DNA of 64,000 bases. It comes from a virus. The translations under genes and the position numbers were made by a program. Below the pieces are notes generated by a model. It was not told the DNA's origin. It was given only the letters and a program-made list of their open reading frames with translations, and did not search any database. Shown piece by piece: positions 1-64,000 of this stretch. Every line of letters starts with the position of its first letter. The first letter of the stretch is position 1. The stretch covers positions 187,488-251,487 of IMG/VR virus record IMGVR_UViG_3300027896_005002, one strand, 5' to 3'.

Positions 1-56
1 GCCGAAGACACTGCTTCATATTTCTTCATGCGACTAGCTATTGCACTATGATCCAT
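1..56 (-). CDS. N-terminal fragment of an ORF that runs off the window start (MDHSAIASRMKKYEAVSS...)
   Basis: ATG at 54-56 on minus strand preceded by AAAGGGAAAAATC (SD-like); reading frame open to position 1. Confidence 0.3.
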   Translation of the reverse strand, partial: MDHSAIASRMKKYEAVSS

Positions 57-74
57 GATTTTTCCCTTTGTTTA

Positions 75-632
75 TTATTTACCAAATACAGCTTCAAGTT
101 TCTTAAACATATCTTTTTCTTCTGTAGAAATTTTACCAATACCAAGAAGTCCTCCACTAGCACTAGCAATATGATGAGCTCGCTGCATTAATGATGCCTT
201 AAATGCTCTTTTCTCATCTTTTGATAGTTGTTCGCATAATCCTTTAATATAAGCAGCCCAAGCTTCAAAGAGTTTTTCATCGGGTTTTCGAATTAACCAC
301 TGAGCAACTGTTCCATATTCAGGACTATCTTTTTTAAGAAAATTAAGAATTGCTTTTCGCTCTACTTCATCTACATCACCATCAGCCCATGCTACTTCAA
401 TTAACGGAATAATTGATAATGAAGAAAGTGTTTCAGGACGAATATCAAGTTGTACAAGCTTTTTGAGAATTTCTTCATTTTTAATGCCTGAAACATTTGC
501 AAGCTCTTCTTGTGACTTCTTAAGAGCTTGCAAAGTACGAAGATTCTGTATTAATTGTTGATCTTCTCTCAGAAAAAAACTATCAAGAAGATTACGTGAT
601 AAATCTGCAAAATCAGATGTTTTGTTAATCAT
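75..632 (-). CDS. TerB-like domain protein (tellurite-resistance TerB fold), 185 aa
   Basis: Motif EVAWADGDVDEVERKAI typical of TerB-family helical domains; AAGGAG SD 7 nt upstream of ATG. Confidence 0.35.
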   Translation of the reverse strand: MINKTSDFADLSRNLLDSFFLREDQQLIQNLRTLQALKKSQEELANVSGIKNEEILKKLVQLDIRPETLSSLSIIPLIEVAWADGDVDEVERKAILNFLKKDSPEYGTVAQWLIRKPDEKLFEAWAAYIKGLCEQLSKDEKRAFKASLMQRAHHIASASGGLLGIGKISTEEKDMFKKLEAVFGK

Positions 633-661
633 ATTAACTCCTTTTTAACGTTTATTGAATT

Positions 662-1246
662 TCATATACGATTAAAAACTGCAAGTTGCACGTTCATTTC
701 TAACCATCGACTTTCGTTGTAAGGAGAACAATACTTATTCACTGTTTCTTGAATCATAGGATATGTACATTCATTCCCCCAATCATGAACACTTATTACA
801 GAACCTGAAGTCAACAAAGGCACAAATGTATTGAACTCACGCGCCTTATTTGCTCCATCACAATACAAATATACAGGACCTACATTTGCCCATTTGATGA
901 TTTCTTCTTTTGTATTAGAATCAAATTCATCCATCTTCTTATATTGCACTCTAAGTTTATGTAATAAAACTCCATCATTTAAAGTATCATTTAAATCAAT
1001 TGAATAAATGGGTATTTCCATTTTCAATGCCCATAAAGCCAATACTATTGTAATAGCACCATAACCTGTGCCTATTTCGATTATGGCTTTGATTTGTTGG
1101 TTATGCATTATCACATCATCAATAATGAAATACAACCAATAATTGTGTTGCATCGGTCTACCTAAAAACGTAGTATGCCAAGGAATGGCTCGACCGCTAC
1201 ATTCATTCCAGGGTATCATTGTAATTGTTTCCTGTGGTTGAATCAA
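662..1246 (-). CDS. Class I SAM-dependent methyltransferase (TylF/MycF-like O-methyltransferase fold)
   Basis: Motif I IIEIGTGYGAITIVLA (GxGxG). The ORF-track start is a TTG; the internal ATG (MIPWNE, about 1219) has an AGGAAA SD and is the more likely start. Confidence 0.5.
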   Translation of the reverse strand: MIQPQETITMIPWNECSGRAIPWHTTFLGRPMQHNYWLYFIIDDVIMHNQQIKAIIEIGTGYGAITIVLALWALKMEIPIYSIDLNDTLNDGVLLHKLRVQYKKMDEFDSNTKEEIIKWANVGPVYLYCDGANKAREFNTFVPLLTSGSVISVHDWGNECTYPMIQETVNKYCSPYNESRWLEMNVQLAVFNRI

Positions 1247-1474
1247 TGTAAATGAGTAACAACGACGACGACGACATAACTACAAGGACTTTTATTATCT
1301 AAGTTTTTAATAAAGATGAATAATTTTTATCATAAGACAGTCTTCTATCACATTTCTTTAATTGTAATCATAAAAATAATCATAGAAATTTGGTAAATTA
1401 ACAATCAACTTAATCATATTTTTATCATGACTGTAACATAAACGTAACATATTAAAAATCGAGGCGATGATGAA

Positions 1475-2572
1475 ATGAAAATTAAGACTCCATATTATTT
1501 AATAGATGAAAAAAAATTACTAAAAAACTTGCAAAGAATTAAACTAATTAGAGAAGCATCTACCGCCAAAGTCCTTCTTGCTACAAAATGTTTTTGCTGC
1601 CCTTCAGTTTTCAATTTAATGAAGCAATATCTTGATGGCACAGTCTCCAGTTCAGTATATGAAACAAAACTAGGTTCTGAAGAATTTGGTAAAGAAACAG
1701 TAGCATATTGTGTCGGCTATTCAAAAGAAGATATTGATGAAATAAAAATGTATGCTGATAAAATAATTTTTAATTCAATATCACAATTAAAAATGTTTGG
1801 TGTTTACAGTAAAGATATGGAATCTGTAGGACTCCGAATAAATCCCAATATAAGTTATTCTCATTTCGATTTAGCCAATCCTTCAAGAAAAAATTCAAGA
1901 CTTGGTGTTGGTAATGTTGATGACATCATTGATGTCTTACATATGTTGGATGGTGTAATGTTTCACTTTAATTGTGAAAATGATGACTTTAATGCATTTT
2001 CTGTAATGATAGATTATATTAGTACAAATTTTTCAGAAATATTAAAAGATCTAGAATGGGTAAGTCTAGGTGGAGGTATATATTTTAGTAAAGAGAATTA
2101 TCCTGTTCAGAAATTTTGTGAAAAAATAAAATCATTTAGTAAAAGATTTAATGTACAAGTTTATTTAGAACCAGGTGAATCTATAATTGATAGAGCTGGT
2201 GAATTAGTCACAACAGTCGTTGATATTACTAATAATGACTGTGATCTTGCTATTGTTGATGCATCAATAGAAGCGCATATGTTAGATTTATTGACTTACA
2301 GACAATCTGCAATACTTAGTACAAATGGTAAATACAAATATACTGTATGTGGTCGGTCATGTCTTGCTGGTGATATTTTTGGTACGTACAAGTTTAAAGA
2401 TAAATTGAATATAGGTGATGAAATTAGATTTGAAAATGCATTAGGATATTCTATAGTAAAGAAAAATTGGTTTAACGGATTACAAATGCCGTCAATAGTC
2501 GTAAAAAGATTAGATGATTCACTTGAAATTATTAGAACATTTACATATAATGATTTTAGAAATAGTATTTAA
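1475..2572 (+). CDS. nspC: Carboxynorspermidine/carboxyspermidine decarboxylase (CANSDC)
   Basis: 365 aa; N-terminal TPYYLIDEKKLLKNL hallmark of NspC (PLP-dependent alanine-racemase-fold decarboxylase); size and layout match bacterial nspC. Confidence 0.75.
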   Translation: MKIKTPYYLIDEKKLLKNLQRIKLIREASTAKVLLATKCFCCPSVFNLMKQYLDGTVSSSVYETKLGSEEFGKETVAYCVGYSKEDIDEIKMYADKIIFNSISQLKMFGVYSKDMESVGLRINPNISYSHFDLANPSRKNSRLGVGNVDDIIDVLHMLDGVMFHFNCENDDFNAFSVMIDYISTNFSEILKDLEWVSLGGGIYFSKENYPVQKFCEKIKSFSKRFNVQVYLEPGESIIDRAGELVTTVVDITNNDCDLAIVDASIEAHMLDLLTYRQSAILSTNGKYKYTVCGRSCLAGDIFGTYKFKDKLNIGDEIRFENALGYSIVKKNWFNGLQMPSIVVKRLDDSLEIIRTFTYNDFRNSI

Positions 2573-2593
2573 ATAGAAGAAAGAAGGTGTAAT

Positions 2594-3841
2594 ATGAATA
2601 CTTTAATCATTGGAGCGGGTGGAGTAGCAAAAATTACAGCACATAAATGTGCTCAAGTCAATGATATCTTAGGTGATATTTGTATTGCATCTAGACACCA
2701 AGATAAATGTGATGAAATTATAGAAAGTGTTCATCGAAAAAACAATATTAAAAATAGAAAAAAGCGAATATTTTCAAAACAATTGAATGCCTTTAATGTA
2801 AGTGATACGATTAAACTTATTGAAAAAACTGATTCATCTATTGTACTTAATTTAGGCACAGCTTTTTTAAATATGTCAATACTTGAAGCTTGTATTAGAA
2901 CAGGTGTAAGTTATTTAGACACTGCAATCCATGAAGAACCTGATCGTGTAGCAACAATATGCGAGCCGCCTCCTTGGTATGCAAATTATGAATGGAAGAG
3001 AAAAGATCGTTGTGATGCGGCTAAGATTAATGCAATTTTGGGTATTGGTTTTGATCCTGGTGTTGTTAATGCTTATTGTGCATATGCACAAAATAAATTG
3101 TTTGATGAGATTGATACCATTGATATTTTAGATGTTAATGCTGGAAGTCATGGTCGATATTTTGCTACAAATTTTGATCCTGAGATTAATTTTAGAGAAT
3201 TTGTTGGTGATGCTTGGGAATGGGAAAATCGTGTATGGACAAAATATCCAATGCATGCTGTAAAGAAAATATATGATTTTCCTGTAGTAGGTAAGCAAAC
3301 CATGTATTTGACCGGTCATGATGAAATCCATTCTTTACATAAAAACATAAAAGCAAACACAATTAGGTTCTGGATGAGTTTTAGTGATCACTATATAAAA
3401 TGTTTTTCTGTTTTGAAAAATATTGGATTATTATCTGAAAAATCTGTAAAAACTGCTGAAGGTATTGAAGTCATTCCACTTAAGGTAGTAAAAGCTTGTT
3501 TACCTGATCCAAAATCATTAGCAAAAGATTATACCGGCAAAACATGCATCGGTTGTTTAATTAATGGTACAAAAAATAATGAAAGAAAAGAATATTTTAT
3601 ATATAATATTTGTGATCACAAAGAATGTTTTAAAGAAACAGAATCACAAGGGATTAGTTATACCGCAGGTGTTCCTATTACAACTGCAGCTGTATTATTA
3701 GCTAAAAAAATCTGGAATCCAATGAAAATGGTAAATGTTGAGGAATTAGATCCGAATCCATTTATTAAGTTACTTGGAGAAATGGGTCTTGGAACAGAAA
3801 CAATTGAAATAACAAAAAATAATCAAATGTTATGTTTATAA
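2594..3841 (+). CDS. Carboxynorspermidine dehydrogenase / carboxynorspermidine synthase (CANSDH, saccharopine-dehydrogenase-like)
   Basis: 415 aa; N-terminal Rossmann MNTLIIGAGGVAKITAHKCAQ typical of CANSDH; GAAAGAAGGTG SD; adjacent to nspC as in bacterial operons. Confidence 0.75.
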   Translation: MNTLIIGAGGVAKITAHKCAQVNDILGDICIASRHQDKCDEIIESVHRKNNIKNRKKRIFSKQLNAFNVSDTIKLIEKTDSSIVLNLGTAFLNMSILEACIRTGVSYLDTAIHEEPDRVATICEPPPWYANYEWKRKDRCDAAKINAILGIGFDPGVVNAYCAYAQNKLFDEIDTIDILDVNAGSHGRYFATNFDPEINFREFVGDAWEWENRVWTKYPMHAVKKIYDFPVVGKQTMYLTGHDEIHSLHKNIKANTIRFWMSFSDHYIKCFSVLKNIGLLSEKSVKTAEGIEVIPLKVVKACLPDPKSLAKDYTGKTCIGCLINGTKNNERKEYFIYNICDHKECFKETESQGISYTAGVPITTAAVLLAKKIWNPMKMVNVEELDPNPFIKLLGEMGLGTETIEITKNNQMLCL

Positions 3842-4023
3842 AGAAAAATAACAACTTCAATTACAAAAGTAAAAAGTAAAATTAATACTAATAAAACAGA
3901 AATTAAAAAACTTTTAAATGTGTTGATTGTAGCTTTGTGTATGTTTACGTTTCTTTGATAGAAGAAAAGTGTAGATAAAATTGACAGTGATAATAAAATT
4001 ACCGTAATAGTAATTATTTTCAT
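3823..4023 (-). CDS. Small hydrophobic (membrane) protein, 66 aa
   Basis: Predicted TM segments; overlaps the 3' end of the CANSDH gene on the opposite strand; could be spurious. Confidence 0.25.
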   Translation of the reverse strand: MKIITITVILLSLSILSTLFFYQRNVNIHKATINTFKSFLISVLLVLILLFTFVIEVVIFLYKHNI

Positions 4024-4382
4024 GTTGCCTCTTTATATTCAATAAATTTTGGCATATCATCTGGATGTAGCATTAGAGTTAGTCCGCAGTCATGACCACA
4101 GAAAAATGAATGTTTTATACAAGCTAATCCTGGTTGAAGTTGTGCTATTCGATTTTCATGTTGTTGAATCCATGGTGGAGTATGCGGCAATGAAAAAGTT
4201 TTTCCATCATTACGGACAAATGTAAAATATGTCCGAGAACCACCGTCCCAAAATGATGTGACGTCAAATTGTTTTTCTTCAGTAATTACAAAAAATTTAC
4301 GACCTTTATAATCTGAATAAATACTTTTCATTAATTTGACAATATTGGGATATTGTTTTGTTGTAATTTTCATAATAAACAA
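4020..4382 (-). CDS. Hypothetical protein, 120 aa
   Basis: ORF with start/stop overlap to the next ORF (operon-like). Confidence 0.4.
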   Translation of the reverse strand: MFIMKITTKQYPNIVKLMKSIYSDYKGRKFFVITEEKQFDVTSFWDGGSRTYFTFVRNDGKTFSLPHTPPWIQQHENRIAQLQPGLACIKHSFFCGHDCGLTLMLHPDDMPKFIEYKEAT

Positions 4383-4591
4383 TTAGGATTTTCAATACAT
4401 CCTATACATTGAATGCCTATATTAGGGCAATTATTTTTACCACAAATTGCAATGTTCACTTTAATAGTTTTTAATTTTCCTTTTTTATTATGAAATGGGC
4501 ATACAGCCTTATCATTTGTCAAAGTAAGATTACATTCTGGACAATGATATTCGATAATATTATTATCATGCATGTTAATTATAATCATCAA
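4370..4591 (-). CDS. Zinc-ribbon mini-protein (CPEC...CPFH...CGKNNC...CIGC)
   Basis: Several CxxC pairs in 73 aa. Confidence 0.4.
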   Translation of the reverse strand: MMIIINMHDNNIIEYHCPECNLTLTNDKAVCPFHNKKGKLKTIKVNIAICGKNNCPNIGIQCIGCIENPNCLL

Positions 4592-4676
4592 AAAAATCGT
4601 AGATCACTGTATTCTACATAATTGATAATTCAATTAATAGAAATTGGTTTAATCAACTTTTTAGAAAGGATTACAT

Positions 4677-5546
4677 ATGACAGATCAAGAACGTATAAGT
4701 CTACTTGAACAAAAAGTAGAAAAAATTGCTGCTGTTTTGGTAAGTCATGGTATTAATGTAAAAGGTATTAATAATGTAGTAGTTAATAAAAAATCAAAGA
4801 GAAGTTATGGTTTTAAGCCTGATTTACCAGACCAACGAGACTTTACTTTTGCTTCGCTCGGAAAAACAGTTACTTTGCCGGCACTTATTGATCTTAGACC
4901 ACACGATTCTCCAATCGAAGATCAAGGTGATTTAGGTAGTTGTACTGCACATGCGCTTGCAGGCGCTCTTCAATTTCTTGAATTAAAAGACAAATTGCCG
5001 TTGGTAAATATGAGTAGGTTGTTTATTTATTATAATGAAAGAGCTCTTGAAGGAACAATTAGATCTGATAGCGGCGCTGCTCTTCGTGATGGAATTAAGA
5101 CATTGGCAAAACAAGGTTGTTGTGCTGAAAATGAATGGCCTTATATTATTCCTAGATTTGAGTTAAGACCATCAACAATTTGTTATAAAGATGGTGTAAA
5201 ACATATTATTCAAAGTTATTATAGAGTTATTACTTTAAATGATATGAAAACATGTTTAGCTTCTGGTTATCCATTTATTTTTGGTTTTACAGTTTATGAA
5301 AGTTTTGAAAGTGATCAAGTTGCAGCAACAGGTATTGTTCCTATGCCTGCACCCGGTGAACAAGTATTAGGTGGTCATGCAGTTTTAGCTGTAGGTTATG
5401 ATGATGCTAATCAAAGATTCATTGTCAGAAATTCATGGGGTACATCATGGGGTAGTAAAGGATATTTTTACTTGCCTTATGCTTATGTAACAAATCGGAA
5501 TTTAGCATCTGATATGTGGTATGTTAGTCGCGCAAAAGGTTTATAA
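4677..5546 (+). CDS. Papain-like (C1 family) cysteine peptidase
   Basis: QGDLGSCTAHALAG (Gln oxyanion plus catalytic Cys region), C-terminal NSWGTSWGSKGYFYLPY (Asn-Ser-Trp-Gly motif); AAAGGA SD. Confidence 0.7.
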   Translation: MTDQERISLLEQKVEKIAAVLVSHGINVKGINNVVVNKKSKRSYGFKPDLPDQRDFTFASLGKTVTLPALIDLRPHDSPIEDQGDLGSCTAHALAGALQFLELKDKLPLVNMSRLFIYYNERALEGTIRSDSGAALRDGIKTLAKQGCCAENEWPYIIPRFELRPSTICYKDGVKHIIQSYYRVITLNDMKTCLASGYPFIFGFTVYESFESDQVAATGIVPMPAPGEQVLGGHAVLAVGYDDANQRFIVRNSWGTSWGSKGYFYLPYAYVTNRNLASDMWYVSRAKGL

Positions 5547-5581
5547 AAAAGTAAGAGGGGTAACTATTTTTACCCCTCTTT

Positions 5582-5827
5582 CTATCTATTATACCAAACG
5601 ATATGTGTTGCATCTTTAGGTATTGTTGCACTTGCAGTAGATGGTTTTATCAATATTGATTCATCAGCCAAATTGTCTTTAACGGGATATCCAAAACCGT
5701 CATAATCTATAAAACTATCACATTCACAATGTTCCAAAAACTCTTTAACAGTATAAACATCATCTTCATCTTCAGGACCATTACCATACATGTTTGTTTT
5801 ACTAAACTTTACTGGTTCATTATACAT
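5582..5827 (-). CDS. Hypothetical acidic small protein, 81 aa
   Basis: ORF; overlaps the start of the neighbouring ORF. Confidence 0.35.
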   Translation of the reverse strand: MYNEPVKFSKTNMYGNGPEDEDDVYTVKEFLEHCECDSFIDYDGFGYPVKDNLADESILIKPSTASATIPKDATHIVWYNR

Positions 5828-6053
5828 TTTTTTGAACCTTACAATTTTGTTCCCATGTTAAGACCATGCCTATTAAAATAGCGAATAAGACAAAAGGATG
5901 AATCATATAAAGTACACAGCAAATACAAATAATAAGTGCTATGGTTATTAAAAACATTGGAATTGTCCGCATATAATGACGCAATTTTCCTCCACACAGT
6001 TTGCATGCAAGTCTGCTATTTGAATGAGGATTTTCGCAAAGAAAACAATTCAT
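5820..6053 (-). CDS. Small membrane protein with N-terminal Cys cluster (CENPHSNSRLACKLCGG), 77 aa
   Basis: Cys-rich N-terminus plus two hydrophobic helices; immediately downstream of the radical SAM gene. Confidence 0.4.
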   Translation of the reverse strand: MNCFLCENPHSNSRLACKLCGGKLRHYMRTIPMFLITIALIICICCVLYMIHPFVLFAILIGMVLTWEQNCKVQKNV

Positions 6054-6072
6054 AATTTACCGTCCTTTCTAA

Positions 6073-6807
6073 TTATTTTTCCCAACTTTCCCAACTTTGT
6101 TGTGCTTTGCCTGTCAGATTTTTATACAAATTACATTTTCCGCATTTCATAGATTTAATATTTGATACTAATTCTTGATCTGTCGAATCAACATCACCAA
6201 TTTTATAACAACTATTACATTCACCAACAACAATTGAACCATCAATATTAATTGACGGCACACACATTTTTGCCATTTTAAATCGTAAATACATTATCGC
6301 AGTTTTAAAATTGTCAAAATAATGAATAAGCGACCGCAAATTAAAACATAAAGGACTTTGTCTTGTACATAATATATTATTTGTTAATGCACGACCAAAT
6401 GGTGATACAAGCAATAAATTATTGACGTAATTTAAATTTTCATTATTAACAAATTTTATACGTTGAGGATAATATCTAGAATCATTAGTAATTTGAAAAG
6501 TAACATTTGATTTTAGTATTTCATCTGAATAGTCTTCATTATTCAAAAACATTCCATTTGAAGCTACTAACAATGTTATAATTTTTTTACTTTCAATATA
6601 AGTTTTAGCAATACTAACAAAATCTAAAAATTGTGGATGTTCTGTAGGTTCTCCGCCTGATAAAAAGATCATTGTTGGATCAAATTTCATAACAAATTCT
6701 AAACATTTTATATATGTTTGAGCAGACATATGTTTACCATCAGGCGTAGAATTTATCATGCAATGAGAACAATTCATTCTACATGCATTAGTTATTCGTA
6801 TTAGCAT
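6073..6807 (-). CDS. Radical SAM enzyme (CxxxCxxC) with C-terminal extra Cys pairs (CNSC...CGKC, twitch/SPASM-like)
   Basis: ITNACRMNCSHCM motif 8 aa from N-terminus, GGEP motif (FLSGGEPTEHPQF), C-terminal CxxC x2. Confidence 0.65.
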   Translation of the reverse strand: MLIRITNACRMNCSHCMINSTPDGKHMSAQTYIKCLEFVMKFDPTMIFLSGGEPTEHPQFLDFVSIAKTYIESKKIITLLVASNGMFLNNEDYSDEILKSNVTFQITNDSRYYPQRIKFVNNENLNYVNNLLLVSPFGRALTNNILCTRQSPLCFNLRSLIHYFDNFKTAIMYLRFKMAKMCVPSINIDGSIVVGECNSCYKIGDVDSTDQELVSNIKSMKCGKCNLYKNLTGKAQQSWESWEK

Positions 6808-6864
6808 ATATGTTTAATCAATTTGTAAAACGTAGAAACTGTGTGGTGATTAGGCGGCAATTAC

Positions 6865-7776
6865 TTAAAGTTCTACTTCCATACCTTCTTTAGCTAATAT
6901 TATATTTAGATTTTCATATAGTCTATTATTCCACCAATTTTGAATAGTATCTAAAAAATCATCGGTATGTTTTGGATTATAATGAATACAATATAATTTC
7001 TTTACATTTGCTTGCATAGCGTTGTCTATAGCCATAGCATACGAACTATGACCAAATCCTTGCACAATCATTTTATCACTATTATATTCATCAGCTGTAT
7101 ACTGAGTATCATGAATCATAACATCACAATTTTTAGCAAAATTGATAACAGCTTTGTCACCACCAATTTTTGATTCATTGTCCCAAATACAAGCAACAGT
7201 CTTATCTGTTATTAAACTTTTTATTTTATAATATAAAGCACCTTGTTGTGGATGAGACGGTGCAAATGCTTGCATCACATCTACAGTAAATAAATTAGTT
7301 TGTAAAACTGATTTTCTAGTATAAGTATCTCCATCATTCATAATCTTACAGAGTCTTTCACTTTTGAGATGTTTGTATTCGATTGGAAATTGAGGTGGTA
7401 ACATTGTTTTTGATAAAATAATTTCTACATTTTCATTAAGAGATTCCATACCTAACATGTCAATTTTTGCTCCATGAAAATGATTAGGAGCAAAAAACGG
7501 AAAACCTTGCGTATGGTCAGGATGTAAATGTGTAAAGAATATTGGAAAAAATAAAAGTTCTTTCTTTTCAAAAAAATTGGATATAATATCTTGTCCCAAT
7601 TTTATTATACCTGTACCGGCATCAACAATAATTCTGTAAATCCTACCATCATATTCTTCTGAAAACGACACGCATGTAGTATTTCCACCATATCGTACAG
7701 TGTCGGGTCCTGGAACTGGATAACTGCCACGAGTACCATAAAATTTAATTTTCATTTTAATTTCCTTTTTTATCAA
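6865..7776 (-). CDS. Metallo-beta-lactamase (MBL)-fold metallo-hydrolase
   Basis: HxHxDH motif (THLHPDHTQG), N-terminal KFYGTRGSYPVPG typical of MBL/RNase-Z-like folds. Confidence 0.6.
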   Translation of the reverse strand: MIKKEIKMKIKFYGTRGSYPVPGPDTVRYGGNTTCVSFSEEYDGRIYRIIVDAGTGIIKLGQDIISNFFEKKELLFFPIFFTHLHPDHTQGFPFFAPNHFHGAKIDMLGMESLNENVEIILSKTMLPPQFPIEYKHLKSERLCKIMNDGDTYTRKSVLQTNLFTVDVMQAFAPSHPQQGALYYKIKSLITDKTVACIWDNESKIGGDKAVINFAKNCDVMIHDTQYTADEYNSDKMIVQGFGHSSYAMAIDNAMQANVKKLYCIHYNPKHTDDFLDTIQNWWNNRLYENLNIILAKEGMEVEL

Positions 7777-7984
7777 AGACTTCTACAAATTCATTTTTAC
7801 AATTTTTTTTAAAAATATGTCCATTTACTCCTGCATAAATATTATCATTTATAACATTTATACTATACCAATTTCTATGAGCGAATAATAAAGTACCACA
7901 ATATCGACATTGAGTAGTAGTACTAACTAATTCAAAAAAATTACATACTGGACACTTAACTCTTTGTTCATTTAACATATTCAT
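7757..7984 (-). CDS. Zinc-ribbon mini-protein (CPVC...CRYC), 75 aa
   Basis: Two CxxC pairs; overlapping stop/start with neighbours (translational coupling). Confidence 0.4.
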   Translation of the reverse strand: MNMLNEQRVKCPVCNFFELVSTTTQCRYCGTLLFAHRNWYSINVINDNIYAGVNGHIFKKNCKNEFVEVFDKKGN

Positions 7985-8520
7985 TTTTTTTCAATTGATA
8001 ATTTTATGTCTGAAAATTCCAAATGCATTGATTGTGCTTTAAATTTTGTTAAAACAGTTCTTGCGGCTCCAATAAAGGCAATTAACAATTCTGGATTATC
8101 TTCAACTAATGAGAATTCTTTGAAACTTGGTAATGTTTCTGATTTGACTTTGTTAGATTTTGGCTGTTTAGACTCTGGACTTTTTGACACACTAGATTTT
8201 CTTTTATTATAAGGATATTTGATAGCATTGCATGTATCACATCGTATTTGTCTACCTTTACGTTCAAATGGATTTTGACAATCTACACAAATTGTTGTTT
8301 TTGAAGATTCTTCATTTTTAGTCATTGATTCCTCCTTTTGAGAATCTATATTTTCAAGTGGTTGTAATGCAAAAGTACCTATTTTATGTGTGGGCATAAT
8401 TAAACATGAATTACAAGTAGTCTGTGATTCTATTACAGTTGAAAATGGTTGCCTGCATTTATCACAGATTTTTTCTCTTTGTATGTTGAGTTCTACTGGT
8501 TTTTTATAACTCCTCATCAT
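7981..8520 (-). CDS. Double zinc-ribbon protein, 179 aa
   Basis: CDKCRQPF...CNSC and CVDCQNPF...CDTC; Lys/Ser-rich linker. Confidence 0.45.
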   Translation of the reverse strand: MMRSYKKPVELNIQREKICDKCRQPFSTVIESQTTCNSCLIMPTHKIGTFALQPLENIDSQKEESMTKNEESSKTTICVDCQNPFERKGRQIRCDTCNAIKYPYNKRKSSVSKSPESKQPKSNKVKSETLPSFKEFSLVEDNPELLIAFIGAARTVLTKFKAQSMHLEFSDIKLSIEKK

Positions 8521-9449
8521 ATAAATCGTTTACATCCAGTCGTAGGACGAATAAAAGATATTTGACAATTACTTTTGTCTATTATACGTTTATCATAAAA
8601 TTCACATTTATTATTCTGACAAGGCTTAATTTCTTCCAACGATTGTTTAATTTTTTTACATTCAGGATGATGACTTTTTTCACCAATTGCCATATCAGTT
8701 AAATACCATTCTCCATTTGCACCTTTTAAGAAATCTAATGACCAATAACCACTAAATAATTTAGCTACATATGTAGCCATTTTAATAAGTTCATTTTCGT
8801 CATCATTAGATAATGAAGCCATTTCATCAAATAATTTTTCGTCTATATCATTTTCAAAAGCTTTTCTATCCCAATAATTATGATGACATTCTATCTTACC
8901 ATTACGTACAAAAAATCTTCGTTCCTTCGTTATAGGCATTTCACCTATAAAATAATGAAAATATGGTTCAGTTTTAATAAATTCACGAACAGCCCAAAAA
9001 TCAAAAGGAATTACTCTATCAATTGTAGCTATACAACTCATATAAAGTAGATTGTGCACGTGATTTAGTAAAGTATCAGATGTATGACTTAATAAAGTAC
9101 TTTCATTTTCAATAGTTTTTTCATTAATATAACAAGAATTTTTCCAATCATGTTTATTACTTAAATGTCCTGTTCGTAAAAATGCAGGTAATCCAACCTC
9201 AATAACTGCATTTTTTAAATCGGACATAAACTGTCCGAGGCCTTCAGGATTCTTATTGTCAAACAAGTCAATAAGTTGAACATTAGTATGAATGATTATT
9301 GTCTTTGGCATAGGAAAACTTAATCTGTAAAGTCTAGGATACCAAAATGTAATACAATTCATAGCATCGCATGTATCACAAACATCATCATTTACTATCA
9401 TTTCATTTGAATTGAATTCATTATTACATCTAATACAACGTTTTTTCAT
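8517..9449 (-). CDS. Putative ATP-grasp-fold enzyme with N-terminal zinc ribbon
   Basis: N-terminal CIRCNNEF...CDTC; C-terminal WSLDFLKGANGEWYLTDMAIGE resembles the ATP-grasp strand-loop (DF..dngewyvlEvN); low-confidence fold call. Confidence 0.35.
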   Translation of the reverse strand: MKKRCIRCNNEFNSNEMIVNDDVCDTCDAMNCITFWYPRLYRLSFPMPKTIIIHTNVQLIDLFDNKNPEGLGQFMSDLKNAVIEVGLPAFLRTGHLSNKHDWKNSCYINEKTIENESTLLSHTSDTLLNHVHNLLYMSCIATIDRVIPFDFWAVREFIKTEPYFHYFIGEMPITKERRFFVRNGKIECHHNYWDRKAFENDIDEKLFDEMASLSNDDENELIKMATYVAKLFSGYWSLDFLKGANGEWYLTDMAIGEKSHHPECKKIKQSLEEIKPCQNNKCEFYDKRIIDKSNCQISFIRPTTGCKRFI

Positions 9450-9517
9450 TTTTTTCTTTCAATTTTTTAAACAATTGTTACCCATATAATTAATTATGTT
9501 ATTTTTTTCTATATTTT

Positions 9518-9564
9518 CACAAAAAATATGTCCGACTCTATATTCGAGCAGTCGGACATATAAT
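9518..9564 (-). terminator. Rho-independent terminator (12-bp GC-rich stem ATATGTCCGACT/AGTCGGACATAT, then ATTTTTTGT on minus strand)
   Basis: Perfect inverted repeat 9530-9541/9553-9564 with 11-nt loop; T-run follows on minus strand; lies between convergently ending minus-strand transcription units. Confidence 0.6.
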
Positions 9565-9597
9565 TAGAGAAGGTCCTGTTAAGTCGACTTTAACGGT

Positions 9598-19233: not shown

Positions 19234-19797
19234 TTATAAATTTTTAAAAGCTCTATCAGATATCATCTGGTATAATTTTTGTATATGAGTAATTATTTGA
19301 CGAATGATTTTTTTGATAAGATCATCTAATAATGACCATATAAAAGATATAGGCCAATACATTACCCATAAAGTAACTTTGCCTTTATGTTTACTAATAA
19401 GAGGCTTGTCAATATTATTTAATGCAGCTTCTTTGGCCCATTCAGCATCTGCAGTACTATATCGACTTCTATCTTTATCCCAATTAGCTTTAAATATTTC
19501 TTTTTCTTTTTTATGTTTTTCCGCTATTTTGTAAACATGTAACCACCATTTTATAAATGACCATAAAAATCCAAAAACTAAATATAAAACAAAATAAAAC
19601 ACTTGTTCCCATGGATGCTGGATCATATACTTTACTATATCTGTCTTTGAAATATATTGAATGAATAGAATATATAAAACAAGACAGAGAATTGGCCAAA
19701 AAATATGATCTTTTTCTAATGCAACAGTTACATAAATTGCAAAAGCAATTGTAACAACCCACCAACCAATACCAAACAAAGCAAAGAAAGCAAGCAT
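19234..19797 (-). CDS. Integral membrane protein, 187 aa
   Basis: Several hydrophobic helices. Confidence 0.45.
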   Translation of the reverse strand: MLAFFALFGIGWWVVTIAFAIYVTVALEKDHIFWPILCLVLYILFIQYISKTDIVKYMIQHPWEQVFYFVLYLVFGFLWSFIKWWLHVYKIAEKHKKEKEIFKANWDKDRSRYSTADAEWAKEAALNNIDKPLISKHKGKVTLWVMYWPISFIWSLLDDLIKKIIRQIITHIQKLYQMISDRAFKNL

Positions 19798-19862
19798 TGA
19801 ATTCTCCTTAATTTAATTCATTCATCCATCCATATAAATCAACTTATAGATCGAAGAACTTT

Positions 19863-20672
19863 CTATTTTTTATTATTTACCAAAATTGTTAATGGATTTA
19901 ATGACGGACTGTTTATAACAGTATTTGATGTATCACAATGATATAATTTGAATTCATTTTTATATTTTTCCCATTGTTTTAAAACATTGGGAACAAAAGT
20001 TCTTGTCTCATCCATAAGTCTTTGATCTTGTTTTCTTTTATAATATTCAATTTGTCTACCACCATTATGACCGGCTAAAATAAGGTCTAATTGAGGATAC
20101 GATGAATAAAGTAAATCAAGGTTTTTTACAGCAATCCTCGAGTTAACATCAATGTCAAATAAGGAACTTGGATAAAATGATAATCCCAGAAAACAGCATA
20201 TTGATCTCGCTGTTAAATCCATTACTTGATATAATCCTTTAGCACCCATTTCACTTATTGTATCAATACCAAAATTTGATTCATGTCTTTGAATGGCTAA
20301 TAAATATAAAGGATCTGGAACCCAAGGATATTTTGTAAATTCTCTATGAGTTATATCTGCAATTTTATAGGCTTTTTCATAATTGATAGGAATTCGACGA
20401 CCTGATGCTTTGATTTCTGTCCAACGTTCAATAATTTTATCCCTCATAAACAAGATGTATTTTTGCCGAATCGTTTCTACATTAAATGTAGAATAGAGAA
20501 ACTGATTGGTCTCTTGTTGTTTGATGACCTGTTTCTCTTGGTATGTTCTTATGTTATAGACATCATAAAGTATGATGCCAACAGCAATAAGAACAATAAT
20601 TGTTAAAATCCAATTTACGTGCCAATGTTTCATTGGGCCCTCCTTTTGGGAGTTAGTACTTTTTATGGACAT
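19863..20672 (-). CDS. Lytic transglycosylase (SLT domain) with N-terminal membrane anchor
   Basis: ESNFGIDTISEMGAKGLYQVM matches the SLT catalytic-Glu consensus ES..S..GA.GLMQ; AGHNGG matches the AGYNAG motif; N-terminal TM helix. Confidence 0.7.
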   Translation of the reverse strand: MSIKSTNSQKEGPMKHWHVNWILTIIVLIAVGIILYDVYNIRTYQEKQVIKQQETNQFLYSTFNVETIRQKYILFMRDKIIERWTEIKASGRRIPINYEKAYKIADITHREFTKYPWVPDPLYLLAIQRHESNFGIDTISEMGAKGLYQVMDLTARSICCFLGLSFYPSSLFDIDVNSRIAVKNLDLLYSSYPQLDLILAGHNGGRQIEYYKRKQDQRLMDETRTFVPNVLKQWEKYKNEFKLYHCDTSNTVINSPSLNPLTILVNNKK

Positions 20673-20713
20673 ATCTCTAATATAAAATTATACTTACCGT
20701 AGATTTGGGTGGG

Positions 20714-22030
20714 TTAATTTTCGTCTGCAAAATCAATATCTTCGAAAGGTTGAAGATCTTCAAGTTTCACTGCCCATAAGTCATCGTTGAATTTTTGCTC
20801 GCTATCTGTTAAGGTATTCAAGTCCGACTTCATAGCAAATGAAAAATATTTTGAATTGTTAGCAGTTTTGTTCATACTTGTATCGCCTGCTTTTAGGTTT
20901 TTAAACCCGGCTTTTGCGAAGAACAATTGGAAAATAGCTGGATCAATGTAATGCCTTCTTGCAACTTTCGGTGTATTTCCCAAAAATTCTGAAACAACAT
21001 TTGAGGCTCTCTTAACTGAATTTTTTGCATCTTTTTTTGTAAATTTAACAACATTAATATCATCTAAAAATTCTTTGGCAATTTTTGATGCATGATAATG
21101 TCTGAAATGATGAATTGTTACATTCGATCCAAGATTTTTTCTTAAATATCTATTGACTAATCTTGGGGAAATCCTAAATTGTTTTTCTCCTTTTTTGAAA
21201 GTAAATATGGAATCTTCTGGTCCTTTACTAGTAATTAATTCCTGTAAATTTCGTTTAACAGGAGCAGATACTTCTATTGTATGTTTTTGAGGTATTTCAT
21301 CTTTTCCAGTATAACTAAATTCTATTTTATTATTGTCTTTAAAAGTCATATGTTTTACTTTTAAATTATGAAGACCTCGAACATCATTCTGTTCACTCTT
21401 TTTATTACCTACTCTCATAGCACATTGATCAACTAAAGCAATTGCAGTAGCATATACTCTCGACCGAACATTAGTACTATTTAAATCTGTATTATATTTT
21501 TCTCTTATGCTTGGTAATAATTGACCAAAACGTTGATTATTTGCAAATTTAATTTTCTTATGCTTTTTAATATAATTTTCTGTATAATAATGCTGCTTTT
21601 TGCCAGACTTTGGATGACGCTGAATTGCATAATAAACGTCATCAGTTTTACTTTTCCATTTAGGATTAATTTCAACCTTAACACCTGAATAAAATCCATG
21701 AGTTGTATTAAGACGTTTGCCGTCTTTTGTAAAAAATTCAGGATGAGTCTTAAATGTAATTTTTGCTTTTTCTTTTCTTTTAGATTTAATGTCTTCTTTT
21801 TTACCTTTTGTCTTAGACTTAGGTTCATCAAATTTAATATCACCTCTTTCTATTACATCATCTAACTCATTGTATTTTTTATGCAAAGCATTCAAACGAC
21901 GTTGTTCTTCAGGAGGTAATGATTTGAAGACAACCATGTTTCTGGTTTTAGGATTGGGAAACTTTTTTCCCATCCACCATGGTTTAGCTATTTTCAAAAA
22001 TTCTAGAGAAATTTGAGCTAAATGCTTCAT
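20714..22030 (-). CDS. DNA topoisomerase IB (pox/bacterial type) carrying the shared N-terminal leader
   Basis: RVGNKKSEQNDVRGLHNLKVKHM (Topo IB core), catalytic Tyr context LGNTPKVARRHYIDP (compare vaccinia SKRAY), HHFRHYHASK; N-terminal MKHLAQISLEFLKIAKPWW is homologous to the leader family. Confidence 0.7.
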   Translation of the reverse strand: MKHLAQISLEFLKIAKPWWMGKKFPNPKTRNMVVFKSLPPEEQRRLNALHKKYNELDDVIERGDIKFDEPKSKTKGKKEDIKSKRKEKAKITFKTHPEFFTKDGKRLNTTHGFYSGVKVEINPKWKSKTDDVYYAIQRHPKSGKKQHYYTENYIKKHKKIKFANNQRFGQLLPSIREKYNTDLNSTNVRSRVYATAIALVDQCAMRVGNKKSEQNDVRGLHNLKVKHMTFKDNNKIEFSYTGKDEIPQKHTIEVSAPVKRNLQELITSKGPEDSIFTFKKGEKQFRISPRLVNRYLRKNLGSNVTIHHFRHYHASKIAKEFLDDINVVKFTKKDAKNSVKRASNVVSEFLGNTPKVARRHYIDPAIFQLFFAKAGFKNLKAGDTSMNKTANNSKYFSFAMKSDLNTLTDSEQKFNDDLWAVKLEDLQPFEDIDFADEN

Positions 22031-22695
22031 ATTTTATCCTTTAAACGTTTTAATTCTTTTCTCTCCCATTCTTTACCTCCTAAAGGTGGATTTTTAGAAG
22101 GCCAACCTTTATTACCAGCATCTTTGTACCTACCCAAAAATAATCCCATACTTACATAATTATTGCCCTGCATACCTTGCTCAGTATAGTCGAGCGAATT
22201 TCGTTTATAACCTTTTTTTTCCATTATATCTCTAATTGATTTTAGAAATTTTGGATCTGTATATATCAAACCAGTCTTACTCGGACGATAACCGTCAAGA
22301 TAAACTCTTATATGTGCATAATTATCATCATTATCAGGATCACCAAGATCTTCATGAGGTTCAAGCTTAATTTTTGATATTCTATATTCTTGCTTTTCAT
22401 CAGATCCACCCCACATTCCGTGAGATGAACTACCAAAGGCTTCTACCTTTTTGCCTTCCATGTTGTGTACAAACTTATTAAATAACATCTCATTTCTAGT
22501 CTTCTTCTCAATTCTTTTTAGACGATTACTTATTTCTTCGTTGGGTGTATTACCTCTCGAAATTGCACTTGGCGTCAAACGTCTTTTACTTTTTGGATGT
22601 CTTTTTAGATAAGCTCTTTGAAACTCTAGAGGCATATCTTTCCACTTTCGGGCTTCTTTAACAAATTCAGATTGAATGATAGCTAAATGATTCAT
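22027..22695 (-). CDS. Leader-family protein 2 (222 aa; unknown C-terminal domain)
   Basis: N-terminal MNHLAIIQSEFVKEARKWKDMPLEFQRAYLKRHPKSKRRL; TAAGGAATGA SD; ATGA overlap with the topo IB gene. Confidence 0.55.
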   Translation of the reverse strand: MNHLAIIQSEFVKEARKWKDMPLEFQRAYLKRHPKSKRRLTPSAISRGNTPNEEISNRLKRIEKKTRNEMLFNKFVHNMEGKKVEAFGSSSHGMWGGSDEKQEYRISKIKLEPHEDLGDPDNDDNYAHIRVYLDGYRPSKTGLIYTDPKFLKSIRDIMEKKGYKRNSLDYTEQGMQGNNYVSMGLFLGRYKDAGNKGWPSKNPPLGGKEWERKELKRLKDKI

Positions 22696-22703
22696 ATCAT
22701 TCC

Positions 22704-23153
22704 TTACGTTTTATTTTTTTTTCTTAAATCTAATTTTACCAAAAAATAATCTTTTTTAAATTTTTCTTTTATTTTCTTTTTCAATTGAGCTTTAATAAAA
22801 TTTCTAATCTTATCTTGTTTTTGCTCAAAATATTCAGCTTCTTCATCGGAAACATCTCCAGCTATTGAATCAAATATTTTTTCTGTATAATGTTCTATAC
22901 TATCTTTATCTGTATAATCATGTCTTATTATATCATCTACTTGATTATCAATTTCATTTACTGCATCTTTGGCAAAATCATAATCTTCAAAGTTTTTCTT
23001 TTTGTTTTCGACAACAATACGTTTTCCAACATCTATCTGTCTTTTGCTTTTGGGATGTCTTTTTAAATAAGCTTTTTGAAATTCTAAAGACATGTCTTTC
23101 CACTTACAAGCTTCTTTAATAAATTCAGATTGAATGATAGCTAAATGATTCAT
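22704..23153 (-). CDS. Leader-family protein 3 (149 aa; acidic/coiled-coil C-terminal part)
   Basis: N-terminal MNHLAIIQSEFIKEACKWKDMSLEFQKAYLKRHPKSKRQ; first 110 nt nearly identical at DNA level to the 22027-22695 paralog. Confidence 0.55.
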   Translation of the reverse strand: MNHLAIIQSEFIKEACKWKDMSLEFQKAYLKRHPKSKRQIDVGKRIVVENKKKNFEDYDFAKDAVNEIDNQVDDIIRHDYTDKDSIEHYTEKIFDSIAGDVSDEEAEYFEQKQDKIRNFIKAQLKKKIKEKFKKDYFLVKLDLRKKNKT

Positions 23154-23471
23154 TTATCTTTCCTTATAAAATAATTTTATTAAAAATCTACAATATTGTA
23201 GTTTTATAAAGTAATAATTAAAAAGTTTTAAAATGAGATATTGAAACGAATCAACTTCTTGCTTTAATGAACGACATTTGATTCTTTAACCAAAATTAAA
23301 GAATTAGAGATATCATTCTCCACAAGCTTAAAATTCCTATTCTCCATAGGTACTTCATTTAATATCTCTATCTTCCACTAACCCACATTCACATTTATAA
23401 ATTCTATCATTTAATGATAATTCACTCATTCTATTGTATACATAACATTGTTTAGTAGATGGATACCATTA

Positions 23472-24983
23472 TCAATTATTTTTAATTAAATCAATAGCCT
23501 CATCTTTTGTCATATCTGGATTTTGCATCAACTGATCTTTCAAATAATTAAGTATTTTACCAACTTCTGGTCCTTGTGGTATATTTAATATTTGCATAAC
23601 TTCATTACCAGATATTGGCAATTTTATTTGCTCTATAGGTTTTTCTTCCTGTAATTGTTTTATTCTATTTTTCAATTCTATAAATTCATCCATATTAGTA
23701 TGGTCAGCCACATGACTCATTCTGTCAGCTTCAATCAAATTCAACACATGTTCTAATTCAGGTCCCATATCTCTTATAAATCGTCTAACAGAAGCTTTAG
23801 ACCATGTTTTTGAATCCCTTGTTCTCATATGTGATTCAACAACTTTTGAAACTATATTTATCATATCATTCGGATATTTCATTCTTTTCATTACATCTTG
23901 AGTAATATTTTTTGATACATCATCATGAGCGTAAAAATGAGTACCTGATTCAGTAACAGTTCTTGTATCTGCTTTACCAATATCATGAAATACTGCTGAC
24001 AATCTATCTGTTAAAGTTGGTTTTGATTGCTTCAATACATCCATTGTATGAGTCCAAGCATCAGCATAGTGAAATTTACCTTGTTCGATACCTTCAAGTT
24101 TTAATAATTCTGGCATGAATTGTTTTAATAATCCAGTATTTTTTAATATTTCAAGACCTCTGCTTGGATTGTTTGTCAATAATATTTTATTAAATTCATC
24201 TTGAATTCTTTCAGCTGAAATAAAATTAAGTTCTTGCGCATTAGTTTTGATTGCAGGTTCAATATCATCGGCAAATTTAAAATTGTATTTAACAGCAAAA
24301 CGTACAGCTCTCATCATGCGAAGCGGGTCGTCATTAAATGTAATGTTGGGATTTAGAGGTGTACGAATTATGCCGTCGTTTAAGTCTTTTAAACCTTTGC
24401 CAGTTAAGTCTAATGTTTTGTTATTAGTAAGATCATATAGTAGAGAATTTATCGTAAAATCTCGACGTTCTACATCTTCTTGTATTGTACCAAAAGAAGT
24501 CTTTGGTTTACGACTATGTTTTGCATATTCTTCATTTCTTGTTTGAACAAATTCAACTTCAACACTATTTTTAAGTTGTATTTTGGCAGTACCAAAAGTT
24601 GGAAATATAACGGGTTCTCTAATACCTAGTTTTTTGCTGATATATTCTGCAAGTTTAATTCCACCATTTAAAGCTGTGACAGTAATATCAATGTCTTTAG
24701 ATTTTTTACCTAATAATTCATCGCGAACAAATCCGCCAGCAAGAAATGCATGATTTGCAAATGGAGATTCTTTAATAATTGAACTTAACAATTTTATTGA
24801 TTGTTGTTCTTTGGTTTTTGACCGTGGTCTACCTGTAAGTTTTTTCTTTGAAAGAGGATGTTTATTTAAATAATCTTTTTGTTGTCGAAGCGTAAGATCA
24901 TCCCACGAAAGCGCAATTTTGATAAATTCACGATTTATTTTTAAAAAGTTAGTCATATAACCTTTAACGTTAAATTGACACAA
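23472..24983 (-). CDS. CCA-adding tRNA nucleotidyltransferase / poly(A) polymerase family enzyme with HD domain, carrying the shared leader
   Basis: Pol-beta-type head LAGGFVRDELLGKKSKDIDI (GGxVRD...DxD), HD motif AVFHDIGKADT; leader MTNFLKINREFIKIALSWDDLTLRQQKDYLNKHPLSKKKL (true start probably the Met at about 24956). Confidence 0.65.
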   Translation of the reverse strand: MCQFNVKGYMTNFLKINREFIKIALSWDDLTLRQQKDYLNKHPLSKKKLTGRPRSKTKEQQSIKLLSSIIKESPFANHAFLAGGFVRDELLGKKSKDIDITVTALNGGIKLAEYISKKLGIREPVIFPTFGTAKIQLKNSVEVEFVQTRNEEYAKHSRKPKTSFGTIQEDVERRDFTINSLLYDLTNNKTLDLTGKGLKDLNDGIIRTPLNPNITFNDDPLRMMRAVRFAVKYNFKFADDIEPAIKTNAQELNFISAERIQDEFNKILLTNNPSRGLEILKNTGLLKQFMPELLKLEGIEQGKFHYADAWTHTMDVLKQSKPTLTDRLSAVFHDIGKADTRTVTESGTHFYAHDDVSKNITQDVMKRMKYPNDMINIVSKVVESHMRTRDSKTWSKASVRRFIRDMGPELEHVLNLIEADRMSHVADHTNMDEFIELKNRIKQLQEEKPIEQIKLPISGNEVMQILNIPQGPEVGKILNYLKDQLMQNPDMTKDEAIDLIKNN

Positions 24984-25009
24984 TTATTGCTATAATATAA
25001 GAGAATCTA

Positions 25010-25219
25010 TTAAGTTTTTATTTTATTTTTGTAAATAATCCGTGATCGCTTATGTATTAGAAGGTCGCGAATGTCGAGGAGAGTTGTAAGAATTAATTTT
25101 TGATTAGTAATAACTGCATCAGTCAAATTCATTCTGAGGACAACGTCTTCAGCACTAACAAATGCTTTTCGTATGTCAGTTCTTCTAGATATCGTCAAAA
25201 CTTTCTTCTTCATCATCAT
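25010..25219 (-). CDS. Hypothetical small protein, 69 aa
   Basis: ORF only. Confidence 0.25.
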   Translation of the reverse strand: MMMKKKVLTISRRTDIRKAFVSAEDVVLRMNLTDAVITNQKLILTTLLDIRDLLIHKRSRIIYKNKIKT

Positions 25220-25348
25220 TGCTAGTTAAGTCATCCTCATCCATTATTTGCATCATTTCTGACAAATCTTTATCAAAATCAAGTTCGTCATCAAGTATAC
25301 TACCATCGTCGTTCGAAAAATCATCGTCGTTAAATTCTTTCATGTTTT

Positions 25349-25615
25349 CTACTCATTTTTTAATTCAAAACCATTTTGTCTAACAATTCTGGTTACTATA
25401 TTACTTGATTCTATTGGAAATGAGCCAATTTCACGATCATGTTTAAAATCATCTTCATAATGGTAGAGTGAATTAAATTTTCCTTTTAATTCTCTTGACA
25501 TTCTGCTAAGAGCTACGACCAATCTTGAATCAGCTCTACCAACTTTATCCTGAGCTAAAACAATTAAATGCCCAACATTACCAACTTTTTTAATAATCAT
25601 ATATACTCTTTTCAT
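25349..25615 (-). CDS. Hypothetical small protein, 88 aa
   Basis: ORF immediately downstream of a strong hairpin. Confidence 0.4.
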   Translation of the reverse strand: MKRVYMIIKKVGNVGHLIVLAQDKVGRADSRLVVALSRMSRELKGKFNSLYHYEDDFKHDREIGSFPIESSNIVTRIVRQNGFELKNE

Positions 25616-25624
25616 TTAAATTTG

Positions 25625-25657
25625 TATAGAAGTGCCAACTTTGTTGGCACTTCTATA
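25625..25657 (-). terminator. Strong 15-bp perfect hairpin (TATAGAAGTGCCAAC-TTT-GTTGGCACTTCTATA), attenuator/terminator or RNA-processing element
   Basis: Perfect inverted repeat between the stop of the 25664-25891 gene and the start of the 25349-25615 gene; no clean T-run, so may be a partial terminator or stabiliser. Confidence 0.4.
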
Positions 25658-25663
25658 AGAAAA

Positions 25664-25891
25664 TTATTCAGCCGGTTTTTCTTTCTTTGCAGCTTTACGT
25701 GCAGCCTTCTTTGCTTTCTGGTCAGTTAATACATCTTCGCGAATAGCTTTAATAGCTTTTTTTGCGACAAGTAGTGCTTTGCGAGCTTTTGATCCTGATG
25801 CATTGATATTCTCTGTTTTATATTTGGCATATTCTGTGTTGAATTCAGCAATAGCACTTGTTAATTCTTGAATCTTATTTTCGCAACTCAT
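25664..25891 (-). CDS. Lys/Ala-rich basic protein (histone H1/HU-like tail KAAKK repeats), putative DNA-binding protein
   Basis: SKARKALLVAKKAIKAIREDVLTDQKAKKAARKAAKKEKPAE. Confidence 0.35.
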   Translation of the reverse strand: MSCENKIQELTSAIAEFNTEYAKYKTENINASGSKARKALLVAKKAIKAIREDVLTDQKAKKAARKAAKKEKPAE

Positions 25892-25904
25892 TTGATCCTC
25901 CTAT

Positions 25905-26879
25905 TTAATGTTGTGAGTCCTGTTTATCTACAATTAATTTCTGTTGTTTCGCTTTGACCTGTCGGTCGAAATCTACATTTATGCCATCTTGTATTCCCTC
26001 CGTGGATTTTTTCAATTCCCTAAAGAATAATGCTTTTTGATCTTTGGTTATTGTCGGAAGCATTAACTTTAATGAATCGTCAATCCTCGCTAATATTTGT
26101 TTAATGACAACATTAAGATATATTTCTTCAGTATCTTTTGGGCTAACTAATGATTTTTTATCGCCAAATGATCCTGATATTGCTTTACTAGTTATAAATC
26201 CAAGTTGTGTTAAATATTGTCCTTGTTTACTTTCAAGATCAACTTTTGATAAAGCTTTGAACTTCGATATTGATTGTTTATTTAAAACATTTAAAATTTG
26301 AGCTTGTTTTATAATTAGCTCATCAATACCAAAAGATTTACCATTATTCTTTTTTTCTTGAATCATTTCTTCCAATTCACCATACTTGGTAATCAATTCT
26401 TTTGCTGTAGTATCAAACATTTCTAATTCATCGATATATCTTTGTTTGGCAAGCTTAAAAATGTCTTTTTGTATTGTTGATGGTTCTAAATCAATTGCAG
26501 CTAATCTTTGTTTGTTGTATTCAGCAATAGCAGCAGCTCGTACATCAAAATGTGAATTAAAATGTCTATGAAGTAATGATTTATTTAGAGATCTGCCCGT
26601 TCTTTCCTCAAATTTCGATGAGTATTTTTCAATTATTTTGCTATAGGATTCACCATCGAGGAAAGATTTATTTAGTTTGACTGCCCAGATAGGAGTTGTG
26701 CAAAGAATACATCGAGAGTTGGGTCGTAGATAATTATCAATTATTTCATTATCGGTCTTTTTGACGATTTCTTCTTCAATATTTTCTTCGTTTTGTTCTG
26801 ACTCTTCATTTTGTGCAGGTTCAAGTACTTCAGCTTCCTGCAAATCAATACCCATATTAAGGTCGTTATCGTTATCCAT
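25905..26879 (-). CDS. Hypothetical protein, 324 aa, acidic N-terminus
   Basis: Long ORF, ATGA-type overlap with the downstream gene. Confidence 0.5.
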   Translation of the reverse strand: MDNDNDLNMGIDLQEAEVLEPAQNEESEQNEENIEEEIVKKTDNEIIDNYLRPNSRCILCTTPIWAVKLNKSFLDGESYSKIIEKYSSKFEERTGRSLNKSLLHRHFNSHFDVRAAAIAEYNKQRLAAIDLEPSTIQKDIFKLAKQRYIDELEMFDTTAKELITKYGELEEMIQEKKNNGKSFGIDELIIKQAQILNVLNKQSISKFKALSKVDLESKQGQYLTQLGFITSKAISGSFGDKKSLVSPKDTEEIYLNVVIKQILARIDDSLKLMLPTITKDQKALFFRELKKSTEGIQDGINVDFDRQVKAKQQKLIVDKQDSQH

Positions 26880-27195
26880 TATTTGTTTTAAATGATTTAA
26901 ATTTATCTGATGTGTTTGCTACTTTAATAAAATGATCTAATTTGAATTCAAATTCTTTTACAGCATCACCCAAATCTTTTTCTAAAATCATCTCATAATA
27001 AAATACAAATCCATAATCTTTTCCTTGTAATGGTTTATCAGGATCACCAATGCCTACAGCAGACCCTAATTCATCCTTATAAACCCAGATTTTTTTATTG
27101 AGTTTTTTTTCAGTAATTATTCTGTTGCAAATATCAATAAAAATATTAATTTTTTGCTCAATCAGTACATGATATCTTCGTATATCATTTTGCAT
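26872..27195 (-). CDS. Hypothetical protein, 107 aa
   Basis: ORF in operon-like overlap chain. Confidence 0.4.
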   Translation of the reverse strand: MQNDIRRYHVLIEQKINIFIDICNRIITEKKLNKKIWVYKDELGSAVGIGDPDKPLQGKDYGFVFYYEMILEKDLGDAVKEFEFKLDHFIKVANTSDKFKSFKTNNG

Positions 27196-27370
27196 CTATT
27201 AACTCTTTTACAATTGGACTAAAATTTTCTTTTATATAATTACCAACCATTTTTTTGGTTATTTTTTTGTCAATAGCGTCAATCACCATTGCTGAAACAA
27301 TTTTCTTTACAATTTGTTCTTCGTATAATCGTTTTTTAAAAAATTGTTCCTCTGATGACTTTATCGACAT
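27185..27370 (-). CDS. Hypothetical protein, 61 aa
   Basis: ORF in overlap chain. Confidence 0.3.
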   Translation of the reverse strand: MSIKSSEEQFFKKRLYEEQIVKKIVSAMVIDAIDKKITKKMVGNYIKENFSPIVKELIDAK

Positions 27371-27708
27371 ATTAGTTTCATCACATCGTCAATTGTTATA
27401 CATTTATCTAAATTTTCTGCTAAATCAATTACATCGTCAACTGAAATAGCTTCACCCATTGTCTTAACATGATTTTCAAACAATTTATAAATATACTTTG
27501 CATCTGTTTTATTTTTTGCAGTCTTTATTCTCTTTACCATTTCTTCATCAATTGGAACAACTTTTCCATTATAAATTGAAATCAATGCTTTGCAAGATAT
27601 ACAATTAATTATCATTATATCAGGTGATTTTTTCAAAAATATCTCATATTGCTTATTACATGAAGGACATACAAATGAAAGACACGCAGTTTTTATTTTC
27701 ATTTTCAT
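27361..27708 (-). CDS. Zinc-ribbon protein (CPSC...CISC), 115 aa
   Basis: Two CxxC pairs N-terminal. Confidence 0.4.
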   Translation of the reverse strand: MKMKIKTACLSFVCPSCNKQYEIFLKKSPDIMIINCISCKALISIYNGKVVPIDEEMVKRIKTAKNKTDAKYIYKLFENHVKTMGEAISVDDVIDLAENLDKCITIDDVMKLICR

Positions 27709-27730
27709 TTGCTCCTCCTTAATAATAATT

Positions 27731-28021
27731 TTATGTTATTATTTTTCTATTTTTTAATGCAAGTTCATATTCTTCAAGAACTTTATCCTCAATGACTTTT
27801 CTAAATTCATTAGATAATGGATGAGCTATATCCTGAAAACTACCATCTGTATGTTTAGTATTCGGCATTACAACAAAAAAACCTTTTGCACCTTCTATCA
27901 CTCTCAAATTCTTAACAATAAAAACATCGTTAAAAATGATATTTGCAAAACATTTAAATTTTATATTTTGCGGATTTTGTTTGCTCGGAAATGCTAATTG
28001 GACTTTTGTAATTTCAAGCAT
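27731..28021 (-). CDS. spoVG: SpoVG-family nucleic-acid-binding regulator
   Basis: Aligns along the full length with B. subtilis SpoVG: LRVIEGAKGFFVVMPNTKHTDGSFQDIAHPLSNEFRKVIEDKVLEEY vs [47 protein letters not shown]. Confidence 0.8.
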   Translation of the reverse strand: MLEITKVQLAFPSKQNPQNIKFKCFANIIFNDVFIVKNLRVIEGAKGFFVVMPNTKHTDGSFQDIAHPLSNEFRKVIEDKVLEEYELALKNRKIIT

Positions 28022-28034
28022 CTTTTACTCACAT

Positions 28035-28556
28035 TCATAATAAATTAACAATTTTATATTCTGTTTTATAAACTGTCTGACCCTTTATTTTTGTAGCTTC
28101 AACATCTACAACAGTCGCTGCAACGAGATTTTGATGTATTTTGTTTGGATGCAAAATTTCATCAATTAATCCTACATGGACCCATCGTCCAAATTCAAAT
28201 ATTAATTGCGAATATTTTACATCTGATGATGCAATTTTATTAAATATATCTTTAAGTTTCCCATTAGCAACAATCAAATCAGCAGCTTCACCATCAGAAT
28301 GTTGAGACGTAAGTGATCCATTAACTGCTATATTTAACTGTTTACATCTAAATCCTGATGTAATAACAAAAGGTCCAATTAGATCCCATACAGGATCAAG
28401 TACATCAGTTGCTAATTTAGTTAGATTATCAATAAACATCATTGCATTTTCAACATTTATATCTAACAAATCTCTATGTTCAGTATTTGTTAACATTCCA
28501 AAAGTAATATATTTTGATAACTGATAATTTAAAGGTATTAATGATTCGGTACTCAT
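28035..28556 (-). CDS. Peptidase M15 (VanY / D-Ala-D-Ala carboxypeptidase-like) family, putative peptidoglycan hydrolase / endolysin
   Basis: ITSGFRCKQLNIAVNGSLTSQHSDGEAADL matches the M15 Zn-binding SGYR...N...S.H..G.A.D pattern. Confidence 0.55.
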   Translation of the reverse strand: MSTESLIPLNYQLSKYITFGMLTNTEHRDLLDINVENAMMFIDNLTKLATDVLDPVWDLIGPFVITSGFRCKQLNIAVNGSLTSQHSDGEAADLIVANGKLKDIFNKIASSDVKYSQLIFEFGRWVHVGLIDEILHPNKIHQNLVAATVVDVEATKIKGQTVYKTEYKIVNLL

Positions 28557-28954
28557 TTATTTACCTTTCTTAAATCATTCATTGGAAACTCTTTATAACA
28601 AATGCTATTAGTATCTTTATCTTTATATTGTACTGTGCAACAATTTTTTGCTGTCATTGATACAATTCTACCACAAGATTCTTTACTAATAATTTCTATA
28701 ATATCATTAATTTCTAATTTTTCGTCATCATTTATCTTTGATTCATATAAATCAATAGCAATATTTTCATGTTGTTTTGCTATATATTTAACCGTTTCAT
28801 TCGGTGCAAAAAATATTGGATCGCTACAATTATATTTGCTAGCTTCTCTTACGCTATTTTTTTTATATAATGTTCTCTTCAGGAAAAATAGTCCTGAAAT
28901 AGGAACATTATGAAAGGTTATTCTTTTAGATGGAATCGCAGTTATCCTGCGCAT
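28553..28954 (-). CDS. Hypothetical protein, 133 aa
   Basis: ORF with ATGA overlap to the M15 gene. Confidence 0.4.
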   Translation of the reverse strand: MRRITAIPSKRITFHNVPISGLFFLKRTLYKKNSVREASKYNCSDPIFFAPNETVKYIAKQHENIAIDLYESKINDDEKLEINDIIEIISKESCGRIVSMTAKNCCTVQYKDKDTNSICYKEFPMNDLRKVNK

Positions 28955-28982
28955 AATACCTCTGAATTTTTATTTTAATCTT

Positions 28983-29133
28983 AAAATCTATAACCTTTAT
29001 TAAGCAAATCTTCAATTTCTTCTTCCTCTTTTGCTCTATCTAAAATTCGTTTTGCACGTTCTGATGTCAACATCCTTTTACTTTTACGATGTTTTTTCAA
29101 ATATTTCTTTTGCTCTTTTATAGATAAATCATG
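28983..29133 (-). pseudogene. Degenerate copy of the shared leader module: ...IQGEFIKEARS(TGA)HDLSIKEQKKYLKKHRKSKRMLTSERAKRILDRAKEEEEIEDLLNKGYRF, fused in frame to the upstream ORF and interrupted by TGA at the conserved Trp position
   Basis: Translation of the minus strand 29184-28983 reproduces the leader consensus except for TGG to TGA at the invariant W; no Met start of its own. Confidence 0.55.
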
Positions 29134-29544
29134 TCAACTTCGTGCTTCTTTAATAAATTCACCTTGAATAGTAGCAAAATGTTTTGCAATCTTTTTTACA
29201 TTTTCTATTGGCACATTATCTTTTCCAGAACCATCATCATATTTTATATTCACTGTTTGTCGGTCTAAATTCACAATGTTTCCAGGTTTTCCTTCGTGTT
29301 CAACCTTGTCACCCATCATAGCAATATTGCCGTCATTATATAATAAACGTTTTCTTTGATTTATAAATTCACCGTCAGCTTGTTTTTTTATATCCATTGT
29401 TAACTCTATATTTGGTTTTGACACTTCAGCACTTAGAGATATTTTCTGAACGCCTCCAAGTTGTTGACCGTCAACAAAGACTTTGGTTCTTGCAGTTCTA
29501 CCATCAGTTTCAATTACGAGTTTTTTGTAGTTCATATTAATCAC
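29134..29544 (-). CDS. Leader-family-associated protein, 136 aa, ending in the leader motif (KHFATIQGEFIKEARS); KOW/DUF2945-like GDKVEHEGKPGNIVNL segment
   Basis: C-terminus is the first half of the leader consensus; reads into the pseudogene above. Confidence 0.45.
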   Translation of the reverse strand: MINMNYKKLVIETDGRTARTKVFVDGQQLGGVQKISLSAEVSKPNIELTMDIKKQADGEFINQRKRLLYNDGNIAMMGDKVEHEGKPGNIVNLDRQTVNIKYDDGSGKDNVPIENVKKIAKHFATIQGEFIKEARS

Positions 29545-29959
29545 TCAAATTTTTTATTTTTTTCATCATATCTGTTTTACTTAATAATCTATTACTTTCT
29601 TTACTGTCATCTTCATTTGAATCTTCATGTGATTTAAAAAACAAATATTTTTCAGTATTAAAAACAAATTCTATAAAATACCATTTTCCTTTTATTTTAA
29701 GCCTAACACCATGATCACTTGATTTAACATTTGTAATATTTGGAATATTGGATAATTCTGTAGCTATTTTCTCAGCTTTAATTGTATTAGTGACTTTCCT
29801 TTTATGATATGCTTGATTTTCTGTTAAAACTTTACCAGTCAATCGTCTTTTTGACTTTGGATGTTTTTTCAAATATTTTCTTTGTTCATCAAAAGACAAA
29901 TCATTCCATTTTCTTGCTTCTTTAATAAATTCAGATTGAATTGCAGCTAAATGTTGCAT
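29537..29959 (-). CDS. Leader-family protein (140 aa)
   Basis: N-terminal MQHLAAIQSEFIKEARKWNDLSFDEQRKYLKKHPKSKRRLTG. Confidence 0.55.
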   Translation of the reverse strand: MQHLAAIQSEFIKEARKWNDLSFDEQRKYLKKHPKSKRRLTGKVLTENQAYHKRKVTNTIKAEKIATELSNIPNITNVKSSDHGVRLKIKGKWYFIEFVFNTEKYLFFKSHEDSNEDDSKESNRLLSKTDMMKKIKNLSD

Positions 29960-30313
29960 TCATTCCTCTATCTGTTCAGGTGTAACTTCCCTTAAACCAT
30001 CATCACCTTTATCTCTATATTTCTTATCAACTCTTACCATAATAACACCGTGTTCTTCTTCAACATCAACAATTTTTCCAGCTTCTGCAGGCCATCCTTC
30101 TTTTTTATTTGCTTTGAGACGAACTTTCTGACCCTTTTCAAAATCAGGCATACTTGTACGACCACTACCACCGCCTCGGCCAAAAAAGTTCGTCAATTGT
30201 CTCTTACTTTTAGGATGTCGTCTTAAATAAGCTTTTTGCTGTTTTAAAGACAATTTTTCCCATTTACGAGCTTCTTTAATAAATTCAGATTGAATTTGAG
30301 CTATGTGTTTCAT
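29960..30313 (-). CDS. Leader-family protein (117 aa) with C-terminal KOW/DUF2945 (Tudor-like) domain
   Basis: N-terminal MKHIAQIQSEFIKEARKWEKLSLKQQKAYLRRHPKSKRQL; C-terminal GQKVRLKANKKEGWPAEAGKIVDVEEEHGVIMVRVD; TAGGAAATACAAT SD; ATGA overlap with the next gene. Confidence 0.55.
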   Translation of the reverse strand: MKHIAQIQSEFIKEARKWEKLSLKQQKAYLRRHPKSKRQLTNFFGRGGGSGRTSMPDFEKGQKVRLKANKKEGWPAEAGKIVDVEEEHGVIMVRVDKKYRDKGDDGLREVTPEQIEE

Positions 30314-32259
30314 ATTGTATTTCCTAACGAAACATCAGAAGGTTGTTCTTCAGGGAAAATATTTGAATTAAATTGATTTGCTTGTGTCAAAAACTGATTT
30401 GCATCAGATGCTGACCGATCCATAACTTTCTTAAGTTCATCTTTAAATGCTATTTTATTGACAATGTTAGGTTCTAAAGCCTCAACTAATTTATTAACTG
30501 ATCCCCAAGCAACAGTACCTACACGGCGAACAGTGCCAATATCTGTAGCATATTTCAATGCGACATCAGTTATTTGCTTTACTATTCCAGCATTAATACG
30601 TTTATGCTCATGATTTGAATTAATAAAAGCCTTGATCATTGTTGAATTGCCGTCTTCAGCAACTTTAAGCTCTAATTTATTCAATTCAAACTCATTGGCG
30701 ATCTTTTTGACTTTTGCATATTTTACAAATTGCAGAGCTTGTTTTCTGCCATCAAGTGATGCAGATTTTACAATCTTTAGTCCAGTAGTAGGACACAGGC
30801 CAGTTGAATTATCCTCAAGTTTACAAATATTACCTGCTTTAATTTGGAATAATGTATTTACTTTCCTGGATATTGTATCATAAGCTCTCTTTAATTCACT
30901 AGTATTAGCATATAAACTAGAATCTATATATGTTAATCCTAACAATTGAGCTTCTTTATCAGCAGCTAATTTTTCAATTGCACTTTTTGCTACTTTATCT
31001 CCATACATCTTTGTGACTGATGTTCTAATTTCATCAATCGGTGCATGCCCAGATTTCAAAGAGTATGCTAATTTAATAGCACTTGCGAGTTTAGCTTCTT
31101 CAACTGTTACAGCCATTTCTGCTTTCTTATTCTCAATTTTATTAGAAGTTTCTTTTGAAGCAAGTCGGCTTAAAATAGTTGCATTAGCTTTATTAACAAA
31201 ATTCAAATATTTTACAATATCGGTTTTTGCTTCTTTAAAATAAGCATCAACTCTTTCTTTACCATATCTTTTTGATATTTCAGCTTTTGCCGTTCTAATT
31301 GAGCTATTTGTCAGTAAAAATTGTTTGAAAGCATTTCCAACATCTAAATCAACTTTACCAAGTTTCTGAATTGGTTCTTCAACTTTGCTAACTTTTATGG
31401 GTTCATTGTTTTGTAGTCTTTCATTATGATTAGATGCTGATACTCTATTTTCAATGTTTTCTTTTATCTTACCCATGCAAGCTTCTTTTAGGCTTGTCAT
31501 ACTTGCAGTTCTTTTATCATTTAAATCTGATAAAAAGCTATTAAGAACAGTTTCAGGATTTTCATTTGCAAGTCTACTATAATATTTTGATAAATCACTT
31601 GATTTTACAAGATATGAATTAACATATTTTAATGTAGCAAATTTTTTAATAACAGCAGTTGCTTCTGCAGCAGTTTTGATTTGAGGATTTTCAGTAATAC
31701 TTAAATTAAGTTTTAAACAATGTGATTTCTTATTAAAATTGCAATCATCACATTTACTTATTTTTTTAATATATTTAACTGCGATACTTGCTACTTTATT
31801 ATTTGTTTTTTGAATTATAGATAGATCATTACAATTATCTGCTAAGGATGCATCTAAATAGATATAACCTAATTTACCAAATTCTTTTTCCAAAGACGCT
31901 GTTTTTTGTTCGAAGAATGATGAAAGTTCATTTTTACTATATCGTTGTTTAAGAACTGTTGCCATCTTTTCAATACTTAATCCAGACATTAACAGTTTTC
32001 TGGCCTGTGTTTCAATACTATCCGTCGATGCTTTTGGAATAATTTGACTTATTTTTCTGGTAGAATCATCTAACATTATTGGTTGATCTTGAAAATTCTT
32101 TTTATTCCAAGTCGACGACGTTCCTGCATATTTAACAGGCTTGTGTTCGACGACCTGATCATCTTTTAAGTCACCACTATTACTGAACTCATCAGATGCA
32201 AGTTTATCCAACCATGATGACATTGGTTGGTGCTGGTCGTCAAATACTTGTTTTTTCAT
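30310..32259 (-). CDS. Large hypothetical protein, 649 aa (possible virion / internal head protein)
   Basis: Long ORF immediately upstream of and translationally coupled to the leader-family genes; no catalytic motif recognised. Confidence 0.5.
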   Translation of the reverse strand: MKKQVFDDQHQPMSSWLDKLASDEFSNSGDLKDDQVVEHKPVKYAGTSSTWNKKNFQDQPIMLDDSTRKISQIIPKASTDSIETQARKLLMSGLSIEKMATVLKQRYSKNELSSFFEQKTASLEKEFGKLGYIYLDASLADNCNDLSIIQKTNNKVASIAVKYIKKISKCDDCNFNKKSHCLKLNLSITENPQIKTAAEATAVIKKFATLKYVNSYLVKSSDLSKYYSRLANENPETVLNSFLSDLNDKRTASMTSLKEACMGKIKENIENRVSASNHNERLQNNEPIKVSKVEEPIQKLGKVDLDVGNAFKQFLLTNSSIRTAKAEISKRYGKERVDAYFKEAKTDIVKYLNFVNKANATILSRLASKETSNKIENKKAEMAVTVEEAKLASAIKLAYSLKSGHAPIDEIRTSVTKMYGDKVAKSAIEKLAADKEAQLLGLTYIDSSLYANTSELKRAYDTISRKVNTLFQIKAGNICKLEDNSTGLCPTTGLKIVKSASLDGRKQALQFVKYAKVKKIANEFELNKLELKVAEDGNSTMIKAFINSNHEHKRINAGIVKQITDVALKYATDIGTVRRVGTVAWGSVNKLVEALEPNIVNKIAFKDELKKVMDRSASDANQFLTQANQFNSNIFPEEQPSDVSLGNTI

Positions 32260-32310
32260 AATTCTTCCTTTAAATTCTAAAAAATACCTATTGGAAAAAG
32301 GAATATCTAT

Positions 32311-32745
32311 TTATTTTACTGGCGCTTCATTAAATATTCTTACAACAGATTTTTTATCTTCTGAAATTTTCCAAAAATCTTTTGTTGCTGAATTTTGATA
32401 AAGATCAACTTTACCAGCAACTTTGACGAAGGAACCAGTACGTCTTGCTTGTCTCATTTCAAACAATGACATTGTTGTCTTTTCAGTACTTGCTGTTTTG
32501 ACTTCTGGTTTTTTCTCTTCAACATTGGCTGTCTTAACTTCAGGTTTCTTTTCCTCAACACTTGCAGTTTTCTTAACTTCAGTTTCAGGTTTCTTTTCCT
32601 CAACACTTGCCGTCTTATTCATTCCGGCAGTTTTTTCCGTAGCCTGTTCTTCTTTTTCTACAATTGAATCAAGAAAACTGGAATTACCTTGACGTCTTGA
32701 CGTAATCATAATTAACTCCTTATCCTTTAACAATGTTTGAAACAA
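32311..32745 (-). CDS. Tandem-repeat protein (3x KTASVEEKKPEVK) with C-terminal TKDFWKI domain
   Basis: About 39-bp DNA repeats 32466-32600; shares its C-terminal motif with the 32720-32980 paralog. Confidence 0.45.
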   Translation of the reverse strand: MFQTLLKDKELIMITSRRQGNSSFLDSIVEKEEQATEKTAGMNKTASVEEKKPETEVKKTASVEEKKPEVKTANVEEKKPEVKTASTEKTTMSLFEMRQARRTGSFVKVAGKVDLYQNSATKDFWKISEDKKSVVRIFNEAPVK

Positions 32746-32980
32746 TTCTAACTATTTTTCCTTGTTTAGCTATCCAAAAATCTTTAGTTTCATCATTTTG
32801 ATGCATTTCTAAATCTGCCTGTTGATTTATTCTTCCAGGCACAAATGATGCAATTTTTTCAATATTAGATTCAGGAACATCAATCATTCTAGACAGAAAC
32901 ATTCCTGGCATATCTTCAGATATGTTTGCATCCTTTAACAAATATGAATGTTCTTCTGCAATTCTATCTATTATTGACAT
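32720..32980 (-). CDS. Paralog of the 32311-32745 C-terminal domain (ETKDFWIAKQGKIVRIV)
   Basis: Shared KDFW...VRI motif. Confidence 0.4.
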   Translation of the reverse strand: MSIIDRIAEEHSYLLKDANISEDMPGMFLSRMIDVPESNIEKIASFVPGRINQQADLEMHQNDETKDFWIAKQGKIVRIVSNIVKG

Positions 32981-32987
32981 GATATCC

Positions 32988-33539
32988 TTACTTTATTTTA
33001 ATTTTATTTTCATCTTCTTCAGGTTTTTTCGGTTCAACCTTTTTAGGTATTTCTTTCTTTTCTTCTTTCTTTGGTTCTTCTTTTGGTGGCTGTTTTACTG
33101 GTGGTTTTTGTGGTTGTTGTTGAACCTGAGGTTGTGGTTTCTTAATATCTGCTTCTTTGTCCCCTTTTTCTTCATCTTCATCATTATAAAATTCTTTAGA
33201 AGCATCATTAAAGCCTTGAACATCCTGCATGACTTGCTGTGCCAAATTCAACGGTCTGTTCTTCAGAATTGTCTTCTTGTCATTAAATTCAAATTGACCT
33301 AATGAATTAGACACGTTTTGAATTGAATCACTAAATCTGACCGCATAAAGATCCAAAGCATTTTTAGCATTTTCAAATTGATCTTTAGTGATCTTTTCAT
33401 CTTCAATCGCATTTGCCAGTTCCTCTAATATAAGATCATCTCGATATCCGGCAACGATTGCTTCGATAATTGCTTCAACCACATTTCCATCTTTTAGGTT
33501 TAAAACTGACATATTTATCCTCCTATGTAATTTTATCAA
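32988..33539 (-). CDS. Hypothetical protein with Lys/Pro/Glu-rich low-complexity tail
   Basis: KKPQPQVQQQPQKPPVKQPPKEEPKKEEKKEIPKKVEPKKPEE. Confidence 0.45.
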   Translation of the reverse strand: MIKLHRRINMSVLNLKDGNVVEAIIEAIVAGYRDDLILEELANAIEDEKITKDQFENAKNALDLYAVRFSDSIQNVSNSLGQFEFNDKKTILKNRPLNLAQQVMQDVQGFNDASKEFYNDEDEEKGDKEADIKKPQPQVQQQPQKPPVKQPPKEEPKKEEKKEIPKKVEPKKPEEDENKIKIK

Positions 33540-33587
33540 TGTACTTACTAATACATTGATAGATTAATTAATAAAACAAATATTTAA

Positions 33588-34502
33588 TTATCTCTTGAAA
33601 AAATTGCGGAGGGACTTAAATTTAGTCCTATTGAACTGAATCTTTTTGTGAGGCTTCTTACCAGTAGATAATCTTTTAATTTTAAGTTTCTTAAGTCGCT
33701 TCTTCTTTGGAGTCTTTAATACAATTACTTGATCTTTATCAAGTTCAACATAATTATCAACTTCATTTACAGCTTTCATCTTTGTTTGCGAACAATATAA
33801 TGATTTTTGTTTTGTCAAATTATCAAATATCTTATAATACTCTAAAGCTTTCTCATCATTTTTAGATTTCTTCTTTAATTTCTTTAATCCTTGCTTCAAT
33901 CTGGCAGAAACAGCTGATTGCGAAATACCCAATTCTTTTGATACAACTCTTTGATTATGTTTAAAAAAATACAACATCATTGCTTCAAGTTGCCTCTTAG
34001 ACATATGTCTTAAAAGACATTCTCTCATATCGTCAACATTAATTTTTCTATTTTGATAAAAGTGAAGTATTCTTCTGATTGCACGCTTTTTATAATAATT
34101 AACCATTTCCTGAGAAAGACCTAATATTACACCAATATCTTCTTGAATCTTACTATGATCAAATATCAATACCATTATATCGCGCTCAAAATCAGGCAAC
34201 AAATTGTGAATAATAAATCTTATCTCAACTAACTTTTCTTCTTCATCATCAGTATAAAAACCTTGGGAACGAGTAGTAGCATTTTCAGACGAAGAAAAAA
34301 ATGTCGATAATGAACTATTATCAACATTAATTTCTTTTTTGAATCCGGCAGATTTAAAAAGTGACTTTACATAATTATTTCGTGTCTTAATAGTATTAAC
34401 ATCAGGTATACAATCATTAAAAGCATCAAATATTGCATCTGATGCTGACGTTACATCTTTTAGCAAATCTTGTGGCAGGTCATCAAAGAATTTTTGGTTC
34501 AT
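33588..34502 (-). CDS. Sigma-70 region-4-like HTH protein (two tandem region-4-like helix-turn-helix units), putative phage sigma factor / transcription regulator
   Basis: ERDIMVLIFDHSKIQEDIGVILGLSQEMVNYYKKRAIRRI and RQLEAMMLYFFKHNQRVVSKELGISQSAVSARLKQGLKKL both match the ECF/sigma-70 region 4 pattern. Confidence 0.45.
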   Translation of the reverse strand: MNQKFFDDLPQDLLKDVTSASDAIFDAFNDCIPDVNTIKTRNNYVKSLFKSAGFKKEINVDNSSLSTFFSSSENATTRSQGFYTDDEEEKLVEIRFIIHNLLPDFERDIMVLIFDHSKIQEDIGVILGLSQEMVNYYKKRAIRRILHFYQNRKINVDDMRECLLRHMSKRQLEAMMLYFFKHNQRVVSKELGISQSAVSARLKQGLKKLKKKSKNDEKALEYYKIFDNLTKQKSLYCSQTKMKAVNEVDNYVELDKDQVIVLKTPKKKRLKKLKIKRLSTGKKPHKKIQFNRTKFKSLRNFFKR

Positions 34503-34510
34503 GATGTATA

Positions 34511-34672
34511 TTACACATTAGTCCCATTCACTTCGTTAACTAAGTCTTGTTCTTTACTGGCACAATCATCACAATACAATTGACCATTTTTCTTGACCTT
34601 TGCATCATTACCACAAATACAACATTTACTTAATACATTCATTGGCTGTGGTGATCCAACTTTGGTAAACAT
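34511..34672 (-). CDS. Unlisted Cys4 zinc-ribbon mini-ORF, 53 aa (MFTKVGSPQPMNVLSKCCICGNDAKVKKNGQLYCDDCASKEQ...)
   Basis: TAAATG stop/start junction with the ligase gene; CxxC...CxxC. Confidence 0.35.
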   Translation of the reverse strand: MFTKVGSPQPMNVLSKCCICGNDAKVKKNGQLYCDDCASKEQDLVNEVNGTNV

Positions 34673-35590
34673 TTAGTCCTCCCAAACACACGATTCAGGT
34701 AACTTATCCGGTCTCAGATAGTCAAACTGCGGGTTTTTATAACTATTTGTTGTCTTACTATCTGAGCGAAATTGAATAACTTTACCCATATATAAATTCA
34801 TATTTGACCGAAAATCATCTGCCTGTTCTCTAGTAAGTCCACTAACATTTGCCACAGGCACTAACGTTCTTTTCCTATATTGAGCAACTCTAATTGATGA
34901 CACAAAATCATCAGGATATTTTTCATCTAACTTAAAACCAACAATTACTGCATCATATGTCTCAAAACTTTTTAATTTTCTCCAAAATTTCGACTTTAAA
35001 AACTGATAATCTGATTCATCAAATTTAAATAATACACCTTTTTCTTCGCTTCTTGATTCTAAAATCTTTTTCCAAAACAGTCGCTTGTCATTATTATTTA
35101 TTATAACCTTTATCAACTCAATGTTAAAAGTTGACTGAACAATTTTTTCTAACTGCTGTCGTCGATATAACAATGTCTTTTCTACTAATGACTTATTTCC
35201 CAAATAGATAATATCAAATATAACATATTTCAAAAAACCATACTGTTCTTGTAACCTAACGGCGTCATCAATGTCTGAATTGATTATCTGAAAAGTTTGT
35301 GATACAGGTCTTCCTGGTAAATAAACTTCACCATCGAGTAATGTACCATTTGGCAAACCCATTTTCTTCAAATCATTATATATTTTAAAAAACTTATATT
35401 TGAAATCATTAATATTCTCTTTTCCATCCCTTGCATATCGACCGGCAAAAGATACATCATCAACAATCAAACTTTGAATCCTGCGACCATTAATCTTTTG
35501 TTCTAATGTCCAACTTGAATCATCAAAATACATGTCAGACTTACTTATCTGAATCGTTTTTGGATCCATTAATCGAACAAAATCAATCAT
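34673..35590 (-). CDS. Minimal ATP-dependent DNA ligase (nucleotidyltransferase superfamily, T7/PBCV-1-ligase size)
   Basis: Motif I EQKINGRR (KxDG variant), motif III LLDGEVY, motif IV YVIFDIIYL, motif V KGVLFKFDESDY. Confidence 0.65.
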   Translation of the reverse strand: MIDFVRLMDPKTIQISKSDMYFDDSSWTLEQKINGRRIQSLIVDDVSFAGRYARDGKENINDFKYKFFKIYNDLKKMGLPNGTLLDGEVYLPGRPVSQTFQIINSDIDDAVRLQEQYGFLKYVIFDIIYLGNKSLVEKTLLYRRQQLEKIVQSTFNIELIKVIINNNDKRLFWKKILESRSEEKGVLFKFDESDYQFLKSKFWRKLKSFETYDAVIVGFKLDEKYPDDFVSSIRVAQYRKRTLVPVANVSGLTREQADDFRSNMNLYMGKVIQFRSDSKTTNSYKNPQFDYLRPDKLPESCVWED

Positions 35591-35613
35591 AATTTTCAGA
35601 ATTGAATTCTAAT

Positions 35614-36315
35614 TTATTTATTGTCTGTTTTAATTTCTATTTGTTTCAAATTCACATCTGACAAATTCTTCTTGAAATCATCTAAAAAAACGGTCATATC
35701 TTCAGGTAATGCTTTTTTCGTAACTGCAGCTTTAGCTTTTCGAACTAACCTATCAGTTCCTGACAATATTTTTTCTAACTCATCAATTTTGTCTTTTGTT
35801 TGCTTCATTATTGCAAGAAGATCTTCATTTACTTTCTTCAATTCTTTTAACTTTTCATCATAATCAGATTCCATATGAAAAGTTATTGAACTGTCAACTG
35901 TACTGCGATCAAATTCTTTGTTACTAATTACTAATGCAACAATAATTTTATTCTCTTTACTTTGATGTTCTGGATTCATTGATAGCACAACTCTGTGTCG
36001 ACCTGTTCGAACTGAAGTAGGTAAATCATTTCCCTCCATGATTTCAAAATCAACTGCCGCATTCAAACCCATATCTTTTAAAGTTTTTGACATTAATGAA
36101 ATTTTACCGCCAAACATAACTTTTACAAATTCCTTTTTGTATTGTTCAATATCATCATCACTCTTTTTTGCTTCTTCTTTTGTCGCTTCCAATTTTGCTT
36201 TTAAATTGTTAACCTGATCTTCAATGTTTTGTTCTTGTTCTGATACCAAAACATCAATAACATCTCGAGCATCAAACTTTAATTCCAAATCGGGTTTTAC
36301 CTTCAATTCATTCAT
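35614..36315 (-). CDS. Hypothetical coiled-coil protein, 233 aa
   Basis: ORF between the SbcC and ligase genes. Confidence 0.45.
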   Translation of the reverse strand: MNELKVKPDLELKFDARDVIDVLVSEQEQNIEDQVNNLKAKLEATKEEAKKSDDDIEQYKKEFVKVMFGGKISLMSKTLKDMGLNAAVDFEIMEGNDLPTSVRTGRHRVVLSMNPEHQSKENKIIVALVISNKEFDRSTVDSSITFHMESDYDEKLKELKKVNEDLLAIMKQTKDKIDELEKILSGTDRLVRKAKAAVTKKALPEDMTVFLDDFKKNLSDVNLKQIEIKTDNK

Positions 36316-36329
36316 AAAATACCTCTCAG

Positions 36330-38594
36330 TTAATTGTTTATTGTAACTTTACTTCCATTTGCATCTTTTCTTACTGTCATCACATCTGAAAAAGCTTCTT
36401 TCAATTCAGAAATATGTGACACAATAAATATCTTCTTATACTGACTACTAATCAAATTTACTATCTCAATAAATTGATTCACTCCTTCTTGATCTAATGC
36501 TGCAACTCGCTCATCTATAATTAATGTCTGACTGTTCTTACCAGCTCTTTTTGTCAACAAATATGATAATGACAATAATATTGCAAATACAATCCTAACT
36601 GTCTCACCGCCACTATACATATTTAACGGTCTTGGTATATTTCCATTTTGATATATTATAATATCAAGACCGCCACGTTTTTTTGCTTTACCAGAACTTG
36701 TTATAGGATCTAAATCAAATTTAACTAACAAATGATTATTTTTACAAAACATTGCTAACAATTCATTTGTCTTCTCTTCTAATATCGGCACATTATTCAC
36801 AATAATGTCTTTTTGGATCCCATTTTTACCAAATGCAACACTTAATTCTGTATACACTCTCATATCATCATCTAACTTACTAATTTCTTCCTGCATTGTT
36901 TTGGCATCTTCAGCAGCTTGCTTTATTAATTCTATTTCACTTTTTAACCGACCACTTTCAGCAATAAATTCATTTTTTTGCTCAATCAGATCTTTTATAT
37001 CTTGTAAAATAACTTCAGATTGTTTCTTCAATTTTTTAATATTTTCAGAATAATTGGTACTTAATTTTGATGATAATTTCTCTTTCTTTTCAACAAACAT
37101 CTCATATTCTTCTTTGGACTCACTAATTGTTTTTTCCAAATTTTCTTTTGATTTAGTTAAATTGTCAACAGCAGTTCGATACTTTATTTTCATTTTTGGT
37201 AATAACTCTTTTGCTGTTTCAACTTGCTGTAATTCACTTGTTGTTTTCGCTAATGATGACGCTAATGATGATTCTCTTTCAGTACGTTTACTAATAGCAT
37301 CAATTTCACCACTAAATTCAATTATTTTTTCTTTAGCCTCTTCAAGTTCTTTTTGTATTCGACTAATACTAGATTCATTCTTATCGATATCTAAATCTAG
37401 ATCTTTTATCATTCTGTCCTTGTTTTCTTTTGTTAATTTATCACATTGTTCTTCTGTAATAGGACAGACAGCACCAGATTTTTTAATTTTTTCTTTTTTT
37501 GCATTTAATGTTTTAAGAATAGTTGAAAATTCTGATTGTTGTTGTAGACACTTTTCTTTAACACCACGATAGGATTCTAATCTTACTTTAATAGAAGGTA
37601 TTTTATCTTTTTCAAATTTAATAGTCTTTAGCTTTTTCTCATAATCATCTTTTGATTGTAGTAAATCTTTTTCTTTATCAACCAGATCTTGTAATTTTTC
37701 AATTTCATTTATACCCTCATCAATCTTTTCATTCATTTCTTCATCAATCTTTTTTAATTCAAGTGTTAGCTTTAATGTCGTACTTTCAATTTTAGACATT
37801 TGTGTAGCAATATCAGCTAATTTTTCTCTATTAGCTTCATTACTAGCCTGCTCAATTTTTAATTCTTCAATTTTATGATCACAACTTTCAACATCAATTT
37901 GTAATTTATTAATATCTTCATTATATTTTTTAATATTTTTCAGGGCAGTTTTATAATCTAGATCAACAATATTATTTCTTTCAATCACTCGTTTTTTGTC
38001 AGCCAAAACAATCTTTCTTGACTGTAATTGACTGTCAATATTTTTGATTCTATTTTTTGCTTCTTCTTCAGCCTGTTCATATATTTGAATATCTAATAGA
38101 TTACACAATAATTCTTTTCTATCTGAAGCTTCACCTTCTATAAATGATGATGCTTCTTTTTGGCCAAAAAACACACTATTGCAAAATAGACTGTAATCAA
38201 GACCTATAATTGATGATAATAATTCATCAGTCTTTCTTTTAGTATCATCAGACAATAATTTCCAATTTGCATCAGAATAGTTACCTTGATTTCTATCTAT
38301 ATACAATTCATTTATATTTCCTTTTTGGCCGTACTGTCGTAATTTTCTGTATCTTGCATTCTCAGATATAAAAATAACTTCAATTCGCAATGTGTCGCAA
38401 TGATCATTAATATAGTCTGATAATTTTTTTCCTCTGCCTTCACCCCAAAAGCAGAAAGGTATGGCTTCAAGTAATGCGCTTTTTCCTTCACCGTTTTTAC
38501 CAGAGAAAAGCAAAATGTGGTGTGTTGTAAAATCAACAAATTCTTCTTCAATAAAACTTAAATAGCCTTTAAGTCGAAGTGATTCAATTATCAT
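36330..38594 (-). CDS. sbcC: SbcC/Rad50-family ATPase (SMC-like, with zinc hook)
   Basis: Walker A GKNGEGKS, long coiled coil, CxxC hook CPITEEQCDK at mid-coil, signature MYSGGETV, Walker B LIIDE. Confidence 0.75.
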   Translation of the reverse strand: MIIESLRLKGYLSFIEEEFVDFTTHHILLFSGKNGEGKSALLEAIPFCFWGEGRGKKLSDYINDHCDTLRIEVIFISENARYRKLRQYGQKGNINELYIDRNQGNYSDANWKLLSDDTKRKTDELLSSIIGLDYSLFCNSVFFGQKEASSFIEGEASDRKELLCNLLDIQIYEQAEEEAKNRIKNIDSQLQSRKIVLADKKRVIERNNIVDLDYKTALKNIKKYNEDINKLQIDVESCDHKIEELKIEQASNEANREKLADIATQMSKIESTTLKLTLELKKIDEEMNEKIDEGINEIEKLQDLVDKEKDLLQSKDDYEKKLKTIKFEKDKIPSIKVRLESYRGVKEKCLQQQSEFSTILKTLNAKKEKIKKSGAVCPITEEQCDKLTKENKDRMIKDLDLDIDKNESSISRIQKELEEAKEKIIEFSGEIDAISKRTERESSLASSLAKTTSELQQVETAKELLPKMKIKYRTAVDNLTKSKENLEKTISESKEEYEMFVEKKEKLSSKLSTNYSENIKKLKKQSEVILQDIKDLIEQKNEFIAESGRLKSEIELIKQAAEDAKTMQEEISKLDDDMRVYTELSVAFGKNGIQKDIIVNNVPILEEKTNELLAMFCKNNHLLVKFDLDPITSSGKAKKRGGLDIIIYQNGNIPRPLNMYSGGETVRIVFAILLSLSYLLTKRAGKNSQTLIIDERVAALDQEGVNQFIEIVNLISSQYKKIFIVSHISELKEAFSDVMTVRKDANGSKVTINN

Positions 38595-38596
38595 AT

Positions 38597-38896
38597 TTAT
38601 TTATCCAATGAATTCATAAAATCAGAAATTTCTCTTAATTCCTTTGAATTAAGAACACTTGTAAAACAATCTTTAAATTCACCAGCGTCATGATATGTAA
38701 ATACAGTAAATCCATTTGGTCTGCAAATATATCCTACAACTTTTCCTCGTTTTTCAACAGTATGTGCATAATAAGTGCGTTTATCTTTTTTTACAAATTT
38801 TAAAGAACTTTTATTTTTTGAATTCTTCATAAATCTTACTAATATTAACGGTATTTGTTTTTTGATATTTACCTTTGTACATAATAGATTGATCAC
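38597..38896 (-). CDS. Hypothetical small protein (true start probably the internal Met)
   Basis: ORF; overlaps the 3' end of the dcd gene. Confidence 0.3.
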   Translation of the reverse strand: MINLLCTKVNIKKQIPLILVRFMKNSKNKSSLKFVKKDKRTYYAHTVEKRGKVVGYICRPNGFTVFTYHDAGEFKDCFTSVLNSKELREISDFMNSLDK

Positions 38897-39341
38897 CGGA
38901 TAATGTCATGTAAACAATCTGACAAAAATTAACAAATGGATATATCTTTACTGGCATTGTTACTACTATTTCTAAAGTCCAGTAATTTTCAAATCCATTA
39001 TCTCCCCAGCCAGCAGTTTTATGAACATCAATACCCAAACGACCTATAGAGCTTCTACCTTGTATCTGAGGAGCAAAACCAACAGTCTTTGTCATTTCCA
39101 TTGTTCGACCCAAATACAAAATATTTGGTCTCAAAATATAACCATCTTCCGGTATCTTTATTGTTGTCGTCATTGTATTTGGCCGTCTCATGTCCAAATA
39201 CCTACTCTTGTAACACACTAATTCATCATGAAGTCTCAAATTATATGAATTAGGATTAACACGACTTTTATCAAAATCGCTTATGAAAATATTTCCAAGC
39301 TTGTGCTGCTTGATAATTTCAGATCCCGTTAAAACTGACAT
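38811..39341 (-). CDS. dcd: dCTP deaminase (dUTPase-fold)
   Basis: N-terminal MSVLTGSEIIKQHKLGNIFISDFDKSRVNPNSYNLRLHDEL matches the Dcd N-terminus (SDKDI...G.i.I.PF....v.P.SYDLRLG). Confidence 0.6.
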   Translation of the reverse strand: MSVLTGSEIIKQHKLGNIFISDFDKSRVNPNSYNLRLHDELVCYKSRYLDMRRPNTMTTTIKIPEDGYILRPNILYLGRTMEMTKTVGFAPQIQGRSSIGRLGIDVHKTAGWGDNGFENYWTLEIVVTMPVKIYPFVNFCQIVYMTLSGDQSIMYKGKYQKTNTVNISKIYEEFKK

Positions 39342-39351
39342 TTCTATCTCC

Positions 39352-40062
39352 CTATTTTCGGAATTTTTTTGCTATTTCTGGAATTTTTGTTTTTGGTGAT
39401 GACGCAAAAATTTCATCAAGAATTGACTTATCTACTCTAGTCCATGTTTCTGGTATATGAGTTATTTTGTTTTTACTTAATATGAATGTTCCAAATATAC
39501 TTTTTACTACAATAGTTTTTTTTGTAGAAGCATCAATAGATTTTAAAAGTAATTCTTTATGTTGTTCTATTAAATCTAATCCAGGACAACAACCTTTAAT
39601 ACAACACTTAAATGCATCATTAGATTTTTTATTGAACCCACGACAGTTAAAACAATCAAATTTTAAATTATTTTTTAAATAATCTCTAAGTTTATTATAT
39701 TGAATTTTTGGCATTGATATACCAACAATTGGCGATGATGTTACTGCTTTTTTAAATTTATTATAATCTTTTTTGTAATCTTTTAAATCTTCATCTCTAA
39801 ATGTATCTTGCAAATTTAAAAATTCTTCATCAAATTTTGTCTCTTGTGGTTTTTGAATTAATTTAGATATTCTTTCAATCTCTCTTTTTATATACCAATT
39901 AGCTTTTTCCAAATCTTCAACAGCATTTTCACTTTTCAATCCTGCACGCCAAATATATTTAATAGCATTACCAACATTAAAATTAAAATGTTCAACAATG
40001 TCAATACATTCTACACCTGACGGATGCTCATTATAATGCTTCGGATGATTTACATTATTCAT
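39352..40062 (-). CDS. DUF3310-family phage protein with C-terminal Cys-rich segment
   Basis: NHPKHYNEHPSGVECIDIVEHFNFNVGNAIKYIWRAGLK...DLEKANWYIKREI matches the phage DUF3310 signature (HP.HY...ieciD...nf..gnaiKY..R...K); C-terminal CFNCRGF...CCIKGCCPG. Confidence 0.45.
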   Translation of the reverse strand: MNNVNHPKHYNEHPSGVECIDIVEHFNFNVGNAIKYIWRAGLKSENAVEDLEKANWYIKREIERISKLIQKPQETKFDEEFLNLQDTFRDEDLKDYKKDYNKFKKAVTSSPIVGISMPKIQYNKLRDYLKNNLKFDCFNCRGFNKKSNDAFKCCIKGCCPGLDLIEQHKELLLKSIDASTKKTIVVKSIFGTFILSKNKITHIPETWTRVDKSILDEIFASSPKTKIPEIAKKFRK

Positions 40063-40552
40063 ATTTTTCTCCTATAAATTCATGTAAAGATGATACAATA
40101 TCATTAGCATTTTTATTTGCAACTAAAAAGAATTTTTGTATTGATTGCGGCAAACATTTAAGTTCTTTAAAAGACAAAACAAGAAATTCCTTAGAATCAT
40201 CTGTAAAGATAAAACATAATTTCATTGGATCATCAATAATTGCAAGTTCACCAAAAGACTTATGATTATTAAATACGTCTATAAGCTTTTCTCTTAAATT
40301 TGCTTTTGTATCCATATCTACCTCGATTTTGGTTAAAATATCATCTTCTATTTCTTTTCTTACTCGTTTTTCATTTAAATCCATACATATGTAACAAGCG
40401 ATTAATATACTAAAAAAGGCAATAAAAAATATTACAATTATTTGTGTAATGGATAATGTCTTTAAAGCCGATCCACAAACGCCAACTGCACTTATAAGTG
40501 CAATTATTATTGACCATTTGATATTAAACCGATCTAGTCTTACATTCATCAT
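40055..40552 (-). CDS. Membrane protein (2 TM), 165 aa
   Basis: Hydrophobic helices aa 15-60; ATGA overlaps on both sides. Confidence 0.4.
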   Translation of the reverse strand: MMNVRLDRFNIKWSIIIALISAVGVCGSALKTLSITQIIVIFFIAFFSILIACYICMDLNEKRVRKEIEDDILTKIEVDMDTKANLREKLIDVFNNHKSFGELAIIDDPMKLCFIFTDDSKEFLVLSFKELKCLPQSIQKFFLVANKNANDIVSSLHEFIGEKYE

Positions 40553-41754
40553 ATTGATTTTATCTGTTTTAAAATATCAGTTCCATACTCAATTACTTTA
40601 TCACTTATATCTTTAAATTTATCAACATGTTTCTCAACATACTTTTTAAGTGCATCATTCGGCAAATCAACACTAGTTATTTTTTCACCCTCTTCAACTA
40701 CTTCATCATTCAAAATATTAATGTCAGTACCACTAAAATATAATGCATTCTTCCTAAGATATGATTCAATTTCATCAAATTTGATAGATGATAACTTTGT
40801 TGATGAAATATCACTTTTAACTCTTACAATCATTCTACTAACATCAACTGACTGTACTTTGTTAATAAGTGATGTTATACATTCACGACTATCATCATCT
40901 TTTGTAATCCTTAAACTAAATGTCTTAAATATCGTGTCATTCACTTTTATAAATTCATCTTTACCATCTTCAAAAACATAAAAACCTTTTTCTTCATTCT
41001 CTTCAGTAAAATCAATTCTACTTAGTGATCCAACATGTTTGGCAATATCACTCAAATTTTGCTGTTTATGAATGTGACCCAAATAAATTGCTGTCCAATC
41101 ACCGTCATCAAAATCAGACACATTTATTTTATTTTCATATTCATTACTTGACATATCTAAATCAAAACTATTTCCTAATACAGATTTATCTGTCCCAAAA
41201 TGACCAAAAAATAATTTATACTTTGCTTTACTTTTCTTTGTTTGCTCATTAAATTCTTTAATCTTGGTTTTCTGATAATTCAAAAAATCTTCTGCTGTCA
41301 ATAAATTCTCTCTACCTCTATTAACAAATGGCAACATATATAATTCTATATCACCAATTCTCTCAACCTTCGGCCATGAATATACTTCAAGATCTTCAAT
41401 CAAATCACATAATTCTTGTGTCTCAGATAATGCATGAGCACCATCAGACGTTGTCGTCATATCATGATTGCCAGTTAATAATATAACTCTGATTCCATTA
41501 TTGACTAATTTTCTGATTCTTCTTGCAAATTGTTGTCTAATCTTTGAATTGGGATGTTTTATACGGTAAATATCACCAACAATAATAAAAACATTTACTT
41601 CATGTTGTATACTATACTCTATAGAAAAATCAAGATTTCTTAACACATCTAATAATCTAGTGTTAAGTCCAGTTTCTTTATTTATAGAACCGTAAGAATA
41701 ATCTCCAATGTGTGGATCAGAAATAATTGCAAATTTCATCTTATTCCTTAACAA
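40549..41754 (-). CDS. sbcD: SbcD/Mre11-family nuclease (calcineurin-like metallophosphoesterase)
   Basis: MKFAIISDPHIGD, GDIYRI (GD), LTGNHDMTT (GNHD), GHIHKQQ (GHxH); 5' of sbcC in the same orientation. Confidence 0.7.
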   Translation of the reverse strand: MLRNKMKFAIISDPHIGDYSYGSINKETGLNTRLLDVLRNLDFSIEYSIQHEVNVFIIVGDIYRIKHPNSKIRQQFARRIRKLVNNGIRVILLTGNHDMTTTSDGAHALSETQELCDLIEDLEVYSWPKVERIGDIELYMLPFVNRGRENLLTAEDFLNYQKTKIKEFNEQTKKSKAKYKLFFGHFGTDKSVLGNSFDLDMSSNEYENKINVSDFDDGDWTAIYLGHIHKQQNLSDIAKHVGSLSRIDFTEENEEKGFYVFEDGKDEFIKVNDTIFKTFSLRITKDDDSRECITSLINKVQSVDVSRMIVRVKSDISSTKLSSIKFDEIESYLRKNALYFSGTDINILNDEVVEEGEKITSVDLPNDALKKYVEKHVDKFKDISDKVIEYGTDILKQIKSI

Positions 41755-41962
41755 CTATCACTGCAGTTTTACAAATAATTTTTTCTACTACAGAGTTTTC
41801 TGATGGTACTAATATTAAATTTGAAACTATAACTTCATTAGGATTGTCTTTACTTTGAGCAGCTTCATCATATCGTTCAACATAAAGTCTATTATGGTTT
41901 AATAGTAAACTAGATAAACCACAAAATGGTCTTTTTTCTTTCATAATAATTTCTATATACAT
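41741..41962 (-). CDS. Hypothetical small protein, 73 aa
   Basis: ORF overlapping the sbcD start. Confidence 0.3.
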   Translation of the reverse strand: MYIEIIMKEKRPFCGLSSLLLNHNRLYVERYDEAAQSKDNPNEVIVSNLILVPSENSVVEKIICKTAVIVVKE

Positions 41963-41982
41963 AATTAATGATTTGATTTACT

Positions 41983-42024
41983 GCAAAAAAAAGGTAGTTA
42001 TCAAAAAATAACTACCTTTTCGAA
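41983..42024 (-). terminator. Rho-independent terminator (AAAAGGTAGTTAT-caaaaa-ATAACTACCTTTT; the minus strand reads stem then TTTTTTTTG)
   Basis: 11-13-bp perfect inverted repeat 41991-42001/42008-42018 flanked by A/T runs, directly after the stop of the 42043-42564 gene; potentially bidirectional. Confidence 0.6.
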
Positions 42025-42042
42025 ACAAAAATAATTTTCAGG

Positions 42043-42564
42043 CTATTGTCCTGCAATTATTGAAACTCCGAGTAAAAAAAGTATTGTTTTTACAGCTTTT
42101 CCATCAACTTGTTTATACATCCCTGCAATACCCACAGTTGGTGAAAATATAGTAGTACCACCTAATCCACTTACAGAAAGAGCTCCGCCAATTTCAGTTT
42201 GATTTTTTGCCTCAGGCGCATTACGATAAATAAAATCTAAATCGCCTGACCAAAGTGTTTTCGTTTTTCCTTCTTCCTGTGCTTGTTTCAATATACAAAC
42301 TCCAAGCCCATTTGCTTGAAATGATGTAGGTGCACCACCATTTACAAGATCATATGCAAGACCACTTATTAAAACATTTGGCTTAAAAGATACAATGGCA
42401 CCTTTGAAGATTGAATCAACCTTCGTCGTCAGTTTCAATGTACGTTGTATTGTAGTAGAATCAAGCTTAAATGATGTTGGCTTAAGAAAAAAGTCTAATC
42501 CTCTAAATTGTGTTTCACCGAACAAAAACATAGGCACTAATAAGATAAAAAGACAGCGTTTCAT
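42043..42564 (-). CDS. Secreted/membrane protein with N-terminal signal peptide, 173 aa
   Basis: MKRCLFILLVPMFLFGETQF signal-like N-terminus, Gly/Ser/Thr-rich beta-strand-like body, hydrophobic C-terminus. Confidence 0.45.
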   Translation of the reverse strand: MKRCLFILLVPMFLFGETQFRGLDFFLKPTSFKLDSTTIQRTLKLTTKVDSIFKGAIVSFKPNVLISGLAYDLVNGGAPTSFQANGLGVCILKQAQEEGKTKTLWSGDLDFIYRNAPEAKNQTEIGGALSVSGLGGTTIFSPTVGIAGMYKQVDGKAVKTILFLLGVSIIAGQ

Positions 42565-42701
42565 ATTTCCTCCACTAACATGGTTTCCTCAATTTCTTGA
42601 GGTGGTAAACAATTATCAGCTTCCCAACACTCGTCTGAGCAGTAATGATCGTCAACGTTTTTTGTCTGGTATACATTACCACATTTTTTACAATTAGGCA
42701 T
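42561..42701 (-). CDS. Unlisted zinc-ribbon mini-ORF, 46 aa (MPNCKKCGNVYQ...HYCSDECWEADNC)
   Basis: AAGGAG SD 8 nt upstream; its TGA stop overlaps the ATG of the downstream gene (ATATGA). Confidence 0.4.
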   Translation of the reverse strand: MPNCKKCGNVYQTKNVDDHYCSDECWEADNCLPPQEIEETMLVEEI

Positions 42702-42712
42702 ATGTAACTCCT

Positions 42713-43219
42713 TTAAAAGTTTCCTGAACTACCAAATCCTTTATCATTTCTTTCAGTTTCATCTAAATCTGTAACTTCAACAATTTCCGAATAAACTACA
42801 GGACATACAACCAATTGAGCAATTTTCTCACCAACTTTAATTTGTTGTCTATTATTACTAAGATTAATAATAATAACACCAATAGGCCCTCTATATGATG
42901 CATCAATTGTACCCGGCGTATTTACAATGCTTAATCCTCTATTCAATGCATTACCACTACGAGGACGAACTTGAATTTCAAAACCTTCTTGAACCGTAGC
43001 AGATATTCCAGTATTAATTAATACTCTATCCATAGAATCTAAAGTGATTGATTCTTCTTCTTGCAAATCATCATTATTTATTGCACCCGGAATTGAAAAT
43101 AATTTTTCAAATCTATATACAAAAACATCCGCACCAGATTCAAATTGACCACCTCTAACGGGCAATTTTGCATCTGCAAATAACTTTTTCACTTTCATTG
43201 TAGGTAATGTCAGATTCAT
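42713..43219 (-). CDS. dut: dUTP diphosphatase (dUTPase)
   Basis: Motif 3 RPRSGNALNRGLSIVNTPGTIDASYRGPIGVIIINL; C-terminal FGSSG motif 5-like. Confidence 0.7.
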   Translation of the reverse strand: MNLTLPTMKVKKLFADAKLPVRGGQFESGADVFVYRFEKLFSIPGAINNDDLQEEESITLDSMDRVLINTGISATVQEGFEIQVRPRSGNALNRGLSIVNTPGTIDASYRGPIGVIIINLSNNRQQIKVGEKIAQLVVCPVVYSEIVEVTDLDETERNDKGFGSSGNF

Positions 43220-43261
43220 ATTAATTTCTTTCTATATAAAGTTATTTAATTTCATATTAAT

Positions 43262-46200
43262 TTACCCGCACCGCGAGTCTCCACATTGCAGGCATTTGTA
43301 GCATCCGCCTTCCATAATAACTGAATTTTCTGCTCCGCAAGCTTCACATTTCATACTAATTACTGTTCCATCTTTTATTGTTAACGATATGAATTTTCTA
43401 ACAGCCGTCAACAAACTTGAAATATTGTCACCCTCAATGTTTCGCAATGCAATTAATATATCTTCTCGTTTGATGTTGTGTCTTAAACAAAGTGAAATCA
43501 TGCGTCCCAATCTATTGTAAGAATAATCTACTTTCGCTTTGTCAATACACTGTTGAATTATTGAATTATCAACTCCTTTCTCAATTGCTAATTGTGCTAA
43601 TTTTCTAGACGCTTTATTACAAACTTTAACCTGGCCAATTTCTCTGCTATTACTATATATCCACAAACATATTGGATATTTCATGTCAGTATCTTCGGGC
43701 AAGAAACTAAAATGTATGTAGAATTTTTGACCTTCTCTTTTTATAATTCTTGTTGGTCCATTTAAAAATACTTCTGGAAGTTTAATGTCTCTTTTAATGA
43801 TTTTTTGTTCTTTGTTAGCTTCTTCTAAACTGGAGATTACCGATTCCATACAACCGTCTCTATAGGTCGTAAAACCATTTAATCCCCGTTTCCAAGCATC
43901 AATATATAATTGTTTAAAATTTTCAAAAGGAAAGTCATGAGGTACATTACAGGTTTTAGAAACTGACTGATTACAATAATATTGAACAACTTCTTGAATA
44001 TTGAGATGATCTTCAGTCTTTAAATCTTTTGTAGTTACTAAATAAGCAGAATGATCTTTATCTGGAAAGTTATCTAATAGCCATTGATAACCATAATCTC
44101 TTACAATGTTTACTTCACATAATCCTCTATTATGAGGTTCATAATAATATATTTTACCGTTATAAGACCCTCTCCAATATTCAAAATCTTTCTTTTTGTG
44201 ATATTTCAAAACATCTTTTACATTATCATCACTTAAACCTTCAGGCCACAAACCACATATTACAATACGTTCATATTCTAATGAAAAAACTGGTTCAATA
44301 GCATTTGACACATTATTACAAACTATAGAACTATTTCCTAATGGTGGATTTGTGGTCGTTTTAGCATTTCGTACACCATGCTGAATTATTAATTCTTTTG
44401 TTTTATTCCACAATCTGTCAGATAAAAAATATTCTGTATTTTGAAATTTTTCAGTATTATATGCTGTAAATGTTCCTTTTTCTTTTGCTAACAATGCCGA
44501 TGCTTGCCATACAAGATTTTCCTTCAATTCACATATTTTCTTTGTAAATTTTATAGCCTCTTTTGAATTATATGACATTCCCAACATAAATAATGCCGAT
44601 CCCAAACCATTAATTCCCATACCAAATTGACGAAAATTTCTTACAACATATTCATATGATGGTAATGGCAAATTAGTCAAATCATTAACATTATCTAACA
44701 TTCTTGCAAAAATGCCTATATCATAAGCATACTGATCAATATCAAATTGTGGTTTCCCATCTTTATCAATATAAATATATTGAGTAATATTCAATGATCC
44801 AAGTAGGCAGACAGTTGTAATTGATGATAATCCGCCGATTTCTCCGCAATTTTTAACAAATATGCCACTACTTTGTAAATATCTATCATCATCAAATGAT
44901 GTAATAACTGCATAATTATGATTGTCATCAACTGTAATATTATAAACATCTTCATAACCATAAAACTCAATACTTTTTACTTTATGATTAGCTTCAGCAA
45001 TTCTTTCAGCTGCTTTAAACATTTTACTCATTGTAGCATAATTTAAATTTTCAAGTCTATATTTTGAAAATGTTGGTAATTTATTAGTTTTTAATCTTTG
45101 TATTATTTCTCGTTTGCATGGTGATTTTTTATATTTAATTTTAAAATTTTTAATTATTTCTATAATTTTATTGAAATAATCTTCATTAGATATTTTAGCA
45201 GCTCTACCATTTTTTAATCCCGACACAGCTTCACTCATATTTTTATGATATCGTTCGGGATCTTTTATTCTTTTTGGAAAATCATACATTGGATTTTTTT
45301 TACCACTAATATCATGAACCATATCATGTTCTTCAACCGTCATTTTCTTCAAATTTTCAGGTCGATCATTATAATGATTAAAATCATCATGATGTATTCT
45401 ATGTAATTTAGAATCAATTAAATCATTAGGATAGTAAAATTCATATATTAATCTATATTGTCGTCTGCTTAAACATAATCCTGAAGATTTTTTTAATTTT
45501 GATGACTGAGCTATTTGTCTATAAGTAGTATGTCCATAACTTATATAAGAATCAAAAGGAACAATACTGTCACCAGGTATTAAATCTTTTAGATTAATCT
45601 CAGTACCTTTACTAGAACATATTTTGTGATCAGGAGTAGCAATAAAATAAGAATTATCATCTAATGTTAATTTCCATACTTCTTTCTTTTCGCCTGTTTT
45701 TCGTGGATTTCGACCCATTTTAATTTCAACAGCGCCTGTAGAAAAATTTCTTGAATATACAGGAACATCTTTAGCTTCTTCAGCTAATTGTTTAAAAGTC
45801 ACACCATTTCTTCCATCAGCGACAGCTGCTATTGATGAACCAATTACACATGGATTTGTTGTGTCGCATTTACCGAGATATGCTAGCGGATTATTTCTGT
45901 GCATGTTGTCAACAAATAATACTCCAGGTTCTGCTCTATTATATGTTGACTGCATTATCAAGTCATATAGTTCTCTTGCTTTAATTCTTTTGTAAACTTT
46001 ACCTTTAAAATGAAGATCATATAAATCATCGGCAACAACTGCTTCCATGAATTTATCATCAATTAAAACTGATAAATTGAATTTTGTTAAAACTCCTGAA
46101 GATTGTTTTACACGAATAAATTCTTCAATATCAGGATGATGACACGGTAAGACGCCCATCATAGCACCTTTTCGTGTCTGCCTCTTCATTATGTTTTTTA

Positions 46201-46849
46201 ATTCATCAAATTGTTGTACAGTTAAATGATTTTTTAATTTGTCAACATACCCATCATCAGTTCCTTTAACCATACATTCTGAAACTGTGTCCCATAATTT
46301 TGCATAGGATAAAACACCTGGATGTCTAATTCCAGTGCCTTTGATTACTGCATTTCGAGGTCTAATAAAACCTAAATTTATTCCATAACCGCCTTCAGAA
46401 GCCAGTGTTTTGGCTTGTTCCATTATTGTCAAGAAAATATTTGTGAGATCATCTGGATTATCATCTGTTTCAATATCAACATCATAAATTACAGATTTAT
46501 CTTCAGTTTGTCGTTTATATTTTATTGATGCACCAGAAACAGGTCCATTAATAAAACAATTCATTAATGTAGCATTTTTATAATCTGTTCCTAAATTGGC
46601 AGTTATTCTACCACCTAAAGTCACTTTAAGACCCATAGGTTCTTTATTAGGATAACCATTATCATCAACATCGAAATCGCCATCAAATTTTAGTAGAGTT
46701 TGTAAAAAGGGCTTGTACCATTTTTGGGGATCTTTTTCAACAGATGCAAGAGTTTTTGCACATCTTATAAAAGTTTCAAGTTCTGATTCATTTTTATACT
46801 GATACTTCTTCTCCCAATTCTCTTTTGCAAGTGATGTTTTGAAAATCAT
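43262..46849 (-). CDS. Ribonucleotide reductase catalytic subunit interrupted by an intein; C-terminal Cys-rich zinc-ribbon tail (class II NrdJ-like or class I large subunit)
   Basis: Active-site NPC|CGEI split by a 334-aa insert; GGYGINLGFIRP-type RNR motifs; C-terminal CEACGAENSV...CYKCLQCGDSRCG; no small-subunit gene seen in the window. Confidence 0.75.
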   Translation of the reverse strand: MIFKTSLAKENWEKKYQYKNESELETFIRCAKTLASVEKDPQKWYKPFLQTLLKFDGDFDVDDNGYPNKEPMGLKVTLGGRITANLGTDYKNATLMNCFINGPVSGASIKYKRQTEDKSVIYDVDIETDDNPDDLTNIFLTIMEQAKTLASEGGYGINLGFIRPRNAVIKGTGIRHPGVLSYAKLWDTVSECMVKGTDDGYVDKLKNHLTVQQFDELKNIMKRQTRKGAMMGVLPCHHPDIEEFIRVKQSSGVLTKFNLSVLIDDKFMEAVVADDLYDLHFKGKVYKRIKARELYDLIMQSTYNRAEPGVLFVDNMHRNNPLAYLGKCDTTNPCVIGSSIAAVADGRNGVTFKQLAEEAKDVPVYSRNFSTGAVEIKMGRNPRKTGEKKEVWKLTLDDNSYFIATPDHKICSSKGTEINLKDLIPGDSIVPFDSYISYGHTTYRQIAQSSKLKKSSGLCLSRRQYRLIYEFYYPNDLIDSKLHRIHHDDFNHYNDRPENLKKMTVEEHDMVHDISGKKNPMYDFPKRIKDPERYHKNMSEAVSGLKNGRAAKISNEDYFNKIIEIIKNFKIKYKKSPCKREIIQRLKTNKLPTFSKYRLENLNYATMSKMFKAAERIAEANHKVKSIEFYGYEDVYNITVDDNHNYAVITSFDDDRYLQSSGIFVKNCGEIGGLSSITTVCLLGSLNITQYIYIDKDGKPQFDIDQYAYDIGIFARMLDNVNDLTNLPLPSYEYVVRNFRQFGMGINGLGSALFMLGMSYNSKEAIKFTKKICELKENLVWQASALLAKEKGTFTAYNTEKFQNTEYFLSDRLWNKTKELIIQHGVRNAKTTTNPPLGNSSIVCNNVSNAIEPVFSLEYERIVICGLWPEGLSDDNVKDVLKYHKKKDFEYWRGSYNGKIYYYEPHNRGLCEVNIVRDYGYQWLLDNFPDKDHSAYLVTTKDLKTEDHLNIQEVVQYYCNQSVSKTCNVPHDFPFENFKQLYIDAWKRGLNGFTTYRDGCMESVISSLEEANKEQKIIKRDIKLPEVFLNGPTRIIKREGQKFYIHFSFLPEDTDMKYPICLWIYSNSREIGQVKVCNKASRKLAQLAIEKGVDNSIIQQCIDKAKVDYSYNRLGRMISLCLRHNIKREDILIALRNIEGDNISSLLTAVRKFISLTIKDGTVISMKCEACGAENSVIMEGGCYKCLQCGDSRCG
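44849..45850 (-). mobile_element. Intein (334 aa) with HNH homing-endonuclease motif inserted at the RNR active-site NPC/CGEI junction
   Basis: Starts at Cys (CVIGSS), ends ...IFVKN followed by +1 Cys of CGEI; internal HRIHHDDFNHYNDRPENL...HDMVHD HNH motif; codon boundaries checked against the DNA. Confidence 0.7.
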
Positions 46850-46942
46850 AGTTACTAATTTATCTCCATTTACAAAGAGGTATTAATTTTTTCCAACCCA
46901 TAACTATATGAATAAATAAATAAAATTTTAATAGTTTGTAAA

Positions 46943-47368
46943 CTAAGTTTTATCATTTTCCTTTAATCTCATTACCAGAAGCATGTCAATTTGTTCTAAT
47001 ATATATCTATATCTACGCGTTATGTCTTCCCATGACTGTCCTCGTTGTGATGTAGATTGGTCGAATCGTTTTCTGATACGTTCCTTTAACCATAATAATG
47101 AGTCAGATCCATCATGCATTTGCAATTTGCTCTCATACAAGATTCCCAAAAATTTCAGCACTTCATCCTGTGATATTTTTGTGATTTGCAAATCTTTTGT
47201 ACCTAAAATTTTGTTAAGTAACCAATTAGTATTAATTTCACTTGAGGCATATCTTGCTTTTATACCACTTGTAAATAAAGGAATGGGAGCTTCAGGATTA
47301 AAAATTTCTTTCATGATAAATTTATTGGCAAAATTTATCAATTGAATTACGTTTAAAACTTGAGGCAA
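46943..47368 (-). CDS. Hypothetical protein, 141 aa
   Basis: ORF only. Confidence 0.4.
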   Translation of the reverse strand: MPQVLNVIQLINFANKFIMKEIFNPEAPIPLFTSGIKARYASSEINTNWLLNKILGTKDLQITKISQDEVLKFLGILYESKLQMHDGSDSLLWLKERIRKRFDQSTSQRGQSWEDITRRYRYILEQIDMLLVMRLKENDKT

Positions 47369-47610
47369 ATTTTGGCAGTCACTTTTTCAAATAACTTATC
47401 AATTTCTGTAGCATTCTTTTTTGGCGGCTCATAACAACTATCATTTAAAGCTTTAACACAAATATCGGCAATTTTTTTTGAAAAACACATACCAACAAAT
47501 TTGGTACATCGTCGACGTTTACTATCAAAATATTCAAAAGCTATTGGATATTCTTTTTCTTTTGATTCAAAAGTCTTATAAGACATAATTATATTCTTTC
47601 TACAACACAA
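47353..47610 (-). CDS. Hypothetical Cys-containing small protein, 85 aa
   Basis: ORF overlapping both neighbours. Confidence 0.3.
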   Translation of the reverse strand: MCCRKNIIMSYKTFESKEKEYPIAFEYFDSKRRRCTKFVGMCFSKKIADICVKALNDSCYEPPKKNATEIDKLFEKVTAKICLKF

Positions 47611-47855
47611 ACCTTGCGAAAAATACCTTTATAATCAAGACGAGTACGTATTGGCTGTTGCATTGCTCTTGCAAGTTTCATTCGACCTGCTGATGTTTTT
47701 AAAAGATCACCAATTATTTTTTCTTTTTCAGCAGCTGTTAATATTTTTGATTTTGTTGGTTTAAAAAGTGATGGAGCGACTGCAACTGCTACCGTACCAT
47801 AAATAGCAAATCTTAAAAAACTTCGACGACTAATCTTCTTATCATTCATAAACAA
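47589..47855 (-). CDS. Small protein with twin-arginine (Tat) signal peptide
   Basis: SRRSFLRFAIYGTVAVAVAPS matches the S/T-R-R-x-F-L-K Tat consensus followed by an h-region and AxA-like site. Confidence 0.45.
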   Translation of the reverse strand: MFMNDKKISRRSFLRFAIYGTVAVAVAPSLFKPTKSKILTAAEKEKIIGDLLKTSAGRMKLARAMQQPIRTRLDYKGIFRKVCVVERI

Positions 47856-47859
47856 TCCT

Positions 47860-48564
47860 TTAAAAATCTGTTTTTACTGGAGCAATTATCTCTTCATGTG
47901 GATCATATTGATCGGGAACTTGCTTCGTATACCTTTGACTCCAACCTTGACTAATACACCATTCAACTGCTTCTTCTAAAGAAATTACATTTGGTTTATT
48001 TCCGTCAATTATCCAATTTTTCGGTAATGAAAAACTATTAGTTTGACTTTGTAACCAAATATGAAAAGCAATTCCATATTGAATACAAACTTCTTTATTA
48101 CTATTAATTTTCCCAATACCAAGATCAGCTAACAAATTCTCAATACCATAATCCAAACCTTTACGGTGTTGACTTCGCATCCACATCTTAGCTTTAAACT
48201 GTAATTCTTCATCATCATCTAAAGCAGGACATCGAAAAACACCAACAATATGATTACCAAGATTATCTAATCCATATTCTTCTGTCAAAATAAAATTATT
48301 GTTTCCACGATTAGACGTTCCAACTGCATAAGGCCATGTCATTTCTGAACAAACAATATTACCAGACGATGTTGTCTCTTGAACTAAAATTGTATGAGAT
48401 GGTATTTTAGGATTTGCCACAGCTTCTAAACCAGCAATAAGATTCTTTTTGCGTTCAGCTTCTTCAGCACCACGAATGATTGCTGAAATAAGACTGAAAG
48501 TTTCTGTACCAAACATCCATGTTCCTGATATTGTCAAATTAGTAAAATCAAATACTGTTTTCAT
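47860..48564 (-). CDS. Hypothetical protein (possible papain-fold/NlpC-P60-like hydrolase; low confidence); start set to the internal Met MKTVFDF
   Basis: The ORF-track start overlaps the upstream gene by 78 nt; IVCSEMTWPY Cys context only weakly suggestive. Confidence 0.35.
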   Translation of the reverse strand: MKTVFDFTNLTISGTWMFGTETFSLISAIIRGAEEAERKKNLIAGLEAVANPKIPSHTILVQETTSSGNIVCSEMTWPYAVGTSNRGNNNFILTEEYGLDNLGNHIVGVFRCPALDDDEELQFKAKMWMRSQHRKGLDYGIENLLADLGIGKINSNKEVCIQYGIAFHIWLQSQTNSFSLPKNWIIDGNKPNVISLEEAVEWCISQGWSQRYTKQVPDQYDPHEEIIAPVKTDF

Positions 48565-48565
48565 A

Positions 48566-49144
48566 TTACATCCTTTTGTCACAAAAAGATTTATTTGATT
48601 CAGTACATTCTTGACATTTTGCAGGTTCTGCTTCACAAACATTTAATTCAATATCATTTGTAAATGGAATTAGCCAATTTTTACCTTTAAACCAACTCAT
48701 TAGTTGAGTCGGCGTAATTGCCCAATCTTTTGTACGTATATTCCATTCTTGAGGAATTTCAAATAATTTCGTTTCATCAGATAACCATTGTAAGTATAAA
48801 GATACAAATCGTGAACAGCAAAATTCTGAAAAATCTGATATAGCATTATAAAATTTGTACATTTCTAAAACATTAAATGGTATACTCAAAATAAAAGCCT
48901 GCTGAAGATATTGCATTATTTTATCTTGTATATCTTCAATAAATGGAGGTTTTGCTACAAATACAAAATCATTTGATGCAATTTTACTAATATCCAATTT
49001 GTTCATCTTTTGTGTCAATTCGATTCCCAATAATCCTGATTTATCTTTAATTGTTATAAAACAATGAGTCGGCACTTTAGTTATTGAATTTGTTACCCCA
49101 ACAATTATACCTACTTTTGAAAATATATCATAATCGATTATCAT
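48566..49144 (-). CDS. Hypothetical protein with C-terminal Cys cluster (CEAEPAKCQECTE...C), 192 aa
   Basis: ORF; ATGA overlap with the ruvC-like gene. Confidence 0.4.
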   Translation of the reverse strand: MIIDYDIFSKVGIIVGVTNSITKVPTHCFITIKDKSGLLGIELTQKMNKLDISKIASNDFVFVAKPPFIEDIQDKIMQYLQQAFILSIPFNVLEMYKFYNAISDFSEFCCSRFVSLYLQWLSDETKLFEIPQEWNIRTKDWAITPTQLMSWFKGKNWLIPFTNDIELNVCEAEPAKCQECTESNKSFCDKRM

Positions 49145-49878
49145 TTTTTCTCCAATTGTTTTTGATGTGCAATTGCGACACCTATCGAATCTGCTATGTC
49201 GTCATTAATTCCAGTTTCGGTATAAATATCAATGCTAATTTTATCAAAAGCATCTGATATGCCTTTTTTATCATTTTTTTTATTTGCTATTAATTTCTCC
49301 TGTAATGATTTTATTTTCTGTTCTATAATGAAAATTTCATTATTAGGTAATTTATTTTTGTTAGCTTTTTTCAACTGTTTTTTTGAATCTTTTATTTCAT
49401 GTTTAATACTATCTCCTGAATTTTGTATCATTTCTTTTGCTTCATCAATTCTCTTTTTATAAATAGAAAATTTTTCAAATGATAATTTATTATATTTTTT
49501 ACAAATTGAATTTTGAACCTCAGCTTTCTTCGAACTACCGGTACAACCATCAATTGCAGATTTCCAACGAGATGGTTCATAAAGTTCAGGTTCTTTTTGC
49601 ATACATCTATATGCCTCTATTATTGCTATCCCATTAAATCTTGCAAGCAATTTTAAAACACTTACACTTCGAACCTGGACAACATCCTCAATAGCTATTT
49701 CATCTGGTTGTTTGTCATCAATAATTTTTCTGAGTTCACCTTGAAACAAATACATTTTTTGTGCATTTGTCATAGTCTTACCAGATGGCATAATTTTTCC
49801 ATACACAAGCAATTTATTATCTTCAATTATGCTCCACCCTGTGCTACGCGACGAGATGTCTACACCCATTATTTTCAT
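49141..49878 (-). CDS. RuvC-like Holliday junction resolvase (RNase H fold) with C-terminal coiled-coil extension
   Basis: N-terminal MKIMGVDISSRSTGWSIIEDNKLLVYGKI matches RuvC (iLGIDPG.r.tGyavi); acidic residues at expected positions (D7, E64-like). Confidence 0.55.
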   Translation of the reverse strand: MKIMGVDISSRSTGWSIIEDNKLLVYGKIMPSGKTMTNAQKMYLFQGELRKIIDDKQPDEIAIEDVVQVRSVSVLKLLARFNGIAIIEAYRCMQKEPELYEPSRWKSAIDGCTGSSKKAEVQNSICKKYNKLSFEKFSIYKKRIDEAKEMIQNSGDSIKHEIKDSKKQLKKANKNKLPNNEIFIIEQKIKSLQEKLIANKKNDKKGISDAFDKISIDIYTETGINDDIADSIGVAIAHQKQLEKK

Positions 49879-50764
49879 TTAATAAACCCTTTCTTATTGC
49901 CCAAGCTCTTTTTAATGAAGCACTTCTTTTTTCAAGTGATTCTTTTGAAAATATTTGTAATCTTCTTTTTTCTTTTATTTTTGCTCTTACTTCTTCTGAT
50001 AAATGTTTACCTTTATTAAATCTAGCATGATTTTTACTTATTTTAGCTTTTGCTTCATTTGTATGATGTCTACCTTTATTAGCTAAACTTATTGCATTTT
50101 TTGTTTCCTCAGAACATTGTATACCTTTATTCCATGGTTGACCACCATTTTTCAACCATTCATTTCTTGCGTGCCTTAAACTCTCTATATGCTGTTCATT
50201 TAAAGGTTTACCAAGTTTTGAAACGCTCATTTTGTGTTTAAGTTCTTCAGATAATGGCTTTCCTTTATGAACTTCACTTAACAATGCTTTAGTTTCCATT
50301 GTCACAGGATTATTTTTATAATATTCTTTTAAAGTATTTCTTATTCGTTCTTTTGTTTCATCTGAAAGTATTGCACCTTCACCACCATCTTTTATATTAG
50401 TTAATGGTCCATCATTTGCTTTTCGACCAATTTTACTTATAATCAACTGTTCCAAATCAAAAGCTTCTTTTTCATTCAAATTCTCTTTTACTTTGATTAT
50501 AATTGGATTTTTATGTGATTCATCTTGTATTTTCAGAATTTTGTTAAGCACAAATGAATTTCTTATTCTTCTTCTTATTTTATTTAACTTATATTTTTTT
50601 GCAAGTTTTAAATGAGAAAATAGTCGTTGTTTCTTTCCTTTACCAATATAAAATGGTTCAAAATCAAATTGATATTCATTATACGTGAATTTACCGGGTT
50701 TTCTAGGATCTAAATAAGCATACACATAAAATCTTTTATCTTCAAGAAGTAATAAGTTACTCAT
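49844..50764 (-). CDS. GIY-YIG homing endonuclease with NUMOD3 DNA-binding repeats
   Basis: FYVYAYLDPRKPG...FYIGKGK (GIY-YIG), repeated NKGRHHTNEAKAKIS / NKGKHLSEEVRAKI NUMOD3-type motifs. Confidence 0.65.
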   Translation of the reverse strand: MSNLLLLEDKRFYVYAYLDPRKPGKFTYNEYQFDFEPFYIGKGKKQRLFSHLKLAKKYKLNKIRRRIRNSFVLNKILKIQDESHKNPIIIKVKENLNEKEAFDLEQLIISKIGRKANDGPLTNIKDGGEGAILSDETKERIRNTLKEYYKNNPVTMETKALLSEVHKGKPLSEELKHKMSVSKLGKPLNEQHIESLRHARNEWLKNGGQPWNKGIQCSEETKNAISLANKGRHHTNEAKAKISKNHARFNKGKHLSEEVRAKIKEKRRLQIFSKESLEKRSASLKRAWAIRKGLLNENNGCRHLVA

Positions 50765-50803
50765 TTTTATCCTTTGGTAAGTTACTCATTTTTATCCTTT
50801 GGT
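50754..50803. repeat. Perfect 25-bp tandem duplication (AAGTTACTCATTTTTATCCTTTGGT x2) spanning the RBS and start codon of the GIY-YIG gene
   Basis: Copies at 50754-50778 and 50779-50803; creates a second upstream ATG followed by the mini-uORF MSNLPKDKNE. Confidence 0.8.
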
Positions 50804-50931
50804 TTAATTTTTCTTTCTTTGTTCCAATAAGGACTATGACAGTCTGCACATACTGTAGGTTCTTTTTTTGAAAACCATTGATAAGTACATCTTTTGCATG
50901 TATATAAAGTTCGAATCTTCTTTGTATCCAT
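50782..50931 (-). CDS. Unlisted zinc-ribbon mini-ORF, 49 aa (MDTKKIRTLYTCKRCTYQWFSKKEPTVCADCHSPYW...)
   Basis: CxxC...CxxC; its 3' end lies in the duplicated 25-mer. Confidence 0.35.
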   Translation of the reverse strand: MDTKKIRTLYTCKRCTYQWFSKKEPTVCADCHSPYWNKERKIKPKDKNE

Positions 50932-51046
50932 ATTTATACTGTATTATAAAAATTGTATTACAAAATGTAAAATTAATGAAGATTTCAGTAAATAATTAAC
51001 CAGTTAGTCTTTCACATCTCTATAATTTTTTTAAAAAGGATTTTTT

Positions 51047-51544
51047 ATGACAATAGTTAATGTTATCAATTTTATTGAAGATGATTATCCTAAAGCAGAT
51101 AACCATTTTCCAAAAGAAATGCCACAAATTTTAAAACAAAAAATTAACACGTTCAAATTAATTAAAGATGTTAACAAAAAACTATTAGATTACCTTAAAA
51201 TATACTTTCAAAAAGAAGGATTTGAAGGATTTAACATTGCAGAAATAGATAGCAGTATTACAATAGATTTTTGTAAAAATATTTTTGAACTCAAAATCGA
51301 ACCTTATTCTATTAAAAATAGTATAAGACAACAACAAAATGATAATATTTTTGCTAAAATTAATGTAACTAATCAGAAACAACAGTTAGCAACTTTTATT
51401 CTTGATTATCGACCAATAAAGGCTGAAGATCATAATGTGCTAGTAATGTTTTATAATGATATTAATTTGGAACAAAATTCACCACAGTCTACATTTTTTG
51501 CCACTGAGCTTATCAATATTTTCATAAAATATTACAATAAATAA
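51047..51544 (+). CDS. Hypothetical protein, 165 aa (only plus-strand gene in this region)
   Basis: AAAAAGGATTTTTT SD-like upstream. Confidence 0.45.
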   Translation: MTIVNVINFIEDDYPKADNHFPKEMPQILKQKINTFKLIKDVNKKLLDYLKIYFQKEGFEGFNIAEIDSSITIDFCKNIFELKIEPYSIKNSIRQQQNDNIFAKINVTNQKQQLATFILDYRPIKAEDHNVLVMFYNDINLEQNSPQSTFFATELINIFIKYYNK

Positions 51545-51579
51545 AGCATTGTAATGAGAATACTCTCATTATTCTTTTT

Positions 51580-52002
51580 TTATTTCCATTTAGGTGATTT
51601 GTGATACATTGTCTCATAGTCATGAACTAAGAAATCTACAATTTTATTAGCTTCATCATTTGTGATATCTTTTATGTGCTGAGATTCTTCTTGCAATCGT
51701 TTTACTTCATCTTTAACAATCTTTATAGCATCTTGTTTGTTTTTAGATAGATAAATAGATGTAGGAATATGTTCATAATCAGGAGCATTTGTAAAAGTAT
51801 CAATTATTTCATGAATATCTTTCGACAAACCTTTATTACTTTCAGGATGTAGTTGTTTTTCTGTACCAATTATATGTTCCCAATATCTAATAGCACCTTG
51901 ATCTCTTCTTTTACGTGCTTGTTGTAGCATTTCTTCTGCATGACCTTTTTGTCGTTTAGCATTTTTTATAAATTCACACTGAATTTGTACAATATGTTTC
52001 AT
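51580..52002 (-). CDS. Divergent leader-family member (MKHIVQIQCEFIKNAKRQKG...), 140 aa
   Basis: First 17 aa match the leader consensus MKHIAQIQSEFIKEARK; the remainder diverges. Confidence 0.45.
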   Translation of the reverse strand: MKHIVQIQCEFIKNAKRQKGHAEEMLQQARKRRDQGAIRYWEHIIGTEKQLHPESNKGLSKDIHEIIDTFTNAPDYEHIPTSIYLSKNKQDAIKIVKDEVKRLQEESQHIKDITNDEANKIVDFLVHDYETMYHKSPKWK

Positions 52003-52172
52003 ATTCTCTCCTTTTGTATGTATAAAATTATAAAATTAAAAGAATATTGAAATAATCAAGTATGATTGATCGTTTAGATGAAACAGATGGTCAAAAAGTG
52101 GCAGTTATATTACTTCAAAAAAATGAGACCATTTTCAGTCTCATTTTTTTACTTTTAGTAAGAAGTTTACTT

Positions 52173-53774
52173 TTAGTAAGTTTTGCCATTTGGATATAAA
52201 TTGTGGTAGTCATTTTTGATGAATTGTTTGACAAAGTCTCGTATTAAATCACCTCTATTATAACCAAGTTCTGAAAAAAGTTTGTCGTCAGTCCAACATT
52301 TATTGGGATCCATATATGGAATTAAAGCTGTATCGTGAGTATCTATATGACCATTTACTTTTAATAAATATAGACAAAATCTTACAAAATCAGTTTGAAA
52401 ATATGTAATGTAGTTATCTCGCATTTGTTGAGTGATAAATTGTAGAATTGTTTTGCCACCAGTTTTTTTTCTTATTCCTTTTGATACGTTTACATTTTTT
52501 GGTAGTAAAGCTTTATGATAACAATGAACAATTTTTGCAAATTGAATATGATATTGTTTGGGATCAGCTTCAGAATAACTTATAAGATTATCGTCAATAC
52601 TACCATGTTCTGAGCAGTAATTTTTAATATTTTCAAAGAAATGTTTAACAAATGATGTCCAATTTATTCCAAATATAGTAACATCATCAAGAGAAGACAC
52701 CTCCCACATTTTGTCTGCTTCAAATACTTTAATTTTTGAATATTGAGAATTCATATTAATAGTTGTAATTATTGCCGGAATGCCGAATAGATCAATATCG
52801 AAAATTTCATTTGCATTAGGTAGTAATATTAAATCTGAAATATGTTTTTCAAATATGTTACGAAAAATTTTATATGTAGGATCAATTCTTTTTCGATCTA
52901 TTGCCCAAGTTGAAGGATGAACGCAAATTATTTTTTTGATGAGAGAATATTTGTGAAGGGTTAAAATAATTTTTAAATCTTTGCCACGAGTATAAGGTGG
53001 ATTTGTGAGGATAAGATCTGGTGCAGTTTTTATTTTCATTTTAATATCTTCTATAATTTTTTCTACGTTATTTTTCCAATTTTCTTTACTATAAAACCAA
53101 GATATTGTATTTGGAAAATAAGCTCGAGCAATTAATAATTTTTTTGGACTATCTGTTATAAAATATTTAGTATTACGATTTAGAAATTCAATATTAAATA
53201 AAACTAAAATATTTTTGGTATTTTTTGGTATTTTTATTTTATTACTTATTTCATTTGGTGTAAACTGTTCTTGTAAACCGTCTTTTATTATATAATTTAT
53301 ATAATATTCAATTTCTTCGTGCATATTTACATGTTTATTGTTATTTGTAAAATTTGGAATATTAGAGTGATTGTTTAGTTGAATGGGTTTAAATAGAGAT
53401 TTTATTTGTGTAAGAGTATAACCTCGAAATTTTAAAACATCAAATAATTCTGATTTTAGTTTAGACCATTCATAATTTGAAAATCTTCTTGCTCTTGCTT
53501 TTTGTTGTTTAGTACTTTTTCCTTTTAATTTAATCATTTTTTGTGCTTTTTTGTACTTGATTTTTTTTATTTCTGATTCTTCATCATTTATTATTTCATC
53601 AGTATAGATTGGATCATTGATTTGAGATGGAATTGTCATTTGTTCATGTACAGGAGGATAATGTAATGCAGTTTGTAGTTGATCAATTTCTTCGTTTTTA
53701 TTTTGAATTATTTTGCTTTGATGTCGTATTATTTTCCTAAGCGCACTTAAAGTTATAGACATTGTTTCTCCCAC
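52173..53774 (-). CDS. N6-adenine DNA methyltransferase-like protein (NPPY catalytic motif)
   Basis: APDLILTNPPYTRGKD (motif IV D/NPPY). Confidence 0.5.
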   Translation of the reverse strand: MGETMSITLSALRKIIRHQSKIIQNKNEEIDQLQTALHYPPVHEQMTIPSQINDPIYTDEIINDEESEIKKIKYKKAQKMIKLKGKSTKQQKARARRFSNYEWSKLKSELFDVLKFRGYTLTQIKSLFKPIQLNNHSNIPNFTNNNKHVNMHEEIEYYINYIIKDGLQEQFTPNEISNKIKIPKNTKNILVLFNIEFLNRNTKYFITDSPKKLLIARAYFPNTISWFYSKENWKNNVEKIIEDIKMKIKTAPDLILTNPPYTRGKDLKIILTLHKYSLIKKIICVHPSTWAIDRKRIDPTYKIFRNIFEKHISDLILLPNANEIFDIDLFGIPAIITTINMNSQYSKIKVFEADKMWEVSSLDDVTIFGINWTSFVKHFFENIKNYCSEHGSIDDNLISYSEADPKQYHIQFAKIVHCYHKALLPKNVNVSKGIRKKTGGKTILQFITQQMRDNYITYFQTDFVRFCLYLLKVNGHIDTHDTALIPYMDPNKCWTDDKLFSELGYNRGDLIRDFVKQFIKNDYHNLYPNGKTY

Positions 53775-53826
53775 CGTTAAGTTTTTTATTTATTTGTGAA
53801 GTCAAATCCCTATGCTCCTATTATTG

Positions 53827-54687
53827 TTATATTAATCTTTCAATTGTACGTTGTCCGCGACATTCACATGAATACATTTTATGACAAATAGTTCCATCTC
53901 GTGAGACTGTTAATGTTCTAAATCCAATAGCATAATTAGCTTCATTTTTTTCATTATTACCTGTTAATCTTGTTAAATCACCACAGGGCAAACAAAGACA
54001 AGGACATTTTATAAAATCAAATACACTATTCATATATTGCTTTTGATATGTTTCACCTTTATGCCAATGTCCACTAAAAATAATATTTGGTGCAATTTCT
54101 CTATTTGTTGCCTGTTTGATTAAATTACCTTCAATATTTTTTTCGGCTGAACCAGTAATTTTATGCCACGCACGGATAACATGATTGAAAATTGCAAAAT
54201 CTACTGGTTTTTGACAAAAGTTTAGATTTACTTTGAATCCTTCTCGTTCTAGAGCAGCATAACATTCACGTTCTACATCAATTACATCGGCCATAGTAAC
54301 ATGAAATCTACTACCCAAACAACCATAAAAAGTAGCCCCTTTTTTTATTGGAAGAAATTTTATTACATTAATAAATAATTTTACAAGTTCCATATTTTGA
54401 GCATTTGGATGAACAGTATTTTGTGCATTTCTTTTATGTGGAAGATCAATTAATTCTCCTAATAAAATTACTGCATCAAATTCCATATTACATTTACCAA
54501 TTTGTTCCATAAATTTGTCCCATAATTTACGGCGTATTGGATATGTTTGTTTTGAAAAATCATTGACACAACTTCCAGGATTTGGTATAATATCATCTTG
54601 CGGTGTCAACAATCCACCAATATGATTAGAATGTGAATCAGACAAAATAAGAACGTTTGCTTGATTTTGTACACTTTTCTGTTTCAT
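53827..54687 (-). CDS. Calcineurin-like metallophosphoesterase
   Basis: VLILSDSHSNH (DxH), GHWHKG (GHxH); AGGAGGAATAA SD. Confidence 0.5.
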   Translation of the reverse strand: MKQKSVQNQANVLILSDSHSNHIGGLLTPQDDIIPNPGSCVNDFSKQTYPIRRKLWDKFMEQIGKCNMEFDAVILLGELIDLPHKRNAQNTVHPNAQNMELVKLFINVIKFLPIKKGATFYGCLGSRFHVTMADVIDVERECYAALEREGFKVNLNFCQKPVDFAIFNHVIRAWHKITGSAEKNIEGNLIKQATNREIAPNIIFSGHWHKGETYQKQYMNSVFDFIKCPCLCLPCGDLTRLTGNNEKNEANYAIGFRTLTVSRDGTICHKMYSCECRGQRTIERLI

Positions 54688-54756
54688 TTATTCCTCCTAA
54701 AGTTTAATTTATGATTCCTATTAGAATTATCATGTAAAACAGCATAGCTGGCCACA

Positions 54757-54800
54757 TTAAAACGACAATACGACAAAACGAAATTTTTCGTTTTGTCGTA
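54757..54800 (-). terminator. Rho-independent terminator (19-bp perfect stem ACAATACGACAAAACGAAA/TTTCGTTTTGTCGTATTGT then CGTTTTAAT on minus strand)
   Basis: Perfect inverted repeat between the stop of the 54866-55660 gene and the SD of the 53827-54687 gene. Confidence 0.55.
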
Positions 54801-54865
54801 TTGTATTATGTTCGTCTAAATGTGGTAGTGAAAAATGATGATGGGAGTTATAAAAATATCATAGA

Positions 54866-55660
54866 TTAGAATACTTCGTTCAACTTACGAAGTAAATCTT
54901 TTTCAAACATGTTAGCATTAGCAGTGATAGATGATTTTTTTTTATTATATTCAGAGAAAAATACGTAGACAAGTTTAGTAATGTTGTTCCATATCTTATT
55001 ATTTTCATTCCAATACCATATACCTCGTTCTGCATCATCTGAAAGTTTTCCAATTTCACAAATATCACCAATTAGTAATCGTATGTTAGTACCAAAAATG
55101 TATAAAAGCTTAAAACAAGAGCTTAATTGTATTTCTGAAAATAAATGATAATTTGATAATACTTTTAAAATATCTAAATCTTCACCTAGATAATGATATC
55201 GTCTACGGAGCATCCTTACTGTAAATTGTCCATAACCTGCACATAAATCATGAGTTGTTAATTCAGGTTTTTTCCATTCATCTTCAGATATTTGATCAAG
55301 CATTTCGTCAACAAGCCATAAAGGTGTAAAAACTTCACCATGTTTATCAGATTTTTCTTTATTTGTAATAACTTGTAAATGATGTTCTTTAGAAATAGGA
55401 ATTAGAGAAAGATCACCCTTAAGATTGGCAACTTCTAAAAATCTAGATTCCATCTGACACAATAACTGTTCTTGAATCTTATTCTTACAAACACCATCAC
55501 CATCAATTTTATCATCATCTACTACTTCTTCAGTATTTTCTATTATATTATAATGATGTTTCTTAATAAAATCTTCTGTTGCTTTTCTAGAACAAATAAT
55601 TTCTTTCTCACTTACTTTATCAAACCCATTAAAAGAAAAAACTTTAGTCATACTTAACAT
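54866..55660 (-). CDS. Putative SAM-dependent (N6-adenine-type) methyltransferase N-terminal-motif protein
   Basis: FTPLWLVDEMLDQI...HDLCAGYGQFTV resembles motif X plus motif I (FxGxG) of gamma-class N6-adenine MTases; no NPPY seen in this ORF. Confidence 0.4.
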   Translation of the reverse strand: MLSMTKVFSFNGFDKVSEKEIICSRKATEDFIKKHHYNIIENTEEVVDDDKIDGDGVCKNKIQEQLLCQMESRFLEVANLKGDLSLIPISKEHHLQVITNKEKSDKHGEVFTPLWLVDEMLDQISEDEWKKPELTTHDLCAGYGQFTVRMLRRRYHYLGEDLDILKVLSNYHLFSEIQLSSCFKLLYIFGTNIRLLIGDICEIGKLSDDAERGIWYWNENNKIWNNITKLVYVFFSEYNKKKSSITANANMFEKDLLRKLNEVF

Positions 55661-55842
55661 CTTTCATCTATATGAACATTTATACTTCCTTCATGTTTCA
55701 TTTTTGAATTTTTAACATCTTTAAAATGTTCAGAAAGTTGATAATGAATATCATCAATATCTTTTGCCCAAATTGTTAAATCCGCTGAAAAATTATATTT
55801 AACATTTCTTTCAATTGGATCTTTTGATGCTTCATTTAACAT
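55654..55842 (-). CDS. Hypothetical small protein, 62 aa
   Basis: ORF only. Confidence 0.25.
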   Translation of the reverse strand: MLNEASKDPIERNVKYNFSADLTIWAKDIDDIHYQLSEHFKDVKNSKMKHEGSINVHIDERC

Positions 55843-55908
55843 GTTGTTTTCTCCAAAATTTTTAATGCAATAAGTTCTTCATATGATATAAATTTCTCAT
55901 GTAAACAA

Positions 55909-56118
55909 TCATTTTTTATCAAACCAATTAACCCAAATGCCGGGAGATACTGAAGGTATATATTGATGATATTTAACTACAGTAACTTTGACACCAATAT
56001 AATCAATAACTATACCGAGTTCAATTTCTGATGTAATTTTTTTACATCTGTATAGTAATTGTTCTTGTATAAGTTCTGTTATAGGTTGTCGTTTTGGTTG
56101 TATTTTAAAGAATTTCAT
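55909..56118 (-). CDS. Hypothetical small protein, 69 aa
   Basis: ORF only. Confidence 0.25.
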   Translation of the reverse strand: MKFFKIQPKRQPITELIQEQLLYRCKKITSEIELGIVIDYIGVKVTVVKYHQYIPSVSPGIWVNWFDKK

Positions 56119-56352
56119 AATTTACTTCCGCAAATAGGACAATTATAGTCTACTGTTAGCCTTGATAAACGTAATAAATCCATCATTTTTTAGCAGACTC
56201 GCAACACGTTTTAGTTGCAGCGTCAGGATGTCCAGTAATATAAGTCCGAACTTCTGCAATTGCTTCATGATATGATATACCAACATGATCATCTACTAAA
56301 CTTTGTAAAGTTGCCAAAGCTATGTATCATATATACCTTTTTTATAAACAGA

Positions 56353-56757
56353 TTAAATATGCAGATTATTCAGCAACGATCCCTTTACCTCACAATCAAT
56401 ATCTTCATATAACTCAATTAATGACAAATAAGTTTTTGGCACATCTTTTAAGTCTTCATCATCATCGTCACTATCATCATCTTCAAATTCATCTTCGTCT
56501 TTTTCATTACTTAACAATTGTGACTCATTACAATTTGGACATGAAAGTTCTGAATTTACTTCACCAGACATATTTACTATAGAATATCCATGACCAGGTA
56601 CTTTAATAATAATTGCTGTATAGCCTTCACCATTACCTTTTGGTTGAACAGCAATAACAGTGCCTGATCCGAAATTTTCTTCCAATTCAACTTCAATATC
56701 ATTCACTCTTGACTCTAAATCTTTCAATTCTGAAAGTAATTCTTTTAATTCACTCAT
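56353..56757 (-). CDS. Acidic protein with CPNC motif and poly-Asp/Glu tail, 134 aa
   Basis: DEDEFEDDDSDDDDEDL tail; N-terminal coiled coil. Confidence 0.4.
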   Translation of the reverse strand: MSELKELLSELKDLESRVNDIEVELEENFGSGTVIAVQPKGNGEGYTAIIIKVPGHGYSIVNMSGEVNSELSCPNCNESQLLSNEKDEDEFEDDDSDDDDEDLKDVPKTYLSLIELYEDIDCEVKGSLLNNLHI

Positions 56758-56990
56758 GTTGTTTTGCCTTCTTTCATATATATGTGAGGTTCAATACGTA
56801 AAGGTCCCATTTCCAATGCAGCATGAAATTCAAGTTGTTTACCATCTTTTAAATCAATGACTATTGAATCTATTTCATTAAAACTTTTATTATGAAAAGT
56901 GTAAGTCACTGAAATAATATCGTTTTTATTTATACATCTACCAACTTTAGTCGATATTAATTTTAATGGATTCTTTTGTGTCATATTCAA
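56754..56990 (-). CDS. Hypothetical small protein, 78 aa
   Basis: ATGA-overlap chain. Confidence 0.3.
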   Translation of the reverse strand: MNMTQKNPLKLISTKVGRCINKNDIISVTYTFHNKSFNEIDSIVIDLKDGKQLEFHAALEMGPLRIEPHIYMKEGKTT

Positions 56991-57208
56991 TCTTCCATTA
57001 CTTTAAAATGTTTATCAAATAATATTTTTCCTAAAGCAGTACCTTTTTCTGTACGAAAAATATCACCATTCTTCAAATTTTTACGATCATAATTTTTGAT
57101 TTCATTTACAATAAGTATTACATTACTATCAAAAGAAGCAGTCTCAAATTCAACAAATGAGCCAATCTGATATTCATCTATAGATTCAATACATGTTGCA
57201 AGTTTCAT
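56987..57208 (-). CDS. Hypothetical small protein, 73 aa
   Basis: ATGA-overlap chain. Confidence 0.3.
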   Translation of the reverse strand: MKLATCIESIDEYQIGSFVEFETASFDSNVILIVNEIKNYDRKNLKNGDIFRTEKGTALGKILFDKHFKVMED

Positions 57209-57906
57209 ACATCGTCCGGTCTTACTCTTAGAGGTGTCACTAAATCGTATTTCATTTTTTCATTTAATTTCATTTTTATTATTTCACAATTTTTTGGCGT
57301 CTTATATTTGTCAAAATCCTCAGCATGCCAGTGAAACCAACGCATTAAAAATGCTTTAATTGTTAATCCATGACTTACAATTACAGTATAAGGTGGATAA
57401 TCTTCTTTTTCAAAATCTCTATGTAAAGTGTCAATAAAAGTTGTTATTCTGTCGTAAACATCAGCACCGGATTCACCATTTGGCATTCTGTAATAAAAAG
57501 ATCCAAATCTTTTTCGTTCTTTTTCAATTTTTAAAACTAAATGATCTTCAGCATAATTGCCCCATTCTTGTTCTCTTAATCTGGGATCCTCATAAATTGT
57601 TCCACCTAATATATTTAAAAATTGAGCAGTTTGTCTAGTTCTATACCAAGGTGAGATATAAAACATTGGTTTTACAGATTGTATTTGAAATCCAGGATAT
57701 CCAGAATATCCAACCATTCTAGTAGCACCAGGATCTATATCTTTTGCAATATCATTACATAATTCTTTGGCAGCACAAATTGCTTGACTTTTTCCATTTT
57801 CCGTAAGATTTACTTTCCAATCAGGCATAATTTTATATAATGATTCATCAACATTGCCTTCAGATTCACCATGACGAATTAAATAAATAGCTTTTGGTTT
57901 TGACAT
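57205..57906 (-). CDS. Histidine phosphatase superfamily (phosphoglycerate-mutase-like) protein
   Basis: AIYLIRHGESEGN (RHGE catalytic motif), downstream His in VSHGLTIKAF. Confidence 0.65.
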   Translation of the reverse strand: MSKPKAIYLIRHGESEGNVDESLYKIMPDWKVNLTENGKSQAICAAKELCNDIAKDIDPGATRMVGYSGYPGFQIQSVKPMFYISPWYRTRQTAQFLNILGGTIYEDPRLREQEWGNYAEDHLVLKIEKERKRFGSFYYRMPNGESGADVYDRITTFIDTLHRDFEKEDYPPYTVIVSHGLTIKAFLMRWFHWHAEDFDKYKTPKNCEIIKMKLNEKMKYDLVTPLRVRPDDV

Positions 57907-57912
57907 TAATAC

Positions 57913-58140
57913 TCATTTCTTTTCCATTTTTAATAAATCAAAAACATCTGCTCCACAGCCTATACATTTATTATCTTGTGCCATTGCAGATGCACCATCA
58001 CGACAAATACAAGGTGTCATTTCAGATTTTGCTCTCGGACATTCTGCTTCTTTTCCTGTTCTTTTTTCAATCAATGTTCTTAAAATATTTGCAGGATTTT
58101 TATTATAATCATTATCTAAAACTTCATCCCAACATTCCAT
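57913..58140 (-). CDS. Cys-rich small protein; possibly the 3' part of a frameshifted gene with 58116-58457
   Basis: Its reading frame stays open upstream (…WCENRKFDVTHDDCMECWDE) into the 3' end of the preceding ORF. Confidence 0.3.
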   Translation of the reverse strand: MECWDEVLDNDYNKNPANILRTLIEKRTGKEAECPRAKSEMTPCICRDGASAMAQDNKCIGCGADVFDLLKMEKK

Positions 58141-58457
58141 ACAATCATCATGAGTAACATCAAATTTACGATTTTCACACCATTAGGTCCTCGACAATTA
58201 TGTTCTGAACCTGGAGCAACTGACATTTCCCAAGTCGGCAAACATGTTGTTGGTTTATAAAGTTTTTGACCAATGTTTATAATTCTATCACCTTCCCAAG
58301 TTCCTTGTCCACATCTTGCAAAGAATAAAGAAAGTGTCATGGACATATGACCCTCAAGGTACTTACATCCATGACATGTATATCCTTTTGCAATTTCTTT
58401 TGGACGTTCTTGTTTAATAGACTCTGATCCAAAAACCTTTTGCAAAAAATTAAGCAT
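58116..58457 (-). CDS. Cys-rich protein (CHGCKYLEGH...C...C...C), possibly the 5' part of a frameshifted gene
   Basis: Overlaps the next ORF by 25 nt in a different frame; the joined product would be about 190 aa and Cys-rich throughout. Confidence 0.3.
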   Translation of the reverse strand: MLNFLQKVFGSESIKQERPKEIAKGYTCHGCKYLEGHMSMTLSLFFARCGQGTWEGDRIINIGQKLYKPTTCLPTWEMSVAPGSEHNCRGPNGVKIVNLMLLMMIVWNVGMKF

Positions 58458-58458
58458 A

Positions 58459-58749
58459 TTAGTTTTCTTTCAGTTTGACGACATCAATAAGAAACTTTTT
58501 ATACAATCTATCAAAATGCTTATCATTAGTAAAAGGACTTGCTCTACCAGATGACAACTTATGAAATAATTGCGTCACGAAAGTGAAACAAAAACTATCA
58601 TCACCAACACTTATATCACAATGAATATTGTTTTCATCTACAAAATCAAACAAAGCAATAATTCCTGTTCCACTACTACTATGCAGAGTAAAACCTCGTG
58701 TCATCATCAAACTTTTCATATTACTAACTATTGTATCAAATTCATCCAT
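58459..58749 (-). CDS. Hypothetical protein, 96 aa
   Basis: ORF adjacent to the recombinase gene. Confidence 0.35.
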   Translation of the reverse strand: MDEFDTIVSNMKSLMMTRGFTLHSSSGTGIIALFDFVDENNIHCDISVGDDSFCFTFVTQLFHKLSSGRASPFTNDKHFDRLYKKFLIDVVKLKEN

Positions 58750-61157
58750 TACATCCTCAAACTTTTCTTTTTCTTATCTTTTTTATCATCCGCTTCTTTT
58801 TTTTCTTCTATTTCTTCACCAACTTCATTTGGATCTGCAACTGCTGAATCTGGAACTTCTTCCTCTATAGTTTCTTTCTTTGTATAGAATTTTCCATCTT
58901 TGATCAAACATTCAACCGTTTCCTTAAGTTTTGGCTTTTCTTCTAGAATAGTGTAAAATTTCTTTTTACCAAAATCTTTAATATCATCATACATCTTTTC
59001 ACCAGCAGTATTAACAAAATTATACCTTGTTATTGTCTTTCCATCTTTTTCTACATCAAACTCTTTTATAATACCGTTCATCAGAGCAACACTGAACATT
59101 TCCTGTTCATTGTTAACACCGGATCCATCATGTCTCAAAGTAAAGACAATTGCATCTTCAGGCATTGAACCTGCTTTATTTTTATCAAAAGTGACTTTAA
59201 CATCATGTGAAAGTACATTGCCAACTTCATCTCTTACTTCAGACTTCCAGACTTTAGCAACTTTTAGAGCAATTGTATTATAGAATGGTAATGCATTTCC
59301 ACCAGTACGATATTCCGGCGAGTTGTGAACAACAACTCCCGAAAAATCACTACTGGAACCAACCATATAAGTATTTACTGGTGTTTGAATGTCGTACTTA
59401 GTTAAACATTTTGCTTCTTTATCAGATATTTCACAAATCTTCAATACTTTAGTATAAATTTTATCTCTTTTAACTCTTTCGATATGTTTTAATTCTTGAT
59501 AATTATTAATATGTTCATCTAATAATTTGTATTGCATTTCAGGAATAACAAATTGACAAATTAGTTTACTAAAATAATCAATATTAATAATTTTAAGTTT
59601 AAAATGGCCTTCAGTATCTAATTCAACATCAACATCAAATTGTTTAAATTTTTTAATTAATGACTCAAACAATTTAATTTGTACATTAGTATCAAGATAA
59701 TCGAATCTTCTCATTGAAATACTAGCTTTTTGACGTTCTTTCCAAATAGATCCATCATCTAAATAAAATATAGCTAAGCCTAATAAATCAACTTTGTCAA
59801 TAATCTCAGAAGTAAAAGACCTATAATGTTTGCCTGAATTTTTAAATAATTTTTCACTATAATCATTTTCATAAAAATGTTTGTAATACTTCAAAAGAAA
59901 CATTTCTGATTCTGTTCTAAAAGAATTTTTTCCTATTGAATAAAATTTTAATGATTTTAATTGTTTAATTTTCCACATTAAATATTCAGGTTGTTCAGAA
60001 TTAGCAAATGAAATTGAAGCAGATAAACATCCTCTAGTTTGCATAAATCCGTCAGCTAACATTGATCCTATTAAAATTTGTTCTTCTTCATTTGACAATG
60101 GATTATTACAATAACTTAATAATTCATCACCAATTGCTAAATTTTGAGCTTCTACCCAACCATTTTTTGTAAAAATTTTATGATTTCTAGTACAAATTAA
60201 TTTTTGATACATTCTATGAGTTGGTACTTCAAAACATACTTTTATAAACTCTGACCTATCTGCCATTCCATTATTGTAATATTCTAATGGTTCGAATTCG
60301 TCAAATGTATCTGTCTTTTCATTATAAGAAACCATAGTTTCTTTTATTTTATGTTTTACAAAACTACTAGATGAATAAATATCATTAGTAGTATGAATTT
60401 TTGTACTTGCATGCATACAACCAAACATTTGATTAGGATTTTTTCGAAGTTGGTTGATGAAGAATAGAATTGTTTTTGAATCAACATCAAATCGAGCCAT
60501 AGCGGATGACACTTTCTTCAAGCCCAATCCAATTGCAGTAGCTTGTGTCCCGCGTTGCCTTGTTTCATTCATTCCTTTAGTGGCATCAACTTGAGAGACC
60601 ATTTGTGTTACACTATCAAAACCGATGATAGCATAATTTCCAGGTGCTGTTACTTTTACAACATTGCCTGTTTTTGCATCAACTTCATGTTCTCCTAAAA
60701 TTAAACTGTGAGCAATATCAAAACCTTCTTCAGCAGTCGATATTGGTATCACAATCAATTTCGATATATCAACTCCCACTGATGCTGCCCATCTTGCCTG
60801 AAATTGAAACTGACGTTCAGCATCAATCAATACACATGGTCTATTAGGCCATCTTTTTTGAGCTTCTGCAAAAGCTAAATAAAGAAGTAATGTTTTACCA
60901 GCACCCTCCCAGCCAAAAACTTCAATAACAGCTCCGACAGGATAACCACCATAAGGACCAATGGCACTATTAAGTAAAATTGAACCTGTTGATATTCCTT
61001 CAGGTAAACTTTTATATTTCTCACCAGCTGGTTCAATACTTCGGCCAAATTTTTTCCTAATAAGTGATGCTGCATTTACAGTAATTGTCTTTTTCTTTTT
61101 AGTACCAATTTCATCGTCATCTTCTTCATTTTCAATTGTGGTATCTTCTTCAGCCAT
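58749..61157 (-). CDS. RecA/UvsX-family recombinase interrupted by an intein; acidic N- and C-terminal extensions
   Basis: Walker A VFGWEGAGKT, RecA-like CVLIDAERQFQFQARWAASVGVDISKLIV, L2 region TGGNALPFYNTIALKV; extein junction ...NQMFG | SPEYRTGGNA. Confidence 0.7.
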   Translation of the reverse strand: MAEEDTTIENEEDDDEIGTKKKKTITVNAASLIRKKFGRSIEPAGEKYKSLPEGISTGSILLNSAIGPYGGYPVGAVIEVFGWEGAGKTLLLYLAFAEAQKRWPNRPCVLIDAERQFQFQARWAASVGVDISKLIVIPISTAEEGFDIAHSLILGEHEVDAKTGNVVKVTAPGNYAIIGFDSVTQMVSQVDATKGMNETRQRGTQATAIGLGLKKVSSAMARFDVDSKTILFFINQLRKNPNQMFGCMHASTKIHTTNDIYSSSSFVKHKIKETMVSYNEKTDTFDEFEPLEYYNNGMADRSEFIKVCFEVPTHRMYQKLICTRNHKIFTKNGWVEAQNLAIGDELLSYCNNPLSNEEEQILIGSMLADGFMQTRGCLSASISFANSEQPEYLMWKIKQLKSLKFYSIGKNSFRTESEMFLLKYYKHFYENDYSEKLFKNSGKHYRSFTSEIIDKVDLLGLAIFYLDDGSIWKERQKASISMRRFDYLDTNVQIKLFESLIKKFKQFDVDVELDTEGHFKLKIINIDYFSKLICQFVIPEMQYKLLDEHINNYQELKHIERVKRDKIYTKVLKICEISDKEAKCLTKYDIQTPVNTYMVGSSSDFSGVVVHNSPEYRTGGNALPFYNTIALKVAKVWKSEVRDEVGNVLSHDVKVTFDKNKAGSMPEDAIVFTLRHDGSGVNNEQEMFSVALMNGIIKEFDVEKDGKTITRYNFVNTAGEKMYDDIKDFGKKKFYTILEEKPKLKETVECLIKDGKFYTKKETIEEEVPDSAVADPNEVGEEIEEKKEADDKKDKKKKSLRM
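59322..60419 (-). mobile_element. Intein (366 aa) with double-motif LAGLIDADG homing endonuclease, inserted in the RecA-like gene
   Basis: Begins CMHAS..., ends ...VVHN followed by +1 Ser; LAGLIDADG motifs LIGSMLADGFM and LLGLAIFYLDDGSIW; boundaries checked on the DNA. Confidence 0.7.
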
Positions 61158-61243
61158 AATAAAATCTCCTTTTTAGGTTCAGATATGAAAAAGGATACAT
61201 TTTCATGTACCCTTTTTCTATTTTAATTTATATGCATTTAAAT

Positions 61244-62062
61244 TTATTTAATTACAATACCGTTTGGGTTTCCTTCAATAATTGTAAATGAACCAATTTT
61301 ATCCTTAATCTTTTCATATGTATCATACTTCTTAAACAATGCATATTCAGGATTTGCTCTCAAAGCAGATCCAATTTTAGTTATAGCTTCAACTTGAGCA
61401 AGTGCAGCAGCTTTCTGATTTTCAGCTTCCCAAACTGTTTTATCAACCTTTACATTTGATAATGTAACATTTTGAACTAATAAAGGAACGCCACTGCGCT
61501 TAAACATGCTAATTGCCATAGCACCTAATTGGTCATTAAGTTCTTTAAAATGACCATACATATAATTTACATCTGTCTGTTGTTGTATGATACTTCTTAT
61601 ACCTGACCGAACATCCATTTGAGCCATTCTGCCATAAATATCATTAACTGTAATTTGACTAACTCTATTACTAGCATCACCAAGTTTTACGGGTGTTATT
61701 TGAGCAAAAATTGCATTTCGTTGATCAGCTTCTTTTGGCACCATCATACGTACATAAACATCAACAGTAACTGGTGTACGACCGACAATAATTCGATGAT
61801 CTTCACCTTCTTTTTCTGTTGATTGTCCAAAAGATTCTTTTGTAGAAACTGATGTTGCTTCAAGAAGTACTAATGTAGTATAAGTACCGTCACTGGCCTG
61901 TTGACCAATATCAATTTGACCTGCTTCAAGAATTCCTTTATCCCAACCTGAAGGTGTTAATTTTTTACCTACAAAACCTGCAGGAATTTCTCGAACTATA
62001 TTTGTACAACCAATTGCAAAAAACATGCTTGCAATAACTATTAATTTGAATAGCATTTTCAT
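61244..62062 (-). CDS. SPFH/band-7 (prohibitin-like) domain lipoprotein
   Basis: Signal peptide with lipobox MFFAIGC (L-A-I-G-C); SPFH-like core with C-terminal Ala/Glu-rich helix (EAENQKAAALAQVEAITKIGSALRANPEYALFKK). Confidence 0.5.
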   Translation of the reverse strand: MKMLFKLIVIASMFFAIGCTNIVREIPAGFVGKKLTPSGWDKGILEAGQIDIGQQASDGTYTTLVLLEATSVSTKESFGQSTEKEGEDHRIIVGRTPVTVDVYVRMMVPKEADQRNAIFAQITPVKLGDASNRVSQITVNDIYGRMAQMDVRSGIRSIIQQQTDVNYMYGHFKELNDQLGAMAISMFKRSGVPLLVQNVTLSNVKVDKTVWEAENQKAAALAQVEAITKIGSALRANPEYALFKKYDTYEKIKDKIGSFTIIEGNPNGIVIK

Positions 62063-62358
62063 TTTACATCCTTTTTTGAATTTTCAAGAACTTTATTTTC
62101 ATAATCATTTTGTGACTGTTTTGTGAAACTACGATCAATTTCGCTTTTAGGCAAATTATTTACGGAAGCTTGTGATGTCAAAGTAAATATTACCACAAAT
62201 ACAAATATGCCTAAAATTCCAAAAAGACTGTAATTCACATATTTTCTATATTGCTTTTCAACATTCTTTTTAGTAATAGCATAAATAATGAATATTACTA
62301 TTAAGAATGCTATTGACCATATAGTAGCATTTAAATTTAGTCTGATAAAATCTTCCAT
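62059..62358 (-). CDS. Membrane protein (2 TM), 99 aa, translationally coupled to the SPFH gene
   Basis: ATGA overlap; hydrophobic helices (possible NfeD-like partner). Confidence 0.4.
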   Translation of the reverse strand: MEDFIRLNLNATIWSIAFLIVIFIIYAITKKNVEKQYRKYVNYSLFGILGIFVFVVIFTLTSQASVNNLPKSEIDRSFTKQSQNDYENKVLENSKKDVK

Positions 62359-62371
62359 TGATTAACCTTTC

Positions 62372-63724
62372 TTAAAAAGGAACTTTTCTTTTTGCACCAC
62401 TATTATCTGTACCGGCTTTTCCCATTTTACCTGATTTGTTTTTTGCAGCAATAGCAATAGCTTTTTCTTTTTCTTTAATTGCTGCTTCAATTTCCGCACC
62501 GGTAGTTAAACCAGATGTATCAATTTCAAGTTGTTCCACTTTTTGTTTGAATTCTTTCCGAAGGGTCTTACAATCACCTGAAACTTTGCAATCTTTGCAA
62601 CCAACATCATCTGCATCATATGTTCCGCGACAATCCATATTTGCTAATACTATATCTTCATCATCATCTGATGCACCTTCACTTCTTTCATCTTCAGATT
62701 CCTCAGTTGGTGATGCAGCAAAAGCTTTATTTTCTTTTTGCTGTGCTTCTTTATCTTCATTATTATTATCATCGTCATCATCATCTGTCGGTTTCTTATT
62801 TGATGGTGGCGGTGTTTTATCATCAGTTGGTTTTGTGTTTGAAGGAGGTGGTGTTTCATCATCATCGTCATCATCTGGTTTCTTTGATGATGTTGTTTTG
62901 AGATTGTCATCATCGTCTTGAGCAGTTGTAGATGCATCGTCATCATCACTGCCGTTAGACTTTAACTGTTTTTTTAATTTTTTGAGATTGATACCATCAA
63001 GAGGAGGTTTTGCAACTTCCAATATTTCCAATAAATCATCATCACTTGTAAAGGTTCTGCATTTTTCAAGATCATAAGCAGTTTTTATAGCTTCAACTTC
63101 CTCATCAGTTAAAGCTCTTCTTTCCGGATCAGGAAGAATTGTATATTCTCTTTTGAGACCTTCACCTTCAACAGTTACAGTCAAATCATAACCACGTTTT
63201 CCAGGATCCGATGGATTTCCCCATTTAGAACTATTACCAAGTTCAATAATAGGCTTCCAAATTGACGGTCCGGCAACCAACCTTTTGATTTTGATTTTTT
63301 TATCTTCAGTTTTTTCATCTTGGCGATGAATGATATTCATGTCATAAGTTCTCTTACCACGAAGTTTACTGATTTGTTTTAATATTTTTACTACTTCAGG
63401 AGATTTATCAGTCATTCCATCTTCTTCTTTTAATCTGTAAACTTCTGACCATAACAAACTGACAAATTTACAAACAGTACATTTCTTATCAACACTATGG
63501 ACAATGGGTTTGTCCTTTATTCCTGTTTTGACAGGAATCCAGTGAATCATATACTTTACAAATGGTAACCCTCCCTTTTTAGTTGGCGGCAAGACTCGTA
63601 TTGTATGTTCTTTACCTTCTTCCCAAGTCATACCAACAATGTCTGATCGCCTGGTTTGCGAATTTTCTTCATATTCTCGAGCCCAGGGATTCGCGTCATG
63701 AGCCTTAGATAAGTTCTCGTCCAT
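62372..63724 (-). CDS. T4 gp32-like single-stranded DNA-binding protein with very long acidic, Pro/Asp-rich repetitive tail
   Basis: TIRVLPPTKKGGLPFVKYMIHWI...VDKKCTVCKF parallels T4 gp32 [23 protein letters not shown]...VCNVCAK (OB-fold core plus Cys/His zinc site); tail repeats ETPPPSNTKPTDDKTPPPSNKKPTDDDDDD; AAAGGAG SD. Confidence 0.4.
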   Translation of the reverse strand: MDENLSKAHDANPWAREYEENSQTRRSDIVGMTWEEGKEHTIRVLPPTKKGGLPFVKYMIHWIPVKTGIKDKPIVHSVDKKCTVCKFVSLLWSEVYRLKEEDGMTDKSPEVVKILKQISKLRGKRTYDMNIIHRQDEKTEDKKIKIKRLVAGPSIWKPIIELGNSSKWGNPSDPGKRGYDLTVTVEGEGLKREYTILPDPERRALTDEEVEAIKTAYDLEKCRTFTSDDDLLEILEVAKPPLDGINLKKLKKQLKSNGSDDDDASTTAQDDDDNLKTTSSKKPDDDDDDETPPPSNTKPTDDKTPPPSNKKPTDDDDDDNNNEDKEAQQKENKAFAASPTEESEDERSEGASDDDEDIVLANMDCRGTYDADDVGCKDCKVSGDCKTLRKEFKQKVEQLEIDTSGLTTGAEIEAAIKEKEKAIAIAAKNKSGKMGKAGTDNSGAKRKVPF

Positions 63725-63761
63725 TAACAGCTCCTTTGCTAAATTTTATTTACAACTAAAA

Positions 63762-63790
63762 TTGACAAAGTATAATTATTATTATAATAT
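63762..63790 (+). promoter_or_regulatory. Sigma-70-like consensus TTGACA-N17-TAATAT (also TATAAT at N15) on the plus strand, antisense to the flanking genes
   Basis: TTGACA at 63762-63767, TATAAT 63783-63788 / TAATAT 63785-63790; may be a chance match in AT-rich DNA. Confidence 0.2.
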
Positions 63791-63801
63791 GCCGATTAAC
63801 A

Positions 63802-64000
63802 TTAATGATTTAAGCTATATTCTTTTATTTTGTCTATTATTGCAATCTCAGCATCATCATACATTTGTCGAATAAATTCATCACCAAAATTGTATGTTCG
63901 ACTTTCGAAGTTTGTAGATTTTAGCCGGTTAATTAACATTCCTTCGGCGGATTTAATATCTTTTCCATAAATATGATATGAATCTGCATGCCAATTCAGA
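63802..64000 (-). CDS. C-terminal fragment of a thymidylate-synthase-family enzyme (ThyA / dUMP or dCMP hydroxymethylase-like); ORF enters from beyond the window
   Basis: ...WHADSYHIYGKDIKSAEGMLINRL... resembles the ThyA GDxH(I/L)Y.NH region; only 65 aa visible. Confidence 0.3.
   Translation of the reverse strand, partial: LNWHADSYHIYGKDIKSAEGMLINRLKSTNFESRTYNFGDEFIRQMYDDAEIAIIDKIKEYSLNH

What the first reader, a model, noticed from the sequence alone, without database searches (positions are those of the whole stretch)
1475..3841. Plus-strand island encoding the carboxynorspermidine pathway (CANSDH plus CANSDC) in a virus
Two adjacent plus-strand genes, in a genome otherwise transcribed from the minus strand, encode the alternative (aspartate-semialdehyde-dependent) route to norspermidine/spermidine: a saccharopine-dehydrogenase-like carboxynorspermidine dehydrogenase and the PLP-dependent decarboxylase NspC. 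Phage-encoded polyamine synthesis could serve DNA condensation in the capsid, host biofilm/physiology manipulation, or supply of a polyamine donor for DNA base hypermodification (compare alpha-putrescinylthymine in phage phiW-14). The window also encodes dCTP deaminase, dUTPase and a ThyA-family fragment (63802-64000), which are compatible with a modified-dU pathway.
Basis: partly seen in the sequence, partly recalled or inferred. Interest (0 to 1): 0.65.

Follow-up and report, generated by a model that had tools for sequence, protein, structure and literature searches.

The report
Huge phage carries bacterial spermidine-synthesis operon
A roughly 416-kb bacteriophage genome carries an intact two-gene bacterial operon for making spermidine or norspermidine from aspartate semialdehyde, a polyamine route I could not find reported for any virus, although other virus-encoded polyamine genes are already known.

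Summary
ORF 1475-2572 (+) is a carboxy(nor)spermidine decarboxylase (NspC/CASDC). ORF 2594-3841 (+) is a carboxy(nor)spermidine dehydrogenase (CANSDH/CASDH). The decarboxylase comes first, 21 nt upstream, which is the arrangement found in about 70 of 80 bacterial genomes with the closest homologues.

The window belongs to a 415,903-bp contig with phage-type content: recombination and replication genes, inteins, homing endonucleases, lysis-type enzymes and Shine-Dalgarno sites. No capsid or terminase gene was seen.

Both genes match the phage's base composition and codon usage. All known catalytic residues are kept. The dehydrogenase falls in an NJ clade (65-94% bootstrap) made only of phage-like contigs, next to Elusimicrobiota. 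About a third of those contigs lack the decarboxylase.

The product cannot be told from sequence; it depends on which diamine the host supplies.

The link to DNA hypermodification is not supported. dCTP deaminase, dUTPase and a ThyA-like gene are present, but they form an ordinary dTMP supply set, and no 5-hmdU kinase or aGPT-Pplase (the amine-transfer enzyme) was found in 81 kb.

No genuine GenBank phage carries either gene, and the 2023 survey of viral polyamine enzymes does not report this route. Verdict: a real, probably functional auxiliary metabolic operon. It is a new member of a known kind, of moderate interest.

The parts
1247..1474 (.). AT-rich 228-nt intergenic region between the minus-strand methyltransferase-like gene (662-1246) and nspC. 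It is the presumed divergent promoter region of the island.
   Evidence: Sequence read. The consensus scan finds only weak sigma-70-like sites, 9 of 12 matches, so no promoter is established. A GAGG lies 11-14 nt upstream of the nspC ATG.
1475..2572 (+). nspC / CASDC: PLP-dependent carboxy(nor)spermidine decarboxylase, 365 aa.
   Evidence: TIGR01047, 393.8 bits, E 5e-118. Pfam Orn_Arg_deC_N plus Orn_DAP_Arg_deC. PDB 3mt1 E 4e-124 and 9eaf E 4e-70. Catalytic residues K38, H164, C167, E232, G234, E235, D271, C296 and Y325 are conserved when mapped on ClCASDC. Four substitutions at near-invariant sites, L37T, W43P, T57V and H76V, are unique to this copy or nearly so; two further departures, G30T and D321N, are at somewhat more variable sites.
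2573..2593 (+). 21-nt spacer carrying an SD-like GAAGGTG upstream of the CANSDH start. The layout is that of an operon.
   Evidence: Nearly all bacterial nspC-CANSDH pairs have a similarly short gap, about 20-300 nt.
2594..3841 (+). CANSDH / CASDH: NADPH-dependent carboxy(nor)spermidine dehydrogenase (synthase), 415 aa.
   Evidence: NF043000, 470 bits, E 6e-141. Pfam Sacchrp_dh_NADP plus Sacchrp_dh_C. PDB CASDHs at E 1e-99 to 7e-92. G7-x-G-x-x-A12 NADP loop, E202 (BfCASDH E188) and H242-D243-E244 (Bf H228-E229-E230) are present. 143 of 147 positions that are at least 97% invariant in bacteria are kept.

Best explanation
The island is a bacterial nspC-CANSDH operon captured as a unit by a lineage of very large phages. 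It now lives in a roughly 416-kb phage genome as an auxiliary metabolic module.

Proposed mechanism, taken from the established chemistry of the two families:
1. The dehydrogenase condenses host L-aspartate beta-semialdehyde with a host diamine and reduces the imine with NADPH. Putrescine gives carboxyspermidine; 1,3-diaminopropane gives carboxynorspermidine.
2. The PLP-dependent decarboxylase removes the carboxyl group, giving spermidine or norspermidine.

Which triamine is made depends on which diamine the unknown host supplies.

Inferred purpose: to raise or maintain the triamine pool during infection. That pool serves translation and neutralises the charge of a very large packaged genome. 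The route draws on the aspartate pathway rather than on S-adenosylmethionine.

Shown: gene identity, intact catalytic residues, operon layout, phage setting, long residence in the phage genome, purifying selection on the dehydrogenase, and a virus-associated clade.

Inferred: enzymatic activity, product, timing of expression and benefit to the phage.
For: Identity.

Catalytic residues:
- Decarboxylase: K38, H164, C167, E232, E235, D271, C296 and Y325 are all invariant across 189 homologues.
- Dehydrogenase: GxGxxG loop, E202 and H242-D243-E244.
- The H-D-E and GFDPGVV variants are shared by all 120 best homologues, by S. meliloti (GFDPGVV confirmed) and by Paracoccus pantotrophus (both confirmed). 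Orthologues from P. denitrificans, A. tumefaciens and B. abortus make spermidine when expressed in E. coli (PMC11999265).

Operon capture: nspC lies directly upstream on the same strand in about 70 of 80 bacterial genomes and in most of 80 metagenome loci.

Long residence in the phage:
- GC 0.283 and 0.307, against a gene mean of 0.303.
- Codon-usage distance 0.081 and 0.076, against 0.074 +/- 0.022.
- 143 of 147 invariant dehydrogenase positions are kept.

Phage setting:
- 415,903-bp contig, with a 416,029-bp twin in another assembly.
- Shine-Dalgarno sites.
- UvsX-like recombinase with a LAGLIDADG insert, SbcC/SbcD-like proteins, gp32-like SSB, UvsY-like protein, ribonucleotide reductase with an insert, DnaE with an intein, sigma-factor region 4, DUF3310, RuvC, M15 peptidase, SLT and GIY-YIG.
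- Only distant (25-30%) matches, to jumbo and SPO1-like phages.

Virus-associated clade: the NJ tree groups the window with contigs of 429, 474, 302, 125, 96, 86, 63 and 32 kb and with no labelled cellular sequence. Bootstrap support is 90-94% for the core, 78% with the IMG/VR contigs and 65% for all 17. The contexts of those contigs are phage-like.
Against: - No biochemical data.
- Both proteins score below NCBI's equivalog cut-offs: 393.8 against 409 and 470 against 800. Their bacterial orthologues carry the generic name too, so they probably fall below the cut-off as well.
- The decarboxylase carries four substitutions found in no or almost no other of 189 homologues (L37T, W43P, T57V, H76V), close in sequence to the PLP lysine. 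Activity or specificity may therefore be altered or weakened.
- No capsid, portal or terminase gene was seen in the 81 kb available.
- No promoter or terminator could be assigned.
- Five related phage-like contigs carry the dehydrogenase without the decarboxylase. The pair is therefore not an obligatory unit in this phage clade.
- The tree is distance-based, and many clade members are short contigs of unknown origin.
Confidence: 0.7

Rival explanations
1. The pair, or the dehydrogenase alone acting with a promiscuous decarboxylase, is tuned to a different amine acceptor. It would then change which polyamines the infected cell contains rather than simply adding triamine. Candidate products are spermine, thermospermine or norspermine from triamines, or N1-aminopropylagmatine from agmatine. 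Tetraamines condense DNA better, which would suit a 416-kb genome.
For: - Family members accept putrescine, diaminopropane, agmatine or spermidine, and the dehydrogenase sets specificity (PMC11999265; PMC10599626).
- The phage enzymes share GFDPGVV (confirmed in S. meliloti and P. pantotrophus) and GHDE (confirmed in P. pantotrophus) with the alphaproteobacterial type, whose P. denitrificans, A. tumefaciens and B. abortus members also make spermine and thermospermine.
- Several phage relatives keep only the dehydrogenase.
- The window's decarboxylase has unusual substitutions near the PLP lysine.
Against: - The dehydrogenase keeps 143 of 147 positions invariant in bacterial orthologues, so it shows no sign of a new function.
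- No residue-level rule for specificity is known, so the idea cannot be tested from sequence.
- No aminopropylagmatine ureohydrolase was seen in the window.
Confidence: 0.15
2. One reading: the polyamine made is a donor for hypermodification of phage DNA bases, as with alpha-putrescinylthymine in phiW-14, fed by the dCTP deaminase, dUTPase and ThyA-like genes.
For: - dCTP deaminase, dUTPase and a divergent ThyA-family protein are present. The ThyA-like protein's best model is archaeal-type thymidylate synthase, 105.7 bits against a cut-off of 174.55, so a hydroxymethylase cannot be excluded.
- A small P-loop kinase-like ORF lies near ThyA.
- In three related phage contigs the dehydrogenase sits next to a DUF7487 protein, which in two of them also has a Mom-family domain.
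Against: - Those three nucleotide enzymes are the standard dTMP route of many phages.
- Pfam and PHROG scans of 56 window ORFs and 7 flanking ORFs found no aGPT-Pplase, no 5-hmdU DNA kinase and no Mom or DUF7487.
- The kinase-like ORF matches polynucleotide kinase.
- The polyamine island is about 60 kb from ThyA.
- From my own knowledge, known thymidine hypermodifications use putrescine or amino acids, not spermidine.
Confidence: 0.05
3. The replicon is not a virus but a plasmid, another large extrachromosomal element or a reduced cellular genome, or the island is an assembly chimera. In that case the operon would be ordinary cellular metabolism.
For: No virion structural gene or terminase was seen in the 81 kb available. 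The SSB has no relative in IMG/VR or GenBank phages.
Against: - Phage-type recombination and replication set, lysis-type enzymes, inteins and homing endonucleases, about half of the ORFs without known relatives, and near-uniform coding strand.
- No tRNA or Rfam RNA, and no ribosomal or other housekeeping gene in any scan (26, 37).
- The same protein pair lies on two independently assembled contigs of 415,903 and 416,029 bp.
- Composition and codon usage of the island match the rest of the window.
Confidence: 0.05
4. The genes manipulate host behaviour, for example norspermidine-dependent biofilm signalling, rather than serving phage replication directly.
For: Norspermidine released by lysis drives biofilm formation in Vibrio cholerae (PMC10914755, listed). 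The enzymes could make norspermidine if diaminopropane is available.
Against: The host is unknown. No diaminobutyrate aminotransferase or decarboxylase was seen in the window. No signalling component lies nearby. The nearest cellular relatives are Elusimicrobiota and Omnitrophota, for which no such signalling has been described, to my knowledge.
Confidence: 0.05

Closest known systems
Bacterial nspC-CANSDH (CASDC-CASDH) operon of the aspartate-semialdehyde-dependent spermidine/norspermidine pathway, as in Vibrio cholerae, Campylobacter jejuni, Bacteroides, Agrobacterium and Paracoccus
   Same: Same two families, same gene order and short spacer, and the same catalytic residues. Identity is 55-58% to the Paracoccus pantotrophus and S. 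meliloti dehydrogenases and 62-72% to those of Elusimicrobiota, Omnitrophota and Sporomusaceae. The decarboxylase aligns end to end with the S. meliloti structure 3mt1 (E 4e-124) and shows 51% tblastn identity to the S. meliloti pSymB gene.
   Different: It is encoded on a roughly 416-kb phage genome, on the strand opposite to almost all neighbouring genes. It has drifted to 30% GC. The dehydrogenase belongs to a clade made only of phage-like contigs, and the decarboxylase has substitutions at otherwise invariant sites.
Virus-encoded polyamine biosynthesis: the chlorovirus PBCV-1 pathway, phage AdoMetDC/SpeD homologues, spermidine synthase, and homospermidine synthase of Ralstonia phage phiRSL1 (PMC9992855)
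   Same: Same logic: a virus carries host-derived enzymes that raise or reshape the triamine pool. Homospermidine synthase is a distant homologue of CASDH.
   Different: A different, non-homologous route that depends on aspartate semialdehyde rather than decarboxylated SAM. That survey mentions carboxyspermidine enzymes only as relatives and reports none in viruses. No genuine GenBank phage record carries either gene.
Thymidine hypermodification systems such as alpha-putrescinylthymine of phiW-14
   Same: Only the presence of a ThyA-family gene together with enzymes that supply dUMP.
   Different: The defining kinase and amine-transfer enzymes were not found. Polyamine synthesis genes are not part of the described systems, to my knowledge.

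Membership tests
Carboxy(nor)spermidine dehydrogenase (CASDH/CANSDH, EC 1.5.1.43) | Three-domain saccharopine-dehydrogenase-like fold with an N-terminal Rossmann GxGxxG NADP loop | tested here: met
   Pfam Sacchrp_dh_NADP (residues 4-147) plus Sacchrp_dh_C (152-399). G7-A-G-G-V-A12. Full-length alignment to 4ina, 8h4z, 4rl6 and 8deb.
Carboxy(nor)spermidine dehydrogenase (CASDH/CANSDH, EC 1.5.1.43) | Active-site His-acidic-Glu triad (BfCASDH H228-E229-E230) and E188, which are absent from saccharopine and lysine-6 dehydrogenases (PMC10413350) | tested here: met
   H242-D243-E244 and E202. The middle Glu is Asp and Bf S144 is Val158. Both variants are shared by all 120 best homologues. Paracoccus pantotrophus shows both, and S. 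meliloti shows GFDPGVV, its triad not having been read. They are therefore a subfamily trait and not a defect.
Carboxy(nor)spermidine dehydrogenase (CASDH/CANSDH, EC 1.5.1.43) | Score at or above NCBIfam equivalog cut-off (NF043000, 800 bits) | tested here: not met
   470.4 bits, E 6e-141, the only family hit. This is a naming threshold, not a biochemical feature. Close bacterial orthologues are also named only 'saccharopine dehydrogenase family protein'.
Carboxy(nor)spermidine dehydrogenase (CASDH/CANSDH, EC 1.5.1.43) | Genomic pairing with a carboxyspermidine decarboxylase | tested here: met
   nspC ends 21 nt upstream on the same strand, as in about 70 of 80 bacterial genomes.
Carboxy(nor)spermidine dehydrogenase (CASDH/CANSDH, EC 1.5.1.43) | NADPH-dependent reductive condensation of aspartate semialdehyde with a diamine; identity of the amine substrate | not testable with these tools
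   Needs an enzyme assay or heterologous expression.
Carboxy(nor)spermidine decarboxylase (NspC/CASDC, EC 4.1.1.96) | Alanine-racemase-fold PLP decarboxylase that is closer to NspC than to DapDC, ODC or ADC | tested here: met
   TIGR01047 at 393.8 bits against lysA at 78.6. In the PDB, four CANSDC/CASDC structures score E 4e-124 to 2e-57, against 1e-10 or weaker for DapDC.
Carboxy(nor)spermidine decarboxylase (NspC/CASDC, EC 4.1.1.96) | PLP-lysine and active-site residues of ClCASDC (K43, H170, C173, E237, G239, E240, D276 of the specificity helix, C306, Y335) | tested here: met
   K38, H164, C167, E232, G234, E235, D271, C296 and Y325. The eight of these checked in the 189-sequence alignment (all but G234) are invariant.
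Carboxy(nor)spermidine decarboxylase (NspC/CASDC, EC 4.1.1.96) | Score at or above NCBIfam equivalog cut-off (TIGR01047, 409.05 bits) and retention of family-invariant positions | tested here: inconclusive
   393.8 bits, 15 bits short. 94 of 100 invariant positions are kept. L37T, W43P, T57V and H76V are unique to this sequence or nearly so.
Phage auxiliary metabolic gene (virus-encoded polyamine biosynthesis) | Encoded on a bona fide viral genome, not on a flanking host region or an assembly chimera | tested here: met
   Phage-type gene content on both sides for 81 kb. Composition matches the genome. Two independent assemblies of about 416 kb. Caveat: no virion gene was seen.
Thymidine hypermodification pathway (phiW-14 / ViI / M6 type) | 5-hmdU DNA kinase and aGPT-Pplase-type amine transferase alongside a dUMP hydroxymethylase | tested here: not met
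   Neither was found by Pfam or PHROG scans of 56 window ORFs and 7 flanking ORFs. The ThyA-like protein could not be typed. About 335 kb of the contig could not be read.

The most novel reading that the evidence does not exclude
A lineage of very large phages has domesticated the dehydrogenase of the aspartate-semialdehyde polyamine route. Some members keep the decarboxylase and others rely on the host's. Because the dehydrogenase sets substrate choice, the phage could dictate which polyamines the infected cell makes, possibly including tetraamines that condense DNA strongly enough to package genomes of 400 kb and more. This would be the first SAM-independent polyamine pathway in the virosphere, and a link between polyamine chemistry and the upper size limit of phage genomes.
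Probability: 0.15. Interest if true: 0.75.

Novelty: new member of a known kind. Interest (0 to 1): 0.5.

Why it matters
Virus-encoded polyamine synthesis is established for chloroviruses, giant viruses and some phages. All reported viral routes to a triamine use decarboxylated SAM or homospermidine synthase. This finding would add the aspartate-semialdehyde route, which is widespread in bacteria and, according to one paper, used by about 70% of human gut species, to the list of pathways that phages borrow.

The genes also form a virus-associated clade in huge phages rather than being a one-off transfer. That gives a concrete and cheap experiment: express the pair in E. coli delta-speD. It also raises a testable question about whether huge phages outrun the host's polyamine supply.

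My own arithmetic, as illustration only: 415,903 bp carry about 832,000 phosphates. Neutralising 30% of that charge with spermidine needs about 83,000 molecules per virion. A 1-fL cell at 1 mM holds about 600,000.

Tried and rejected
- DNA-level searches of the island and of the first 25 kb against GenBank phages found nothing.
- The SSB found nothing by tblastn in GenBank phages or in IMG/VR, so the phage could not be placed in a known family.
- No tRNA and no Rfam family were found in the window.
- The promoter and terminator scan gave nothing above background that explains expression of the island.
- A profile-based rescan of IMG/VR returned the same four contigs as the single-sequence scan.
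- The three 'Bacteriophage sp.' GenBank records with an NspC-like gene were considered as precedents and set aside. The one I examined, MT835546, is a bacterial chromosome fragment with MatE, ComM-like, PGM, FtsA and GH26 genes.
- Synteny between the window and other contigs that carry the dehydrogenase was absent, so the gene sits in different contexts.
- The DUF7487/Mom neighbour seen in relatives is absent from the window and its flanks.
- A 100-replicate bootstrap on 202 taxa timed out. It was redone on 68 taxa.
- The 2010 structural paper on CANSDC is not held. The structural position of the unusual decarboxylase substitutions therefore rests on my own gapless register with ODC, recalled from memory.
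Full report
**What is at the coordinates**

The interval 1475-3841 holds exactly two + strand ORFs: 1475-2572 (365 aa) and 2594-3841 (415 aa), separated by 21 nt.

The first ORF is a PLP-dependent decarboxylase of the alanine-racemase fold.
- Its best family is NCBIfam TIGR01047 nspC (E 5e-118, 393.8 bits). Diaminopimelate decarboxylase is far behind at 78.6 bits.
- Its best solved relatives are four carboxy(nor)spermidine decarboxylases: 3mt1 E 4e-124, 9eaf 4e-70, 3n29 4e-69 and 36gy 2e-57.

The second ORF has the Sacchrp_dh_NADP plus Sacchrp_dh_C architecture.
- Its only NCBIfam hit is NF043000, carboxynorspermidine synthase (E 6e-141).
- In the PDB it matches only 4ina, 8h4z, 4rl6 and 8deb (E 1e-99 to 7e-92). 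The CASDH structure paper assigns all four to the CASDH family (PMC10413350).

The gene order is therefore decarboxylase then dehydrogenase, the reverse of the finding's title. Both scores fall below NCBI's equivalog cut-offs (409 and 800 bits). Close bacterial orthologues also carry only the generic name 'saccharopine dehydrogenase family protein'.

**Are the enzymes intact?**

I mapped the decarboxylase on the C. leptum enzyme, using the alignment and the residues listed in PMC11866407.
- It keeps the Schiff-base lysine (K38), the stacking histidine (H164), C167, E232, G234 and E235.
- It keeps the specificity-helix aspartate (D271), the catalytic cysteine (C296) and Y325.
- The eight of these that were checked in the 189-sequence alignment (all but G234) are invariant.

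The dehydrogenase keeps the GxGxxG loop, the equivalent of BfCASDH E188 (E202), and the catalytic His-acidic-Glu triad as H242-D243-E244.
- The middle residue is Asp rather than Glu, and Bf S144 is Val.
- All 120 best homologues share both variants. Paracoccus pantotrophus shows both, and S. meliloti shows GFDPGVV.
- They therefore mark a subfamily and are not damage.

Orthologues of that subfamily from P. denitrificans, A. tumefaciens and B. abortus make spermidine, and some spermine and thermospermine, when expressed in E. coli (PMC11999265).

The dehydrogenase retains 143 of 147 positions that are at least 97% invariant in 79 bacterial sequences.

The decarboxylase retains 94 of 100 such positions. 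However, four of its six departures are found in no or almost no other homologue: L37T, W43P, T57V and H76V. The other two are G30T and D321N. The first five lie within about 40 residues of K38. This is unexplained. It could mean altered specificity or relaxed constraint.

**Is it a virus?**

The exact proteins lie on ENA contig k141_2484546, which is 415,903 bp. The window is positions 187,411-251,410. A second assembly gives a 416,029-bp contig.

Within the window, 79 of 85 ORFs are on the minus strand. Many starts are preceded by AGGAG or AAGGA, so the host is a bacterium.

Recognisable genes include:
- a UvsX-like recombinase interrupted by a LAGLIDADG element;
- SbcC- and SbcD-like nucleases, a gp32-like SSB and a UvsY-like protein;
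- a 1195-aa ribonucleotide reductase large subunit;
- DnaE with an intein, DNA ligase and RuvC;
- a sigma-factor region 4 protein and DUF3310;
- M15 peptidase, SLT, GIY-YIG, a tRNA nucleotidyltransferase, Thg1 and a TnpB-like transposase.

There are no tRNAs or Rfam RNAs. None of the scans turned up a ribosomal or other housekeeping gene. The recombination proteins have only 25-30% identical relatives, in jumbo Erwinia and Yersinia phages, Moorella phage MTATph1, SPO1-like phages and cyanomyophages.

This is a deep-branching huge phage. The caveat is that no capsid or terminase gene lies in the 81 kb I could read.

**Origin and history**

In about 70 of the 80 GTDB genomes with the closest dehydrogenase, nspC lies immediately upstream on the same strand, 20-300 nt away. 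The same holds for most of 80 metagenome loci. The phage island is thus a whole bacterial operon.

It is not a recent arrival or a chimera:
- GC is 0.283 and 0.307, against 0.303 for window genes.
- GC3 is 0.153 and 0.156, against 0.176.
- Codon-usage distances are 0.081 and 0.076, against 0.074 +/- 0.022.

A neighbour-joining tree places the window's dehydrogenase with sequences from contigs of 429, 474, 302, 125, 96, 86, 63 and 32 kb, next to Elusimicrobiota and Endomicrobia. No labelled cellular sequence falls inside that clade.
- Bootstrap support is 90% with L006 plus L094 and 94% with P0012.
- It is 78% with the two IMG/VR contigs and 65% for all 17 members.

The contexts I inspected look like phage: collagen-like proteins and large ORFs without known relatives, phage-type primase, HNH and NUMOD endonucleases, NUDIX and TnpB.

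Neighbouring genes are not shared between these contigs. The gene therefore sits in different places, like a moron.

Within the clade:
- nspC is adjacent in the window, L003, L095, the P0012 contig, L104, L105, L119 and L120.
- It is absent within 8-10 kb in L002, L006, L009, L094 and L096.

The decarboxylase's nearest relatives are only 60-65% identical (Omnitrophota, PVC group, Elusimicrobiota). It groups only weakly with other phage-linked copies.

**What it most likely does**

From the established chemistry of the two families, the dehydrogenase condenses aspartate beta-semialdehyde with a diamine and reduces the imine with NADPH. The decarboxylase then yields the triamine.

The name 'norspermidine' cannot be taken literally.
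- Characterised enzymes use putrescine, 1,3-diaminopropane, agmatine or spermidine.
- The dehydrogenase decides which (PMC10413350, PMC11999265).
- The window encodes no enzyme that makes a diamine and no ASA dehydrogenase.

Both substrates must therefore come from the host, and the product follows the host's diamine.

I infer an auxiliary metabolic role: keeping triamine supply up for translation and for neutralising a very large genome, without drawing on SAM. That is inference and has not been shown.

**The hypermodification idea**

They are the normal dCTP to dUTP to dUMP to dTMP route.
- The ThyA-like protein is divergent. Its best model is archaeal-type thymidylate synthase, at 105.7 bits against a cut-off of 174.55, so a hydroxymethylase cannot be excluded.
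- No 5-hmdU kinase, aGPT-Pplase, Mom or DUF7487 protein turned up in the window or flanks.

I rate this reading at about 5%.

**Novelty**

- The 2023 survey of virus-encoded polyamine enzymes mentions carboxyspermidine enzymes only as relatives of other families. It reports none in viruses (PMC9992855).
- Four further full-text searches found no paper linking these enzymes to phage or viral auxiliary genes.
- Among 50,697 GenBank phage records, the dehydrogenase has one 25%-identical hit.
- The decarboxylase has three hits at 32-34% on 'UNVERIFIED' gut contigs. The one I examined is plainly bacterial.
- IMG/VR holds four contigs, two of which group with Pseudomonas.

The case appears to be unreported. 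Still, it is an ordinary operon in a new kind of carrier, within a known category of virus-encoded polyamine genes. I class it as a new member of a known kind and score interest at 0.5.

Noticed in passing
window 1475-2572 (residues 30, 37, 43, 57, 76, 321): The decarboxylase carries L37T, W43P, T57V and H76V at positions where it is the only, or one of two, departures among 189 homologues, including other phage-linked copies. G30T and D321N are further departures. The first five changes cluster around the PLP lysine K38. The sequence is reproduced in two assemblies.
   Followed up: partly
L006 10001-14141; L009 10001-14186; L094 3496-7413: In related huge-phage contigs (429 kb, 474 kb, 32 kb) the dehydrogenase stands alone without nspC. 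It is followed by one or two small ORFs and a DUF7487 protein. In the 845-aa versions that protein also has a Mom-family domain (PF25680, 34.5 bits) and, by eye only, a Vsr-like endonuclease motif. This may be a mobile element or a DNA-modification link.
   Followed up: partly
window 43262-46849 (-), 58749-61157 (-); L092 2456-5437: Three core replication genes appear to be interrupted by inteins or homing elements. The ribonucleotide reductase large subunit is 1195 aa against about 770 matched profile positions. The UvsX-like recombinase carries a LAGLIDADG insert at residues 354-545. DnaE carries an Intein_splicing domain.
   Followed up: no
window 22027-22695, 22704-23153, 29537-29959, 29960-30313 (all -); L095 2594-2950: Four window ORFs share a short N-terminal segment of 40-120 aa, at 34-68% identity, with a 353-aa protein of an unrelated phage-like contig. 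It looks like a multi-copy N-terminal domain family of unknown function.
   Followed up: no
window 4677-5546 (+): A papain-family C1 cysteine peptidase (PF00112, E 2.5e-15) is the next + strand gene, 836 nt downstream of the island. Three small minus-strand ORFs lie between them.
   Followed up: no
window 6073-13026 (-): A run of enzymes of unknown role lies next to the island: a radical SAM protein (6073-6807), an MBL-fold / RNase Z-like protein (6865-7776), an R2K-type ATP-grasp protein (8517-9449) and a 561-aa Ser/Thr protein kinase-like protein (11341-13026).
   Followed up: partly
window 63802-64000 and beyond (L092 8994-9923): The ThyA-family protein (309 aa) is divergent. Its best model is the archaeal-type thymidylate synthase TIGR03283 at 105.7 bits (cut-off 174.55), and it scores only 54 bits on the phage thymidylate synthase PHROG. 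Whether it is a synthase or a hydroxymethylase is open.
   Followed up: partly
L099 (GenBank MT835546.1, 1-35076): This record, labelled 'UNVERIFIED: Bacteriophage sp.', is a bacterial chromosome fragment carrying MatE, a ComM / Mg-chelatase-like gene, phosphoglucomutase, an FtsA-like gene, GH26 and a PPIase. Its NspC-like gene is not evidence for a phage copy.
   Followed up: yes
L001 2487-3719 and 6780-7463 (upstream of the window): A TnpB / IS605 OrfB-like gene, a Thg1-family tRNA-His guanylyltransferase-like gene, RlaP and small RRM_1 and WGR proteins lie just upstream of the window. Together with the CCA-adding enzyme at 23472-24983, this is an unusual set of RNA-repair-type genes.
   Followed up: no
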